From contig SMSO01000033.1 of assembly GCA_004764695.1 (NCBI GenBank), positions 2,418,001-2,482,000 on the forward strand: a DNA stretch of 64,000 nucleotides, written 5' to 3'. The stretch is from Schizochytrium sp. TIO01 (taxonomy: Eukaryota > Protista > Bigyra: Labyrinthulomycetes). Positions within the stretch are counted from its first letter, which is position 1. Every line of letters begins with the position of its first letter. The position numbers and the translations under genes are program-made. Below the pieces are notes generated by a model, which saw only the letters and a program-made list of their open reading frames with translations, was not told the DNA's origin and did no database searches. Of the stretch, positions 1-64,000 are shown piece after piece.

Positions 1-274
1 CTAGTGACGGATTAGCCTCCAAACGAATGTTTGCATGCAATTGCGTAGATACACCCAAATAAATATCTGGATCTCTGGTCGGCGAGGCCTCTACAATGTT
101 AACACCAAGTTCGCCGAGAAATTAAAATCCCGATTTCACGCGCAGACCCTTGGACGCTCGTACATAGTAGTAGCGCCACTTGGACACCAAGGATCATCGT
201 ATCGCGTTGTTCTGCGAAATATCAGTAAGTAAACTTCTGAGTTGGATTGGCAAAACGATTGATCCGTGCAGAAT

Positions 275-790
275 TCACTTTCTGATTGTGAGCTTGAAGC
301 CGAGCGGATTACTCCGTGTGGTCCGGGTTCCTCTGAGCCCACGGATTGTGACCTTTTGTGTCGAGCCCCTCATTGAAGATGATGATGAGACACCAAGTTT
401 ACTCAGGTCGTCTAGCAAAGATGAGGTGCTCTGGGCTACAGGAATAATCACCTTTGCAGACCTTGCAGTTTCGGAGTGAACAGGTCTCAAGCTTCCTGCA
501 ACACGTGCTTTCCGAGCAGACTGGCGGAATTTGCGAAAGTTAGCACTACGCTCTGCGCGCGTTTTTCTAGATCTCTCCCGTTTTCCATTCGATTGGGTTG
601 TGGCCTTCTCTCCTGAAGAAGATGAAGATGAAGCGGGGTTCGTGACGGTTGTTGACATTGTCTTGTCGACGCTGGACTTTGCGTCTTCGTGGGTTTTGGC
701 GGCAGTCAAGTTGGCTTGAGTATTCTGGTCTTGCTGCAATGGCCTCAAATGAGCTTGTTGGTCCTGCAGTGATGCCTCATCCACCTCCAT
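275..790 (-). CDS. Hypothetical low-complexity, basic Ser/Thr/Lys/Arg-rich protein (171 aa)
   Basis: ATG-initiated 171-codon ORF with coding-like composition, divergent from eIF2B gamma; no recognisable domain. Confidence 0.5.
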   Translation of the reverse strand: MEVDEASLQDQQAHLRPLQQDQNTQANLTAAKTHEDAKSSVDKTMSTTVTNPASSSSSSGEKATTQSNGKRERSRKTRAERSANFRKFRQSARKARVAGSLRPVHSETARSAKVIIPVAQSTSSLLDDLSKLGVSSSSSMRGSTQKVTIRGLRGTRTTRSNPLGFKLTIRK

Positions 791-1906
791 GATCGCTCAA
801 GGTTGCGCTTCCTTCGATTCTTGTTTGGTGTTTACTCGCTTGGTGCCTCTAGTACTACTACTATGACATAGTTCCTATCAACAACTAGGTAGTTGCTCGT
901 TATAATTAGGGAGCGACAATTCTGAATAATCAGATAAACACAGAGTAGAAACGAAGTTGTGAAGACTGGGACTTACTCAAAATCATCTTAAGGATGACAT
1001 TTCATAAATGCATGTTTATCAAGCGTCTGGTGGTTTGATACGAAAGAAAAGCCACAGAATCTGCAGGCAACAATCTTATGGGTGAGAATAGCGTATCGCA
1101 TTTAGGAGTATACTGCAATACCACCTGAAGTGAATGTGTGCGTGGGGTGATTTGTATATAACATTTAAAAAAGCAATGTCTCTTTAAACGTAGGTACACT
1201 CGTGGAGGATCGGTAATTTGCTCAAATGCTTTGCAATCTCACCGTTCCTCAATTCGCAAATTTCAAGAATTCTTTTCACAAATCCCTTCTCTTAAAACCA
1301 TAAAATCTCGTCAATGCCTAGACCCTAATTCCCGATTTATCACTCGTCTGCTAGTGCCTACCACGACTCCAGCTCGTTTCGCTTTCATTCCCAATCTCCT
1401 CTTCTGGCCACATCTCATCTCATCTCATCGTCGTCAATGTGTTCTGATTCACTTGTGTGTCCTATAACCCACTTTCCAACCTTTTCCTCTTTTCCAACAA
1501 GTGAGTTATTCTGCACTCTATAAGTGAGTTAAAACTCTCCCAAGTCAACTATTCCCCGCTCTGCTGATCGTGTGGGTGGCGCTGCCCCTACTAGCACCTT
1601 CTTAGGCTAAACCGTAACCCGGCCCGTCAACCCATCGCACTTACAAACCAATAGGGACCTAGCAATCAACCTCCACAGACAGACACCCTTCAGCTTCTGC
1701 TGCGCGCAACCTCGTTTCGTGCCGCAGCGACTAGGTCCAGTCGCTGTAGAATTCATTTGATTCTTCTCGCACACCACTCGCACGCCAGCGTCTGCCTCGG
1801 CTTGAAACTGTCGCTACTTACCCCGTCTTCAGTTTGTCTGTAGCCATCGGGTCAAGCAAGCAAGACAAAAGATCAGGTCAGACTAGATCGGAGCAGATAA
1901 GATAAG

Positions 1907-3346
1907 ATGTCTACACAGGCTGCCGCAAGCGTGAAGGCAGGCACCAAGGCTGGGGCTGCCTTTGGAGGTTCAGAGTTTCAGGCCGTGGTGCTCGCTGGAG
2001 GACCAGGATCTGGACTGTACCCGCTGACGCAAGCGAGCCCGAAGGTGCTCTTGCCGCTGGCGAACCAGCCGATGTTGTACTATCAATTGATGGCGCTCGA
2101 AAAGGCCGGATTCGCCGAAGTAATCGTTGCAGTAACCAAAGATCAGGAGGAGGATATCGGCGCGTACTTGTCGCAATTTTATCCTGGTCAAATTCGCGTT
2201 GATCTCGTTGGGTTGAGCGAGCCAGACGGAGAGGCACCCGAGGCTGAGGCTGGAACCGCTGAGGTGCTGCGCAAGTTACGTGAGAAGATCACGAAGGACA
2301 TCTTCGTCGTTTCGGGTGATGTCGTAACCATGGCTAGCCTGCAGGATATGGCCGACGTCCACAGGACTAGTGATGCCGCAGTGACGATGCTGCTGAAGCA
2401 ACATCCCGATGCTCAGTTGAAAGAGGAGAGGTCCAAGCTTCGCAAGATGACAAAGCAAGTGATCAACTACTTTGGTGTGGTACCAGGAACCACGGTGGGA
2501 ACTAAGGGGCAAACCAGCGGGCGAGTAGTGCTCATGAAATCTGCAGCGCAAGAAGACCCGGTGAGCGTGTCGAAACAACTTCTGAGGCGGGAGCCGAGGG
2601 TACGTCTGCACTCAGATCTCTTCGATGCACATGTCTACATCATGCGAAGGTGGGTAGTAGAGCTCCTCTGCAGCGAGAGCGATGACCTAGCAAGCCGCCG
2701 TGCCAGGTCCATGGCGACTATTCGGACAGACTTTTTGCCTTTCGTGGTGAACCAGCTTCAGCCGAATGCAGCTAACCCTGAGGTTTGCAAGCTTATGAAC
2801 CGTTTGGTGCCCAGCTGCAACAGCGATGATATGGATGAGGATGACGTCATGGATGATGAACTTACTCTTGGACAAAGTGCCTCGCAACGCAGCGCGCAGA
2901 AGATTACATGTCAAGCACTTATCCTTCCTTCGAACAGCCTCACATATCGTGCCAATACGCTCTACTCATACGCTGCCACTAACCACGCTCTCGCAAACTT
3001 GCCTCGTGGTGCACCTACACCCTGGCCTCGTCCAAGAGCTGCCAAATACAAGGAAACTATTGTGGGCGAATCAACTGAGATTGCTGACACAGCCAGCATT
3101 AGGAATTGTGTTATTGGCTCTCATTGTAAGATTGGCCCTGACGTTGAGATCTCGAACACAATCATCATGGATCATTGCACCATCGAAGCCAACGCATCTA
3201 TTCAGCACTCAATCCTTGGAGAACAAAGTTTTGTCCCTGAGGGATGCTCCCTTACCGACATTCAGCTTGAGCACGGATGCTCCATTTCCCCCCCTGGTCT
3301 CGTTCTCAAGTCTCAGGCATACCTGAAGACCGATTTCTCTAGCTAA
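1907..3346 (+). CDS. EIF2B3: Translation initiation factor eIF2B subunit gamma
   Basis: N-terminal nucleotidyltransferase-like motif EFQAVVLAGG..LYPLT...PKVLLPLANQPML, internal LFDAHVYI, C-terminal hexapeptide beta-helix (IRNCVIGSHCKIG..ISNTIIMDHCTI); no W2/HEAT domain, so gamma rather than epsilon. Confidence 0.9.
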   Translation: MSTQAAASVKAGTKAGAAFGGSEFQAVVLAGGPGSGLYPLTQASPKVLLPLANQPMLYYQLMALEKAGFAEVIVAVTKDQEEDIGAYLSQFYPGQIRVDLVGLSEPDGEAPEAEAGTAEVLRKLREKITKDIFVVSGDVVTMASLQDMADVHRTSDAAVTMLLKQHPDAQLKEERSKLRKMTKQVINYFGVVPGTTVGTKGQTSGRVVLMKSAAQEDPVSVSKQLLRREPRVRLHSDLFDAHVYIMRRWVVELLCSESDDLASRRARSMATIRTDFLPFVVNQLQPNAANPEVCKLMNRLVPSCNSDDMDEDDVMDDELTLGQSASQRSAQKITCQALILPSNSLTYRANTLYSYAATNHALANLPRGAPTPWPRPRAAKYKETIVGESTEIADTASIRNCVIGSHCKIGPDVEISNTIIMDHCTIEANASIQHSILGEQSFVPEGCSLTDIQLEHGCSISPPGLVLKSQAYLKTDFSS

Positions 3347-3872
3347 TTCCCCTTTTACTCTATCGGGTAGAAAGAAGCCTTTTAGTATTGAACGGATTTG
3401 TGTTATGGCACCTTTGATTTTGCAGTTTTTGGTGTCTTACTGTCTGCTCGTCTGTCCCGCTTGCCTCTCTGCTTTGCATGTCTGCTCGTGCGCTTGTCGG
3501 TAGGCCTGTTTGCTTACATGCCTGCCCACCTGCTGGTCTGCAATCAATCTTTTGTCAAAAATGCAATCTTGATTTTACAGAAACATTTTTCTTATTATAA
3601 ATTGCCCTGTGCTACCTTACCTGTGAACTTTGCTCTCTCTGGTAGAATTTCTATCTGCTCTTGCATTAAAATGAGACAGAGTTGACCAGGTTACGCGAAA
3701 TGGAATGGGCCCCATCAACATCAAAATCAGCAGAAACATTTTTTTTTTCTTTTGCAGTTTCGTTTTCCTTTTTCTCTTTTCTGAATGTGTAGAACCTTCT
3801 GTTATGTCTTCTATCAAGTATTACAAACCGTTCAGATAAACATGATTGATTTATAAGAGCTAATTTGTTTAA

Positions 3873-5195
3873 CTACTCACAAATTTTTACCTCGTAGTAT
3901 TTCTTAGAACGCTCCAGAAATCGAGTTCGTAAGTTTTCGAGAAACTCCTTTTTCCCCTCCAAGCTCACTGTTGGCATGAAAGCTGCCTTCACAGCACCAT
4001 AACCAAAAATAACAGATATATGAAACCAGAAATGGAAATCAGTTTCAAGTGCATCCACAGAGTTGGCAAATAGAGCATTCTCGAGTCTTCGTAAAGTTCT
4101 TCGTTCCAATTGGTACAAATCCTCACTCCAATCACGAAATGGTGGAGTCTTCACTGGCATATCAATAAGCTTGCTTTTCGTTTTCACAGGACCTACATCC
4201 AAAGTACTGTGAGACCAAAATGGATACCTACCTAGAGGTCCCTCTGGGCAATCTCGTAAATAAGCTAAGGTGAAATCCTTCAGAGCAAATGCATGGCATT
4301 GATCGATAGCAAGTGCTATGAATAAGACGAACGCAGGGTTCTCGAGAAAATTCAATTGAATTGAAGCACATCGGCGTAACAAGGTCTCCTGATCACTCTG
4401 CGAACGAATGCTACTGCCATCGAAAATGCACCCTACAACGTGAAAGCCTAATGCTTTAGCAACCCTTGATCCACGCTCAAAATCATCATCTTCTAAGATA
4501 TAGTATACGTCAGCTCCAAGTGGATCGTTTAAACTTGACGGAAGGGCTTGTCTTACTTGACGTCCAATCATAAGGCCAAGGCGGCCCATGCCGTCTTTGC
4601 CTGTCTGCAAACTTCCCAGTGTAGGCGCCCAAAAGGTATGGAATGCATCACGATCGATGGATGACAGTCCCGCATGAATAAACCCCTGTGTTGCGCCCCA
4701 ATCGACTCCTGTCTTCTTGAAGTCCCGGCTCAAGATATTTCCACGACGTGCTAGCCTTTCCTGTTCAGAAATACTACCTTGGTGTGGTGGCTGACGCACT
4801 AGTGTTTGCTCAGCGCGCCAGAATATTTCTGCTGAAACACGTGAGCTTTTACATGGCACGGACGGCTGGTTATGGTCTCCATTTACTAACGACGAACCAC
4901 CAAACAAGTATATTTGTACGCCGTTGACAATATCATCTCGTGTTTCCACGGGTGTTGCTCCCTCTGCGTCTAGATACAGGTCTTGGTCCCTGGGCGAGAT
5001 ACCTGTCCGTGCAAAGACCACCTCTTCAAGTACACGGAGGCTAGGGCGTCGCAATTCTATCCTTTGAACCCCCCGAGCCCAATGAAGACGAACGATCGTT
5101 GTAGATTTCTTGCGGTGATAATTTTCATCGTGCACCCGTCGTGTGGCAACTTTGCTACCGCCATCGCTGCTGCCAATTTTACTCACACGTGGCAT
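3873..5195 (-). CDS. Divergent NPL4-like protein (ubiquitin-like N-terminus plus MPN-like domain)
   Basis: IVRLHWARGVQRIEL...TGISPRDQDLYLD (UBL-like), GRLGLMIGR, VAKALGFHVVGCIF (cf. NPL4 A..LGL..VGWIF) and DFHFWFHI (cf. DFHLLL). Confidence 0.6.
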   Translation of the reverse strand: MPRVSKIGSSDGGSKVATRRVHDENYHRKKSTTIVRLHWARGVQRIELRRPSLRVLEEVVFARTGISPRDQDLYLDAEGATPVETRDDIVNGVQIYLFGGSSLVNGDHNQPSVPCKSSRVSAEIFWRAEQTLVRQPPHQGSISEQERLARRGNILSRDFKKTGVDWGATQGFIHAGLSSIDRDAFHTFWAPTLGSLQTGKDGMGRLGLMIGRQVRQALPSSLNDPLGADVYYILEDDDFERGSRVAKALGFHVVGCIFDGSSIRSQSDQETLLRRCASIQLNFLENPAFVLFIALAIDQCHAFALKDFTLAYLRDCPEGPLGRYPFWSHSTLDVGPVKTKSKLIDMPVKTPPFRDWSEDLYQLERRTLRRLENALFANSVDALETDFHFWFHISVIFGYGAVKAAFMPTVSLEGKKEFLENLRTRFLERSKKYYEVKICE

Positions 5196-6418
5196 GACCT
5201 GTCTTTCTCTTTGATTCAGGCACCTCAGCTGGTATACATTACCTCGTCATTCCCGGCTGAAGCATAGCACGTTTAGGCCACATCACAGCATTTTATTGTG
5301 GACAGTTTGTCTTCTTTTGTGTATGCGTGTGCTCCTTTACCTTTTCTTTGTCATTATATGATCTCCTACATTTGTGTCTATTTCCTTCGCGCTGCCCACC
5401 TCCGCGCTGCTATTCTTGTTGTTGTGTCGTGAGAACATCAACAGAACGGTCTCAAAGTACTAAGAACAGTTTAACGAACGACCATTACAGATGAGACAGC
5501 AAAATAGCTGGGTTTTGTCTCACCCTGTATAAACTTCCATCGTGGTAACACAAATCTCTACTCGCGAGCTTGACAACGCAATGCACGGTGCTAGCTCCAT
5601 ACTGCAGGTTCAATAACAGCGCCAAATGTCCACCTCGTGTCGGAGCTCCATAGCATCGCCAAACAAACAACCCCCCTCACTCGACGAGGGTCAAAGTCAT
5701 GTCAGAGAAGCCATCCGTTGATTGGAGCTCCTGGGCTCAGGGAGTCCGGTCAGCCTGTGGCTGGCTTGATCTGGCTTGCAATTCAACGAGAGTATGTATG
5801 GTGATGATAATATTCCATTTTGTAATTTTCTTACCATCTCACTTATTCGACATACTGCCATTTCTCTTACTTCAGCAACAACCGTCTCATCAAGGAGGCA
5901 CCCACCAGCTAGGGGAAGCCATGCCATCTCACGCTTGTAGTAGGTACATGCTCTTAAATGATGGATACTCCTGGTGAATATGCTACTCCAAGAAAAGACC
6001 CCGACTAACAGTGACCAACTTTTCGTACTAGTACACTCCTGTCTCACCGGACAAATGCGGAAAACTCCATATTACCAGTAATATATGGAGTCGTGTGCGC
6101 ACACGGACCAGAGGTATTTTTTAAGTGATGTTTCCAGATATGCATATCTCGTCTTCGTAGATACGGGAAAGGGTAGCACTAATCGTATGTACCATGGCAT
6201 GGCTTGGCTTGAAAATGTGTTTTTAGGCTTTCTTCATGGTACCTTGGCACTAGGTGTTAGATAGCGATATTGAGTGTAAGAAAAAGGCTACCTAGTGTGG
6301 CTCTTTGGGCAACTTAGATAGGGTACTTACAAACATACGACATACAGAATTGAGTCCGTCTCCATGGATGCATGGTTCAACTTGCGGCAGCATAACTTGA
6401 GCTTGTCTGGTTTAGGTT

Positions 6419-7768
6419 ATGGAGACCTCTGCCTTGAGCGGGTCGCTGGACCAGGAGGCGCTACGTATCACAGGAGTAGTCCTGTGCGCCGTGTACGCCT
6501 TTGACGTGGCTGTGGCTATTTTCGTAGCTCGGAGGCTGTGCCAGAACGCGGTGCAAGGGAGAGCAGAGTTTCAAAGGGGGAGCGCCATAGACAGAGAGGT
6601 TGGGCAAGGCTCGCCAAAGAGAAATAGCAGTCTCAAGTATGAAGAGAAGGATATACAAGAGCTGCAACAGAAGCTCGAGGCGGGGGAGCTGACTAGGAGT
6701 CAACCAAAGCAGCAGCAACAGAACCCAAAACACTTTGAGACCAAGAAAAAAGGTGCGCATCATCATTCTTCGTCTCTTCCAGCAAAGGTGACTACTTTGT
6801 GCCTGGTGTCCTCGATTGCTCAAATTTGCCAATGGAGCATTGGGTCAGGATTTAAGCAAGGCCTGGACGCAACTCAAAAGTACATCTTGTTTATTATAAT
6901 CATCACCTATACCTTGACTATGGGGACTGCGTTCCATACGGTCTCTTTCTTCTTAGTTGCCCTTCGAAGAATTATATCGGTGCAAACACGTAAAAAAGTA
7001 GCCAAGGAAAAGGCTATTTTACATCGTTTGATTTACTTTCCGGGTTACTTAATTTCGCTCATTTTAGGCGTTTTAGTCCTTGCGAATGTGGTATGTTCAT
7101 TGAGCCTTGCAATGCGCATTCTCAATTGTGTCCATGCTTTACAATGTTTATCGGTTGTCGTGGCCACCAAAAGTGTCTTCTCCAAGGCCATAAAAACTAT
7201 CTCCACAGCCGTAGCGATGCACTCTGGCAGTGCTGGTGGACTAAACCCTGCAAAGTACGCTCAACTTAAACTGCTTCGGAAGAAACTTTTGGTTGCTGGC
7301 ATCTTTCTCATGGTGTCTACAGGGGGGGTTGCATGTATTGAAATTTCGATGTCAGTGACCCCTCTGTTTAATGAGAAACCACATGCAATGCTATGGCTGC
7401 TCTTTATTGTTGGCAGTGCCATAAGTGTCTGGAATATGTTATGTTATGCTATGTTCTGGCCAAGCTCCTCCAAAAAAAAGCGATGGCAAAACCACTCACC
7501 TTCTACAGATGGAGTTTCTGTGGTCGGTTCTGGTGTACCAAAGGTGGATGCGTATGCTATCATCGGGCGACAATTCAATCCCTTTCGAAAATCTTCAGTC
7601 GTCAGTCTGAGTCAAACCGATACGTACTACCTTCCAGGACGCAACTCGATTGGCTCTGTTCTAAGTGTTGAAGGGACAATAGATATTCCTGAGCCAATTG
7701 TTAAAACCAACAGCAAAACAAAAAGTAGCGTCAGTGCTTCAAGTACCCAAGCATTAAATATACCATAA
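6419..7768 (+). CDS. Orphan seven-transmembrane (GPCR-like) protein
   Basis: Seven hydrophobic segments, a long charged loop after TM1, a basic loop between TM5 and TM6 and a Ser-rich C-terminal tail. Confidence 0.65.
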   Translation: METSALSGSLDQEALRITGVVLCAVYAFDVAVAIFVARRLCQNAVQGRAEFQRGSAIDREVGQGSPKRNSSLKYEEKDIQELQQKLEAGELTRSQPKQQQQNPKHFETKKKGAHHHSSSLPAKVTTLCLVSSIAQICQWSIGSGFKQGLDATQKYILFIIIITYTLTMGTAFHTVSFFLVALRRIISVQTRKKVAKEKAILHRLIYFPGYLISLILGVLVLANVVCSLSLAMRILNCVHALQCLSVVVATKSVFSKAIKTISTAVAMHSGSAGGLNPAKYAQLKLLRKKLLVAGIFLMVSTGGVACIEISMSVTPLFNEKPHAMLWLLFIVGSAISVWNMLCYAMFWPSSSKKKRWQNHSPSTDGVSVVGSGVPKVDAYAIIGRQFNPFRKSSVVSLSQTDTYYLPGRNSIGSVLSVEGTIDIPEPIVKTNSKTKSSVSASSTQALNIP

Positions 7769-8983
7769 TAATCACCACATCGTGCAGATCAATGGTTTCG
7801 ATATCGAAGCTGCTATATCAAAACTACTTCTATATATTCCATCTAATAAACTCTCTGTGACATTTATGTAACATCCTATGGGTTTGGTTCCTCGCTGCTA
7901 CGTCAAAGAGCCCCAAGTTTTTACTATACATACACACTCACAGGTACCCCTCATCGGAACCCGGGGTTCTTGATAATTCCCCGAACCGAAACCTTCAAAT
8001 TATACGACGAAGTCTTTGTGCTGATTGCACTTTTACTTGCACGCGTTAAGAAAAGGCATAATTTAATTTCGAATGCCATTCTTTCGTGCATCATACCTTC
8101 TTGAGCTTTCCTGTGCCACCCACAAGTTAGATTTGATGAACTAAAGAAAAGAAAAGAATAATGAGTCAAACCTACTGTTTCGATGAGCTGTAAAGCCGTC
8201 CGGGATATTTGTCTTCTGGCGCAACAACTCCTGAGGCCAATCCAATGCAAGTAGGTCTGCGCCTACCGTTCCCATAATCCTTCAAACTGCATCAAATGCG
8301 ATAGACACGAGCTCAAAAAGAGAGTTACGCCTGTCGATTTATGGTTATTATTTTATAACAAAATAATAAGCTTTAAAGAAATTAAATTAAATTTTCCTCA
8401 TTCTGTGACGATGATCGTGAATGGCAGATAAGGCATCGCATCACCTTGAGCATTAGGCGCAGTTACCGAAGCCGGTACCTTGGCATCTAGCCTCGCTAAT
8501 ATACTCATCTCTCAACGATGGAACTAGCATGGCCTTCACTCGACACTATCCTCCAGGCTCGAATGGGCGAAGAGAGATACATCACGAACTGCCAAAAAGA
8601 TCGAGGCGTTGACAAATCTATTGCATGTACCCCTGTTATCGAGTCTTTTATCTGTGCACGTCATGCATGCAATCATGAATCATTGACTCAAAGTCGAAGC
8701 CTGATGCTACAAGACCAGGCGAATAGAACGAAGAACAAAAAATGAGGCACTCCATCTTCGCCCTTACATCTTCTGATATCCATTACTTTCCTTAAGTTTC
8801 ATTGAAGTTCGCTGAGTTGCTTCTACTTTCAGATGCCAGAATAGATCGGCTCCGCTTTGGGTCGTAAAGGGTGCACAAGTTTGGGACTATGATGAGGTTG
8901 GGATGAGAATGCTTCAGCTTAGCCGGAGGAGAGAACCCCGACTCGGAAGAAGGGTTTGAAGCCCGAAGTTCAACAGAATATAA

Positions 8984-8984
8984 A

Positions 8985-9032
<48 letters not shown>

Positions 9033-9033
9033 A
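8984..9033. repeat. (AAAG)n microsatellite
   Basis: About 12 direct AAAG units. Confidence 0.95.
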
Positions 9034-9594
9034 CTTGAAAAAAAAATAAAAATTAGCATTGACGAAGTACCTACCACTTCGTAGTAGTGCCGTATAGGGC
9101 CTCCTAAGTGCTTAGTTACATGACCTCGAAATTGAGCAAAGTATATCGAAAAGGGAGGTAGCTGTAGCTCTCTACTTTGGGATGCAACTGAGTGAATGCT
9201 CCACAATACAGAGGAACGGCTGTAGACGATAATCTTGGTCGTATGTGTATTAGTGCTGTGACAAGAAATGAAGCATTATCAAGGCTTCTTCATAATTGTA
9301 AATAGGCCTGTAGTACTTTATTTTAAGCATTCTTTTCCAAACTTTTTTTTCTTTTCCTATTACTAATTCTGTCATTTGTAATCACTCAAAGAATGCACGA
9401 GTGGCGCAGACCCGAATCAAGGAACGCAATTCTGTTGCACGGGCCGAAGGGCGCCACGGAGCTCGAGATTTGCTCGAGGCAATTCCTGTAGGGCCGCCCT
9501 TGCTCTTTCGAACCTAATATCGAGTATTGACGGCCCTGGCGCGCCTGGAACGGGCCTCATCGAGAATCCCTTCATCGGCTTTTGACGGAGTATC

Positions 9595-12500
9595 ATGGTG
9601 CAACTCACCATCGACGCTGGAGGCCACTGGGTCGTGGCGCAGGACGGAGATCACGTGTACCGTGCTCGAACAGAGTACGCCAAAAGTAGTCGCGCGAAAT
9701 GCAGATTCTGCTCCGAAGCGATCATGAAAGACACTCTACGTGTAGGAAAAGCTGTGAAATGGGCAGACTGGATCACGTCTTGGCGGCATCCGAAATGCTT
9801 TTATGTGGAGGATGGCGATGGACCTATTTCTGATGAAGAAACCTTTGGTATGGAGATCCTTCAAGAAGAGGATAAAGAGGCTGCACGCGTAGCTCTGTCG
9901 AGGCTTAAACCTCCTGTCGTGGATGAATCGTTGAACCCGGAGAACCCAGATTTTGTAAAGCATACAGTCAAAGCCAAGGCGGAAACTCCAGCACGAATGA
10001 CTACGAAACTATTGCCATTCCAGCAAGAAGGCTTACGATGGCTTTTGGATCAGGAGATGTCTGAAATTGGCGGAGGACTTCTCTGCGATGAAATGGGCAT
10101 GGGAAAGACCATTCAGACCCTCTCGCTGATTGTAGCGTCCAAATATGGAGAAGCAGCACCTATGGAGGACGAGTCAAAACGCGTTAAAAAGGGCCCCACC
10201 CTCGTTGTAACACCGAGCAGCGCAATGCTGCAATGGAAGGACGAGGTTGAGAATGTAACACAAGATAATACTTTGAGCGTGCTCGTATACTACGGTAGCA
10301 ATCGTGGAGCCTTGACGCCCGAAGATCTCCGCAAGCACGACATTGTGCTCACGTCTTATCCAATTTTAGAGTATGAGTACCGTCGGTGCGTGGATCGATG
10401 CAAGGTGGAGTGTAAGTATTGTCACAAACGGTTCTTGCCACGTAAACTTATTGTGCATAACCAGTACTTTTGCGGTCCTAATTCCAAGCGCTCCGCGAAA
10501 CTCGCTCTTCGCGACAAGAAAGAGACCGCAGCCAAGAAACAACGCGCGATGGACAAAGCTATGGCAACTCTCGACATTATTAATAACGGTGCAAACGAAG
10601 ACGCTAGCTCTGGTAAGGGCAACGCAGCCAACGGCAAGGGTAAAGGCCGTGGGAAAGCTGCTCGTAAACATTCCTTGCCAACCATGACGAACATCTACCG
10701 TGATCTTATGGAAGAAGCAAATCGTGAACCGACAGGATTTTACTCTTCAAAGGAAGAAGCACAGCGTCAGGCAGCAGCAAGTATGCGCAAAAGGGAGATA
10801 AAGAAAGAAACAAATCCTGCAAGTGATAATAACAGTAAGAGTGATGCTCGATCTACAGAGGAAGCTGGTTCAGATGACTTTGAAGAGGAAACTAATGTTC
10901 GTGAGCGCCGCAACTTGTGGGCTACAGACGATGGTAGTTTCTTCTTCTATAAACATAAAGGGAAAACATGGGGCTGCAACGCAGGAATCACTTTGACAGG
11001 CCTTCGAACATCCCCAGTCGTTCTTCAGTCAACTAATACCAACGGAGTGGATTCTTTTCAGGTCAAATTCTTGAATGGTGCTGGCGCGGCTCAGCTCAGT
11101 ATTGATAATGGCGAGACATGGTCTAACTGGGTAAACGGACGCTGGATTACCCCCAAGAAGGGTCGCCTAAATGTGGATGAGAGGAAAGAGGGCTGGCAAT
11201 CATCAGGACCGAAAATGGGCGCGCTTCTGGCTCGCACGTTCGATAAAAAAACGATCTTAGCTGCAATCGTTGCACATGCTCCAGCAGAAGATACGGCTGA
11301 TGATGAAGAAAGCCCTGCCTTGTGGCGCATCGAACATACGGATGGTGATGAAGAGGACCTCGAAGTTATAGAAGTGAAGGAAGCTGAACAACTTTTCTCC
11401 CAAGCATTTGCTCCGTCAACAGTTGTTTCTACGACATTAGCGAAGCCACTCATTAGCGCTCTTGAAGCTTTGTCACAAGATACCGCCCCGTTAGCAAAAT
11501 CTAAAGGAAGGCGTGCATCTGCAGCTGCTGCAAACAAGAAAATGAAAGCGAAGAAAGCCGCAACGGCGAAGAAAGCGAAGAAAGGAGATGAGGACGACGA
11601 AGATGCCGATGGTGGCTCGGATTCAGATTTCGAGCCTAAAAGCAGTAGTGATGATAACGGCGATGATGATGAAGGCGATGAAGATAATGAGGACAATGCA
11701 GACGGTAGTGAAGATGTTGATGAAGATAGTGATGAGAAGCCAAAAATTCTGGATCTGAAACCGTGTTTCCGTCCTGTGGAATGGGGGCCCGGCAGCAAAG
11801 ATGCAAAGTTTCTCGCCTTATTTAAGACTCACTTTAGCACGAAAACTGGCAAGAGCAAGAAAGTCAAGGCGAAAAAGCGTAAGCGCAAGGCCAATGCGCG
11901 TTCTGCGACCCCCTCCAAGTCCAGTAAAGGGGCTAAAGGGGCATCCGCAAAATCAGTCCCAGGGCCAAAAGCAAAGGGCAAGATTCTTGACGAATCTTCA
12001 GAAGAATCTGACTTTGAGAGTTCCGATAGTTCCGATGAGGAAGATGAAATAGATGCTGGTCTTGGTGTGGACTTACAAGAAGCAAAAGATCGCTGCGAAG
12101 GTGACCTCTTCTGGTTTGCACCACCTGGCGACATTGTGGATGACGATGGCATTGACATGGGCAGCTCTATTCTTCATTGCATTGGCTGGAACCGGATTGT
12201 GCTCGATGAAGCGCACAAAATCAAAGATCGAGTTAATTCTACGGCCAAGGCTGTGTTGGCACTTCGTGGCACACCTGTAGTAGACCTTGATAAACGCTGG
12301 CCAGATGGCGGGCCCTGCCACCGCTGGTGTCTCTCTGGTACGCCTCTCCAAAACCGTGTTGGTGATTTATACAGTTTAGTTCGCTTTCTCCGTGTCGACC
12401 CTTATGCTTTTTATCTGTGCAAGGTTGCAGGTTGCGAATGCCGATCTTTGCATTGGGCTATGGGACGAGGTGGGCGCGTTTGTGATGGCTGTGGACACCC

Positions 12501-14253
12501 ACCCATGCGCCATTATTCTTACTTCAACAAGGTTGTAGTAAACCCCATCAAACGCAATGGCTATGTGGGCGAGGGTCGCATGGCCATGAAACTTCTTCGT
12601 GATGACGTTCTCGCCAAAATCATGCTACGGCGAACCAAGAAGGAGCGTCAAGCTGATATCAAGCTACCCCCTTGCACAGTGGAGGTTCGTAACCTCAAAT
12701 TCACTGAGCATGAACGTGACTTTTATGAAAGTGTTTACAAGAATACACGTGCCAAGTTTGATACCTATGTTGGCAAAGGTACCGTTCTGCATAACTATGC
12801 TCATATTTTTGAGCTCCTCTCCCGCCTTCGCAGAGCAGCTGATCACCCATATTTGGTGGTCCATGGTGCTGGTGACGACCCTTTCGGCACCAGCAAGGCT
12901 GCTGGTGACCGTACCAAGCGAACTGATATCTGTGGTATTTGTCAGTTTGACATTGAAACTCTTGAAGAGGTTGCCGTTTCACAATGTAAGCACACTTTCC
13001 ACCGAAACTGTGTGGACGACTTCATTGCCAAATTCCAAGGAAGTAACAACAACGACGACGACGACGACGATGATGATGATCCTGTTAATCAAGACTCAGG
13101 TTGGGTCCTTGATCACGATGGAATGCACAAGGAAAAGGCTCAAAAGAAGAAACCCAAGTCTAAGCCCAAAGCTAAGGGAGGGAGAAATAAGAAGGGAGAA
13201 AAGCCTAATGCAAATATTGACGACACGGTTCCCAACTGCCCGCTCTGCTATGTACCACTGAGTATCACCCTTAACTTAAAGGGTGGGACAGAAGCCAATC
13301 AAGGTTTAGTTGACGGAGCCGGCAATGTGGAAGATGATGTATGCGTCGTATGTATGGACCGCCAACGTGACGCTTTGCTTCTACCTTGCGGCCATATCTA
13401 CCTTTGTATGCAATGTGCAAGGGGTCTCGATAATCGAGTTTGTCCCATGTGCCGGACTCCAATCACACGGGTGACCCGCGTGGATCCCAACGTCGATGAC
13501 CACACTAAAGATGCTGTGGTTAAGGAAATCATCAAGTCCGATCAATTAGCATCAGATAGTGCCGAACCTCCGACTGGAAGCGAAGCAATGGCTATCAAGA
13601 CAGAATCTGCCTTTGCGAAAACTGATGATGTTGTTCTTCGCACTGCTCAGAAGGCAAGTGCCCTGATTGGACGTCGTAGTATCATGCAACGTATAAACAC
13701 ACGCAAATTCAGCTCCAGCACAAAGGTAGATGCAGTCGTAGAGGAGGTCAAGGGAATGCTGAAAGATGAGCGCAAGGACTGCAGCGAACCTAACAAAGCA
13801 ATCGTGTTCTCACAGTACAATGACATGCTCGATCTTATTCAATGGCGTTTGTTCTCTGAGGGGATTGTTACTGTTAAACTTGTGGGCGCACTTTCAATGA
13901 TGGAACGTCGCGCGGTTCTTGAGGCTTTCAAGACAAAGGATGAAGTCCGCGTCATTTTGCTGAGTTTAAAAGCAGGTGGCGAGGGTCTCAACCTAACGGA
14001 AGCCTCCCATGTGTTTTTATGCGATCCATGGTGGAACCAGGCTGTAAGTGATCAAGCAGTCATGCGCTGCCATCGCATTGGACAAAAGCGTTCAGTGAAA
14101 GCTGTACACTTTGTAATTGCAAATTCGATTGAGCAGAAGATGATGCAGCTGCAAGAAAAGAAGTCTCTTATCTTTGAGGGTGCTGTAGATGGCAACTCTG
14201 CTGCAATGACCAAACTCACTGAAGAGGACTTGCGCTTCCTCTTCTCAAGATAA
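9595..14253 (+). CDS. RAD16: RAD16/RAD5-like SNF2-family ATPase with N-terminal PARP-type zinc finger and two RING fingers
   Basis: LLPFQQEG, GGLLCDEMGMGKT, VLDEAH, LSGTPLQN, IVFSQY, SLKAGGEGLNL, DPWWN, RCHRIGQ; PARP-type finger EYAKSSRAKCRFC...SWRHPKCF; RINGs CGIC..CKHTFH..C...CPLC and CVVCMD..PCGHIYLCMQC..CPMCR. Confidence 0.85.
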   Translation: MVQLTIDAGGHWVVAQDGDHVYRARTEYAKSSRAKCRFCSEAIMKDTLRVGKAVKWADWITSWRHPKCFYVEDGDGPISDEETFGMEILQEEDKEAARVALSRLKPPVVDESLNPENPDFVKHTVKAKAETPARMTTKLLPFQQEGLRWLLDQEMSEIGGGLLCDEMGMGKTIQTLSLIVASKYGEAAPMEDESKRVKKGPTLVVTPSSAMLQWKDEVENVTQDNTLSVLVYYGSNRGALTPEDLRKHDIVLTSYPILEYEYRRCVDRCKVECKYCHKRFLPRKLIVHNQYFCGPNSKRSAKLALRDKKETAAKKQRAMDKAMATLDIINNGANEDASSGKGNAANGKGKGRGKAARKHSLPTMTNIYRDLMEEANREPTGFYSSKEEAQRQAAASMRKREIKKETNPASDNNSKSDARSTEEAGSDDFEEETNVRERRNLWATDDGSFFFYKHKGKTWGCNAGITLTGLRTSPVVLQSTNTNGVDSFQVKFLNGAGAAQLSIDNGETWSNWVNGRWITPKKGRLNVDERKEGWQSSGPKMGALLARTFDKKTILAAIVAHAPAEDTADDEESPALWRIEHTDGDEEDLEVIEVKEAEQLFSQAFAPSTVVSTTLAKPLISALEALSQDTAPLAKSKGRRASAAAANKKMKAKKAATAKKAKKGDEDDEDADGGSDSDFEPKSSSDDNGDDDEGDEDNEDNADGSEDVDEDSDEKPKILDLKPCFRPVEWGPGSKDAKFLALFKTHFSTKTGKSKKVKAKKRKRKANARSATPSKSSKGAKGASAKSVPGPKAKGKILDESSEESDFESSDSSDEEDEIDAGLGVDLQEAKDRCEGDLFWFAPPGDIVDDDGIDMGSSILHCIGWNRIVLDEAHKIKDRVNSTAKAVLALRGTPVVDLDKRWPDGGPCHRWCLSGTPLQNRVGDLYSLVRFLRVDPYAFYLCKVAGCECRSLHWAMGRGGRVCDGCGHPPMRHYSYFNKVVVNPIKRNGYVGEGRMAMKLLRDDVLAKIMLRRTKKERQADIKLPPCTVEVRNLKFTEHERDFYESVYKNTRAKFDTYVGKGTVLHNYAHIFELLSRLRRAADHPYLVVHGAGDDPFGTSKAAGDRTKRTDICGICQFDIETLEEVAVSQCKHTFHRNCVDDFIAKFQGSNNNDDDDDDDDDPVNQDSGWVLDHDGMHKEKAQKKKPKSKPKAKGGRNKKGEKPNANIDDTVPNCPLCYVPLSITLNLKGGTEANQGLVDGAGNVEDDVCVVCMDRQRDALLLPCGHIYLCMQCARGLDNRVCPMCRTPITRVTRVDPNVDDHTKDAVVKEIIKSDQLASDSAEPPTGSEAMAIKTESAFAKTDDVVLRTAQKASALIGRRSIMQRINTRKFSSSTKVDAVVEEVKGMLKDERKDCSEPNKAIVFSQYNDMLDLIQWRLFSEGIVTVKLVGALSMMERRAVLEAFKTKDEVRVILLSLKAGGEGLNLTEASHVFLCDPWWNQAVSDQAVMRCHRIGQKRSVKAVHFVIANSIEQKMMQLQEKKSLIFEGAVDGNSAAMTKLTEEDLRFLFSR

Positions 14254-14569
14254 ATTTAGTATCTAGACTTGGCATAAAAATCTTAGCCTTTCCTATTGTT
14301 ATCTCGTTCTTGCATTTGTTGTGGTGACAATTTGTGACCGCAAATGCTGCTACAAACTTTCGAGTCTCTTCATGCTCAGCCGTGCACGTTGCGTTGATTA
14401 CTAATAAGGATCCTCAAAATAGGAGAAAATTACTAATTTTTTTGAAAAAAAGAAAGCTAATTGGTGCAATTATTTAAAATTGATTGAACCTTTGTCAAAA
14501 CATTGCACAACTAGACTGGCACAATTTGCTTTAGGTCATTTTGTGAGGAAATTTAGGTGTTAGATGCTT

Positions 14570-16174
14570 TTAGCTAATGCAGACGAAGAATGCAGAACGG
14601 TAGAGACCACTGCGACTCCAGATAGGTTTTACTTGAGCACCAGTAGGGCAGCGTTCGCTTGCGATGCTGGCAGTATCGAATTCTTCGTCATACTCGGTTT
14701 CAGATACATCTACAGCCAAGAAGTATTTGTGAGTAGTACCGTCGGAGAAATCAATAGACTTGCGCCAGATCCAGACGTGCTGCCCGGTGCTCTCGTAGTC
14801 ACTGTCATCAAGGACACGAGCTCCAGAGTCGCCAGACCACATTTCGTTAATGCCAAGAATAGTAGAGTTTTGCAAAACAGAAATGATATCGTTGTCGCAC
14901 TGGCTCAAGTCAGTTGACAGAAAAAGCGGCTGCGAAGCAATAACCCAAAGACCAACGTGTGCATACTCAAGGTTTTTCGTCATCGGAGTTGGGGCAGTCT
15001 CGGAAGCTTGAGGTTTGAACTCGTTGTTGTCAAAATCATAGTTGCAGACCTCAAGAGCATCTCCATATGTCCAGCCAAATGAAGGACTAGCTTCGTCATT
15101 GAGAGGAGCAAAGGCTTCTGCTTGTCCAAAGATACGCGCAGCCCAAGGGCGAATATCAACCCAAGTACGATGGTAATCCGCAATGTAGGGGCAGTAGCTT
15201 GCAAAAGTAGAGGTGTCGTCCGGTGTGGTTAATCTATCAGCACCGGACTGGATGTTATTACATGCGTAGCGGCAGTTTTCAATCATCAAATTGGGGTAAA
15301 TGCTGTTTCGCATAGTTGCCCAATAAGTGATAACGTCCTTTGCGGGACTCATAGGTAGGGTGCTAGAGCTATCGCATTGGTCAAGCTTGAGAATGTCAAT
15401 TCCCCAAGATGCATATGTTGCCAAATCATTTTGCACCTGCGCCTTAAACTTCGTGGAACTCGAGCTTCGTACAGTACTGAGGCTGTCTGAGCAGGTCTTA
15501 ACTCCTCCTGCGGTGTACCAGGACACCCGAAAGCCCTTTGCGTGAACCTCGTCTACGTAAGATTTGATACCCGCAGGAAAACACTCCGTGTATTCCGGCA
15601 ACGTAGATTTGGCGGTGTACGCGCCGCCAGAGGTGAGGTCCGAACGCCATACATTGGTGCCATCTGTAGTGTTTTGAAATGTACACAACCCATCTGCATG
15701 GATAACGTCATAACCGGCGTCAAGAAAGCCCAGGTTGACCATTTGCTTGACTTGGCCCATAATTCGGTCGTACGTAGCATTTTTATAAAATGCGTTCCAT
15801 GAACTCCATCCTCGGGTCGGCGCAACATTGTAGACAAAGGTAGCAGAGTTGGTGATGGCACTCTTGGTTGATTCACAGAGTGTAAAAACTTTACAAAGAC
15901 CCGTGTTGTAGTTCACCCAGAAGCTTTTGCCCTTAAACTTTTCCTTCATAAAGGCTGCACACTCCTGTTCCAGAGTGCTGTAGTCTTCGTCGGTTGGGCT
16001 GCTAGGGAGGCTGAAGGTTGTCTTACCAAGTGGCGAGCCTGTACAGACTACAGCGCTTGTCTTGAGCATCTTGGTAGCAACGTCAAATTCCAGGGAGGGA
16101 ACAACAGCTTCAGTTGCACATGAAACCTCGAGAGAGGCTAAAATGCATGCAGCTATAAAAGCAAGAGCCCGCAT
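14570..16174 (-). CDS. Secreted glycoside hydrolase family 27 (alpha-galactosidase/NAGA-like)
   Basis: Signal peptide; PTRGWSSWNAF, FPAGIKSYVDEVHAKG, YASWGIDILKLDQC (nucleophile Asp), HRTWVDI (acid/base Asp), LWVIASQPLFLSTDL. Confidence 0.85.
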   Translation of the reverse strand: MRALAFIAACILASLEVSCATEAVVPSLEFDVATKMLKTSAVVCTGSPLGKTTFSLPSSPTDEDYSTLEQECAAFMKEKFKGKSFWVNYNTGLCKVFTLCESTKSAITNSATFVYNVAPTRGWSSWNAFYKNATYDRIMGQVKQMVNLGFLDAGYDVIHADGLCTFQNTTDGTNVWRSDLTSGGAYTAKSTLPEYTECFPAGIKSYVDEVHAKGFRVSWYTAGGVKTCSDSLSTVRSSSSTKFKAQVQNDLATYASWGIDILKLDQCDSSSTLPMSPAKDVITYWATMRNSIYPNLMIENCRYACNNIQSGADRLTTPDDTSTFASYCPYIADYHRTWVDIRPWAARIFGQAEAFAPLNDEASPSFGWTYGDALEVCNYDFDNNEFKPQASETAPTPMTKNLEYAHVGLWVIASQPLFLSTDLSQCDNDIISVLQNSTILGINEMWSGDSGARVLDDSDYESTGQHVWIWRKSIDFSDGTTHKYFLAVDVSETEYDEEFDTASIASERCPTGAQVKPIWSRSGLYRSAFFVCIS

Positions 16175-18429
16175 GGTTGAGCTTGGTATCGTGTTTTCGG
16201 AATGCTTGGTTAAACGAGTTCGAGATTTGGTGATGACTTGGTGATGTCTAACGCGATCAACTGTGACTCTGTAGAGGCATGCGAGAAAGAGAGGTGTGAG
16301 GAAGATGAGAAATAATTTGGCGAGTTGAACCAGTTAATCTTCAGTGTGACAAGAGTATGAGGAGTACGAATAGGTATCACTGAAGATCCCCCCAGACAAT
16401 TCAAAGTCAAAGAAGTGCTTGTAGTAGGAGGAGATGAAATATTGAACACTCGATGAATAATAGGAGGTAGAGTACTTCCTCTGTGCCTACTGAAAAAGAC
16501 TAATGAGCTGCGGCCACATATAACACCAGATAAAATATATGATATAGTGTAATCTTGCTACTAAATTAGCATTTTTTGTTCCCCTCTGACTATAGTTGTC
16601 GATAGCATTACACAGAATTAAGATTCCAGCATGTTAAAAAAACTTTTAACAAGCTCTCGCAATCCAGTCCAATTCTTCAAATTCTCAAAATCAAAATATT
16701 GTTGCATGTTGAACCTAAATTTCTAAGCATTGGCAAAGTATTTTTTTTCTGCAGCTTGATTTCTCGGAGTTCAGACTGGAAAGTAATAAGGAGCACACCG
16801 CGGCTGTAATAATAGCTGACTTTCCAAATTCTTAGTGTTTATGAATGAACTAACAATTTCGAAGGTACTAATTTCTTTCCTGTTTTGCCTCCTTTCATCA
16901 TCTCTTTATCTAGATTGCTTATTTTGCTCAATTTGTATCTAGCACGTTTATTCTAAGTGTCCCTGGCTCGTGCCTGGCTCGTGGGGTTATAACAAAGAAA
17001 TTCCCTTAAATCAGAAGATCAATTCTTAGTAATGCATATGAATAACACGAAGAAGAAGAAGACTCAAGGTATCTTCATACTATTAGTTATGTTTCGAGAT
17101 GCCAGAAACATGGCGAAATGATTTTGACTGTTCATCCTATTTCTCTCTTTCCTCTTTAATTCCATGATAAAAACAAAATTGAATTTACAGGATAGCCTGA
17201 ATCTCGCTTTGTTTTTGTTTGCGATGAGCCGTAGTAGTCACCTAAGACGACTAGACAAATTTATGACCACACAATTGTTCCTTTTACAATAACCCACGGG
17301 AATCTCTTTGAGGGAGGAATCATTTTCTGCGACTTACAGGATCCTGACAATTTTTCCTTATTCTTGATCCTTCTGGTACGTTGTGTTACAATAAGATCAT
17401 CCTTTGGAGATGTCGAAAACGCGGTATGAAAAACACGCAACATTAATAGACAGTACGTACCTCCTTTCTTCCCGAAGGCGAGAGCAGCTTAGAGTAGGAT
17501 GAGATTATGCTTCCCTGCTTCTGATCCTTCCCGCGATTTGACTTTCGGAGAAAAGTGAGAAAAAGAAACCAACTAGTAGGAAAATATCTAAAACTTGATT
17601 AGTTCTTTTCCTCACGTTAAGATAAATTTACTTGCCTTTCTTGAAGTGGCTCTACAAAAGGATTTACAACTACTACTCACTAGTAACCAAGGAAGACAAT
17701 TTTGATAAGAAAAGCCCATCTGCAATAATTCTTTATTTCCGTGAATCCGAGTGAGCGATATACTGCTATAGAGGAGTAGCCGCCTTCAAAAGTTTGTACT
17801 TTCTTTCTTTTCTTTCAGCCGTAAAGACTAAATAGAATCCATTCTATTCTCGTCTTGGTGAGGCAGTGAGCCTATTTTAACTCATGGCGTAGATCCAATC
17901 TAATTCTTTCATTCATTGATAGCCTGACGATTTCAAAGCACGTGTGCTTGTTTTATACGATTGCGAAGGGGTTACTGAATGGAATCTCAAAACAATTGGA
18001 AGAACTCTCAAAACAATCGAATCATGTTGGCTGCAAAATTCAGATTCTTGAATATCACTTGCAACTTGGGTTATGACGATGCTATTGTTTCGCCTAAGAA
18101 AAGGTGTGCTAACTAGTCTGAGTCGTTTTGAATAAAAAATCATCCATTATATATATGTATATCCTAGATATTTTAATTTAATTCTAATTTTTAAAAATAA
18201 TAGGCATATAGGCTAGGCTTATAGTTGATTAAATTCTTCTGAACAAATATTCGTACTTAAGCTTTTCAGTGTATATAACCTTTGTCTAGACTTGATTTGG
18301 ACTCAGGCCGGAATTTTTTTAGGTATTGGCAAAAAGATATCAGCCAACTTTAAACCTTTTCCACAATACTAATCTCGTGGCCCGGACATGCTGGACTTCT
18401 TCTGTAATCTCGGTTCGATATGGAAGATA

Positions 18430-18590
18430 CTGGACTTCAAATTGTACTGGAGTGCGGAACGTCACTAATCTACCACTCCACAGAATAAACCTTACAGGGC
18501 TGAAACGCAAGTTGCATGACTCCATTTCTAACCTCCTAAAACATTGAGTATCTGCATGATGACCAATCAATCGCATTGAGAACGACAAAA
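18430..18590 (+). pseudogene. Degenerate plant-type extracellular LRR gene fragment
   Basis: NCTGVRNVTNLPLHRINLTG..KLHDSISNLLK, then after frameshifts EYLH...NRIE; resembles the LRR N-cap plus L.L..N.LTG.LP.SI.NL..L..L. Confidence 0.4.
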
Positions 18591-21015
18591 GATAAAACCT
18601 AATAACTTCGCATGTCATATACTCTTATGAAAGTGCATGAGGTTAAAAATAGATATTTGGCATGACTTGATCTCTTATCATTTCTCCCTGTCTCGACACC
18701 CAAGATATGGTAAAGTAAGGGAGCTTATGCTATATTTTAGCAGAGCCATGCGAAGAAAAAGCAAGATTAAATGGATAATCATATAAAAGAGTGCATTCCA
18801 GCGAGGGAAGGGAATACAATCAGATGATGATTTGGAAGTGAAGTTGATTAGGCCTGTGGAGCGCTGAAAACACAATTTTCACCAGTCAGCCCTGAAAACA
18901 ACTGCACCACCAAGTCCCTGGCCTTTTCAACCTCTTCCAACCGACAAGTGAAATCACAAAGTACTAGGGATCTTACGATTTTAGTTAAATTTAATGTTAT
19001 TCTATTTCTCCCTTCTAGGCACTCGAACAGGCAGTGATCTAGTTGCTGAGGTGCCCACCGCGGCAGACATATTGTTTTCTCTTAGAACTAGTTAATCAAA
19101 GTTTTGCTGCGTTTTAGCTCAAAGCAAGCGGTTCTAGCCAATAACAAGTGCTGGCGAGGCTAAAGAAGTTAAGGGATGATCTACAATTTATGCAGCACCT
19201 GCAAAGTTCAGCTGTCTTTCCTGAAATAAAGAAGGTTCAAAATTGGCTTTATCAATGGAGGATGGGTGCCAGAGGCCATTATATCAAGTATGGTACTGAT
19301 CATGAGCGAGGGACGGCATGGGTGCGGGGGGCTCCTTTAAGCCATAACCTACTGAAAATACAACATACTACAAATCTCATGCAAATCACTCTTTAAAGCA
19401 ATAAAATTAATGAAGACCAGCCGGCGGCTACATTTTAATGTCATCCGAATACCCGACGCACCAGAAAGAAACACTTGGTGTAAAAGGCCTGTAACTTTGT
19501 TACTGGTATAGTTTTTTTAAATGAAGAACCAAAAAATTCCTTTGACATATCTAGAAGGAGCAAAATCTGATGAAATGGAAAATTTAATAGTTTGGTGTTT
19601 GTGCAAAGCATTTGCACATGGCAAGAGGTGGGAAACATGCAATTTAAGATCAGCTATCAAGAAAAATACATCAAAACAAGAAGCAGTGACACTCCTCGAT
19701 TTATTAAAGAGCACTCGCTATTAAGATCGCGTGCAGTCTTAGACTTGCGGCTAGCAGGATTAGACGTGTGTTTGACACACATGTCAAAAACCTTTTAAGA
19801 GAATGCAGCCATCGGTGCCATAATCGATGTTTGTCGAGAGCCCGTGTGAAAGCTATTATATAGAACGTCCATAAAGCATGATGAAGTCATAATCCTATTA
19901 AAATTGTGCTTCTTTCTACAATCCATGTAGCTAAAATTGAAAATAGATAAATAAAAATAAACTAATCGCTTACTTCACAAGCAAAACTCCCCTTTCTTGA
20001 ATATCTCGATAGAAGTGAATATTGTCGATCTTGTCTCCACTAGTCAACTTCTTGGTTGGCAAGCTCCGACTGTCAGTAATACAGGACCAAGTAAATTTAG
20101 ATATATTGCCTCCTTTAGTAGCCTTAAAAAGAAAGAAAGAAAGAAAAACTTGGAAAGTTTTCATTTACCCTTTTATCATAGTTTCAGAAAGTTAACTTTG
20201 TGAAGTACATTTAGGTCAGATAAAAACATTCTATTTAAAACTGGATTGTAACAAGGAGAAGAAGAAAGGAACGCAACGCAAACAAGGCTTTCAACAGGAT
20301 TTAGAGTTGATAGAAAACCTCAGTGATTTTTAATATAACTGCCGAAGCAAAATTAGAGCTTGTCTTTGCTGGCCTCAGTTTGAACAAATAATTGGAAAGT
20401 CGAACCAAGATCCTGGGAACACCATGCGTGAGTAGAGAAATGTTTACACAAAATACTATTTATGGGCATTGTTACTTCTTGATACGTCATTGGGTAATGA
20501 GGATAGTTGAGAAATGTTGCAAATTGCACTACGATGTATAGGGTGGTTCTATAAAAGCCCAGGCGACTTGTCTTTTTCATGAGGAAACTCGTATCTGCAT
20601 AAATTCTCCATAGTTCAGCGCTTGAGAAAGTGTAGCGCGATTGAAAGTACTGAATTAGATATTAAGATTTCCTGAGTTTGCACTAGCTTAGTTTTACACT
20701 GTTCCATGGTCAATTTTTGTTTTCCGTGTCTGTTTTTTGTTTAAAATTAAAATAAAATATCCTACTTTGGTAGAAAAATTGAAAAGTGGCATCCCCAGGA
20801 TCAGTTTCTCGATCTTCTCAGCTACCTTTATACGTATGGTCTCTCTGCAAATAGACGCTTACACCTTGATCTTTCTATATATATTGGTTATCCAACTTCA
20901 AAATAAAATATTCAATAGAAGATTAAACTGCACTTATAAAAACGTTATAGCATATAGCTGATATAACCACCAAATGCTAGTTTATATACTCTATGATTAT
21001 TTAGGTTAAGAAGTA

Positions 21016-21365
21016 GAGCTGAGGTAAGAAAATGGCATGACCAAGGAACCACCAAGCCCCAGACACTGCAAGTGAAGCACATCTTCAATACAGGCCAGCA
21101 ACCCAACTCAATTAGGAGTTTGGCGTCTCGGAAAGTATCCTTCGGGCGCTTAAGCGCATATACGCATGTGACGATGTTGAGCGCATCTATGGCTGCGGTT
21201 CGGGCGGCTGCGAACATTGCAGCACTGACCGTACCATTGTCTACGCCAGAGTGTCCTCTGCCAAGGCAAAAGACGGATTTAAACTCCAGGCTAGTGATCT
21301 CTAGCGTGGATTACCCAGTTACCTGTTGCGTCTGTAGAGACATCGGCGGCTGGGTCAGGTTCTTG
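21016..21365 (-). repeat. Dispersed repeat, copy A (decayed coding sequence)
   Basis: Aligns by eye to 54989-55332 in the same orientation, e.g. gagctgaggtaagaaaatggcatgaccaaggaaccaccaagcc vs gagcttaggtaagaaaatggcatggctaaggaaccaccaagct. Confidence 0.85.
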
Positions 21366-21449
21366 AGTACCTGTGACAACGGTAGAAGCATCCAGGTTGT
21401 GGTCATGAACTGCGACCGACTTGAGCACCTTCTCAAAACAAAAATTAAA

Positions 21450-22357
21450 AAATGTCAAAGAGCCATATCCTGGTCAGGCCAACAGTGAGGAATTAGCTGC
21501 CCAGAGAATACTTGGCATTCGCTCTTCTTACAAGTTTCGTACAAAACATGATCAAATCTAACTTTTCAAGGTCGGGTTATGAGACTGGAACAGAAGGAAA
21601 TGCAACATCGCTCTCTTTCTCAAACAGATTTCATACCCACAGGAAAAACTCTCTGACCTGACCAAGTTACCAATGCTATGTGCGTGCAAATGAATCGCCC
21701 TGCTCATGTTTACTTCTCCTTTTCGCGCATAGGAAAAGTGCGCCCAGAAATGCAGGCACCTGATGCGAACCATAGCACCATTGCCTTGGACCCAAGAGTG
21801 CGCTTATTTCAGACTCGGTGTGACGCTGACGGCCGAGCTATTGAGTGGGACACAGGAGAAGACACAATGACCATTTTTTTCTCTGCCGCAGCACCGACAA
21901 AATCCAAAGTAAACTGACTCGAAAGAAGAGTGAAAATACGTGCATTCCTGCACGCAATCCTCAAAATCAAGAACAAAACTACCGAGATTCGCCGCAAGCT
22001 TGGACTTTGGCTCTGTGGAAACTGCTTTGTAATCTTTTTCCTTAATCCGAAACTCGCAGATGGTCAGCAAGTTTCCAAGACGAATTAAAAGCAAGCCGCT
22101 TCGAATGATGTGTCGTTGGGGCCACTTTAGATTCCGTCGAGCGCCCTTTCACAAATTCGAGTTTTCCACCTGGTGTAAAATTGTTTCTTCCCGAAAGGAT
22201 CACACTTCAAAAACATGCAATGAATGTGGTGCCACAACGACAGGCTCTCGAAAAATCCAAGGTTTTCAGATGCCTCAAATCCATCCACAAAGTCAATTGT
22301 GATATCCACGTTGCGAGAGGCATCCTTTCGCGTTACCGACCCAAGGACATGAATTAA
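21450..22357 (+). mobile_element. Pseudogenised Fanzor2 / IS607-type TnpB RNA-guided nuclease
   Basis: Across frameshifts and stops: YKFRTKHDQ, DWNRRK, TIALDPRVRLFQT (RuvC-I Asp at 21789), LCRSTDKIQSKL, LKIKNKTTEIRRKLGLWLCGN, MVSKFPRRIKSKPLRMMCRWGHFRFRR, KDHTSKTCNECG, KSKVFRC, NCDIHVARGILSRY; stop at 22355-22357. Confidence 0.85.
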
Positions 22358-22593
22358 GAATAGTCTTGGAGTTGCAAGTTAGTTTTCTGACCCGCGAGCG
22401 GGCCTTTAAAGAAAAACAAGTTTTGCAAGCTTTATAGGTAATAAAATGCTAAGTCTCAGTAGTTTCATACACGGCAGCTGGAACATTGGGAACATAGCGC
22501 GTTTCAACGTACACTCTGAGGTCCCAGCTTTTGATGAAACAAAGCATCGCGGAAGACCTTTTGCAGCAAATCTCGACCCGCGGGTCATGGGGT

Positions 22594-25500
22594 ATGGCGG
22601 GTCCACGGAGGCCACGAGGGCCTGCCCGAAAAGGCAGTGCAAAAAAACGGCTAACGCCAGGTGAAAACGCAGAGGGTGGATCTACCTCTGTTTTGCAGAA
22701 CGAAAAAGACACGAAGGACTACCTCAGTGACGACCAGAGTAACTCGACAAGTATATTGCAGGCAGGCCCGCGTGCAAAACAGCATGAAGACTCTTCAGCA
22801 TCGGCCACAATATTGAAGTCAACGATTAAATCTGTGCGGGACAGGACCTCCCGTAAGCGCCAGCGTCATGGCAGGCACCTCAACAAGGTTGGCCTAGAAC
22901 CAGCCACCTCTGCAGTGCCACTGCTGTTTTTACCATCATCTGTAGCCTCCAAAACACAGATGAGCAAGTCACAAAAGCTTGCAGGCGCGCTATTTGCTTC
23001 AGCTGATGCTCGAGCTGAAGAAGAACATCCTTTAGTTCGCCGAGCGCGGATTGAACGTCTTGAGCAAACCAGACGTCTATTGCAGGTACCAAGTGGTAAA
23101 ATTCCTACTAATTCTAGCAGACTTCCAAACAACAACTCAACTATAAACTCAGCAAACGTACTTTTGCCGACAGATGGGAAGACCCTGTCTAAAGCGTTCA
23201 TGAAGTCCAAGACTTTACAGCAATTGTCGGAGGGCATCGACAATGAGCAGTCGGCATATGAACTACAAAAAAATAAAACAATTGGGCTTGAGAAAAGGCT
23301 AAATGAGCGTCTTCAGGCTGATGCAAAGCGCGCAATTGAAAAGCTACCTGTAGAGTTCCTGAATAGTCTCAAGCTTCGTTGCTATGCACTCGATCACGGC
23401 GCTGGTGTGATTCTGCGCATCTTTGATAAATTAGCGAATGCCCACACCCGAGAAGCGATTCAGCGGTGGCAACAATTTGTTGAGAACGATAGAGAAAGAG
23501 AACAACATGAACGTATTCTAGCATTTACCCAGCAACGTGGCCTTCTTTTATTGCAAACATTGATTCGAAAGATACAGAATGCAGCTCAAGTACGAGCGCT
23601 GGGCAAATGGAAAGATGTACATTTCTTCCATCCGAGGCGTTTGGAGACTCTAGCAGCTGCAGTGCAAATCCAGCGATGGATGCGTGGTCGCTTGGCTTGT
23701 TTCGATGTCCTTGAGCGTAAAAAAGCACGAGATCTGTTATTACAGAACGAAGCAGCAAAAGTAATTCAAAGACTTGTCAGATCTTGGCAAGCTAGGGAGT
23801 TACGAAAGAGATTAATGAGAGCTCAAATTCGAGAAGATGCAGCACTGTGCATCCAGAACTTTGCTCGCGTTGTAGTAGCGAAGGGACGATTTCGAAGGCG
23901 CATTATGCTGAATTTACGCGAGAAAAAACTTCATGGCTCTGCCATTTCAATTCAATCTTGGTTGCGTGGAATCTGGGGGCGAAGACGTGCGCACCAGATT
24001 TTCCTTGAACAACAGAATTTTTGTGCAGCGCTTACAATTCAATGTGCAGTACGTGGCTGGCGCGCAAAGGGTCTGCTTCAAAAGCGACGGAACGAGATAT
24101 ATTTAATAGCTGCACAGGAAATGCAGGGTGCTATTGAGAATGTTACTCGAGCTGTTGCCGCAACGAAGATCCAAAAAGCATTCCTTAGGTACCGACGGCA
24201 TACTATCTTTGACTCTGCAGCTGAACTTTTAATGGATATTTCAACTGTGGCAGAACGAGAAATTGCCGCATTAACAATCCAGAATCATATCCGAGAGGTA
24301 TCAATTTTACGAATGGTCTCAAATATTCAGCAAGCTGTTACAGAGAAGATTATAGATGCAACTATTCGTATTCAATCGCAAGTTCGCGCATACTCGGCCC
24401 GCAAGGAGCTTCATCAATTGCGTGCTGAACATCGAGCAAGAAGAATTGCAGCTATAAAACTCCAGGCAAATCGGCGTGGGCAGGTCGGACGTCAAGAAGC
24501 CCAAGAGCGTCGACGCTCATCAATAAATCTAGTGCAAAAACTTGAGAGAGCAAGGTGGGCTCAGTTACGTCATCGCCTTGGACGCCGGGTAATTGGCCGC
24601 TTCGCAGAACGTCGTCGGTTCTTAATACAAACAGCATTTGGAGATTGGCGAGAAGGTGTGGAGGCTATTAAGCAAGAAAAGGAGGAGCAGAAGCTAGCTC
24701 GAGCTCGAGAACATCTACTTCAAGCCCATAAAGGCCGGCTGGTACGTGCCTGGATGGAGTTTATAAGGCTCCAAAAATTGGACCGCGATCGATTGCGACG
24801 TGCCCTCAATTTTATGCGCAAGAATATTTACGCGAAAGTTTTTAGATCATGGGTTGCCATAGTAGATGAGTCTCACCAGCACAAACTTCGACTGGTTGCT
24901 GTTTTCCTCAATTGTGTAGAGCTCAACACGCTTAACTCGAGGCATCAGGAGTACACTCGAAGACTTGCTGAAGCGTATGATTTCAACATCTGTTGTACAA
25001 AGGTGATTAAAAAACTCAACGAGGTAATTTACTGGAGGCGAATTCAGATGCAACGGGCAATTCAGCACTATAGTCAACAATGGCGAAAGTTTACACCTCC
25101 ACTGAGGTTTCGAAGGTGGACAGAGTATGTTAAAATGAGTAAAGAAAATCGTGAAAATCATCGAAAAGCTGAAGCTTTTCGCGATGCGAACGCTTTAGCA
25201 AAAGCGAACAATGCTTGGCAAATATACATCAATCACAAGAAAAAACGTCGCGAACAAAATGCTCAAGCATCTGCTCTCCGGATGCGCCATCTTAGGCGAT
25301 GGGGGTTCGATGATTGGGGAAAGGGGGTCGCAATTATTAGAAAGAATCGAGCCAACTGGGCGATTGCCTGCAATCATTGTATTCGGCATCGCCTTGGGTA
25401 TGCGTTCAAAGCTTGGCAAATAGGTTTAACTGCTATTTTAGATATGCGCGCCAAGTTTAAGCTAGCAATTTCACATGACCACCGTAAGACACAGTATGCA

Positions 25501-28500
25501 GCTTTTATTGCTTTCTTTGAGGTGACCCACGAAGAGTTAATGCGGCGGCGCAATGCGGCAGCCCTTACTGTACAATGTGCCTGGCGATGTCGTACAGCTC
25601 GCTTAGCCCGTTTTCAGCTTTGGATGGCTCGCGAGTACAGGCGCGAACGTGTACGGCTGCGTAATCTTGAAGAAAAGCGTAATGCATTTATCAGAGCTCG
25701 AAAAGTTAGCCGAATTGAAGATTCTGTCGAGCTTGAAAAGCTTCTTGAATGCTCAGAGCATGCAAAAGCTAGTCCTGCCAGTGTCATTCTATGGACGGCT
25801 CCTTGGGCTCCATCGCGCTTGTATGAGCACATGGAAGGTGTTCTAGCACTTGCCAACGCTACATTGGCTCAGACAATCTCGTTGCACAAACGAGTTCTTG
25901 TGCCATTGGAAGCAGTGGGGCCAGAAGTGGCACTCAAGTTTGATGTTCCCAGCTTTCCTTCTGTAAGCATAGTCTGGCACGGTCACGCAATTTCACTTAG
26001 CCGTAACGAAGAAGAATGGCTCAAGGTTTCGCGTTTCATTCGGGAAATTTTAAGTCCACTACGAGATGTCCTAAACCAAGTACCAGCCGCAGGACTAGAC
26101 TGGGATGTACGAGACTGCAAGCCATTTGCTACCGAGGCCATCCTCGTGACAAGTATTTTGGCTGCTCAAGCTAAAACTGCTATGGATGGCCCCAAATTGA
26201 TTCACAAAGCCACAAAAGTCATTCAAATCATGTTCAGACACTATCGCACATGGCGACTTACCCAAAAATGGCAGAGACTCGTTGAGGATGTTGTTTTTAC
26301 GCATAAACAAGCAAAAAGCGAGCTATTTTGGCAGAAACAGGGCTTCAGAGAGTACGAAAGCAAAGATGAGAACGATCCGAGGAAATTTCATTTTAACCAT
26401 AAATTGATGGACGGACAGTGGGACACAGTTATATCTTTAGAACAACGCTCTTTGCCCCTTATTCTAGTTACCTCGACGGGGCATGTTCAACAACTACGTG
26501 GGCTTCGAAGAGGGTCTCATGTGGCAGACCTCAAAAGACGAATCGAGGAAGAAGTGGACGTTGCAGTGGACCTTCAGCGGGTCTGTCTTAGACCTGACGG
26601 GGTTTGGTTTGACGGCAGTATTATTATTCCAGTATACAACCGGGAACCTGAAGCAATGATTGGAGCTGGTGCTAAGGTAGAAGTGCAAGGTTCTGGTAAT
26701 GCCGAATGGCGCGTGGGTACTGTCACACGAGTGTATGAAGATGAGTCTGTCGACGTGGAATTTCCTCGTGACCACAGCAAACCATTACTTGAGCGTGCAG
26801 GAACGGAAAAGCACGTCAAAGTTCTACAACCATATCAATTTGCTCGAGGCAAAACAGAAACATCAATGACTGAAGTCGTTAAGATTGACCGCATCGAGCG
26901 CATTCCTCGAGATGAAATTCGGCTAGTCGCAGTCAACGATGCAGAACCTGAAAGAACGCTTTTTGATCTTGGTTTTCGAGCTGGCGCCGTTGTAGAGCTG
27001 ACTGTGCCTAGCGCATCTATCAAGCGTGAGACAGAAGATCTTGCCATTCTGTGTAGCATTTGCCAGGACTCCGCGGCTGAACTGTTCTGTCGTGAGTGCC
27101 AAAAGGTTTACTGTGATACATGTTTTGTGAAAGAACACTTGTGTGATGGGGTGGAGGAGGATCTCGGAGATTTCGATGCATATATGTTACGCAGGGAGCG
27201 CGCAAAGCATCATTTTGTGCAGATGGAAAACTCCGCTCTAATACCAACATTTTCACAGACGAAGTCATCAGATCAAGACATCAGACTACAGAGGATGAAG
27301 ACAAAATTATTTGATAAGTCGGGACGCAACCCATCACTTTCGGAGTTGCGGCGTCTCAGTAAGCTTGCAAGCAATGCAGAACTTGCTTTGCAGCAACATC
27401 GAAAAGTCGCAGATGGTGCGCCAAGGTTCTGTTCTGAGTGTCACCTCAGATTGGTTCGAGTAAATTGTATTCAATGTCGTGATGGATTCTGTAAAACTTG
27501 TTTTGCGTATGTACATGAAAAGGGTAAAAGGATGGATCATACAGCACAGATTGTGGGTGGAGGTGCCAAACCCCTAGGTGGTGTGACATGGTCGCTACAA
27601 CAAGTAAAAGAGCTAGGGTGGAAATCGAGATTCATATTAAAAGAGGAGCAGCTTGCGAGAGAAGAAGCAGAGCGCATTCGTAAAGCTGAGCTTGCGGCAG
27701 CAGAAGAAATCATCAAAGAAGCATTCCAAAAGTATGACGCCGATGGCAGTGGATCCCTTGATGCGGCTGAGTTGAAAGGATTCTTGCGAAACGAGATCTG
27801 CGAGCCAGTGTCCGACGAGGAGGTTCAAGAAGCAATCAAGCGCATTGACATAGACGGGAATGGGCTAATCGAGCTTTCAGAGCTCTTGGAGTGGTTTGTT
27901 GACTTGCGCAAACAAGAAGGAAAAGACTCTGCCAAGATGCACATGTTGCGCATGAATTTGCAAGCTCAGAAACGTGCTCGCCTTTTAAGAAACCAAATGG
28001 ACGCAATGTTACCACGAGAAAAACTAGAAAGTACGATGCGCTATCTTGAGGAGCAAGCCCGTAAGTGGCGCGAGCGTCGACCACCTGTTCCAGGGTATGG
28101 TCATGTGTCACAACTACAGGCAAGTGATTTTGCTACTAGTCTGAGTCTTTTTGCGCGCTATGTGCACCGTGAGTTTAAGCTAGATGCGAACATGAAGGTA
28201 AAACCAGGGCAAACACCTGAAGAAAAGGTGCACCGTATGAAACTTGCCTTTGAGAGCGTCTTTCTTCCGAACTTTAATCGAGGGTTGTTACCTCGAATCT
28301 ACTACGAAGATATGCGGGAAATTACACATGAAGGGGTCATGTATATTCAAAAATGGGATGAGGAAAAGGATGCCTTTGTTTACGTCAACTGCGAAACCAA
28401 TGAAACTCTCGACCTGAATCCGAAACTTGTGGCCGAGCATGAACCAGCAGCACGCGCTGCATTCGAGAAGTTTGACAAAGACAACTCCGGAGGATTATCA

Positions 28501-29010
28501 CGCGCAGAAATTAGGCTCATGATTGAGCAGCAACTATGCTTGCGTCTAACGAAAACGCAACTCAAGGAAGCTATGAAGCAGCTCGATCAGAACGATGACA
28601 ACAATGTGACTTTTGACGAACTCTTAACTTGGTTCGTTCGGGGCGTAGATAACGGGGACTACACTCTTTCTGCAGAACTTCGTCGGGCTCGCAAGATACG
28701 TGAACTTCGTGAACGTGTACCGGATGTTACGAAGACTATTACAACCAGTGTCTCGAATGGAGCCTTACAAGTGGGTGCATCGGTGGCGCGTGGAACATTG
28801 GCTCAGGTGGGAACCATTCGCTCTAACATGAAGGTAGCTGGAAAGAGTGGCTTCTATCGTGGTCTTGTTGAAGCCGGCTGGGATCCCAAAGATATTGAGC
28901 GAGCTATGGATCGCTGCAAGGGAAAGAAGAAGCAACGTGACGAGTTTGAGACCGCTGTGGAAGCGTGGCTCGAGAAAAACGCTGTTAAAAATACTGATGA
29001 AAATAAGTAA
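22594..29010 (+). CDS. Giant multidomain calmodulin/centrin-binding-type protein (IQ repeats, Sfi1-like repeats, inactive thioredoxin-like, split ubiquitin-like with Tudor/Agenet-like insert, 2 B-boxes, 2 EF-hand pairs, WW-like, UBA-like)
   Basis: Many IQxxxRGxxxR motifs; F..W helical repeats; WTAPWAPS..KFDVPSFPSV; VADLKRRIEEEVDVAVDLQRV; CSIC..FCRECQKVYCDTCFVKEH and CSEC..CIQCRDGFCKTCFAYVH; DADGSGSLDAAE, DIDGNGLIELSE, DKDNSGGLSRAE, DQNDDNNVTFDE. ORF is open from 22531; ATG 22594 taken as the likely start. Confidence 0.85.
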   Translation: MAGPRRPRGPARKGSAKKRLTPGENAEGGSTSVLQNEKDTKDYLSDDQSNSTSILQAGPRAKQHEDSSASATILKSTIKSVRDRTSRKRQRHGRHLNKVGLEPATSAVPLLFLPSSVASKTQMSKSQKLAGALFASADARAEEEHPLVRRARIERLEQTRRLLQVPSGKIPTNSSRLPNNNSTINSANVLLPTDGKTLSKAFMKSKTLQQLSEGIDNEQSAYELQKNKTIGLEKRLNERLQADAKRAIEKLPVEFLNSLKLRCYALDHGAGVILRIFDKLANAHTREAIQRWQQFVENDREREQHERILAFTQQRGLLLLQTLIRKIQNAAQVRALGKWKDVHFFHPRRLETLAAAVQIQRWMRGRLACFDVLERKKARDLLLQNEAAKVIQRLVRSWQARELRKRLMRAQIREDAALCIQNFARVVVAKGRFRRRIMLNLREKKLHGSAISIQSWLRGIWGRRRAHQIFLEQQNFCAALTIQCAVRGWRAKGLLQKRRNEIYLIAAQEMQGAIENVTRAVAATKIQKAFLRYRRHTIFDSAAELLMDISTVAEREIAALTIQNHIREVSILRMVSNIQQAVTEKIIDATIRIQSQVRAYSARKELHQLRAEHRARRIAAIKLQANRRGQVGRQEAQERRRSSINLVQKLERARWAQLRHRLGRRVIGRFAERRRFLIQTAFGDWREGVEAIKQEKEEQKLARAREHLLQAHKGRLVRAWMEFIRLQKLDRDRLRRALNFMRKNIYAKVFRSWVAIVDESHQHKLRLVAVFLNCVELNTLNSRHQEYTRRLAEAYDFNICCTKVIKKLNEVIYWRRIQMQRAIQHYSQQWRKFTPPLRFRRWTEYVKMSKENRENHRKAEAFRDANALAKANNAWQIYINHKKKRREQNAQASALRMRHLRRWGFDDWGKGVAIIRKNRANWAIACNHCIRHRLGYAFKAWQIGLTAILDMRAKFKLAISHDHRKTQYAAFIAFFEVTHEELMRRRNAAALTVQCAWRCRTARLARFQLWMAREYRRERVRLRNLEEKRNAFIRARKVSRIEDSVELEKLLECSEHAKASPASVILWTAPWAPSRLYEHMEGVLALANATLAQTISLHKRVLVPLEAVGPEVALKFDVPSFPSVSIVWHGHAISLSRNEEEWLKVSRFIREILSPLRDVLNQVPAAGLDWDVRDCKPFATEAILVTSILAAQAKTAMDGPKLIHKATKVIQIMFRHYRTWRLTQKWQRLVEDVVFTHKQAKSELFWQKQGFREYESKDENDPRKFHFNHKLMDGQWDTVISLEQRSLPLILVTSTGHVQQLRGLRRGSHVADLKRRIEEEVDVAVDLQRVCLRPDGVWFDGSIIIPVYNREPEAMIGAGAKVEVQGSGNAEWRVGTVTRVYEDESVDVEFPRDHSKPLLERAGTEKHVKVLQPYQFARGKTETSMTEVVKIDRIERIPRDEIRLVAVNDAEPERTLFDLGFRAGAVVELTVPSASIKRETEDLAILCSICQDSAAELFCRECQKVYCDTCFVKEHLCDGVEEDLGDFDAYMLRRERAKHHFVQMENSALIPTFSQTKSSDQDIRLQRMKTKLFDKSGRNPSLSELRRLSKLASNAELALQQHRKVADGAPRFCSECHLRLVRVNCIQCRDGFCKTCFAYVHEKGKRMDHTAQIVGGGAKPLGGVTWSLQQVKELGWKSRFILKEEQLAREEAERIRKAELAAAEEIIKEAFQKYDADGSGSLDAAELKGFLRNEICEPVSDEEVQEAIKRIDIDGNGLIELSELLEWFVDLRKQEGKDSAKMHMLRMNLQAQKRARLLRNQMDAMLPREKLESTMRYLEEQARKWRERRPPVPGYGHVSQLQASDFATSLSLFARYVHREFKLDANMKVKPGQTPEEKVHRMKLAFESVFLPNFNRGLLPRIYYEDMREITHEGVMYIQKWDEEKDAFVYVNCETNETLDLNPKLVAEHEPAARAAFEKFDKDNSGGLSRAEIRLMIEQQLCLRLTKTQLKEAMKQLDQNDDNNVTFDELLTWFVRGVDNGDYTLSAELRRARKIRELRERVPDVTKTITTSVSNGALQVGASVARGTLAQVGTIRSNMKVAGKSGFYRGLVEAGWDPKDIERAMDRCKGKKKQRDEFETAVEAWLEKNAVKNTDENK

Positions 29011-29286
29011 AGTATACATGGATTCTTACAACATCTAGTAGTTCACTTAAGTATGAAAGGATTAATACTCTATCTTGACCTTTCAAACAAATTAAACATA
29101 TAATGGCATGACACGGAAATATACCAAACTCGCTTGTTGACAACCGTGCGGGAGAAGAACAACAAATCGGTAGGAACATACTAAACAGAGCGTCTATGCG
29201 CTTCTTCTAAAGTCTAATAATGACAAACAAATATGAGTTCTTGAACTCAAGTACCAAGAATTAGGAAGTTGTCCAATCTAGATGTC

Positions 29287-29850
29287 TCAGAGATTAGTCA
29301 AGAGCATCACCACTAGAGCCATGAATGCGGCGAATTTTTGCTCATAGTGAAGGCTCGACGCATCGCATGCAATTGCAACACTGCACTGGCAATAGCGTGT
29401 GTCGAAGGCATCCCAGGTCGACAAGATACCAGTTTCTTTGTACAAGTAATACGTTGGTCTCCTGTCACACCACGAGTCAATATCATCATAGCCTAAATCC
29501 GAGAGAGGAAAGACCGAGTCAAGCTCATCGCAAGAGCATGTACTAATCTCTTGAAGATAGTCGATGTTTCGAGAATACTGCTGACAAGAGTTATAGCAAG
29601 CCGCAGCTTTTATTTCAGTCTCAATCGGTGGACCATGTGCACCTATAAGATTTGTTCGAAGTGCCTCAATATCTGCTGCACACTGAGTCTCCATGGAGTC
29701 TGTCTCGGATTGATAATCCTCCACCCATTCTTGCAGGCGAGTGTTCGTTGCAACGCAGTCTGATGCTTTTGTTTGGCTGACAAGGAGTGCAACGACCACT
29801 AGGGTTATTGCAAACCCGAGGATGTTTATTCTGTGTCCTGCGTTTGCCAT
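29287..29850 (-). CDS. Secreted cysteine-rich, probably GPI-anchored surface protein
   Basis: Signal peptide ILGFAITLVVVALLVSQTKAS after ATG 29850, 10 Cys in the mature part, C-terminal DASS followed by hydrophobic tail FAAFMALVVMLLTNL. Confidence 0.7.
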   Translation of the reverse strand: MANAGHRINILGFAITLVVVALLVSQTKASDCVATNTRLQEWVEDYQSETDSMETQCAADIEALRTNLIGAHGPPIETEIKAAACYNSCQQYSRNIDYLQEISTCSCDELDSVFPLSDLGYDDIDSWCDRRPTYYLYKETGILSTWDAFDTRYCQCSVAIACDASSLHYEQKFAAFMALVVMLLTNL

Positions 29851-31626
29851 TCTCGTGCAGAAGTATTTTTTGTAGACTTTACTCCAATTCGGCAATCGCC
29901 AAAAGGCTTTTTGATCCTCTCAAGACCCGAAAACCCTCCACGTTGCAATTGTTTCCTTATCAACCAGAGTCCTTTTTCCTTATTCCTGATGCGCGTCCAC
30001 CATGAACATGTGGTGTCTTTCCACAAGCCTATTTCGCAACAGCTTGCATCGATGATAAAGACAAAACAATTCTATTCTCAAGCTCCAAACCTTCAACCAT
30101 GCATGCAGATACCTTTCGCTCTAGGGCCCATCACCAATTCTGCTCCCAGCTAGCCGTTATGAGTCATCGTCTTTACAAGTGTAGACACCTACCTATCTAG
30201 GTACCTATTCTTTTACTCTCTTTTACTTTCACTTCGCTATAGCTCTCTTTAGCCTACTTGCTATCGTAACTGTCTCCCATCCCTCAAAAGTAGACAATTA
30301 TTCTATATACAGTGGGTTATTCTATTTGCTCTACTTGCGAATCGTTTGTGTCATTATAATTAACCGCCCTTTGCTGTGCTTTCTGAACCCCTTATGTCGC
30401 CTAAGTAAATCCTACGGCAGTGCCACAATAAACGATGTTCGAGTTTGCATTTTTTTCTTCTCTTTCTTTCAGGGTCACTGTCATTCCTCCTTGGGATTTC
30501 TCAGCATCCCCGCCTTTCACCACTTCAGGCACAATCATGCATCAGACATGCGGGAACTATAAAGCGCACGAGTCTATCACATTCGACCAGCCTGAGGTAG
30601 ATACTTCATTTTAATCTCAGCCTTTGAATAAATCATGGTCATGGAAAATAATAAACCAGTTTTCAAGTTGAAAGAAAGAAAAGAAAAGAAAAGAATGAAT
30701 GAAAGAAAGAAAAAGGGAAATGAAAATGTTTTTATTTTTTTATAATTGATCGATCTTGGACGCTCGATTAACCCGCAAACTTGATCGGGGCGCCCCTCTT
30801 TCGAGTGGCCCTTCTCGTGGTCCCGCATTTCCACAGAGGCCATCAACCACTAAGGTCCCGCCATCGCCTGCTCGTGCAGTCATCTTCCTGTGGAAACGGG
30901 GCCGTGGAACAAACACCTATTCGGGTTCATCGTTTCGTCGCCCGTTTAGGCGATCTCAGCATTCAGTTCTTGTTGCCGTCAACTGCAACGCTACCGCCAC
31001 TCTTCCTCATCTCGTCATTACTTGGCCTCGAGCAAGTCCCTTCCATAACCTACTTCGTAGACATCCTGCGTCAAAATTCGCTCCGATCATATTGATAACG
31101 ATAATCGTCAACTGGACAATTATTTATCTGCGATACCTCTTGATTTCTGTGGCAACAATACTTCGTGATTGTAGATCGCTTTAGTGTATTTAGGTCTGTA
31201 TACCGGGGCCTCTTCACGTTATTCTTTTGAGCGTAGTTAATTGCTTCGTGTTTTGCTATCTTTGGTTAAAGTGCATCTGGACGTACACTGGGATAGGCGA
31301 GGAGGACTCAGTGCGATTTGTTGTTGACATCCAACAAGCTTGGGGCTTGAAGAGGGATAGCATTACGCTATTTTCAGGTCGTTGTGATCGAGCTTGGCGA
31401 TCACTAACGAGTTAGTGGCGTGCACTTTTACCGTGGGCACTGTGTATACACAGCCGTTGCATCAACGAATTTGTTTTTTGTTGATTTCAGTGATACCTGC
31501 ATATAAGGGTAACTTGTTTAAGACAGCGACAACATTGGGCACTCCATAGTAGAAGCGCTGGAGAGACTTGGTCTAAAAAGAGGCCTTGGGTGAGGAATAG
31601 ATTTCATCTCTTTTTCGAGTAGCAAG

Positions 31627-33723
31627 ATGGGCGAAACTTCGTCAAAGACTGCTTCCTTTAAGAAGCGCGAGCTGCAGAGTGAGGCGCTACGAAGCCGTCT
31701 GGAGGGAGATTTGTTCACAGCTAGACAAAAACTAGAGGACCTTGTAGAAACATGCTGCGAGGCTTTGAGTGCCACCTCAGCGGATGAACTCTATACTAGG
31801 CTACTTGAGAATACACCCAAAGATGCAGATACTGATGTACGATTAGAAGTTGCATTTTTATTGGATGCGCTAGGCAATGTCTTACGAGGTATTGAGCAAG
31901 AGAAACGAGCGCCTCCTTTGGATGAAGGCGCTCCTGAAACGCCCAAGGTACAGCAGGAGGCAAGCAGCAATGAGCTGGAGGCTCTCAAGCGAATTGAACA
32001 GGGTTTGGCATTGAGAAAAGCTGTGCAAGCAACAGACCCGAGCAACGAACGCCTCAAGATTATTCTCGCAAGGTCATATTCTTCTCTATCCATGTATTAC
32101 CATGGCAGACACATGCAAGAGCAGGCTGACAAAGCACACCTTGAAGCTCTTAATTTATTCGCTGATGTGCCATTAACTAGTACGGCACGCTCACCTAAAC
32201 CACCATCCCCTGCATCTGGAGATGCAAACGGGAGGGAGAAACTCTCCCCAATTGGTAGTAAGAGCCCAGGAGAGGGCCACGAGACAACTGATAATGAACC
32301 TGGTGGTGGTGCTGCAGCGCTTGAAGAGGCAATCAAACAGAGTTTAGCATGGGAAGAATTCAGGAAACGAAGATTGAAGGAACTACAGGCCAAGGTAAAA
32401 TCACATATTCTTCGTGCGCACCAAAATCTTCGAAAGGGTGAAGCCAATGGATCTGGCGGGATTTACAATGGCATCGATGGAGGTATCGCAGGCACGGGTG
32501 GCCCCGAGCTTGTGAGCATTGCCCAAGGAGTGCAAAGAGTTATCGCTCAGTCCCAAAGAAATCAAATCTTGAGGTCAGAAAAGAAACCCGAGAAGAGATG
32601 CCGGCTAGTATTGCTGCAGCGGATTGCCCCTACTCACACCATTAAAGCGACACACCCAGGTCTGGGTACTGTATACCCATTACATATGACAGGTGATGGA
32701 GACGCTGCAACACAAGCACGGGATAAGGCTGGAATCATGGATGGTTCTGATGAACACATTCCGGAGGTTATTGAGCTTGATCCAGATGACCAAGAGCTCG
32801 TTCATGTGGGCCGTCAAAGTTACGGAGATGCACTCAACTTTTTCCAGAGTCGCCTTGAAACAACTCGCCGCAGAATTGGGTTTATACGGCTTGATAGTAC
32901 TCAGCATGACCGCCTCATTAGTCGCCGGCATGCGCAACTGAAATACTCAAAGGTGCACAAACTTATGGCTACTGTGCTCGGGCACTTAGATAACTCTGAA
33001 GCGGATGGCGATGAAGAAAACCATATCATGAACCAGGACGGAGAAGAGCCAGACACAGCTGTTGCAGGTGATGAAAGTGGTGCATTTCGGACATCAATGA
33101 GTGCCGCGTCAGAGGAGATTACCAACGCAAACCGTGCAAAAAATCTTACAGAAGAACGGCGTCGTCGCATGGAAGCTGATGAGTTAGCATGGGTCATTCG
33201 AGACTTGGACAGTACAAACGGGATTCTAGTGAACGGAATTCGTGTTCAGGAGTACCCCCTTCGTCATGGTGACATCGTGAGCTTTGGAGGCGCCACGAGT
33301 GTGCCATTTGGTTGTGCAGTTTTGACTCACAAGCGTCGGCCTGTGAGTTCAGTTTTTGTGTATCGATTCGAGATGCTAGACACATCATCGATGTCCTACA
33401 ACACTTTGACAGGAGACTGGAAACCGATACCTTCAAGCGAACCAAGTCAACTAGATCCACTTGTTGAAGTCTTCATGCAAGAGAAGGCACGTTTACGGGA
33501 CGACGGGGCCCCGGGGCCCAGTGATATGGAGAGCTTTTACTTCTTTGTACTTTATATCTGTGCTCACCCTGAGACACTGCCCGAAGATGACGCGCAAATC
33601 CGTACCCAGCTTGTCAAAAGCGTGCATGACGCTGCTAAATTACATCGTAAAGCCGTAGATAACGAGATCCCTTTTTCGCACTGGGCTAGCTGGATTCGTT
33701 CACAGGCATTGGCAAGATCTTAA
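31627..33723 (+). CDS. FHA-domain protein with N-terminal helical/TPR-like region
   Basis: VHVGR...LISRRHA...WVIRDLDSTNGILVNG...LRHGDIVSFG (FHA); LARSYSSLSMYY...A...EALNLF (TPR-like). Confidence 0.8.
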   Translation: MGETSSKTASFKKRELQSEALRSRLEGDLFTARQKLEDLVETCCEALSATSADELYTRLLENTPKDADTDVRLEVAFLLDALGNVLRGIEQEKRAPPLDEGAPETPKVQQEASSNELEALKRIEQGLALRKAVQATDPSNERLKIILARSYSSLSMYYHGRHMQEQADKAHLEALNLFADVPLTSTARSPKPPSPASGDANGREKLSPIGSKSPGEGHETTDNEPGGGAAALEEAIKQSLAWEEFRKRRLKELQAKVKSHILRAHQNLRKGEANGSGGIYNGIDGGIAGTGGPELVSIAQGVQRVIAQSQRNQILRSEKKPEKRCRLVLLQRIAPTHTIKATHPGLGTVYPLHMTGDGDAATQARDKAGIMDGSDEHIPEVIELDPDDQELVHVGRQSYGDALNFFQSRLETTRRRIGFIRLDSTQHDRLISRRHAQLKYSKVHKLMATVLGHLDNSEADGDEENHIMNQDGEEPDTAVAGDESGAFRTSMSAASEEITNANRAKNLTEERRRRMEADELAWVIRDLDSTNGILVNGIRVQEYPLRHGDIVSFGGATSVPFGCAVLTHKRRPVSSVFVYRFEMLDTSSMSYNTLTGDWKPIPSSEPSQLDPLVEVFMQEKARLRDDGAPGPSDMESFYFFVLYICAHPETLPEDDAQIRTQLVKSVHDAAKLHRKAVDNEIPFSHWASWIRSQALARS

Positions 33724-34200
33724 AACGAGGTTTGGTTTCTCTTTAGTGTTTTTGACAACCAAAGTGGGTAATCAAAGGGTGGATTTTGTTGGCCTGTCTC
33801 ACCAGGGCACTTAGACATGAAAACGCACTACGAGAATCCCAACAAGACTTTTTTTAAAAATCAATTTGTCAATACAATTCATATTGTTTTTAAAGGGGTA
33901 GTTAACCTCATAGAATGCGGAAGCCCTGTGAAGTGAATTCTGGTAGGGTTTTACATGCAGTAGTACAATAATATGCAGTTATTTTGTTTATATAAAAGGA
34001 TGGCTTGATTTCTTGACAGAGTCTAAGTTCGAATTTGGTAAATGCGGCATATATGACAACAATATGAACAACAGCAACAAATGATGCACAGTTGAGCAAG
34101 CAAAAGAACAATCGCATAAGGGAGGCGTTATTAAGCCTAAATCGACATCAAACTCTCCAGCAAGAAGAAAAGAAGAAACAAAGAAACAAAAACATTCAAC

Positions 34201-34755
34201 TCAACTGGTTGCTCGGCCTTTCTTCAAAGTTACAGCAACTGAGCGGAATGCACGATGATGCGGAGTACCTCCATAAACCTTTTGATTAGGCACGAACTCA
34301 CTAGCAAGGCCCTTGCGACTTTTCATCTCTTCACTAGGTTCCCCGAATTGTCGAAACCAATCTTGAAGCCCAGAAACAGGCGGTGGCTTGAATGTGAGAA
34401 TAGCTTTACGCCTTTCCTCATTCAGTGCCTCGATTTGAGCTGAGACTGCTCTTAGTTGGTCCTCAAGGCGGGAAATACGAGATGCAAGTTTGGCCAATTC
34501 ATTTCCTTTTTCCATGCGCCGTACACGCTTTGACTTTCGATGGTACTGAAAGTATCCTGGGTTTCGTGCTTGTGCAATAGCAGCTTCAAGGTTTTTCATT
34601 GTCTTCCGACTATTTTCCACCGCACCATCGTCCCTAGGGTTGTCGCCCTTAGCCGTCAACCAATGATTGAATTCACGAGCTACCTCTGCCTGCTCGGCAA
34701 GGAGCGCCCGTTTTTTCTCCAGGAGAACGTCCATCCGATCTGCTTTGGCATCCAT
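34201..34755 (-). CDS. Coiled-coil hypothetical protein (184 aa)
   Basis: ATG-initiated ORF with heptads (LAKLASRISRLEDQLRAVSAQIEALNEE) and a structured-looking C-terminus (LQDWFRQFGEP, VYGGTPHHRAF). Confidence 0.65.
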   Translation of the reverse strand: MDAKADRMDVLLEKKRALLAEQAEVAREFNHWLTAKGDNPRDDGAVENSRKTMKNLEAAIAQARNPGYFQYHRKSKRVRRMEKGNELAKLASRISRLEDQLRAVSAQIEALNEERRKAILTFKPPPVSGLQDWFRQFGEPSEEMKSRKGLASEFVPNQKVYGGTPHHRAFRSVAVTLKKGRATS

Positions 34756-34896
34756 CTTAATCCTCTTTTTAGTTGCTGTGTTTGTGAAGCTCTTTCCTCA
34801 GTTGGGAGTTGACGCAGGACGGACCAGCTTTACTGCAATCGTGGCGCCGGGCGATCCTACTGTCAGCTCCACCAAAATGTTGTTTATTGTTGTCAA

Positions 34897-35072
34897 TCAC
34901 ATGAAGGTCTTGCTTCACCACGGTGTTCTCAATTTATGTGTGATAGTGCTCACCCTGGCTGTTCTATCTTCTCTGTGAGTTGCGTCACATGAAGGTCTTG
35001 CTTCACCACGGTGTTCTCAATTTATGTGTGATAGTGCTCACCCTGGCTGTTCTATCTTCTCTGTGAGTTGCG
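34897..35072. repeat. Exact 88-bp tandem duplication
   Basis: tcacatgaagg...gtgagttgcg at 34897-34984 and 34985-35072. Confidence 0.95.
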
Positions 35073-35469
35073 TAGTCTCGTTAGACTGATCAACGGCTGT
35101 AACGGATCAATCTTATGATTCTTCATTTCATGCATAAAGAAAATGAGAATTTAGTTGTAACAAGGGTGGCTACAACTTCTTTTTTTTAATACTTAAAGTT
35201 AATCGTAATTAAGTAATAGCTGCATGTTTAAAATAAACGTAGTTTACTTTAAGACGCCCCTTTTGGGTAAATGCTCTGCATAGGGTTTTCACCCTCAAAG
35301 GCTAGCAATGAAGAGCTCATGTTTTTGTTTTAAAACTTTAAACAATGATACAAACAAAATAAAAAGGTTAACTGGACAGAAAAAGAGTCAATTAAGGACA
35401 GAGGGGTTGGAGGGGGTTCACAATTAGGTAATGCAATTAATCTTTCGAAGTGATAAGTGTGCATAGATC

Positions 35470-37167
35470 TTATCCAGCTTGATCCCCTTCATCCAGCTCA
35501 ATGTTATTGATTGTGGATACAATTGAAGTGACTAAACCATCGAAGCTTGTGCCACAGGAAAAGTCCTGATTGATAAGATTGTTTTTGCTACTAAAGCCAG
35601 CAAATCCGATATCACGAATAGGGACAGACCAAACAATACTCATGAGGCAGCCCTGACCTTTAGGCCCGGGACGAATTATAATACCTTCGATGAAGGGGAG
35701 AATTTCACTTAATGCGTTCATCCCTTCTCTGTCGGACGCAAAGACAGCCGTGTCAATCGTGCTGGTGCAGCACATAATAATGCACGCATCGGGATCATCT
35801 TTACTCACGTCATCAGACTCGCCCTCCAGCAACCCTAATTGAGGAGGAAACTCCACAGGATCAGGCTGACTTCCAACTTTGCATGTTTCGCGAATTTTTG
35901 GATTTTCTGGAAACGTGGACGCTGAAACAAGCTTTGTATATTTCCATGTGGTAATAAAAATACACTTGCGAAAAATCTTCTCTTCATCCGTTTCACCTAA
36001 GAGCCCGAAATCCTCAGAGTATTGGAAAACACGAAGATCTGCATCATCAAAATTCTGGAACTCTCTAAAACTCGTGGGGATTTCTGCAATGTTTACTTCT
36101 GCGTTGTCGGTCCAGGATCCAGTATAGGTGCGATTATATATATCAGGAGCGGTCCATGCTTTCCAGATGCGGCGTTGTAGATTTTCCATCGATTCCGGGC
36201 GCCACGGCAGGTCAATTCGTGCATTAATACGTTTCATGGCATGCATCTCACATCCACGAGGGAGTATTTGAACGCCGAAGTGAGCAGGACTTCGTGTATC
36301 GAGATGGTTCAGTGCATTATAATAGGTCCAATGCCACGAGTTATCAACGACACTAGTATGCGCAAGGCCCGCAATTTGGCCATGGGCACTGTCGCACCCT
36401 GAGCATGCCAACCTAAACTTCTCTTCACTGGTAAGATCAGGAACAGACTTGGTAACATCGACAATGCTACGGATAAAAGCTTTGTGTTTTCTGATTTCAA
36501 CGCGCAAGAGCTCATTTTCTTTGCTCAAGTTAATTGCGCCAGAGTTACGAAGGGCCTGCACTTCAGTTTGGAGCTCTGCAATACGCATTAAATATATGTC
36601 TCTATCCTTTTCAAGTTGTTCGTTCCGTTTCTTTAACTCCTCGCGCTCTCGTTTTCGTTTTTGGCGCGTGACTCGAGAGGCAGCCGCTACAATTTCTCGA
36701 CGTCGCGCAGTTTCTTCAGGTGTTTCCTTCACGCGAGAGCGTCCGGTGCTCGAGCTGTTTTCTGATGAACTCCTAAATATGTGCTGGTACTGACTTTGGT
36801 GCTCCACTTTAACTTGAACATTCTTTGCATTAGATCGTGCATCTGTCTTTGACGATGAGTCGTTCTTTTTACCTCGGTTCTCTGGAGCACCACTTGATGT
36901 AGCTATCTTCGCAGGTTGGTATGAGTTTCCATAAAATGCCTCACTGCTATTTGTGCGTCGAAAGTCACCTATAACTGCCTCATTTATGTCATTAGTAGTG
37001 CCTTCAAGGAGGTGCATATCAGAGACCTCGGTGTCGTCCTCTTCACCTTCATCTTCCTCCTTTGCGTGAAGAAACGCTAGTTCCGAAGGTTCGAGCACTA
37101 GGCTCGATGGGAAGAAGTTTCCATCATAGAGCGTTTCATGCTCCACGTCGTTGTCCCAGTCTTCCAT
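35470..37167 (-). CDS. Atypical bZIP plus START/SRPBCC-like transcription factor, paralog 1
   Basis: MEDWD..YDGNFFP..LVL N-motif; RRREIVAAASRVTRQKRK basic region plus zipper; C-terminal domain shared with paralogs. Start set at ATG 37167 by alignment with the paralogs. Confidence 0.85.
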   Translation of the reverse strand: MEDWDNDVEHETLYDGNFFPSSLVLEPSELAFLHAKEEDEGEEDDTEVSDMHLLEGTTNDINEAVIGDFRRTNSSEAFYGNSYQPAKIATSSGAPENRGKKNDSSSKTDARSNAKNVQVKVEHQSQYQHIFRSSSENSSSTGRSRVKETPEETARRREIVAAASRVTRQKRKREREELKKRNEQLEKDRDIYLMRIAELQTEVQALRNSGAINLSKENELLRVEIRKHKAFIRSIVDVTKSVPDLTSEEKFRLACSGCDSAHGQIAGLAHTSVVDNSWHWTYYNALNHLDTRSPAHFGVQILPRGCEMHAMKRINARIDLPWRPESMENLQRRIWKAWTAPDIYNRTYTGSWTDNAEVNIAEIPTSFREFQNFDDADLRVFQYSEDFGLLGETDEEKIFRKCIFITTWKYTKLVSASTFPENPKIRETCKVGSQPDPVEFPPQLGLLEGESDDVSKDDPDACIIMCCTSTIDTAVFASDREGMNALSEILPFIEGIIIRPGPKGQGCLMSIVWSVPIRDIGFAGFSSKNNLINQDFSCGTSFDGLVTSIVSTINNIELDEGDQAG

Positions 37168-37934
37168 GCCCACGTTCACTGCAACTTCGTATTGCCTTGT
37201 TCCTGTTATCCTTAACTATTAAATGTAGTTGAAAGGAAGAAATTTCAATCCCCGAATTGATCTTGACGATCCTTCTGCACGCTGCCTCTTGATGGTCTCT
37301 GGAAAACGCGAAAGAAAGTCTGGGAAAACGCAATGTCACAATTGAGGTTGATCTCGAGAATTCAAGCCATGCACTAAGACCACTCCTCGGTAATCTTCTT
37401 TGTATGCTTCGAAACAGTTCTACTTTCAGCTAGCGACTGAAAACTTCTATCGAGTTTGCCTCCAGCGCTAGCGATGAGTTTGTCTGTGCACTGGAGTGAA
37501 GAATAAAGCTACTTGATTCAAGACTTCTGCGAACCACTTTATAATGCCCACTTTCCTCCACTCTTATCCAGTGAACTGCTGCTGTCGTATCCGCTCACCT
37601 GCCCGTCCGTTCTTCCGCCAACCTGCGTGTGCGCTGCAGCGACGATGCAGATGACGATAAGGTTGACAATGACAAGGATGACGACCGAAACCTTCTTTTC
37701 TGCAAGTTTCCAAACCAGTAGGTAGGCTTGACTATTGCAACACTTCGCCAAGTCCTTGTTCTTGGCCACTGTCGCGACGATGTTGTGAGGGCCGTGCGGC
37801 CGAGTTCTATATGGCGTGTGATTGGAGACTATGGCGTGGTGTTGGAAAGCGTGGGAATCGTCATCTCCAAAGAATAGGCCTTATAAAATTCGCATTTGTT
37901 TCTTTTCAGCTCGCCTATAAAGAAATAACACCCT

Positions 37935-37935
<1 letters not shown>

Positions 37936-37972
<37 letters not shown>
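37936..37972. repeat. (AAT)n microsatellite
   Basis: About 12 direct AAT units. Confidence 0.95.
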
Positions 37973-37973
<1 letters not shown>

Positions 37974-38700
37974 GCATCTTCGTCTCGCGGAGTTCTCGCT
38001 TCGTTCGAATGATGGCGCACGAAATTTGCGTAGATGATGGCTTTTGTTGTGGTGGTCTTCAATAAAATGTGCCAGGCAGAAGCACACAGGCCGCCCGTAG
38101 CAAACCAGAAAATGTGTGCTCTGTGCTTTGTGTTACTCTGGACTAGTTTGACCAGCTGATGGATAGATTTTGGTGAGTAGGATGGGGCATTCATTCTGTG
38201 CCAGATGATTTTGATCTACGATTTTCGCGCCATCCATTAAAAGCAGCAGGTCAGTTAGACCACTTTTATCTGCTTTTTCTTTCTTTCATGGTCATGATTT
38301 TTAAAGGTTTTCTTCGAAAAGAAACATTGACTAGGCGCTCTTGGAAACTCAGAAATACTAATGCTAGCTGCACATATTTAGGTATTTTAAGACTTGCCAT
38401 GGCTCAAGCGTACAAGCCAAGCGAGCGACTCGTTGATAAAAGGTTCAAAGTTCGTGCTGTGTAGAGGCTTCGATACATATGGATGAGATAATAGTACTTA
38501 AAGTTATGTAATGGAAATGTGAATAATATGTGTAGGGTAAGAAACATGCAAAAATAAGGGAGGTAGTATGCAGAATACAGTAGCGTAAAATGCGCGTGAG
38601 GAGGGCGAACCAGTTCATAGACACGCACGGTTTTGAATTGTTCTATCCAGTGTCGTAGGAAGTATGTTTTAAATTTAAGTAGACATCGGAAATCTCAGTC

Positions 38701-40398
38701 CTATTCAACATCAAGATTGTTGAGAATATTGATAAATGTGGAAAAAATCAGGTCTCCGTTGGGGCCGCAGGCAAAGTCATTCGTCACTAAACCGTTGTCG
38801 GTGGTGAAGCCGCTGTATCCGTCTTCAGTAAGCGGCCAAGACATGAGAAAAGTCAGAAGACTACCCGATGACTCAGGGCCACGCCTGATAATCACGCTTT
38901 CAACTGAAGGCGCATTTAGTCTGTGTACACCTTCAACCTTGGGCTTCAGAAGATTAGAATCCACTGTAGTTGAAGTGATAATGACGCATGCCTCAGGATC
39001 GTCTTTGTTAGTAGTCTGGAAGGCTTCAGCAGGAGGGTGAAGTGCAGCGTATTCGAGAGCAGCAGAATGCTCTTGAAGTTGTGCTTCGCTCACACCCTTC
39101 TCTGTCCTTTCGCGAGGACTTTCAGGGTACGATGACCTTGTGATCAGTTTGGTATATTTCCATGCTACACATAGTGTACAGTCCTGAGCAGACCTTTCTT
39201 CATCAGTTTCTTTATTGCGACCAAATTCCTCTACATAATGATAGATGCGCATTTCGGCATCATCTGGCTCTTGAAGGCCTTCAAAACAGGAAGGGATCTC
39301 TTCAATCGAAACGATGGCATTGTTCGCCCACGGGCCCGAATATACGCGAGTGTAAACCTCAGGCGCAGTCCAAACCTTCCAGATCTTTTTGCGAAGTTCC
39401 TCAATACTTTCTGAGCGCCAAGGAAGATCAAGACGAATATTTGAGCGTTTTGCCGATGTAAGGTCACATCCACGTGGTAACAACTGGACACCAAAGTACG
39501 CAGGCGACCTTCTTCCGCAGTAATCGATTGCATCGTAGGGTGACCAGTGCCATGAGCTGTCCACAGCACTAGTGTAAGCAAGGCCAACCACCTGAGCCAC
39601 GCCACTGTTACAGCCATTTCGAGCGAGCCTATACCTTTCCTCGCTGGTGAGACGTGGGACTGCTTGGGTTGCTTCTACAATATTACGAATGAAAGCCTTG
39701 TGTTTACGAATTTCAATGCGGAGAAGATCATTTTCTTTGGATAAGTTGATTGATCCTGAGTTTCGCAGAGCCTGAACTTCTGTCTGCAATTCAGCAATGC
39801 GCATCATGTACACATCTCGATCCTTCTCAAGCTGGTCATTTCTTATCTTGAGTTCCTCACGTTCACGCTTGCGTTTCTGTCGTGTTGCGCGTGAAGCTGC
39901 TGCTACAATCTCACGTCGACGGTCTTTCTCCTCCTCAGTTTCCTCCCTTGAAGCCCTGGTGCGCGAGCATTTCGCTGTGGGAGCAAGAGACTCTTCTGGC
40001 TTAGCTTTCCTGGAGCGTCTCATCTGAGCGGATGCGGATACAAACGGGAAATCTTCATCATCATTTTGATCAAAACTGTCCTTGATTGCATCAAAACTGC
40101 TTTCGACGTCACCTAGGTCCTCTACTTCTTCCCGGCAGTTCTGTGGTTGGCGACCTTGACCTCGTGGCATTTCAATTCTTTTAACTAGGTCTTCCTCGTC
40201 TTCGCTGTGATGTTGATCTACGCTAGTAACTTTCTGGTCTTTGTCATCAGAGTTTTGTTTTTCACCATTAGAACTATCGATGCCATCATCTACTGCGGAA
40301 AGAAGCTCAATCTCTGAAGCGTCGAGAACTAAGTTAGGTGGGTAGAAATTGCCCTCGTAAAGCCTTTCGCCCTCAAGTTCACAATCCCAGTTATCCAT
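38701..40398 (-). CDS. Atypical bZIP plus START/SRPBCC-like transcription factor, paralog 2
   Basis: MDNWD..YEGNFYPPNLVL; RRREIVAAASRATRQKRK; QDCTLCVAWKY, EACVIITSTTV, GVHRLNAPSVESVIIRR. Confidence 0.85.
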   Translation of the reverse strand: MDNWDCELEGERLYEGNFYPPNLVLDASEIELLSAVDDGIDSSNGEKQNSDDKDQKVTSVDQHHSEDEEDLVKRIEMPRGQGRQPQNCREEVEDLGDVESSFDAIKDSFDQNDDEDFPFVSASAQMRRSRKAKPEESLAPTAKCSRTRASREETEEEKDRRREIVAAASRATRQKRKREREELKIRNDQLEKDRDVYMMRIAELQTEVQALRNSGSINLSKENDLLRIEIRKHKAFIRNIVEATQAVPRLTSEERYRLARNGCNSGVAQVVGLAYTSAVDSSWHWSPYDAIDYCGRRSPAYFGVQLLPRGCDLTSAKRSNIRLDLPWRSESIEELRKKIWKVWTAPEVYTRVYSGPWANNAIVSIEEIPSCFEGLQEPDDAEMRIYHYVEEFGRNKETDEERSAQDCTLCVAWKYTKLITRSSYPESPRERTEKGVSEAQLQEHSAALEYAALHPPAEAFQTTNKDDPEACVIITSTTVDSNLLKPKVEGVHRLNAPSVESVIIRRGPESSGSLLTFLMSWPLTEDGYSGFTTDNGLVTNDFACGPNGDLIFSTFINILNNLDVE

Positions 40399-43175
40399 GG
40401 TGCCTGACGGCGATCTCGAGAATTGCTCTTTAGGTTTCTTCCTTTCGCTGTTGTCTCCGTCAGATGTCGAGAGATGGGATTCAACGATGGCTTACGCGCA
40501 CAGGATAGCTTGCCCGCGCACGCACAGAGAGCAACGGAAGTAAACTAGAAAGGAATTAGTTAGCTCGACCGATGCTACCGACCTCTTCGAGGAAAGAGAG
40601 TCACCTAGAGAAGAAGAGCCCAATAGCTGTTAGAGGCGCTTACAATCGATGAGGGCAAGCTCCTGGTTGCCGCTCAGGCGCTTTCCTCGCGAACACGCTC
40701 GGACTCGCAAGGAACCTGGTTTGCACTGTGCCCACCTCGAATTATGATCTTGAAGATTTGGAAAGTGATAACTTGAAAAAGAGAAGAGTCACGATTAAAA
40801 AGAAAGGAATAATAACTATGATTAACAGTAGACATCTGCTAACATCATTGGTTAGAAAGTTGAAAAAGGTTTTTTCGGAAGTCAGCATTTCCCTTCTTTT
40901 TATTCATCTTTCTATTAAACAACAACAACAACAACAACAACAAAAAGAAAAAAAAAGGTCTCAAGTGTGCAGAGAATCAGAAATGTTCCCTCTGCGAGGA
41001 AACATTCTCATAATTTAGCCACTACCTAGCTGCTACTGCCTACTGGAAACCAACCCCATTCTTTCGCGTTCGTCTACAATGTTAATGGGCGGCAATAACA
41101 GCGTACCAACTACGCACATCGAGTTTTCGGAGGAAACTAATTGAGCAAATCACATCACTAAACTTTAAAAAACAAAACAAAAAAAACAATCAGTTCCTCT
41201 TCACTTTTCTACTATCGAAAAACTAAGTGAAGCAACACTCCACAAATTTTAAGAGATCACTCATGGTGCATGATCTGTCATTCTTCACACGGTCCGGTTG
41301 CTGATTGAACCATCTCGTAACGACCCGTTGTGACTTCTTTGAAGAAAAGCACAAGACAGGTAATAGTGGTAAGCTGAAAGAACGACATAAATTAATAATA
41401 ATGAAAGAATGTTAAAGTGTTATTTGTTTTTAGAAAAAGGGATTTTTGTAATTAAAAATGTTTCTGTGAGCGAATGCGTGAACGATTCAGATTTCTGCTT
41501 TACCCTTAAACTTGAAGGTCGAGATACTAGAACAGCGTGGTTGAAGGGGGCTTCTGCCCTTTCTTGTGCTCAAATGCGACCGGCATTTCCGATGTGCGGG
41601 TCTCCGCATTAGGCAGCTCTATATTTTGTTGCTTTCAGCAACCCCGAAGAAACGTTATGCATCAGAGGATCAGTGGTGATTGATTGTGCCTTCCACCATA
41701 CTAAAAATGCCGCGTGAGAAGTCTGGCTCAAGATTAGGACTGATTTTGCTACCCCGTTTGTAGAGTGGATCTTGGCAGAATGGCTAAACTTCGATCGTTG
41801 TTGTGGTGTACAAAGGTCCTTGATATGGTGTAGGACTTCTGTCATTTTGCCCTGCTCGCCATTGAGAAAACCTTGCAATTGCTTGGGAGCAGATGCCAGA
41901 ACTGTCTTTGAGATAATTGCTGCTATGGATGCAGCAAGCTCTTATTCTGTATCCCTTGTCGACGATAACCTCTTCGAAAACACAGAACCACTCAAAGCCA
42001 AAACGTCGAATTACTCAGCGCCAACTGAGCTGATATAACCGAATCGCAAGATTGCAACCATGTAGGTACTTTAAGACCAGACATTCTCAATGTCACTCGT
42101 CTGCTCCGCACTCGCAGAATGTCAAGTTCAAGAATGGCCCAAGTCCAACTGCGGCTGCGACGTATGTAGATGTTCGGGTACCTATCGAAGTGCCTCAGGT
42201 GGTACCTCAAGTGCTCCGCGAAGTACAGAACACGCGATTACAGATTACATAAAATGTTTTGGTTCACTCATTTGCATTTCATCTATTTGTTCTTGCAACT
42301 CCAACGCCACTTCGATATTCAAGCTGTGCATTGTTTACTTATTTATTTATCTATTTATCTATCCATTTATTGATTGATTGATTTATTCATAATAATAATG
42401 ATCACTGTTATTATAAATCATTAAAAGCTAGTTCTCCTTTAGCAGAACTAAGAGAGAGTGAGACAGAGATTGGTGATGACTCTCATTTGTGGCGAAGAGG
42501 GGACAACGTTGGCGCACAAAATTTGCGCATCCGCACTTTAGCGGCTGTAGATCTTGAGCGTCGAAGGCCACGTGGATGGATGGGCTCTCGAAGCCAAGCT
42601 GGCGCTGCGAGTTGTGGGAAATGCAAGAATCCTCGGTAAGCCGGACCTGAGTGGGCGATGGCCCTAGCGTTCAGGGTCAGAACTAAGAATGGAAAGCATT
42701 ATTGATCGATTGATTGATGGATGGATCGATTGATGGATTGATGGATTAATCGAGTTACACAAGTCATAAGAGTTTTTAATATTAACAAAAAATAATAAAT
42801 GAGAGAATTATAAAGAAAAGTAATGTCGCGGAAGAGAGTTTGAGCGAGTAAACTAAGTGAGCTTTACAGAATGGGTAAATCAGTTTGTAAAACTCGTGTT
42901 TGGCGACATCCACGTCGACAATAACACAGATGATAGGGAAGGGGTTAGAGGGTGAAGAGGAGAAGTTGTGGGTACATAACTAGTAGACGCTGGAAGAAAA
43001 TCAAGATGCAGAAAATATAATAGGTTATGCTATGTAGGTTATGCTATGTTGCCTGTTAAAAAAAGAAAAGACAAAAGAGGGAGATGTGTCGAGCTCTGCT
43101 CTTTTGCTTTTGGTCATTGTCACGGTGGGTGGTAGCGAAATGATGATTATTTTATTCAATTTACGGCGGCTGAAA

Positions 43176-45002
43176 TTAGCACGCATCGTTTGGGTCCACG
43201 TTGTTAAAGTTGGATAGCAGCGAGGTAATGAACAAATCGGTATTGCGACCGCAGGAGAAGTCAGCGTTGACTAGACTATTGTCACTAGTGAAACCAGAAT
43301 AGCCATCTTCTGTGAGAGGCCACGATGACACAAAGCTTGGAATACAGCCTCCTGTACTGTGGTCTGGACGAAGAATGATACCCTCGATAAAGGGTGAGTT
43401 GATGCGGTGCACACCCTCCTGCTTTGGCACAACATTTTCGACAGAGGTCGTACAAACAATGATAACACAAGCATCGGGATCGTCCTTGCTCACGGGTCCA
43501 AAGGCTTCCACGGGGGGGTGAAGATTAGAATAGTCATGCATGGAGGCAGCATTATCGACAGAGTGTTCAAGATGGCCCTGACCGAAAGTCGCAGTTGTTC
43601 CATTAGAATATGGAGATGAGGATACCGACGAGGAAGCGTACGGGTTGCCAGGATAATATTGGTGCTGCATTTCTGGACTTGAGGATCTTTGTTTGGTGCG
43701 CGGGTTCAATGGGAAAGAGGAAGCTGTGACAAGCTTTGTGTATCTCCATGTTACGACTAACGTGCAATCTCTGGCGGACTTCTCCTCATCCGTTTCTTTG
43801 TCTAGGCCAAACTCTTCACGGTAGTGGAACACACGCATTTCTGCATCGTCTGCAGTTTGGTGTTCATCAAGCCCAGACGGTATCTCACAAATGCTGACCT
43901 GGGCATCGTGGGCCCATGGCCCAGAGTATGCACGGCTGTACACTTCAGGGGCTGTCCAAGCTTTCCAAATTCGTTTACGAAAGCTTTCAATGTTTTCGGG
44001 GCGGGGCGACATATCAAGTCGGATATTTACGCGTTTCGTTGATAGCAGGTCACATCCACGCGGTAGTAGTTGAACGCCAAAATGTGCTGGACTTCGGGAC
44101 CCTGCTAGATTAAGAGCATTGTAGTTGGACCAGTGAAAAGAGGTATCCACCGCACTGGTGTAGGCAAGACCCACGATTTGACCAACGGCACTGTCACTAC
44201 CACTACGTGCGAGGCGATATTGCTCCTCCATTGTGAGTTGTGGTACAGCGCGGGTAGCATCTACAATGCTGCGAATAAATGCTTTATGCTTCCTAATCTC
44301 CACGCGTAGGAGTTCGTTTTCTTTAGATAAATTAATAGCACCTGAGTTACGCAGGGCTTGCACTTCCGTCTGAAGGTGCGCAATGCGTGTGAGATAAACC
44401 TCACGATCCTTTTCAAGTTGGTCGTTGCGACTTTTTAGCTCCTCACGCTCACGCTTGCGTTTCTGTCTAGTAGCTCGTGATGCTGCAGCAACGATGACCC
44501 GGCGACGATTAAGCTCCTCCTCGTCTTCCTCCTCGTCAGCATCCTCGTCATCATTGTCTTTCGGAGTATAAGTGGGAGCTGGCGCCTTTCTTGATGAAGA
44601 GTTCGCAGAACCTCCTCGTCCACCGCGAGTTGATTTTGTGGCTTTGGGCTGGGCCTTCTTTTTGGGCTGAATCTTCCTCGCAGGCGCTTTCGAAGCAACA
44701 GGCGCAGGGTCTGGTGAACCTGAGTTATGGCTTCCCATGCTAGGACTTCCATTATAATTAACCCCGTTAGTGTTGCTATGCATTCCGTATGACTGCACGT
44801 ATTCTTGGTTTGCGTTCGCGAAGCCCATCGTGGCATGATAGGCAGAATCCGCTTCACTTTGGCCAGCAGAATCTGAGATATCGTCGGGAGCTGCTAGAAT
44901 CTCCATTTCTGAAGGCTTGAGCACGAGGTCTGGCGGGAAAAAATGACCATCGTAGAACTTTTCTCCTTCGCCATCATCACCGTCAATGTCCCAGTTCTCC
45001 AT
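43176..45002 (-). CDS. Atypical bZIP plus START/SRPBCC-like transcription factor, paralog 3
   Basis: MENWD..YDGHFFPPDLVL; RRRVIVAAASRATRQKRK; RDCTLVVTWRY, DACVIIVCTTSV, GVHRINSPFIEGIILRP. Confidence 0.85.
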   Translation of the reverse strand: MENWDIDGDDGEGEKFYDGHFFPPDLVLKPSEMEILAAPDDISDSAGQSEADSAYHATMGFANANQEYVQSYGMHSNTNGVNYNGSPSMGSHNSGSPDPAPVASKAPARKIQPKKKAQPKATKSTRGGRGGSANSSSRKAPAPTYTPKDNDDEDADEEEDEEELNRRRVIVAAASRATRQKRKREREELKSRNDQLEKDREVYLTRIAHLQTEVQALRNSGAINLSKENELLRVEIRKHKAFIRSIVDATRAVPQLTMEEQYRLARSGSDSAVGQIVGLAYTSAVDTSFHWSNYNALNLAGSRSPAHFGVQLLPRGCDLLSTKRVNIRLDMSPRPENIESFRKRIWKAWTAPEVYSRAYSGPWAHDAQVSICEIPSGLDEHQTADDAEMRVFHYREEFGLDKETDEEKSARDCTLVVTWRYTKLVTASSFPLNPRTKQRSSSPEMQHQYYPGNPYASSSVSSSPYSNGTTATFGQGHLEHSVDNAASMHDYSNLHPPVEAFGPVSKDDPDACVIIVCTTSVENVVPKQEGVHRINSPFIEGIILRPDHSTGGCIPSFVSSWPLTEDGYSGFTSDNSLVNADFSCGRNTDLFITSLLSNFNNVDPNDAC

Positions 45003-45540
45003 TCTAACCTCGATGGCCCTACGTTCTGGGAAAGAAGTCGCTCAGGAAGTTGTCACAGTCCCAGGTCTCGCACGTGTCGAGCTCGTTTTCGCTAGATTCT
45101 TTACCAAGTTTCCCTAAATTGGGGAATAATACTCCTGGCACTCTAGCTCTCAATGTCCCAGAGATGGAGCTTTCTGAGTTGACTTCTATCTTCGCACACA
45201 GCCGCGTGCTGCAGGTGCTTAAGCTGGCCTTTCGTAGGCAGACTTCCTAGCAGCAGCGATCCGCAGGACACCAAGGCAGCGTCCGATCGCGCTCAACGCG
45301 TATCCCAGAGGGTTCGCAGTGAAAGCGTTGCGTCGAGCCTCGCGAGGTGGCGCCGCCTATCCGTAGGCGCCGCCGCAGGGGCTCTTCGTTGCTGCTGCCT
45401 TGAGCTGCTCGCGGTGATTAGGGCCTTGCCGCCAGCATCAGAACACTGTAGAATAAACGTGCGATAAACAGTTTACTACAAGTATTGTCAGGGCCATCAG
45501 AAAAGCGAAAGAGCCAACTTCGATAAGCAAAACAAGAAAG

Positions 45541-45630
45541 AATAAAACAATAAAACAATAAAACAGTAAAACAGTAAAACAATAAAACAATAAAACAATA
45601 AAAAAAGAATAAAACAATAAAACAATAAAA
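45541..45630. repeat. (AATAAAAC)n 8-bp tandem repeat
   Basis: About 11 near-perfect units upstream of paralog 3. Confidence 0.9.
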
Positions 45631-47191
45631 GAAGTAAAGAAATAGGGACCGCAATAACAAACTTCACAAACAGCACTCGAAATGAAATGCTCTCTCGACA
45701 AAGCCTGAAATGAATGGCATCAGAAGCACAGCAGGAAACCGAGGACGGCACATCTATCTGCTGCAAGTGACTCGAGGCGGCGGAGGAGACCTCAGGAGTT
45801 GACAATTACCACCACCTCGAGGAAGAGGAAGGTCCCCGAAGGCAGGACTTGCCAAGTTTGGGGCGCTCAAGTACTACCGAATTGGTGCTGTACCCTTTGA
45901 AGTGCTTCCAAAGTAAGCACAGAGAGAAGAGGCAATTGGGCTCAAGATCGATCAATTCTACTGCTATGCTATGTTTCACGCTTGAAGAGCTTCTTCGAAA
46001 GGGAGTACGGAAAACGAACTCTGAAGCTCCCGGAAGACGCTCTAGCGAATGCTGCGCCAGCGTCGAAGCGCGATGAGTAAAGTGCAGAAAACTGATTCAA
46101 CAAAATGCAATTCAACAAAACTCTCAATCAAGTTCGGTCGATGACAAACCCTTCGATCGAAGCAGATTAATCCGCGCTCCAAACTTCACGAAACGGTCGA
46201 CCTTTGGGCCGGAGGGCCTTGCTGCCACGCGGGACCAACGCCCGGCAGGCTGTCTTCGGCCTGCTTGCACGCCTGCTCGCTAGACATGGAGCAATCGGCT
46301 GGACCGTCCAGCGAGACACGTGTGGACAAAGACACAGCTGGGCTCCTCCCAGAGTCCAGATGAGGTTCTCGCAGGCTGGCACGCGTCGCGAGCGCCGAGA
46401 GCGGTCTAGGAACCCAGCGAGAATAGCGGCGGCCCGCAGACGTCTCTGCAGACCTCCTCGTGCACGCGAGATGAGCTGCAAGGACTTGCCTGCCATCCAG
46501 GGGTCGGTGAAGTGAATGAAGTCTTGAACGAACTGATGAAACGAGACAGCGAAGCCACTTCCTTTTCTGGCGAGTGGCTGGCGTGAGATACCCGCCATCT
46601 TTCACCTCGGAAGCGGGTTTGGAGTGCACGTGGATGCCCTTGGCCTTCGCGATGATAGCCTGGAGGTCTTGCTGATCATCGCCATCGCGCCGTGCAGTTC
46701 AAGGCCCATGGCGGCGCAGGTGATTCTCGCAACCATCGGCATGCTCATGAGATCAGGGTCCACGCCATGATCCATGATCCATGATCCGGCGAACACTACT
46801 CTCCATGAAGTCAAGGATACTAAACGCAAATGCTTTACTCCCAATTCGCAAGCAGCTCTTGAGCTAGACTCGTGACATCGGCGTTGATGCCCATGCCATC
46901 CTTGGTGGAAGCAGAGCTGTCTGGGAAGGTGCCAAGAGGAATCAGCATGTGGAATGATTTGCTTTTGTGTCCTAAGATGTGTGGAGCTTTCGATGCCAAC
47001 GATTGGCGTTGGTGTAGTCTAGGTGAGCACTTTTCTTAACTTGTGCAAAACACTCAGAATAAGCCATGAAAAGCACTCATCTGGTTTGGCTCAAACTAAA
47101 GTGAGTGAGTACTCCCTACATACTTAATTATTATTATTGTTTGTGACAAACAATTACAAACAAATACAATTACAAATACAAATACACATAC

Positions 47192-47192
<1 letters not shown>

Positions 47193-47231
<39 letters not shown>
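47193..47231 (+). repeat. Poly(A) tract, 39 nt
   Basis: Uninterrupted A run preceded by CAAATA-type repeats. Confidence 0.95.
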
Positions 47232-47232
<1 letters not shown>

Positions 47233-48260
47233 AGCGCTTTCAAAGTTTTTAATTAAAACCATAGTTCGAGTTTTGGTACATTTACAGATAGAACGTGACA
47301 TGACGGAACAATGTGAAAGGAAGAGCTGCGTTGGATTGTTCGGAATGGAAAGGATAAATAATTTAAGAATGAAAAGGCCAGGTGTGCTATGCGTTGACAG
47401 GCATACGAACTTCGAGCCAAGATGGCGTTCTTGGCTACTCTCATCGACTCGTGAAATATTGCAGTAATAAGAGCAAAAGAAAGACTCTTGTAAGTGCAAT
47501 TCAAGTTGACTATCCAGAAAGTGGACAACTTTGGATAAAACAATATTTTTTGGTCGTAGTCTTTTCAAGCTTGGGTCAAAGCAAAATAGTTATCAGCCAT
47601 CAGTTTCGATGTTCACAATGAACGCAACACACTCCCATTATGCGTGCGAGGCTTTCAAGCCTCAATTCACCAGATGATTTGCATGCCTACTTAGAATATT
47701 ACTTTCCTTACTAAACAAATAGCAGTAAGGAGAGAGAGTTCATATGAGTGAGGCAACTGACCAGTACATAGTACCTCACTAGTAATAACTGTACAAGTGC
47801 CTCAATATAGACACGCATTACATTTGCCCCATTCGTTGTGTGCATCTTTGTCATAATGATCATGGTATAGAAGACAAAGCACCATCGCGAAACGAAAACC
47901 ACGGCGACGGCTCGCCGGTTGCACTCGGATCTGTAGCGCAGCGAAGCCAACGAGAGGGTTTTGCCCAGGGTTTGGCTTTCCTGGGTACGTGCGAGCTCCT
48001 TCAGAGAATCTTGCCGATCCGGCAACGGCGTCGTCTCCACTGCCCTGTGACGAGTTGCCACGCTGTGCAAGAAGATTCGTTTGCTACGCGCACCTTGAAG
48101 GTGGAAGAGGACCAGTAGAGTGCGTGCTGGCAATCGATAAGGGCTACTTGAAGTGGCTAGAGGGCGTGCAGGCTACATTATCGGAATTGGCCTCTTTGGA
48201 TTTGACACGGGAAGTCAGTCACACGGATAGATAGCAGTGCTCCCTCAGATTTTAGGCACA

Positions 48261-49211
48261 ATGTATCCGCAAGCATCTGGTTCTGGGCATGGATACCCGC
48301 ATCAGCAGGGCCAACATATGGGAGGTCATGCCCAGCCTGGTCAGCAAATGCCGGCAATGGGAGGATTTGAAAACATGGCAGCAATAGCCGAGAACCAGAT
48401 GTTTCAGAACTTTGCAAAGCAAAGCCTTCACCAAGCTGGTGCTCAATTTACAACGAGCATCTTGCCCGAAGCAAACACGTTCTGGAGCAATTTACGTTAT
48501 TACTTTCACGTTGACAACCGTTACGTCTTGCGGAAACTAGGCTTGCTGGTCTTCCCTTGGCGCCATAAAAAGTGGGAGCGTATTCGCTTTGGCGACGAAT
48601 CGATGGCATCTGATTCATCTGCGGCCAGGCAGATTGAGTTTGCCCCCCCTGTCAGCGATGTGAATGCGCCTGACCTCTATCTGCCGGTTATGGCCTCCAT
48701 CACGTACATTCTTTTTATCGGCCTCCTCAAAGGAACGAAGAAATCCTTCAATCCTGATGTTCTGCAGAATACATTCACAACGTGTACCCTTGTGCTCATG
48801 CTCGAAGTAGCTATTATGAAAGCTGGATTGTATTCTTTGCCCGGAAGTCCCGAGCGTAAGCTCGCTGTTTTTGATATGGTCTCTTTTGCTGGCTACAAAT
48901 ATGTTCTTGTAGCTCTCAACCTTTTCATCGGCATTGCCTTGGGAAGCACTGTGTACAACGTTGTCATGTTTTACCTATGCCTATGCATGGGTTTTTTCAT
49001 CTATCGAACTCTTGAGCAGGCCTTGCCTCAGATGGACTATGAGTCCGCTGGCCACAAGCGCCGGATGTACTACCTCATCGCCTGTGCTGCATTGCAGTTC
49101 CTTACAATCTTCTTTCTTGGATTTACTCGCGACCTTGGAGAGAGCTCTGTGCCTGGAATTTCTTTCTCGGCCTTTTCTGATGACCTCGATGACGATGAGG
49201 CTGATGTATAA
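48261..49211 (+). CDS. YIF1: YIF1 ER-Golgi transport membrane protein
   Basis: LRYYFHVDNRYVLRKLGLLVFPW, PPVSDVNAPDLYLPVMASITYIL, FNPDVL, DMVSFAGYKYV; first ATG at 48261, just after a ttttag acceptor-like site. Confidence 0.92.
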   Translation: MYPQASGSGHGYPHQQGQHMGGHAQPGQQMPAMGGFENMAAIAENQMFQNFAKQSLHQAGAQFTTSILPEANTFWSNLRYYFHVDNRYVLRKLGLLVFPWRHKKWERIRFGDESMASDSSAARQIEFAPPVSDVNAPDLYLPVMASITYILFIGLLKGTKKSFNPDVLQNTFTTCTLVLMLEVAIMKAGLYSLPGSPERKLAVFDMVSFAGYKYVLVALNLFIGIALGSTVYNVVMFYLCLCMGFFIYRTLEQALPQMDYESAGHKRRMYYLIACAALQFLTIFFLGFTRDLGESSVPGISFSAFSDDLDDDEADV

Positions 49212-50489
49212 CCGAAATCTTAACCTGAATAGTTTGAAATTTTGACACTTTTTATTCTTTTCATTGCTCTCTCAACCCACTGCAGTTTGAGTTCGGCCAC
49301 TTTGGAAAACCGAAGTATTTCAATTCTAGTATCAAGTCAAGTATGTAGATTGTTTCTGTCAGTGAATAAAACCTGGCTGGCGAATTGTTGAAAGATAATT
49401 GAGTTTATAAATCAACTAGCACAACCAGATTGTACTGTTTTTTCCTACTTGAGCATCCATTCGAAGAATGTGGAAGTGGTTAGTGGATGATGAATGAGAA
49501 AATATTATTTGAAGTGTTATACCCTTTTTCCAACATACCTCTACAAATTGAAAATTTGTTACAGAAACAGCCAGTAAAGAAACAATGCTTGTTACACCCT
49601 TTTTCCTCTCAAAAATCGCAATCATAAGCATAATCATTTAAATAAATACTTCCGTGGTCATGCCCAGCCCTGAAATGAGCTAAAGTATCTATTTTTAGAA
49701 GAGTTAAAAAAAGCTATTCCGCCAACAACCGGTTTGTTTTCAAGGTCACGGGCGCGGACATATGTTTACCCTCTCTGATCAAATATTGAGAATAAAGTAT
49801 CTAAATATTCGACAAATATACGTTTGGAGCACTCTTAAAATTTCTTTAAAGGTTGTTTATATATCAATTCCGCAAACGGGGAAGCACTGGTATCTTGCAA
49901 AGTGGCATTTTAATTGAAAAAGACCAGGTCTGATAGTTTTTTGTATCTGGACAGAACTTTAGATACTTGGAGATCGTTTGCGATTGCATAGTGAAGCTAG
50001 CAAAGTTTCAATTTCTCAAAGAAATATACAAGTGGCATTCCAGAGAAACAAGCGAAGTAAATACAAAGAAGCAATGTTGCATTTAGTGGTGTGGACATCT
50101 TTCTCTTTAAAGGTTGACAGGTTTTTAATGTGCTGCAAAAAGAGAAAGAACAAAAAATTAATAATGCAAATTATCTTATTATGTTCTCCAATTGACGCAA
50201 AAATAACGAACTTCTAGATACTTCAGAATACAAGACACTCAGAATCATACTGCCTTCGCATCTTTCTTTTTTTCTTTTTTTTAAACGGGGAGTGATCTAC
50301 TAGGGCCCTCTGAATGCCCTTAGGATGGATGACCTTGTTTAAATTGGGAAACAAACGTTTAAACCATGATTTCACTCAGAAGTCCTCTGGCCAGCTCTAT
50401 ATAGTAAACAACAGACAGCACCAACAATGTTACAAGAGAACATCATACGCAGCCTTCAAAAGTATTCGAGACTCCCTTCTAACACCATA

Positions 50490-50592
50490 TAACGATGCCA
50501 GTTGCAGATTCAGGAGATCTTTTTAGAATTATCCTGAAAAACAAAAAACAAAAAAATTCGCTGCAGAAGTTCATCAGGAATACTCTCGAAGC
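50490..50592 (-). pseudogene. F-box motif remnant
   Basis: FESIPDELLQRIFLFFVFQDNSKKIS*ICNWH with in-frame TGA; matches the F-box pattern LPDELL..IF.FL...D...IS.VC..W; surrounding frame is broken. Confidence 0.5.
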
Positions 50593-50835
50593 ACCCGGTG
50601 CTCGATCATTCTCTTTTCGATTGCATTGGCTATTAAAAAATAGTAGTAACTTGAATCCCAACGCCAGCCTCAAACGTTCCAGCTGGGATAGGCACAGGTA
50701 TAACAATAGTCTATTGGCATGGCATCCTTTCGCCTTGTGGTTCTGACAAAAGTAACGACACAATCATTTAAATATTCCAACTAACGGCCTGATAGAAGAG
50801 AGTGTGCTAAGAAACATTATGACATCAATGCCCCA

Positions 50836-52500
50836 CTAAATTTCATCGGGATCAGGAAGCACACTGTTCATTACACCAATTTTAGTTGTGAAAAAAGCAT
50901 CGCCATTAGTTCCACATGAAAAGTCAGAGTTCACAAGGTTGTTGTCATTCGTAAAGCCAGTGTAACCGTCCTCGCACAAAGGCCAGGAGACAATAAATGT
51001 CAGATAACAGCCTTCATAATTTGGACCAGGGCGAATAATTGCACCCTCGATAGAAGGGGAGTTGATCCGATGTACGCCGGCCTGTTGGGACTTGAAAACA
51101 TCCGTATTTACAGAGGTTGAGCAAATGATGATGCAAGCCTCCGGGTCATCTTTGCTGACGGACTCAAAAGCCTCGGCCGGAGGGTTCAGAGAATATGAAA
51201 AGGGTACTGCTGAACTATTGCAAATCGCAGAAGGACTGAGAGGGTTCTCGGGGAAAGAAGAAGTAGTAATTAACTTTGTGGGTTTCCATGTGGCGACCAG
51301 AGTGCAGTCTCGCGAGCGCTTTTCATGGTATCTGCCACGAGTTAATCCAAGCTCCTCGGTATAGTGAAAGACACGGATATCAGGATCCTGTGGCGTTTGC
51401 AATTCACTAAAACCAGTGGGGATCTCTGCAATGGACACCAAGGCATTATGTGCCCAGGGGCCAGAATAGGTGCGCGCGTAGACTTCCGGGGACATGCGTG
51501 CTTTCCAGAGCCTCTTACGGATCTCTTGCATGCTCTCAGGGCGTAGAGGAAGGTCAACACGGATGTTGCAGCGCTTAGCAGCGGCCAAATTACATCCACG
51601 GGGCAGAAGTTGAACGCCAAAGTGCGCAGGGCTACGAGTATTAAGATGATTCAATGCCATATAATCAGACCATCGCCAAGACGCGTCCACTGCACTAGTA
51701 TAAGCAAGGCCGACAATCTGGGCCACTCCACTATCAGTACCCTGACGAGCCAGTCGGTATTGCTCCTCACTAAGGAGCCGCGGTATTGCCTGAGTTGCAT
51801 CCACGATACTGCGAATGAATGCTTTGTGTTTACGGATCTCAATACGCAGCAATTCGTTTTCTTTAGCAACATTAATTGTACCGGAATTGCGTAAGCCCTG
51901 GACTTCAGTCTGCAACTCTGCAATTCGTGTCAAGTAAACGTCACGATCTTTTTCGAGTTGTTCATTACGCTTTTTCAACTCTTCGCGCTCGCGCTTGCGC
52001 TTTTGACGGGTAGCCCGGGATGCAGCAGCAATCATCAAACGGCGGCGACTTTTATTGCTGGGTGCTCCTGCTCCAGCGGCTCCCTGGTTTGAAGTAATTT
52101 TACTACTATCACCATAGCTCCCACCTTCTCCTTCTCCATCACCTTCGTCGCCATAATAATCGCCGTATCCTTCGCCATCGTAATCTCCATAGTCATCGAT
52201 TTCCTCAGTTGCACAAGGCTCGGGTTTAGGTGGGGCAGATTTTGAGCGTGAGCGTGATGACCTTGACTTATTTTCACCTCTCGGTTCGGCACTATCGGGC
52301 TCAGCCAGGAACAAACCAGAGGCGTCTACAGGAAGATTGCGGTCGGAGGAAGGCTGCGAGGACGCCTCATTCTCAGGCGGCAAAGTGTCGTCTGATGCAG
52401 CGAGAATCTCAATCTCCAAGGGGTTCAAGACCAAGTCAGGTGGGAAGAAGTTACCGTCATAAAACCTCGCGGCCTCGGCATCATTATCCCAGTTCTCCAT
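50836..52500 (-). CDS. Atypical bZIP plus START/SRPBCC-like transcription factor, paralog 4
   Basis: MENWD..YDGNFFPPDLVL (ATG 52500); RRRLMIAAASRATRQKRK; RDCTLVATWK, EACIIICSTSV, GVHRINSPSIEGAIIRP. Confidence 0.85.
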   Translation of the reverse strand: MENWDNDAEAARFYDGNFFPPDLVLNPLEIEILAASDDTLPPENEASSQPSSDRNLPVDASGLFLAEPDSAEPRGENKSRSSRSRSKSAPPKPEPCATEEIDDYGDYDGEGYGDYYGDEGDGEGEGGSYGDSSKITSNQGAAGAGAPSNKSRRRLMIAAASRATRQKRKREREELKKRNEQLEKDRDVYLTRIAELQTEVQGLRNSGTINVAKENELLRIEIRKHKAFIRSIVDATQAIPRLLSEEQYRLARQGTDSGVAQIVGLAYTSAVDASWRWSDYMALNHLNTRSPAHFGVQLLPRGCNLAAAKRCNIRVDLPLRPESMQEIRKRLWKARMSPEVYARTYSGPWAHNALVSIAEIPTGFSELQTPQDPDIRVFHYTEELGLTRGRYHEKRSRDCTLVATWKPTKLITTSSFPENPLSPSAICNSSAVPFSYSLNPPAEAFESVSKDDPEACIIICSTSVNTDVFKSQQAGVHRINSPSIEGAIIRPGPNYEGCYLTFIVSWPLCEDGYTGFTNDNNLVNSDFSCGTNGDAFFTTKIGVMNSVLPDPDEI

Positions 52501-54397
52501 GGATGTTTTGATATGTGTTTTCCGATTCACTAAGACGTAGCAAGGCCCAGAGGCACTGCAAGAAATCAGCTCCGGACTAGTTACCAAGTGCTATGCTATA
52601 GATTTCACCTGGACTCCACTTCTCCTCAATAGATGTTTGGGAATGAAGACCAGAAAGAAGGAAGTGCAGTCTAAACTTTTAAACTTTTCTTCTTTTCTCC
52701 AAACCAAGTTTTTGTCCCTCACACACGTGCGCCAACCACTGCGTGGGGCTCCAAGCTGACCTTGCCAATCAGTCCTTGCTCACCCAAAAAAACAAGATGT
52801 ACTTTCGTATCAATGTGTCTACCCAGATACAAAGTACACACAAACGTCAATATGAATGAACGTTCGAGGTAAACAATATGCGAAGTCTTCCAAGTAGCAG
52901 TAGATGCGCAGCTGACGAAACTTCTCTTTGTCTTCGTATTGTTCACGGCACAGCAAGATATATTCAAGGTCTGAAGCAATTCCAGTTTTTGCAGCTCTAC
53001 AGACGACTATCTCCAAAATTCCCACGAGATAAATCCCCTCACTGTACGCTAAGTTTCACGGTGTACGCGCAATCAGGTTCACTTCAAGAGCTTGTGCCAA
53101 AACAGCGAGCTATGTCTTCAAGGGCGATTTTTTGATACCTCCTTGAGCCAATCTCGCCAAGACTGCGCTCACAGCAATTTCAAGACCAACTAAATCAAAT
53201 GATCAATTCTCGGCACCGCCGCAGAACTTCTCGTGGGTGATTACTGCTCTTGTCAACCTGGGAGCCTTTACGTCTCGCTTTTCCTGTATAGCAGAAGCTT
53301 GACTACACCCCGCCTATACAGAGAAGTCGATTTCTCTAGCGGACCCCCTTCACAAGCCAGTATTTGAGCGACGCTGGACAGTGGGATACTCCACCAAGAA
53401 CAAGTGTATTGCGAGATGGCAGCTGAGCCAATAAATCAGTCTCTACCCTCGGACGCCGCTTCAGAATCGGCAGCGGCGGCGGCGGGATAAGCCCAAGCCT
53501 AGCCTTCAGCCGTCCTCGCCGCCGTCGCCCAGCTTCGCCACGCCTGCCACCGAGCGAGGGAACTTCTGATCTGCAATTGCTTTCTGTCTCCTCCTCCTCC
53601 TCCTTCTTCTTCTCTTCATGTTGATCTCCTTTCTTTTTCCCTGCACCGCGAGTGAAGTCACCCATCTACCGTAAACCCTATCCATCTACGCACCGAATTT
53701 AAGTTGATTTTATCCAACGAAACTGCGAGGGCGTTTCCGTTTGAAATTATCACACGAAATTCGCGCAACCTCGAACCCGGCTGCCCCGCCAAAAGGACGA
53801 GCAAAACTCGAAGTTGAAGTCGCGAAGCCAATGGGCTATGGCTGCGAGCTCGGCTCTCCACGCTTCGGAGAGATGCAGGGACCGGGGGAGACGCCCAGTG
53901 TCTGCCTGCTCCGAGGCAGAGGCCACACTGCGTCATGCGGAGATCGTTCACGGCCTAGATGCGCGGCATTCGCAAACTGTTTTTGCAAAGCGCTTCCATC
54001 CGGCCAGGGTTGGATCGCGAGTACAGCTCAGCCCTGCTCGCGCTAAAGCAGATGCGAGAGGCCGCCAGCGAAGGAGCGCGAACGGAGGGGATGGATCCAA
54101 CAAGGGGATCTCCGCGACGGCCGCGACCGACCCTGGGCGTGAGTTGAAGAAAGTTGAGCGAAGATCGACGATGTGAGAGCGGCTTTGCTGCCACTGCCGG
54201 AAAACGAAGAACTGCCGCAGAGAACTCGAGGAGACAGCTGGAGTAGTGAGGGCCGGTGCAGCGATGTGGTGGGGGGTGACCCTGGTAGAGGCGTTGCAAG
54301 CATGCACGGAGAACCGTGCTCGGTCTTTCCATGAAGTTCAAGTTCGCACGCGCGAGAACTTTGGAAATTCTCTGTGTTTTCTCAGGCTTTCTGATAC

Positions 54398-54498
54398 TTC
54401 GGAAAAGCACAAAAGAACAGGAGGAACAAAGAAGATTAGTTATAGTAGTTAGTTAGTTAGTTCTGAAAAGCACAAAAGAACAGGAGGAACAAAGAAGA
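54398..54498. repeat. 63-bp-period duplication of the sequence abutting the TTAG array
   Basis: gaaaagcacaaaagaacaggaggaacaaagaaga at 54402-54435 and 54465-54498, each followed by TTAG units. Confidence 0.9.
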
Positions 54499-54984
<486 letters not shown>

Positions 54985-54988
54985 GATT

Positions 54989-55332
54989 GAGCTTAGGTAA
55001 GAAAATGGCATGGCTAAGGAACCACCAAGCTCCAAACACTGCAAGTGAAGCAAACCTTCAATACAAGCCAGAATAGTCCTTCATCCAGACGCCTGACGCC
55101 TCAGCAAGTGCCCTTCAGGTGCATCCCCAGAGGCAATCGCGTATAAGCAAGTGATGGCGTTCAAGGCACATATGGCGGCTAGCAATGCAGCACTGGCCAT
55201 ACCATTACCTGCGCCGGAGTATCCTCCACCAAGCAAAAGGAGGATTCTGATCGCTAGATTGGTGATCTATAGCGCACCTTTCCAGATGCCACAGCTGTCT
55301 ATTTAAATAATCGGTAGCGGGGTCAAATTCAA
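54989..55332 (-). repeat. Dispersed repeat, copy B (decayed coding sequence)
   Basis: Homologous to 21016-21365; begins 4 bp after the TTAG array. Confidence 0.85.
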
Positions 55333-55884
55333 AAGGTCGGCCCGCACGCCCTAAAATGTGTTTTACTCTTCTTCTTCTTCTTCGTCTGTAATAATTTTAA
55401 GGGAGGTTCCTAATTTTAGTTACACGCACGGGATTGGGCTCCTTAACCTCAAAAAAGCACCAAGCGATTTCTCCTTTTTGCTATTGCCACGCAAATTCGA
55501 CCAGACGGTTTTTGGTTGATCTTAGGTGATGGTAAACGTTTCCTGTTATATAATCGCCATCTAAAATCTTACGAAACGATGGTACATGTGGAGAGCACTA
55601 GATGTGTTTATTTACCAGAGCCTTGTATGTTAGACGGTTAGAGAAATTAGCTGTAGAGTTTGAAAGGTTTACAGAGCGAGAGATAAAATGGAGCCTTTCA
55701 AAACATCTGTACGAGAAGCTACTACAAGATGAGACAAAACTAAAACCAGAAGCTAAAATTGAATTGAGCGGCAAACAATAAATCAAACAAGGTGAATTTC
55801 TAAAGAACCGAAAATCATAAGAACACCTGCCACCTGCCTGCCACCAGCACCTCGCCGTCCCAAACAAACTTGAGAATCTGACTC

Positions 55885-56520
55885 ATGATTACCGAGGCCG
55901 AGCGCGAGCAAAGGCGCACTGACCGCACCCTGCGGATCAATGAGGCGACCAAGAGCATTTCGATTGACCTGGCCTTTGGTTTTAGCGATGTGGAAAGAGC
56001 TTGCGATAGCACGCTGTTTTCCTGGCCTCTTCCTCGGCTTCGGTAGCGCCACGTTGCTTCCGTGTATACCATTCGCGAGCTTGTGAGTTCCTTCGACGCT
56101 ATGAACGATGCCCGGCTCCGGTCCCTGCACGGCAAGATGACGGAGCCGGAGGACTTGTCGATGATTTTGGCGCGTTTTCCCGTGGAAGACAGCGACAGAG
56201 GTCTCGCTGGTACAGATGCCACGCTTATCTCCAGAGTCAAAGCTAGGCTCGCGGAAACCCGGCGCCACTACAAGCTCTACCCTGCTTACGGCGAAGAAGA
56301 GTATGACGCGCGCAGAAACACACATGTGCTTTTCCTTGCGGTCAATGGGTGGGTTTATAGGGAATCACATTGCCCACCGCTTCATGCCGCTGCTGGGCCC
56401 GCGCGACTTTGCCTGGCTGTAGCCAGTACGCCCCCCTTTCTGCGGAACTGCAACGAGATCATCCAGCCTTACGAAGCGCGGGCCTCCATATCCTCCAGGT
56501 CCTTCAGGTTGCGGGCCTAG
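55885..56520 (+). pseudogene. GC-rich ORF relic interrupted by one in-frame TAG
   Basis: ATG 55885 MITEAEREQRRTDRTLRINEATK... is in frame with ORF 56062-56520, with a single TAG at 56044-56046. Confidence 0.5.
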
Positions 56521-56700
56521 GAGGAGGACTCGGGATCCGCTGATGCAACATTCCTGTAGAAATCAATGTTCTCCTCCTCCTCGAGCTGACTGGCCACCGC
56601 GTGCCGCAGTGTGACCGGCTCGAGCTGCCCTTTGTCGCGCCCTGGGAAGGCTTGCCGCAGCGCTGAGCCGTGCGCGTTTGCCGGAGCTAGAGGGATTACT
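56350..56700 (-). pseudogene. Possible OTU-like protease relic
   Basis: EPVTLRHAVASQLEEEENIDFYRNV...*ARNLKDLEDM, then after a frameshift LRKAG...GAYWLQP; resembles the helical core of OTU domains; no catalytic Cys motif intact. Confidence 0.3.
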
Positions 56701-57639
56701 GCTTTCGTTGTTGCCTTTCTTTCCCTGTTTTATCCAAAGAACTCTTCAGTATTCATTTTCTATTTTTTCTGAAGTGCGCATACTTAGCGCTTCATTGCTG
56801 GTCTTTGAGGAAAAAAAAACCTATACCAAACAATATCTAACAATATATGAAGGGGGCGTCTTAAACGTCGACATCAATTGGGGGAAGCATGTGGTAGTAG
56901 TAATATGTACTTTACTCTAAGTGTCAAAAGAACAAGGGTGATGTACTCTGTAACTTAAGGCGAGAGTTGACGGAAGTACATGATAAAATAAACTCTTTAG
57001 TATACCCCTTTCAAGATTGTTCTGTTTCGTTCTTAGATAAATAGCATGTACAAATTTCTCATCTGGGGTATTGAAGAAGTTTATTGGGGATATTGGGGAG
57101 TATATTAAAACTTAATGCTATTTTGCGCGAAACACTGTGGTGGTAAAGTCATATAGTACACTATTCTAGGTCTAGTCGATACGTTCGAACCTTCTAAAAG
57201 AACAGTTATTGTAGCTCCAACCTTAAGTTTCATAGACAAGTACGTACAGGATAGTCACGGATAGTCACGGATCATAGCTCATCGTATACAGTATTCAAAA
57301 CTTCATATATAATTTCCACCATCACTTTGAACTATACTAAATGGCATAATTAATTAATACAAGATATACAAGATATGAGATACGGATCCTTCGATAAATT
57401 TAACTTGTATCTAGAGTTAAAATCAAAATTTGATTCGAACTAAAACACTAAAAGAAACTTTCTACCGCGGCTGTTCCACTGGTGTTTCTTGAATAGCTGT
57501 ACTATTAGTTACGGACAATGTTCTACTTATACATACTGTTCCTCTTTAACGCTTCAATATTACTTACGAACTTTGTTCTACTCGTTGATGTTCTTCCTAT
57601 TGAACTTTATACTATTTATTTACTATTAAAATAAAGACG

Positions 57640-59125
57640 TGTTATAGATACTGTTCTTCTCAAACTTTACTTGATACTGTTCTTCTTTAACTTTATGCTT
57701 TACTTAGTGTTGTTCATACTGTTCTTCTCAAACTTTATGCTTTACTTGATACTGTTCTTCTTTAACTTTATGCTTTACTTAGTGTTGTTCATACTGTTCT
57801 TCTCAAACTTTGATACTGTTCTTCTTTAACTTTATGCTTTACTTAGTGTTGTTCATACTGTTCTTCTCAAACTTTATTCTTTTCTTAGTACTGTTCATAC
57901 TGTTCTTCTCAAACTTTATGCTTTACTTAGTGCTATTGATACTGTTCTTCTCAAACTTTATGCTGTAGTTAGTGTTATTGATACTGTTCTTCTCAAACTT
58001 TATTCTTTACTTAGTATTATTGATACTGTTTATACTGTTCTTCTCAAACTTTATGCTTTAGTTAGTGTTGTTCATACTGTTCTTCTCAAACTTTATGCTT
58101 TACTTAGTGTTATTGATACTGTTCTTCTCAAACTTTATGCTTTACTTAGTGTTATTGATACTGTTCTTCTCAAACTTTATGCTTTACTTAGTGCTATTGA
58201 TACTGTTCTTCTTTAACTTTATGCTTTACTTAGTGTTGTTCATACTGTTCTTCTTTAACTTTATGCTTTACTTAGTGTTGTTGATACTGTTCTTCTCAAA
58301 CTTTATTCTTTACTTAGTATTATTGATACTGTTCTTCTCAAACTTTATTCTTTTCTTAGTGTTATTGATACTGTTCTCCTCAAACTCAATGCTTTACTTG
58401 GTATTATTCATACTGTTCTTCTCAAACTTTATGCTTTACTTAGTGTTATTGATACTGTTCTTCTCAAACTTTATGCTTTACTTAGTGTTATTGATACTGT
58501 TCTTCTCAAACTTTATGCTTTACTTAGTGCTATTGATACTGTTCTTCTTTAACTTTATGCTTTACTTAGTGTTGTTCATACTGTTCTTCTTTAACTTTAT
58601 GCTTTACTTAGTGTTGTTGATACTGTTCTTCTCAAACTTTATTCTTTACTTAGTATTATTGATACTGTTCTTCTCAAACTTTATTCTTTTCTTAGTGTTA
58701 TTGTGTTATTGGTACTGTTCTATTCAAACTTTATGCTTTACTTAGTGTTATTGATACTGTTCTTCTCAAACTTTATTCTTTACTTAGTATTATTGATACT
58801 GTTCTTCTCAAACTTTATTCTTTTCTTAGTGTTATTGTGTTATTGGTACTGTTCTATTCAAACTTTATGCTTTACTTAGTGTTATTCATACTGTTCTATT
58901 CAAACTTTATGCTTTACTTAGTGCTATTGATACTGTTCTTCTCAAACTTTATGCTTTACTTAGTGTTATTGATACTGTTCTTCTCAAACTTTATGCTTTA
59001 CTTAGTGTTATTGATACTGTTCTCCTCAAACTTAATGCTTTACTTAGTGTTATTCATACTGTTCTTCTCAAACTTTATGTTTAACCTCATCTTATTGCTT
59101 TACTTAGTGTTATTCACTGTTCTTA
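57640..59125. repeat. AT-rich 42-bp satellite (consensus ttagtgttattgatactgttcttctcaaactttatgctttac) with 336-bp higher-order repeat
   Basis: About 35 units, some truncated; the order of variant units repeats at a 336-bp offset (58081 vs 58417). Confidence 0.95.
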
Positions 59126-60068
59126 ATTTGAAGGCTATTTATTAAAAAAGAAAATTCTTAGCTTCCCAAAATTTATGCTCTACTTAAACACTGTTCTTCT
59201 TCAACTTATGTATTACAGCTTAACCTTTTTCCTTTACTTAACCTCATTGCTACTGTTCTTCTCAAACTTTATGTTCTTCTTAAACTTTATGTACTCTACT
59301 TACGGAGTGAGGAATCATGAATCCTCACATAGTTCTTCCATTCGAAATACAGAATCACTCTGTTTAGGCGTTCTGTTCTCCTTGAACTCAAAATTTGGCA
59401 CTTAATTAGTAAAATCTAACATTTACATTAGCGACGTAGTCCCAAATGCACAGCTACAGTATCATTCAAAAGAAAGATTGTTGAGTTCTCGTTTCAATAT
59501 TCAATTTTGTTCGTTCCTTACATGTAGTCTATGCTTTACTTAGTGTTATTGATACTGTTCTCCTCAAACTTAATGCTTTACTTAGTGTTATTCATACTGT
59601 TCTTCTCAAACTTTATGTTTAACCTCATCTTATTGCTTTACTTAGTGTTATTCACTGTTCTTAATTTGAAGGCTATTTATTAAAAAAGAAAATTCTTAGC
59701 TTCCCAAAATTTATGCTCTACTTAAACACTGTTCTTCTTCAACTTATGTATTACAGCTTAACCTTTTTCCTTTACTTAACCTCATTGCTACTGTTCTTCT
59801 CAAACTTTATGTTCTTCTTAAACTTTATGTACTCTACTTACGGAGTGAGGAATCATGAATCCTCACATAGTTCTTCCATTCGAAATACAGAATCACTCTG
59901 TTTAGGCGTTCTGTTCTCCTTGAACTCAAAATTTGGCACTTAATTAGTAAAATCTAACATTTACATTAGCGACGTAGTCCCAAATGCACAGCTACAGTAT
60001 CATTCAAAAGAAAGATTGTTGAGTTCTCGTTTCAATATTCAATTTTGTTCGTTCCTTACATGTAGTCT
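58993..60068. repeat. Exact 538-bp tandem duplication
   Basis: 58993-59530 repeated at 59531-60068; identical ORFs 59175-59405 and 59713-59943. Confidence 0.95.
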
Positions 60069-60809
60069 AACTCAACTGTCCAACTGGTCTATACATTACC
60101 TGCCACTTCCGACCGGACACAGTCCCGAACGTGCGAGGAATACGACATATACGAATACGAAACACACTATGCTGTGACTCTGGATACCAAGCAAAAAGGA
60201 AACCAACTTATACTTTACATCACTAACCTCTTCTTTTTCACACAGTTCACTGTACTTATCAATAAAGACCCCCTGCGATACCTCGGAATCAGACATCAAG
60301 CACGCGCCTTGGACAGATTTCATTCCTTCAAGGAGAACTCGTCCCCTCACATCAGACAGTACATCGACGCAAGATTCGAGGTCGCAACTTTCATACTTCA
60401 GGCAGAATATCAAAATAAGTTCTCTCCGCCCATTTCGTACTCTCTCGTCATTTAAAACGTGAGAACTCTTTATGTTAAAGAGAACCGCAAGTATCTCCTT
60501 CACAAGAGCCGCTTTCAGAATGTTGGCGACTCACCCAACCTATGCCACACAGAACTGTCGATTCCTACATGCCAAGCTTAAGCATACCAGATGTTCTATT
60601 GTCCAACTTGTCTAAGACCTCCTACTTTCGCTTCTATACAATAACTTCTTCTTAGACTTGTATTTGAAACAAAAACGCGCACTTCAGATTGTGGGGTTGC
60701 CCCACCCGAGTATCTCTCTCTTTGTTTCCCTTTATTCCTTTTCCACTGTTTATTGGGAGCATTGATCTTATTTTTATTTGTTCTTCTTCTTTCCTCTCTT
60801 TCAAATCGA

Positions 60810-61034
60810 ATTCATTCATTCATTTATTCATTCATTTATTCATTTATTCATTTATTCATTTATTCATTTATTCATTTATTCATTTATTCATTTATTCATT
60901 TATTCATTTATTCATTTATTCATTTATTCATTTATTCATTTATTCATTACGTTATTCATTCATTTATTCATTTATTCATTCATTCATTCATTCATTCATT
61001 CATTCATTCATTCATTCATTCATTCATTCATTCA
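60810..61034. repeat. Compound (ATTT-ATTC)n/(ATTC)n microsatellite, probably in a 5' intron
   Basis: About 225 bp of 8-mer then 4-mer units ending just before a tgtag acceptor-like site at 61041-61045. Confidence 0.9.
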
Positions 61035-61048
61035 CTTTACTGTAGGAA

Positions 61049-62707
61049 ATGCAAGCTTTGGCAATTTTTATGTGTAGAGACAAAGAAGGGACAGCAAAGC
61101 GTGCGACGCAGAATCGAAAGCAGCTGCGAATGAAGAGGCGCTGTGCGGTTGATGCAGGGCCTCTGCGAAGAAGTCAGAGGAAACTATGGGCACCGCCATC
61201 AAGAATCATCGCTTTGGTGGCAGTGGCAATCGCTGCGGGATCAGTAGCAGTCGCGACCGGTGTTGACATTGGAGTGACCGATCATGACGATGGCTGGAAC
61301 CCTGCGTGGGACCCTGGTGAGCAGCCGATGGAGCTAAATGGTGAAGACAATACAGAATTTATCGAAAATGAAAGACGAGGACCGACTGGTAGTTTTGGAG
61401 ATGGTGATTGGGGTGAGGATGACGAAGAAGATGACTATGACGAAGAGGGTTTCGACGCCAGTTCAATCTTGGGTAAGGATGAGGATAAGATCTTGCAGGA
61501 TTTAGTTGCGAAGGAAATGCGGGACGTTGAGGATATCACGAATGATTTTGATTTCGGCCCTGGTACAGGGCTAACCGAGAGAAGCACGTTTGAGGAGGAG
61601 CTAGCGGCAGCTCTAAAGGAGACGATTCCGGACCATCTCCGCGTGAATGAGGCAGCTGTCGAAGAAGTCAACACTCTTGCAGAATTGAGGTATTTTGTCC
61701 ACTCGAAGGATGATCCTGAGCTCGTGGGTGGTGCAATCCTTGGTCTCTTCAATTTCGGGAGCGCAGAAACGCCTACACGCATCATATCTGCTGCTTCGAC
61801 TGGTGCGGGATCAGGTGGTGAGGAATCCTCTGATGGCAACACCGTCAAGCAGGCCTGGCGTAATTTCCTCATGACCTCGGAGATACTTGTAGCACACGGA
61901 TTTCGTTTCGTATTTACAAGAAATCCTAAAGTTCTTGCGCATTATAATGTAACCTCTTGGGATGCCGTCGTGATCCAGCCACCAATGCTAGCCCGTGCTA
62001 AGCATGGCGATGTGCTCGAAGTAAGCCTTTGTTCAGAAGCACAGAATCTCCAAGCCCCGGAAAAGCTTGATTTGGTAAACTTTGTGCGCGCGCACGCCAT
62101 CCCGAAAGTGATGTTGCTTACTTATGAAACTGAAGATGCTGTTGACGCAATGGATGTGCCCGTACTTACTGTGCATGGAGACTTTGATCGTGAGAAAACG
62201 CCAGAGCTTATTGCAGAATACGTTGACATGCTTGGGCGTATTTCTCAAGCTCTTGGTAGCGGCTATGCAAACGTTCTTATGACCATGGCACACAGGGGCT
62301 GGGATTCATCATTTTTACGTTTCTTCAGTTCAGAGCTTGCTTGCACGAAGACTGATCGAGAGGCAAAAGGTCGTAAATGCGTAACGATGCGCGTAGGACG
62401 TAACACCTACTACAAGCTGCAGGGCTTAATTTCAGAAGAAAGCATTGGTCAATTTGCAAAAGATGTACTAGAGGGTCGGCTTAAACCTGTTAAATTAGAT
62501 GGCCAAGCGCGCCAAGCAGCTGCAGGGATTCATGGGAACATCGAAGATCTTCACGAAGAGGAAGAGTTAGGACCTGCCCATCCCACTTTTGATCACACTG
62601 ACGAGACTGTGAACCTTGATCAACTTGACCTTCCGTCTCCAGCACCCTCAATATCGAGTGCCAAACAAGAAACCATCCCTGTTGAAGGTGTCCGCGACGA
62701 ACTTTGA
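61049..62707 (+). CDS. ER-luminal, redox-inactive thioredoxin-fold (PDI b/b'-like) protein with RDEL retention signal
   Basis: Hydrophobic signal IIALVAVAIAAGSVAVATG, acidic N-region, AILGLFN, GFRFVFT..KVLAHYNV, NFVRAHAIPKV, ISEESIGQFAKDVLEGRLKP (PDI b'-x-like), C-terminal RDEL; no CxxC. Start uncertain (61049, 61070 or 61130). Confidence 0.7.
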   Translation: MQALAIFMCRDKEGTAKRATQNRKQLRMKRRCAVDAGPLRRSQRKLWAPPSRIIALVAVAIAAGSVAVATGVDIGVTDHDDGWNPAWDPGEQPMELNGEDNTEFIENERRGPTGSFGDGDWGEDDEEDDYDEEGFDASSILGKDEDKILQDLVAKEMRDVEDITNDFDFGPGTGLTERSTFEEELAAALKETIPDHLRVNEAAVEEVNTLAELRYFVHSKDDPELVGGAILGLFNFGSAETPTRIISAASTGAGSGGEESSDGNTVKQAWRNFLMTSEILVAHGFRFVFTRNPKVLAHYNVTSWDAVVIQPPMLARAKHGDVLEVSLCSEAQNLQAPEKLDLVNFVRAHAIPKVMLLTYETEDAVDAMDVPVLTVHGDFDREKTPELIAEYVDMLGRISQALGSGYANVLMTMAHRGWDSSFLRFFSSELACTKTDREAKGRKCVTMRVGRNTYYKLQGLISEESIGQFAKDVLEGRLKPVKLDGQARQAAAGIHGNIEDLHEEEELGPAHPTFDHTDETVNLDQLDLPSPAPSISSAKQETIPVEGVRDEL

Positions 62708-64000
62708 GAATGAAATCTGTGAATTTTTTTTTATCAGACAACTGTTGGTGTTTCGTGCCTCAGCTCTAAGGATCTGATATTAATATTCACAGCGTGGCTA
62801 CTTTTTAATTTCATATATAGTTTTCTGGGCTTCGGCATGATCGTGTCCACATCCCTGAGGACCAGGAAATCAACCTCCATGAACTAGTTTTGCCAAATCA
62901 ATTGCACCGTCATTAAGCGTTTTGAGCACCGGTAAATCAGTCGCTCGTGAATACATCAAAGGTCATTTATGTGCATGGCTTCAAGGGACCAATTTTCACT
63001 TTGTTTGTAATTATCATCACAAACTTCCTTACAACCGCTAAGCGAATCATATAACCATTTAGCGCGTGTGATCCTTCAAGAGCAATGAAGGTAATGGATA
63101 CTAAGTATCTAGATGCTATATAAGTTCGACAGCACTGAAAATAAGAACATATTTTACGCCTCAATTATCTCCTTCTTGCATAAAGCCCTCAAATGCTGCT
63201 ACAGAGGGATAACTGGAGACATCTGCAGAAGCATAAATCCAGGGCAAGATTAAATTTTCGAAAAAAAATAAAAAATAAAGGGCTACAGATGGCGAACCAC
63301 GTTGATTGTTCATTAGCAATACTACACAACTTTCTAAAGTACTGGACATACCTTTAGTTCAATAAATAATAACACTAGGGGGTTCATACTACTGATGATG
63401 AAGAAGGGCAAAGCTTACCTCACGAATTATTAACCTTAAATCCCATATGTTGGAAATAATAACTCGGATGATCTCATTACTTGAGCGCATGTATCACTTT
63501 AATTGCAATCAATAACCGTGAATGATCACGCAAATCTTTGTGCCCAGACAGGCTTGCTACACGTCGCCATCATGAATATTGAATCTTGGTATCATCATAA
63601 AGATTATATGGCGAGTTCAGCGGGGGTTAGCGGGCGACTTTGAAAAAACGAAATGGCAAAGTAAGGAACTTTACAATCCAACTGCAGCGTTTTTTTTTCT
63701 TCCAAGAAACAGCATGAAACTCAATCATATGGCGAGGGCTCATTTGGAAAACAACCAGGAGTGTCTTTCGTTGTAAAGATAATTTCAGTCGAGGAATCAG
63801 GTAGAATGAGTGAAGTGCTCGCGCTAGTACACCTTGAACTTGTCTCTTAAGGTTGATTGCAGCGAGAAGTAATACACATGATTAATACACGCGAGGTTCA
63901 CCTGATAAACGTTCGGGCAGTGCTGATAGTAAAGAGTGGGTGAAGAATGAAAATTCGATTTGATTGATTCAGGTAGAAGTCTTACCGGACGAAGGAGATG

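Follow-up and report, generated by a model that had tools for sequence, protein, structure and literature searches.

Four bZIP genes of Schizochytrium sp. TIO01 with a cryptic, predicted START-fold domain: candidate lipid-sensing gene regulators

Main Finding

Four intact genes without introns, encoding proteins of 554-608 aa, lie on the minus strand of the window, the whole 64,000-nucleotide stretch of contig SMSO01000033.1 from the marine, oil-producing thraustochytrid Schizochytrium sp. TIO01 that was analyzed here. The reading that we favor, by a modest margin, is that they belong to a large family of dimeric transcription factors whose cryptic START-fold domain makes them lipid-responsive; the last step is inferred, with no binding data, cavity or known ligand at hand. 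By computation, each protein begins with a short, conserved motif of acidic and aromatic residues, which a disordered linker separates from the bZIP; a second coiled-coil helix and the predicted START-fold domain complete it. The databases label these proteins only as "BZIP domain-containing".

Gene Array and Gene Models

Four long minus-strand ORFs are listed (35470-37179, 38701-40398, 43176-45002, and 50836-52587). The conserved start M-E/D-N/D-W-D places the true ATG of gene 1 at 37167 and that of gene 4 at 52500, and from the conserved ATGs the products of genes 1-4 are 565, 565, 608, and 554 aa long. Gene 1 (35470..37167, minus strand, stop codon counted in the coordinates) encodes the N-terminal motif and linker at 36736-37167, the basic region, zipper and second helix at 36469-36735, and the START-like domain at 35473-36468; its product is 99.8% identical to the public protein P0006. 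In gene 2 (38701..40398, minus strand, 565 aa), the same three parts occupy 39952-40398, 39685-39951, and 38704-39684, and the product shares 99.6% identity with the complete MMETSP transcript P0004. Gene 3 (43176..45002, minus strand, 608 aa) has them at 44538-45002, 44271-44537, and 43179-44270; its START-like domain contains a Ser/Pro-rich insert that exceeds those of genes 1, 2, and 4 by about 40 aa, and the complete MMETSP transcript P0001 matches its product at 99% identity. Gene 4 (50836..52500, minus strand, 554 aa from the conserved ATG) carries the motif and linker at 52078-52500, the basic region, zipper and second helix, with Ile at the Asn position discussed below, at 51811-52077, and the START-like domain at 50839-51810. 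It matches P0005 with 100% identity.

All four genes thus have a common layout of N-terminal motif, disordered linker, bZIP, second helix, and C-terminal domain (324-364 aa), and the description of four co-oriented minus-strand paralogs in the first-pass annotation, made without database searches, held in all its parts. Its description as a tandem family of four held only partly. Genes 3 and 4 are separated by a YIF1 gene on the plus strand (48237-49211; Pfam E 9e-62), so the array is not strictly contiguous, and four is an undercount of the family (see below). Over the full length, the other three proteins are 46-52% identical to that of gene 1. The 89-aa block of bZIP and second helix has a mean column identity of 88%, the C-terminal domains of genes 1-3 are 52-61% identical to that of gene 4, and the linkers are scarcely alignable.

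The C-Terminal Domain has a Predicted START Fold

Structure modeling gives the C-terminal domain a START fold. The AlphaFold2 model of the isolated gene 4 domain, the only family member modeled in this form (from a 59-sequence alignment), reached a pLDDT of 85.8 and a pTM of 0.85, and all five models had pLDDT values of 84-86. By DSSP, the order of elements is a1-b1-b2-b3-a2-a3-b4 to b9-a4, the START order; the model also fits the helix-grip definition, in which an N-terminal helix and three strands are followed by two short helices, then by six strands and a long C-terminal helix. Residues 183-225 of the modeled domain form a low-confidence insert. The full-length AlphaFold2 model of gene 2, an independent model of a different paralog, has the same topology, with the START-like domain at 252-561.

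Two structure searches agree on this assignment. Foldseek against the PDB returned 29 matches at E <= 1e-3, all listed ones being START domains, with CERT (2e3o, E 8.8e-6) as the best. In the VIA-align search, which is independent of Foldseek and compared 48,161 chains, ranks 1-12 were exclusively canonical START domains (Z 16.1-10.9, 178-221 residues aligned), headed by BmCBP (Z 16.1, 221 residues aligned), StAR (15.8, 209 of 210), ACOT11 (15.7) and MLN64 (15.2), and minimal Bet v1 folds such as Ups1, PR-10, and PYR1 fell clearly below (Z <= 9). Across both searches the START matches comprised StAR, STARD3/4/5/6/10, CERT, PCTP, ACOT11, and BmCBP. The structural match is of moderate closeness (rmsd 3.5-4.5 A, ~10% identity). 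It extends over the whole fold and takes in the C-terminal helix, which in solved STARTs shuts the pocket. The helix-grip START fold proposed in the first-pass annotation was therefore returned by the very modeling and Foldseek check that it had suggested.

None of the sequence methods detects this relationship, and the domain is thus cryptic. A Pfam search of the window proteins and 59 relatives gave zero START hits for the C-terminal domain, an hmmsearch of the PDB with the family profile found no START chain at E <= 10, and a search of this genome with PF01852 found 10 other loci and none of the window genes. Local and global hhalign comparison with ten canonical START domains that this genome also encodes gave a probability of 0.4%, a weak negative, as the START alignment was crude. 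The motif-by-motif equivalences to START that had been drawn earlier (RDCTLV to PRDFV and the like) have no statistical support at the sequence level and remain unproven. By eye only, an R-D-x6-W spacing is common to the family domain and canonical STARTs.

The bZIP, Second Helix and Dimer

The bZIP is real but atypical. The invariant Arg lies ten residues ahead of the first zipper Leu (R24 to L34 in alignment A4), exactly as in GCN4. This Arg(+8) is kept in 49 of 51 family members. The basic region is followed by five heptads in exact register, with L/L/(Y,F)/L/L at the d positions of the family and L/L/Y/L/L in the window proteins, then by a four-residue break (R-N-S-G) and the second coiled-coil helix. 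Among solved bZIPs, the family profile picks up 7aw7 (E 5e-5), C/EBP alpha (4.5e-4) and GCN4 (9e-4), and 12 of the 59 relatives match Pfam bZIP_1 (best 9.4e-10). The window proteins score 10-13 bits against the Pfam bZIP models PF00170 and PF07716, under the cut-offs of 22.3 and 27.6.

The invariant Asn of the signature N-x2-A-A-x2-[SC]-R is not present: genes 1-3 have Val and gene 4 has Ile, and V or I occupies the position in all five close paralogs (the fifth is described below). Across 51 relatives the position is V in 22, N in 17, M in 4, I in 3, and L in 2, and the Val type has been kept in genera ranging from Aplanochytrium to Aurantiochytrium. The wider family thus includes canonical Asn-bearing members, and the window copies are a variant type. 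Because the Asn is replaced by Val or Ile, the DNA specificity, and even sequence-specific binding, are uncertain.

In the full-length gene 2 model, a continuous 57-residue helix (155-211; block-mean pLDDT 84-97) is followed by the second helix (219-246), and the START-like domain is attached directly to the end of the coiled coil. The modeled gene 2 homodimer is a parallel, in-register coiled coil with an ipSAE of 0.33, against 0.00 for the best of three controls; among solved structures, 21 of 30 homodimers and 0 of 23 monomers reach this mark. The partner pLDDT is >= 55, and agreement between runs covers >= 27% of contacts. The interface, with 3-4 spacing over residues 176-240, takes in the zipper and the second helix as far as the START domain; all confident contacts fall within this coiled coil, and none involves the START domains. 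Memory of solved bZIPs in the model possibly accounts for the pass. An autoinhibitory role for the N-terminal motif, as a peptide docked on the START domain, was also considered and is unsupported, the motif having a pLDDT of only 49-61 in the full-length monomer model.

Family Extent, Selection and Expression

A fifth close paralog (G000:C32:2527512-2528489) lies ~45 kb past the end of the window, and a profile of the C-terminal domain gives at least 39 matches in the same genome. Public data yielded 121 cluster representatives in which the order of bZIP and C-terminal domain is kept. Among 30 representatives whose taxonomy was looked up, the named ones were all labyrinthulomycete, except for one dinoflagellate record, and the family is likely confined mainly to this group. 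A sister five-unit tandem array is found in Hondaea, the synteny being taken from locus tags and record data only. In the five close paralogs the basic regions are nearly identical and the a, d, and g positions of the zipper are identical, with Leu or Met at one e position; their START domains have diverged.

Strain differences in genes 1 and 2 comprise 11 synonymous and 2 non-synonymous changes, and the genes are under purifying selection. They are also transcribed, a claim that rests on MMETSP transcripts, which are complete for genes 2 and 3; the gene 4 transcript (P0007) is 42 aa short. The reading of P0007 as an alternative splice form of gene 4 without START helix 1 was rejected: the boundaries are not GT-AG, they lie at a short direct repeat, and one extra base is missing. 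The deletion is probably an assembly or template-switch artefact. Contigs from four studies cover 35400-37926 colinearly in the gene 1 region. Contigs with transcript-like boundaries lie over genes 1 and 2, and the RNA origin of those runs is a guess.

Proposed Mechanism and Alternatives

The START domains would bind a hydrophobic small molecule, for example a sterol, a carotenoid, a fatty acyl lipid or ceramide. Matches to STARTs of different ligand classes are tied, and the ligand class cannot be assigned. Because the coiled coil leads straight into the START domain, occupancy of that domain is envisaged to alter the stability or geometry of the dimer and, through it, DNA binding, protein half-life or cofactor recruitment; sensor control of this kind has parallels in the START of plant HD-Zip III/IV proteins and the LOV of aureochromes. 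Since basic regions and zippers are nearly identical and START domains have diverged, the five close paralogs probably share DNA targets, can heterodimerize freely, and differ chiefly in what their START domains sense. The first-pass annotation had proposed homo- and heterodimerizing, lipid-gated factors. The modeled homodimer passes its controls, heterodimerization is only inferred, and ligand binding and gating likewise remain inferences without binding data. A bolder reading, which we lean against, is that labyrinthulomycetes independently evolved a START-gated factor class in which dozens of paralogs on one zipper scaffold heterodimerize, each reading a different lipid (sterol, carotenoid, polyunsaturated acyl lipid or ceramide), and lipid status is fed combinatorially into expression, including that of lipid and DHA synthesis genes.

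A possible alternative is that the START-fold domain is ligand-free and serves as a second dimerization, stability or protein-docking module of an otherwise ordinary bZIP factor. The START of plant GL2 is needed for dimerization and protein stability, independently of DNA binding (bioRxiv 10.1101/2021.11.23.469727), the domain sits at the very end of the coiled coil, and there is neither sequence similarity to lipid-binding STARTs nor evidence of a ligand. However, the confident dimer contacts stop at residue 240, short of the START domains, the match covers the entire START fold with its pocket-closing helix, and many diversified domains on a conserved zipper look more like diversification of ligand or input.

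It is unlikely that the window subfamily has lost specific DNA binding and instead blocks its Asn-bearing relatives as a dominant-negative partner, or works outside the nucleus as a coiled-coil lipid carrier or tether. The replaced Asn, V in 22 of 51 family members, and the sub-threshold Pfam bZIP scores speak for this idea, but strict conservation of the basic residues and Arg(+8), with exact spacing to the first Leu, would be unexpected for a decayed surface; oomycetes have whole bZIP classes with the Asn replaced, and the Val type has persisted across genera. Least likely of all is that structure prediction has produced a spurious likeness to START and that the domain has another fold. This idea can draw on the single isolated-domain model, its 59-sequence alignment and the lack of sequence-level support; it is countered by the uniform pLDDT of all five models, the recurrence of the topology in the full-length model of a different paralog, and the agreement of two different aligners, with START 5-7 Z units above the rest.

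Significance

In the preferred, lipid-responsive reading, the four genes are promising candidates for regulators that sense lipids, with lipid binding inferred and without binding data. START-bearing transcription factors have been described only in plants (HD-Zip III/IV) in the literature searched, and their ligands are still debated. If the reading is true, the family would represent a second, probably independent, zipper-START fusion and show that this way of linking lipid state with transcription has arisen repeatedly; in these heterotrophic stramenopiles it runs to dozens of genes. The design could also be studied in a simpler, single-celled organism for which gene knockouts are on record. 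DHA, squalene, and carotenoids are produced industrially with thraustochytrids, and regulators that sense lipids directly, if confirmed, would be clear targets for engineering. Sequence annotation misses the domain, and no account of the architecture turned up in the literature searched.

Comparison with Known Systems

The animal START domains (StAR, STARD3/MLN64, STARD4/5/6, CERT, PCTP, STARD10, ACOT11, and BmCBP) are matched over their full length, as a nine-stranded helix-grip with both terminal helices. However, the window domain is larger than these ~210-aa domains (324-364 aa) because of long loops, one of them the low-confidence insert at 183-225, and it is fused to a transcription factor. 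In the literature searched no bZIP-START fusion is described, as the first-pass annotation had supposed.

The non-canonical bZIP classes of Phytophthora sojae and P. infestans, in which the basic-region Asn is replaced, resemble the window family in their stramenopile origin, substituted Asn and expansion by duplication (PMC4046829). For P. sojae, no bZIP is reported to have an extra domain except one with PAS, and a link of the Val/Ile type to a START fold is not described for oomycete bZIPs in that study. FabR, a bZIP of Schizochytrium sp., represses acl, fas, and pks genes (PMID 38042223, as summarized in PMC11122798). As a thraustochytrid bZIP controlling lipid and DHA synthesis it is a lead rather than a match, no sequence having been compared.

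Aureochromes, the bZIP-LOV photoreceptors of stramenopiles, likewise place the sensor C-terminal to the zipper (an inverted effector-sensor order), and their sensor state changes dimerization and DNA affinity (published abstracts). On the other hand, their sensor is a LOV/PAS domain, reported only in photosynthetic stramenopiles, whereas the window family has a START fold and occurs in non-photosynthetic labyrinthulomycetes; neither Pfam nor the fold searches gave a PAS/LOV match for the C-terminal domain.

A close parallel in architecture is the plant HD-Zip III/IV class (GLABRA2, PHABULOSA), in which a DNA-binding module is likewise followed by a leucine zipper and a START domain, with a zipper-loop-zipper before START in class IV. 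Both groups are dimeric and have expanded into paralog families, and the plant START controls dimerization, stability, and DNA-binding competence of the transcription factor (bioRxiv 10.1101/2021.11.23.469727; PMC10226595). In contrast to the plant factors, the window proteins read DNA by a bZIP basic region and not by a homeodomain (homeobox families are absent from the Pfam hits of the window proteins and 59 relatives), their START is undetectable by sequence, they have no SAD or MEKHLA region, and their hosts are heterotrophic stramenopiles. By analogy, and with gating inferred, the window proteins may work like HD-Zip-START factors without being members of that class, and their design is most likely an independent invention of a plant-like architecture.

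Four Paralogs with a Common Layout

Four paralogous genes lie on the minus strand at 35470-37167 (gene 1, 565 aa), 38701-40398 (gene 2, 565 aa), 43176-45002 (gene 3, 608 aa), and 50836-52500 (gene 4, 554 aa), and none of the four ORFs is interrupted. All four begin with M-E/D-N/D-W-D, and this common start sets the initiator Met of genes 1 and 4 at 37167 and 52500, respectively; read from the latter Met, gene 4 is 100% identical to a public 554-aa protein. Each protein has an N-terminal motif of ~35 aa (W-D; F/Y-Y-D/E-G-N/H-F-F/Y-P; L-V-L; E-hydrophobic-x-hydrophobic-L), a low-complexity linker of ~110-140 aa that is poorly alignable between the genes, an 89-aa block containing the bZIP and a second helix (mean column identity 88% across the four), and a C-terminal domain of 324-364 aa with 52-61% identity to that of gene 4. 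The ORFs and their alignment uphold the first-pass annotation in describing four co-oriented minus-strand paralogs with one layout. A plus-strand YIF1-family gene at 48237-49211 (Pfam E 9e-62) separates gene 3 from gene 4 and is the single break in the array.

Several repeats were also observed. An exact 88-bp tandem duplication (34897-35073) lies directly downstream of gene 1. In the contig interior, ~2 kb upstream of gene 4, 54499-54984 consists of 121.5 perfect copies of (TTAG), with a 63-bp duplicated lead-in at 54398-54528. The fall in GC to 30% and the strong strand skew at 57648-59634 are due to a 42-bp minisatellite (57810-59083, ~30 copies, 88% match).

The C-Terminal Domain has a Predicted START Fold

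The AlphaFold2 model of the gene 4 domain, built on a 59-sequence alignment, has a pLDDT of 85.8 and a pTM of 0.85, with all five models at 84-86. It contains helices at domain residues 14-41, 94-106, 108-114, and 301-316 and strands at 46-53, 59-69, 80-86, 123-129, 145-153, 166-182, 213-234, 246-261, and 268-277, which we take to be the START arrangement (a1-b1-b2-b3-a2-a3-b4 to b9-a4) of the MLN64 and StAR structures. Foldseek against the PDB returned 29 matches at E <= 1e-3, and all those listed are START domains (CERT, STARD10, StAR, StarD13, ACOT11, STARD4, and a bacterial START). VIA-align, which is independent of Foldseek, was run on the model against 48,161 representative chains, and canonical START domains occupy ranks 1-12: BmCBP (Z 16.1, 221 residues aligned), StAR (Z 15.8, 209 of 210 residues), ACOT11 (Z 15.7, 207 residues), MLN64 (Z 15.2, 205 residues), then STARD4, STARD5, CERT, STARD10, STARD6, a bacterial START, and PCTP (Z 14.6-11.6, 178-219 residues), and StarD13 (Z 10.9, 181 residues). 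Beyond these, scores drop to Z <=9.0 for the minimal helix-grip proteins Ups1, PR-10, PYR/PYL, and polyketide cyclases. By this gap the domain resembles a long StAR-type START rather than a generic Bet v1-like fold. Because START subtypes with different ligands fall within ~2 Z of one another, the ligand class cannot be assigned. The same topology recurs when a second paralog, gene 2, is modeled at full length. The extra length of the domain (324-364 aa compared with ~210) sits in loops, mainly a low-confidence insert at domain residues 183-225 that is ~40 aa longer in gene 3.

At the sequence level the domain is cryptic. Pfam gives no match within it in any of the 59 members, and hmmsearch of the PDB recovers no START chains with the cutoff relaxed to E 10. 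Pfam START (PF01852) is detected at ten other loci of the same genome and in none of these genes, and hhalign of the family against those ten canonical domains gives a probability of 0.4%. The START resemblance may reflect either extreme divergence or convergence. The START/helix-grip fold proposed in the first-pass annotation is therefore supported as a model prediction by AlphaFold2, Foldseek, and VIA-align, while its residue-by-residue equivalences to START motifs receive no support from the sequence searches.

A Non-Canonical bZIP Joined to the START-Like Domain

In the window proteins themselves, bZIP falls below the Pfam threshold (bZIP_2, E 0.1-0.8). The assignment is nonetheless firm, resting on relatives, solved structures, and register. 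Pfam bZIP_1 is matched by 12 of 59 relatives (best 9.4e-10), and the family profile matches the solved bZIPs 7aw7 (E 5e-5), C/EBP alpha (4.5e-4), and GCN4 (9e-4). Of 51 aligned members, 49 keep the invariant Arg, and the heptad d positions, counted from the Asn site as +18, +25, +32, +39, and +46, are L, L, Y/F, L, and L. The Asn position itself is variable (V 22, N 17, M 4, I 3, L 2). The window genes have a basic region of non-canonical type, V/I-A-A-A-S-R-A/V-T-R, with Val in genes 1-3 and Ile in gene 4; N-A-E-A-C-R-x-x-R is kept in other family members, including copies elsewhere in the Schizochytrium sp. TIO01 genome.

In the gene 2 model, residues 155-211 form one unbroken helix (block-mean pLDDT 84-97), followed by a break at 212-218 (R-N-S-G) and a second helix, 219-246, that leads into helix 1 of the C-terminal domain. 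A homodimer model of gene 2 residues 150-565 gave a median ipSAE of 0.33 over three runs, compared with 0.00 for the highest-scoring of three controls, with partner pLDDT >=55 and contact agreement between runs >=27%. Among proteins of solved structure, 21 of 30 homodimers and none of 23 single chains attain this ipSAE mark, with the caveat that the pass may stem from the model's memory of solved bZIPs. Symmetric, in-register contacts are predicted with confidence (183-183, 190-190, 197-197, 204-204) and go on with a spacing of 3-4 from 176 to 240, spanning the second helix as far as the START-like domain and excluding the domain itself. The models thus show a dimeric bZIP coiled coil that is predicted to extend through a loop and the second helix straight into the START-fold domain.

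Genes 1-4 have identical residues at zipper positions a, d, and g and, except for one Leu/Met, at the e positions; Asn occupies one a position, and R-E and E-R are retained as g-e' pairs. We infer from these residues, without pairing data, that the paralogs are free to heterodimerize as far as the zipper is concerned.

Family and Distribution

A search of 1.84 billion cluster representatives with a profile built only from the C-terminal domain finds 121 proteins at E <= 1e-3, and in most of the relatives that were aligned the domain is C-terminal and preceded by the conserved helical block seen in the window proteins. Source organisms were checked for 30 of the 121. The named sources Aurantiochytrium, Hondaea fermentalgiana, Mucochytrium quahogii, Aplanochytrium stocchinoi, Aplanochytrium minuta, and Thraustochytrium sp. 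LLF1b are all Labyrinthulomycetes; the sole named exception among the 30 is a record, possibly a contaminant, from the dinoflagellate Durusdinium trenchii (P0074/CAK8989359, 983 aa, two units).

The domain profile matches at least 39 places in the Schizochytrium sp. TIO01 genome (64 Mb, 37 contigs), and a bZIP precedes the domain in every ORF inspected. A fifth close paralog (C32:2527512-2528489, 516 aa), ~45 kb past the window's end, matches an MMETSP transcript. Large arrays lie at C7:320000-405000 and C11:5000-57000, and single copies on contigs 4, 13, 30, and 33. Two family ORFs, L009 and L010, encode the same protein, and several C7/C11 members are pairwise identical or nearly so; contig 11 may thus be a second haplotype of contig 7.

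The closest relatives in Hondaea lie on a single 216-kb contig under consecutive locus tags (FCC1311_003892 to FCC1311_003922) and comprise five units, with two complete units in the single gene model P0003 (FCC1311_003902). Each of the two-unit models P0074 and P0003 could represent either tandem genes merged into one model or a genuine double-unit protein. Maximum-likelihood phylogeny groups the five Aurantiochytrium copies in a single clade (SH-aLRT 100), with the five Hondaea units as its sister clade (support 95), and in other subfamilies Aurantiochytrium and Hondaea members form one-to-one pairs. The sister five-unit clades imply parallel expansion of one ancestral locus or homogenization within each lineage.

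Expression and Selection

Public proteins with 99.0-100% identity exist for all four window genes, and the near-identical matches of genes 2, 3, and the fifth paralog are complete MMETSP transcripts of Aurantiochytrium. The MMETSP transcript of gene 4, P0007, is 42 aa shorter, with the missing residues falling at 51667-51804, in the first helix of the START-like domain. It was rejected as a splice form: the ends, which are not GT-AG, coincide with a short direct repeat (GTGGAT/GTGGAC), and the transcript lacks one further base. The gap is probably an assembly or template-switch artifact. In four separate studies, contigs span 35400-37926 and 38470-40500 without internal joints and leave 37965-38470 nearly uncovered, a pattern of two intron-free transcripts (genes 1 and 2), with the RNA nature of the runs only guessed automatically. 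The strains in these studies differ from the window in genes 1 and 2 at 11 synonymous and 2 non-synonymous bases, which implies purifying selection. Public proteins, MMETSP transcripts, contig coverage, and synonymous excess together indicate that the four genes are live.

Possible Function and Alternative Explanations

We propose that the START domains hold a hydrophobic ligand, which is inferred without binding data. Occupancy would make the dimer more or less stable or change its geometry, and the changed dimer would alter DNA binding, turnover, or cofactor recruitment, for which plant HD-Zip III/IV factors and stramenopile aureochromes serve as precedents. Since the paralogs are alike in basic region and zipper and unlike in START, common targets with different inputs would be expected.

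The main rival holds that the START fold is purely a scaffold with no ligand. Against it, the confident dimer contacts end short of the domain; in its favor, ligand binding is only inferred. We regard this rival as unlikely. It might also be argued that replacement of the Asn implies a role other than DNA binding. Replacement of the basic-region Asn is already known in bZIPs of oomycetes, which are also stramenopiles (PMC4046829), and the invariant Arg is nearly always kept; such a role seems improbable. That the fold itself is wrong seems very improbable: a non-SRPBCC fold would have refuted the first-pass annotation, and the model matches START domains. The bZIP-START architecture, taken alone, is very well supported, and the evidence tips modestly toward the ligand-sensing reading, a dimeric bZIP gated by START.

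Comparison with Known Systems

No bZIP-START or START-bZIP fusion is described in the full-text literature searched, and within that scope the first-pass statement that none has been characterized held. The label 'HD bZIP START' in rice papers denotes HD-Zip III, not such a fusion. In thraustochytrids, the bZIP FabR represses lipid genes (PMID 38042223, via PMC11122798). In stramenopile aureochromes, according to abstracts, a LOV sensor C-terminal to the bZIP governs dimerization and DNA affinity. In plant HD-Zip IV and III proteins, START is needed for dimerization and stability and boosts transcriptional potency (bioRxiv 10.1101/2021.11.23.469727; PMC10226595). The window proteins would act like these HD-Zip-START factors, yet they lack a homeodomain and are not members of that class. 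Among bZIPs they are members of a variant type, and their putative sensor domain has the START fold but stands outside Pfam START.
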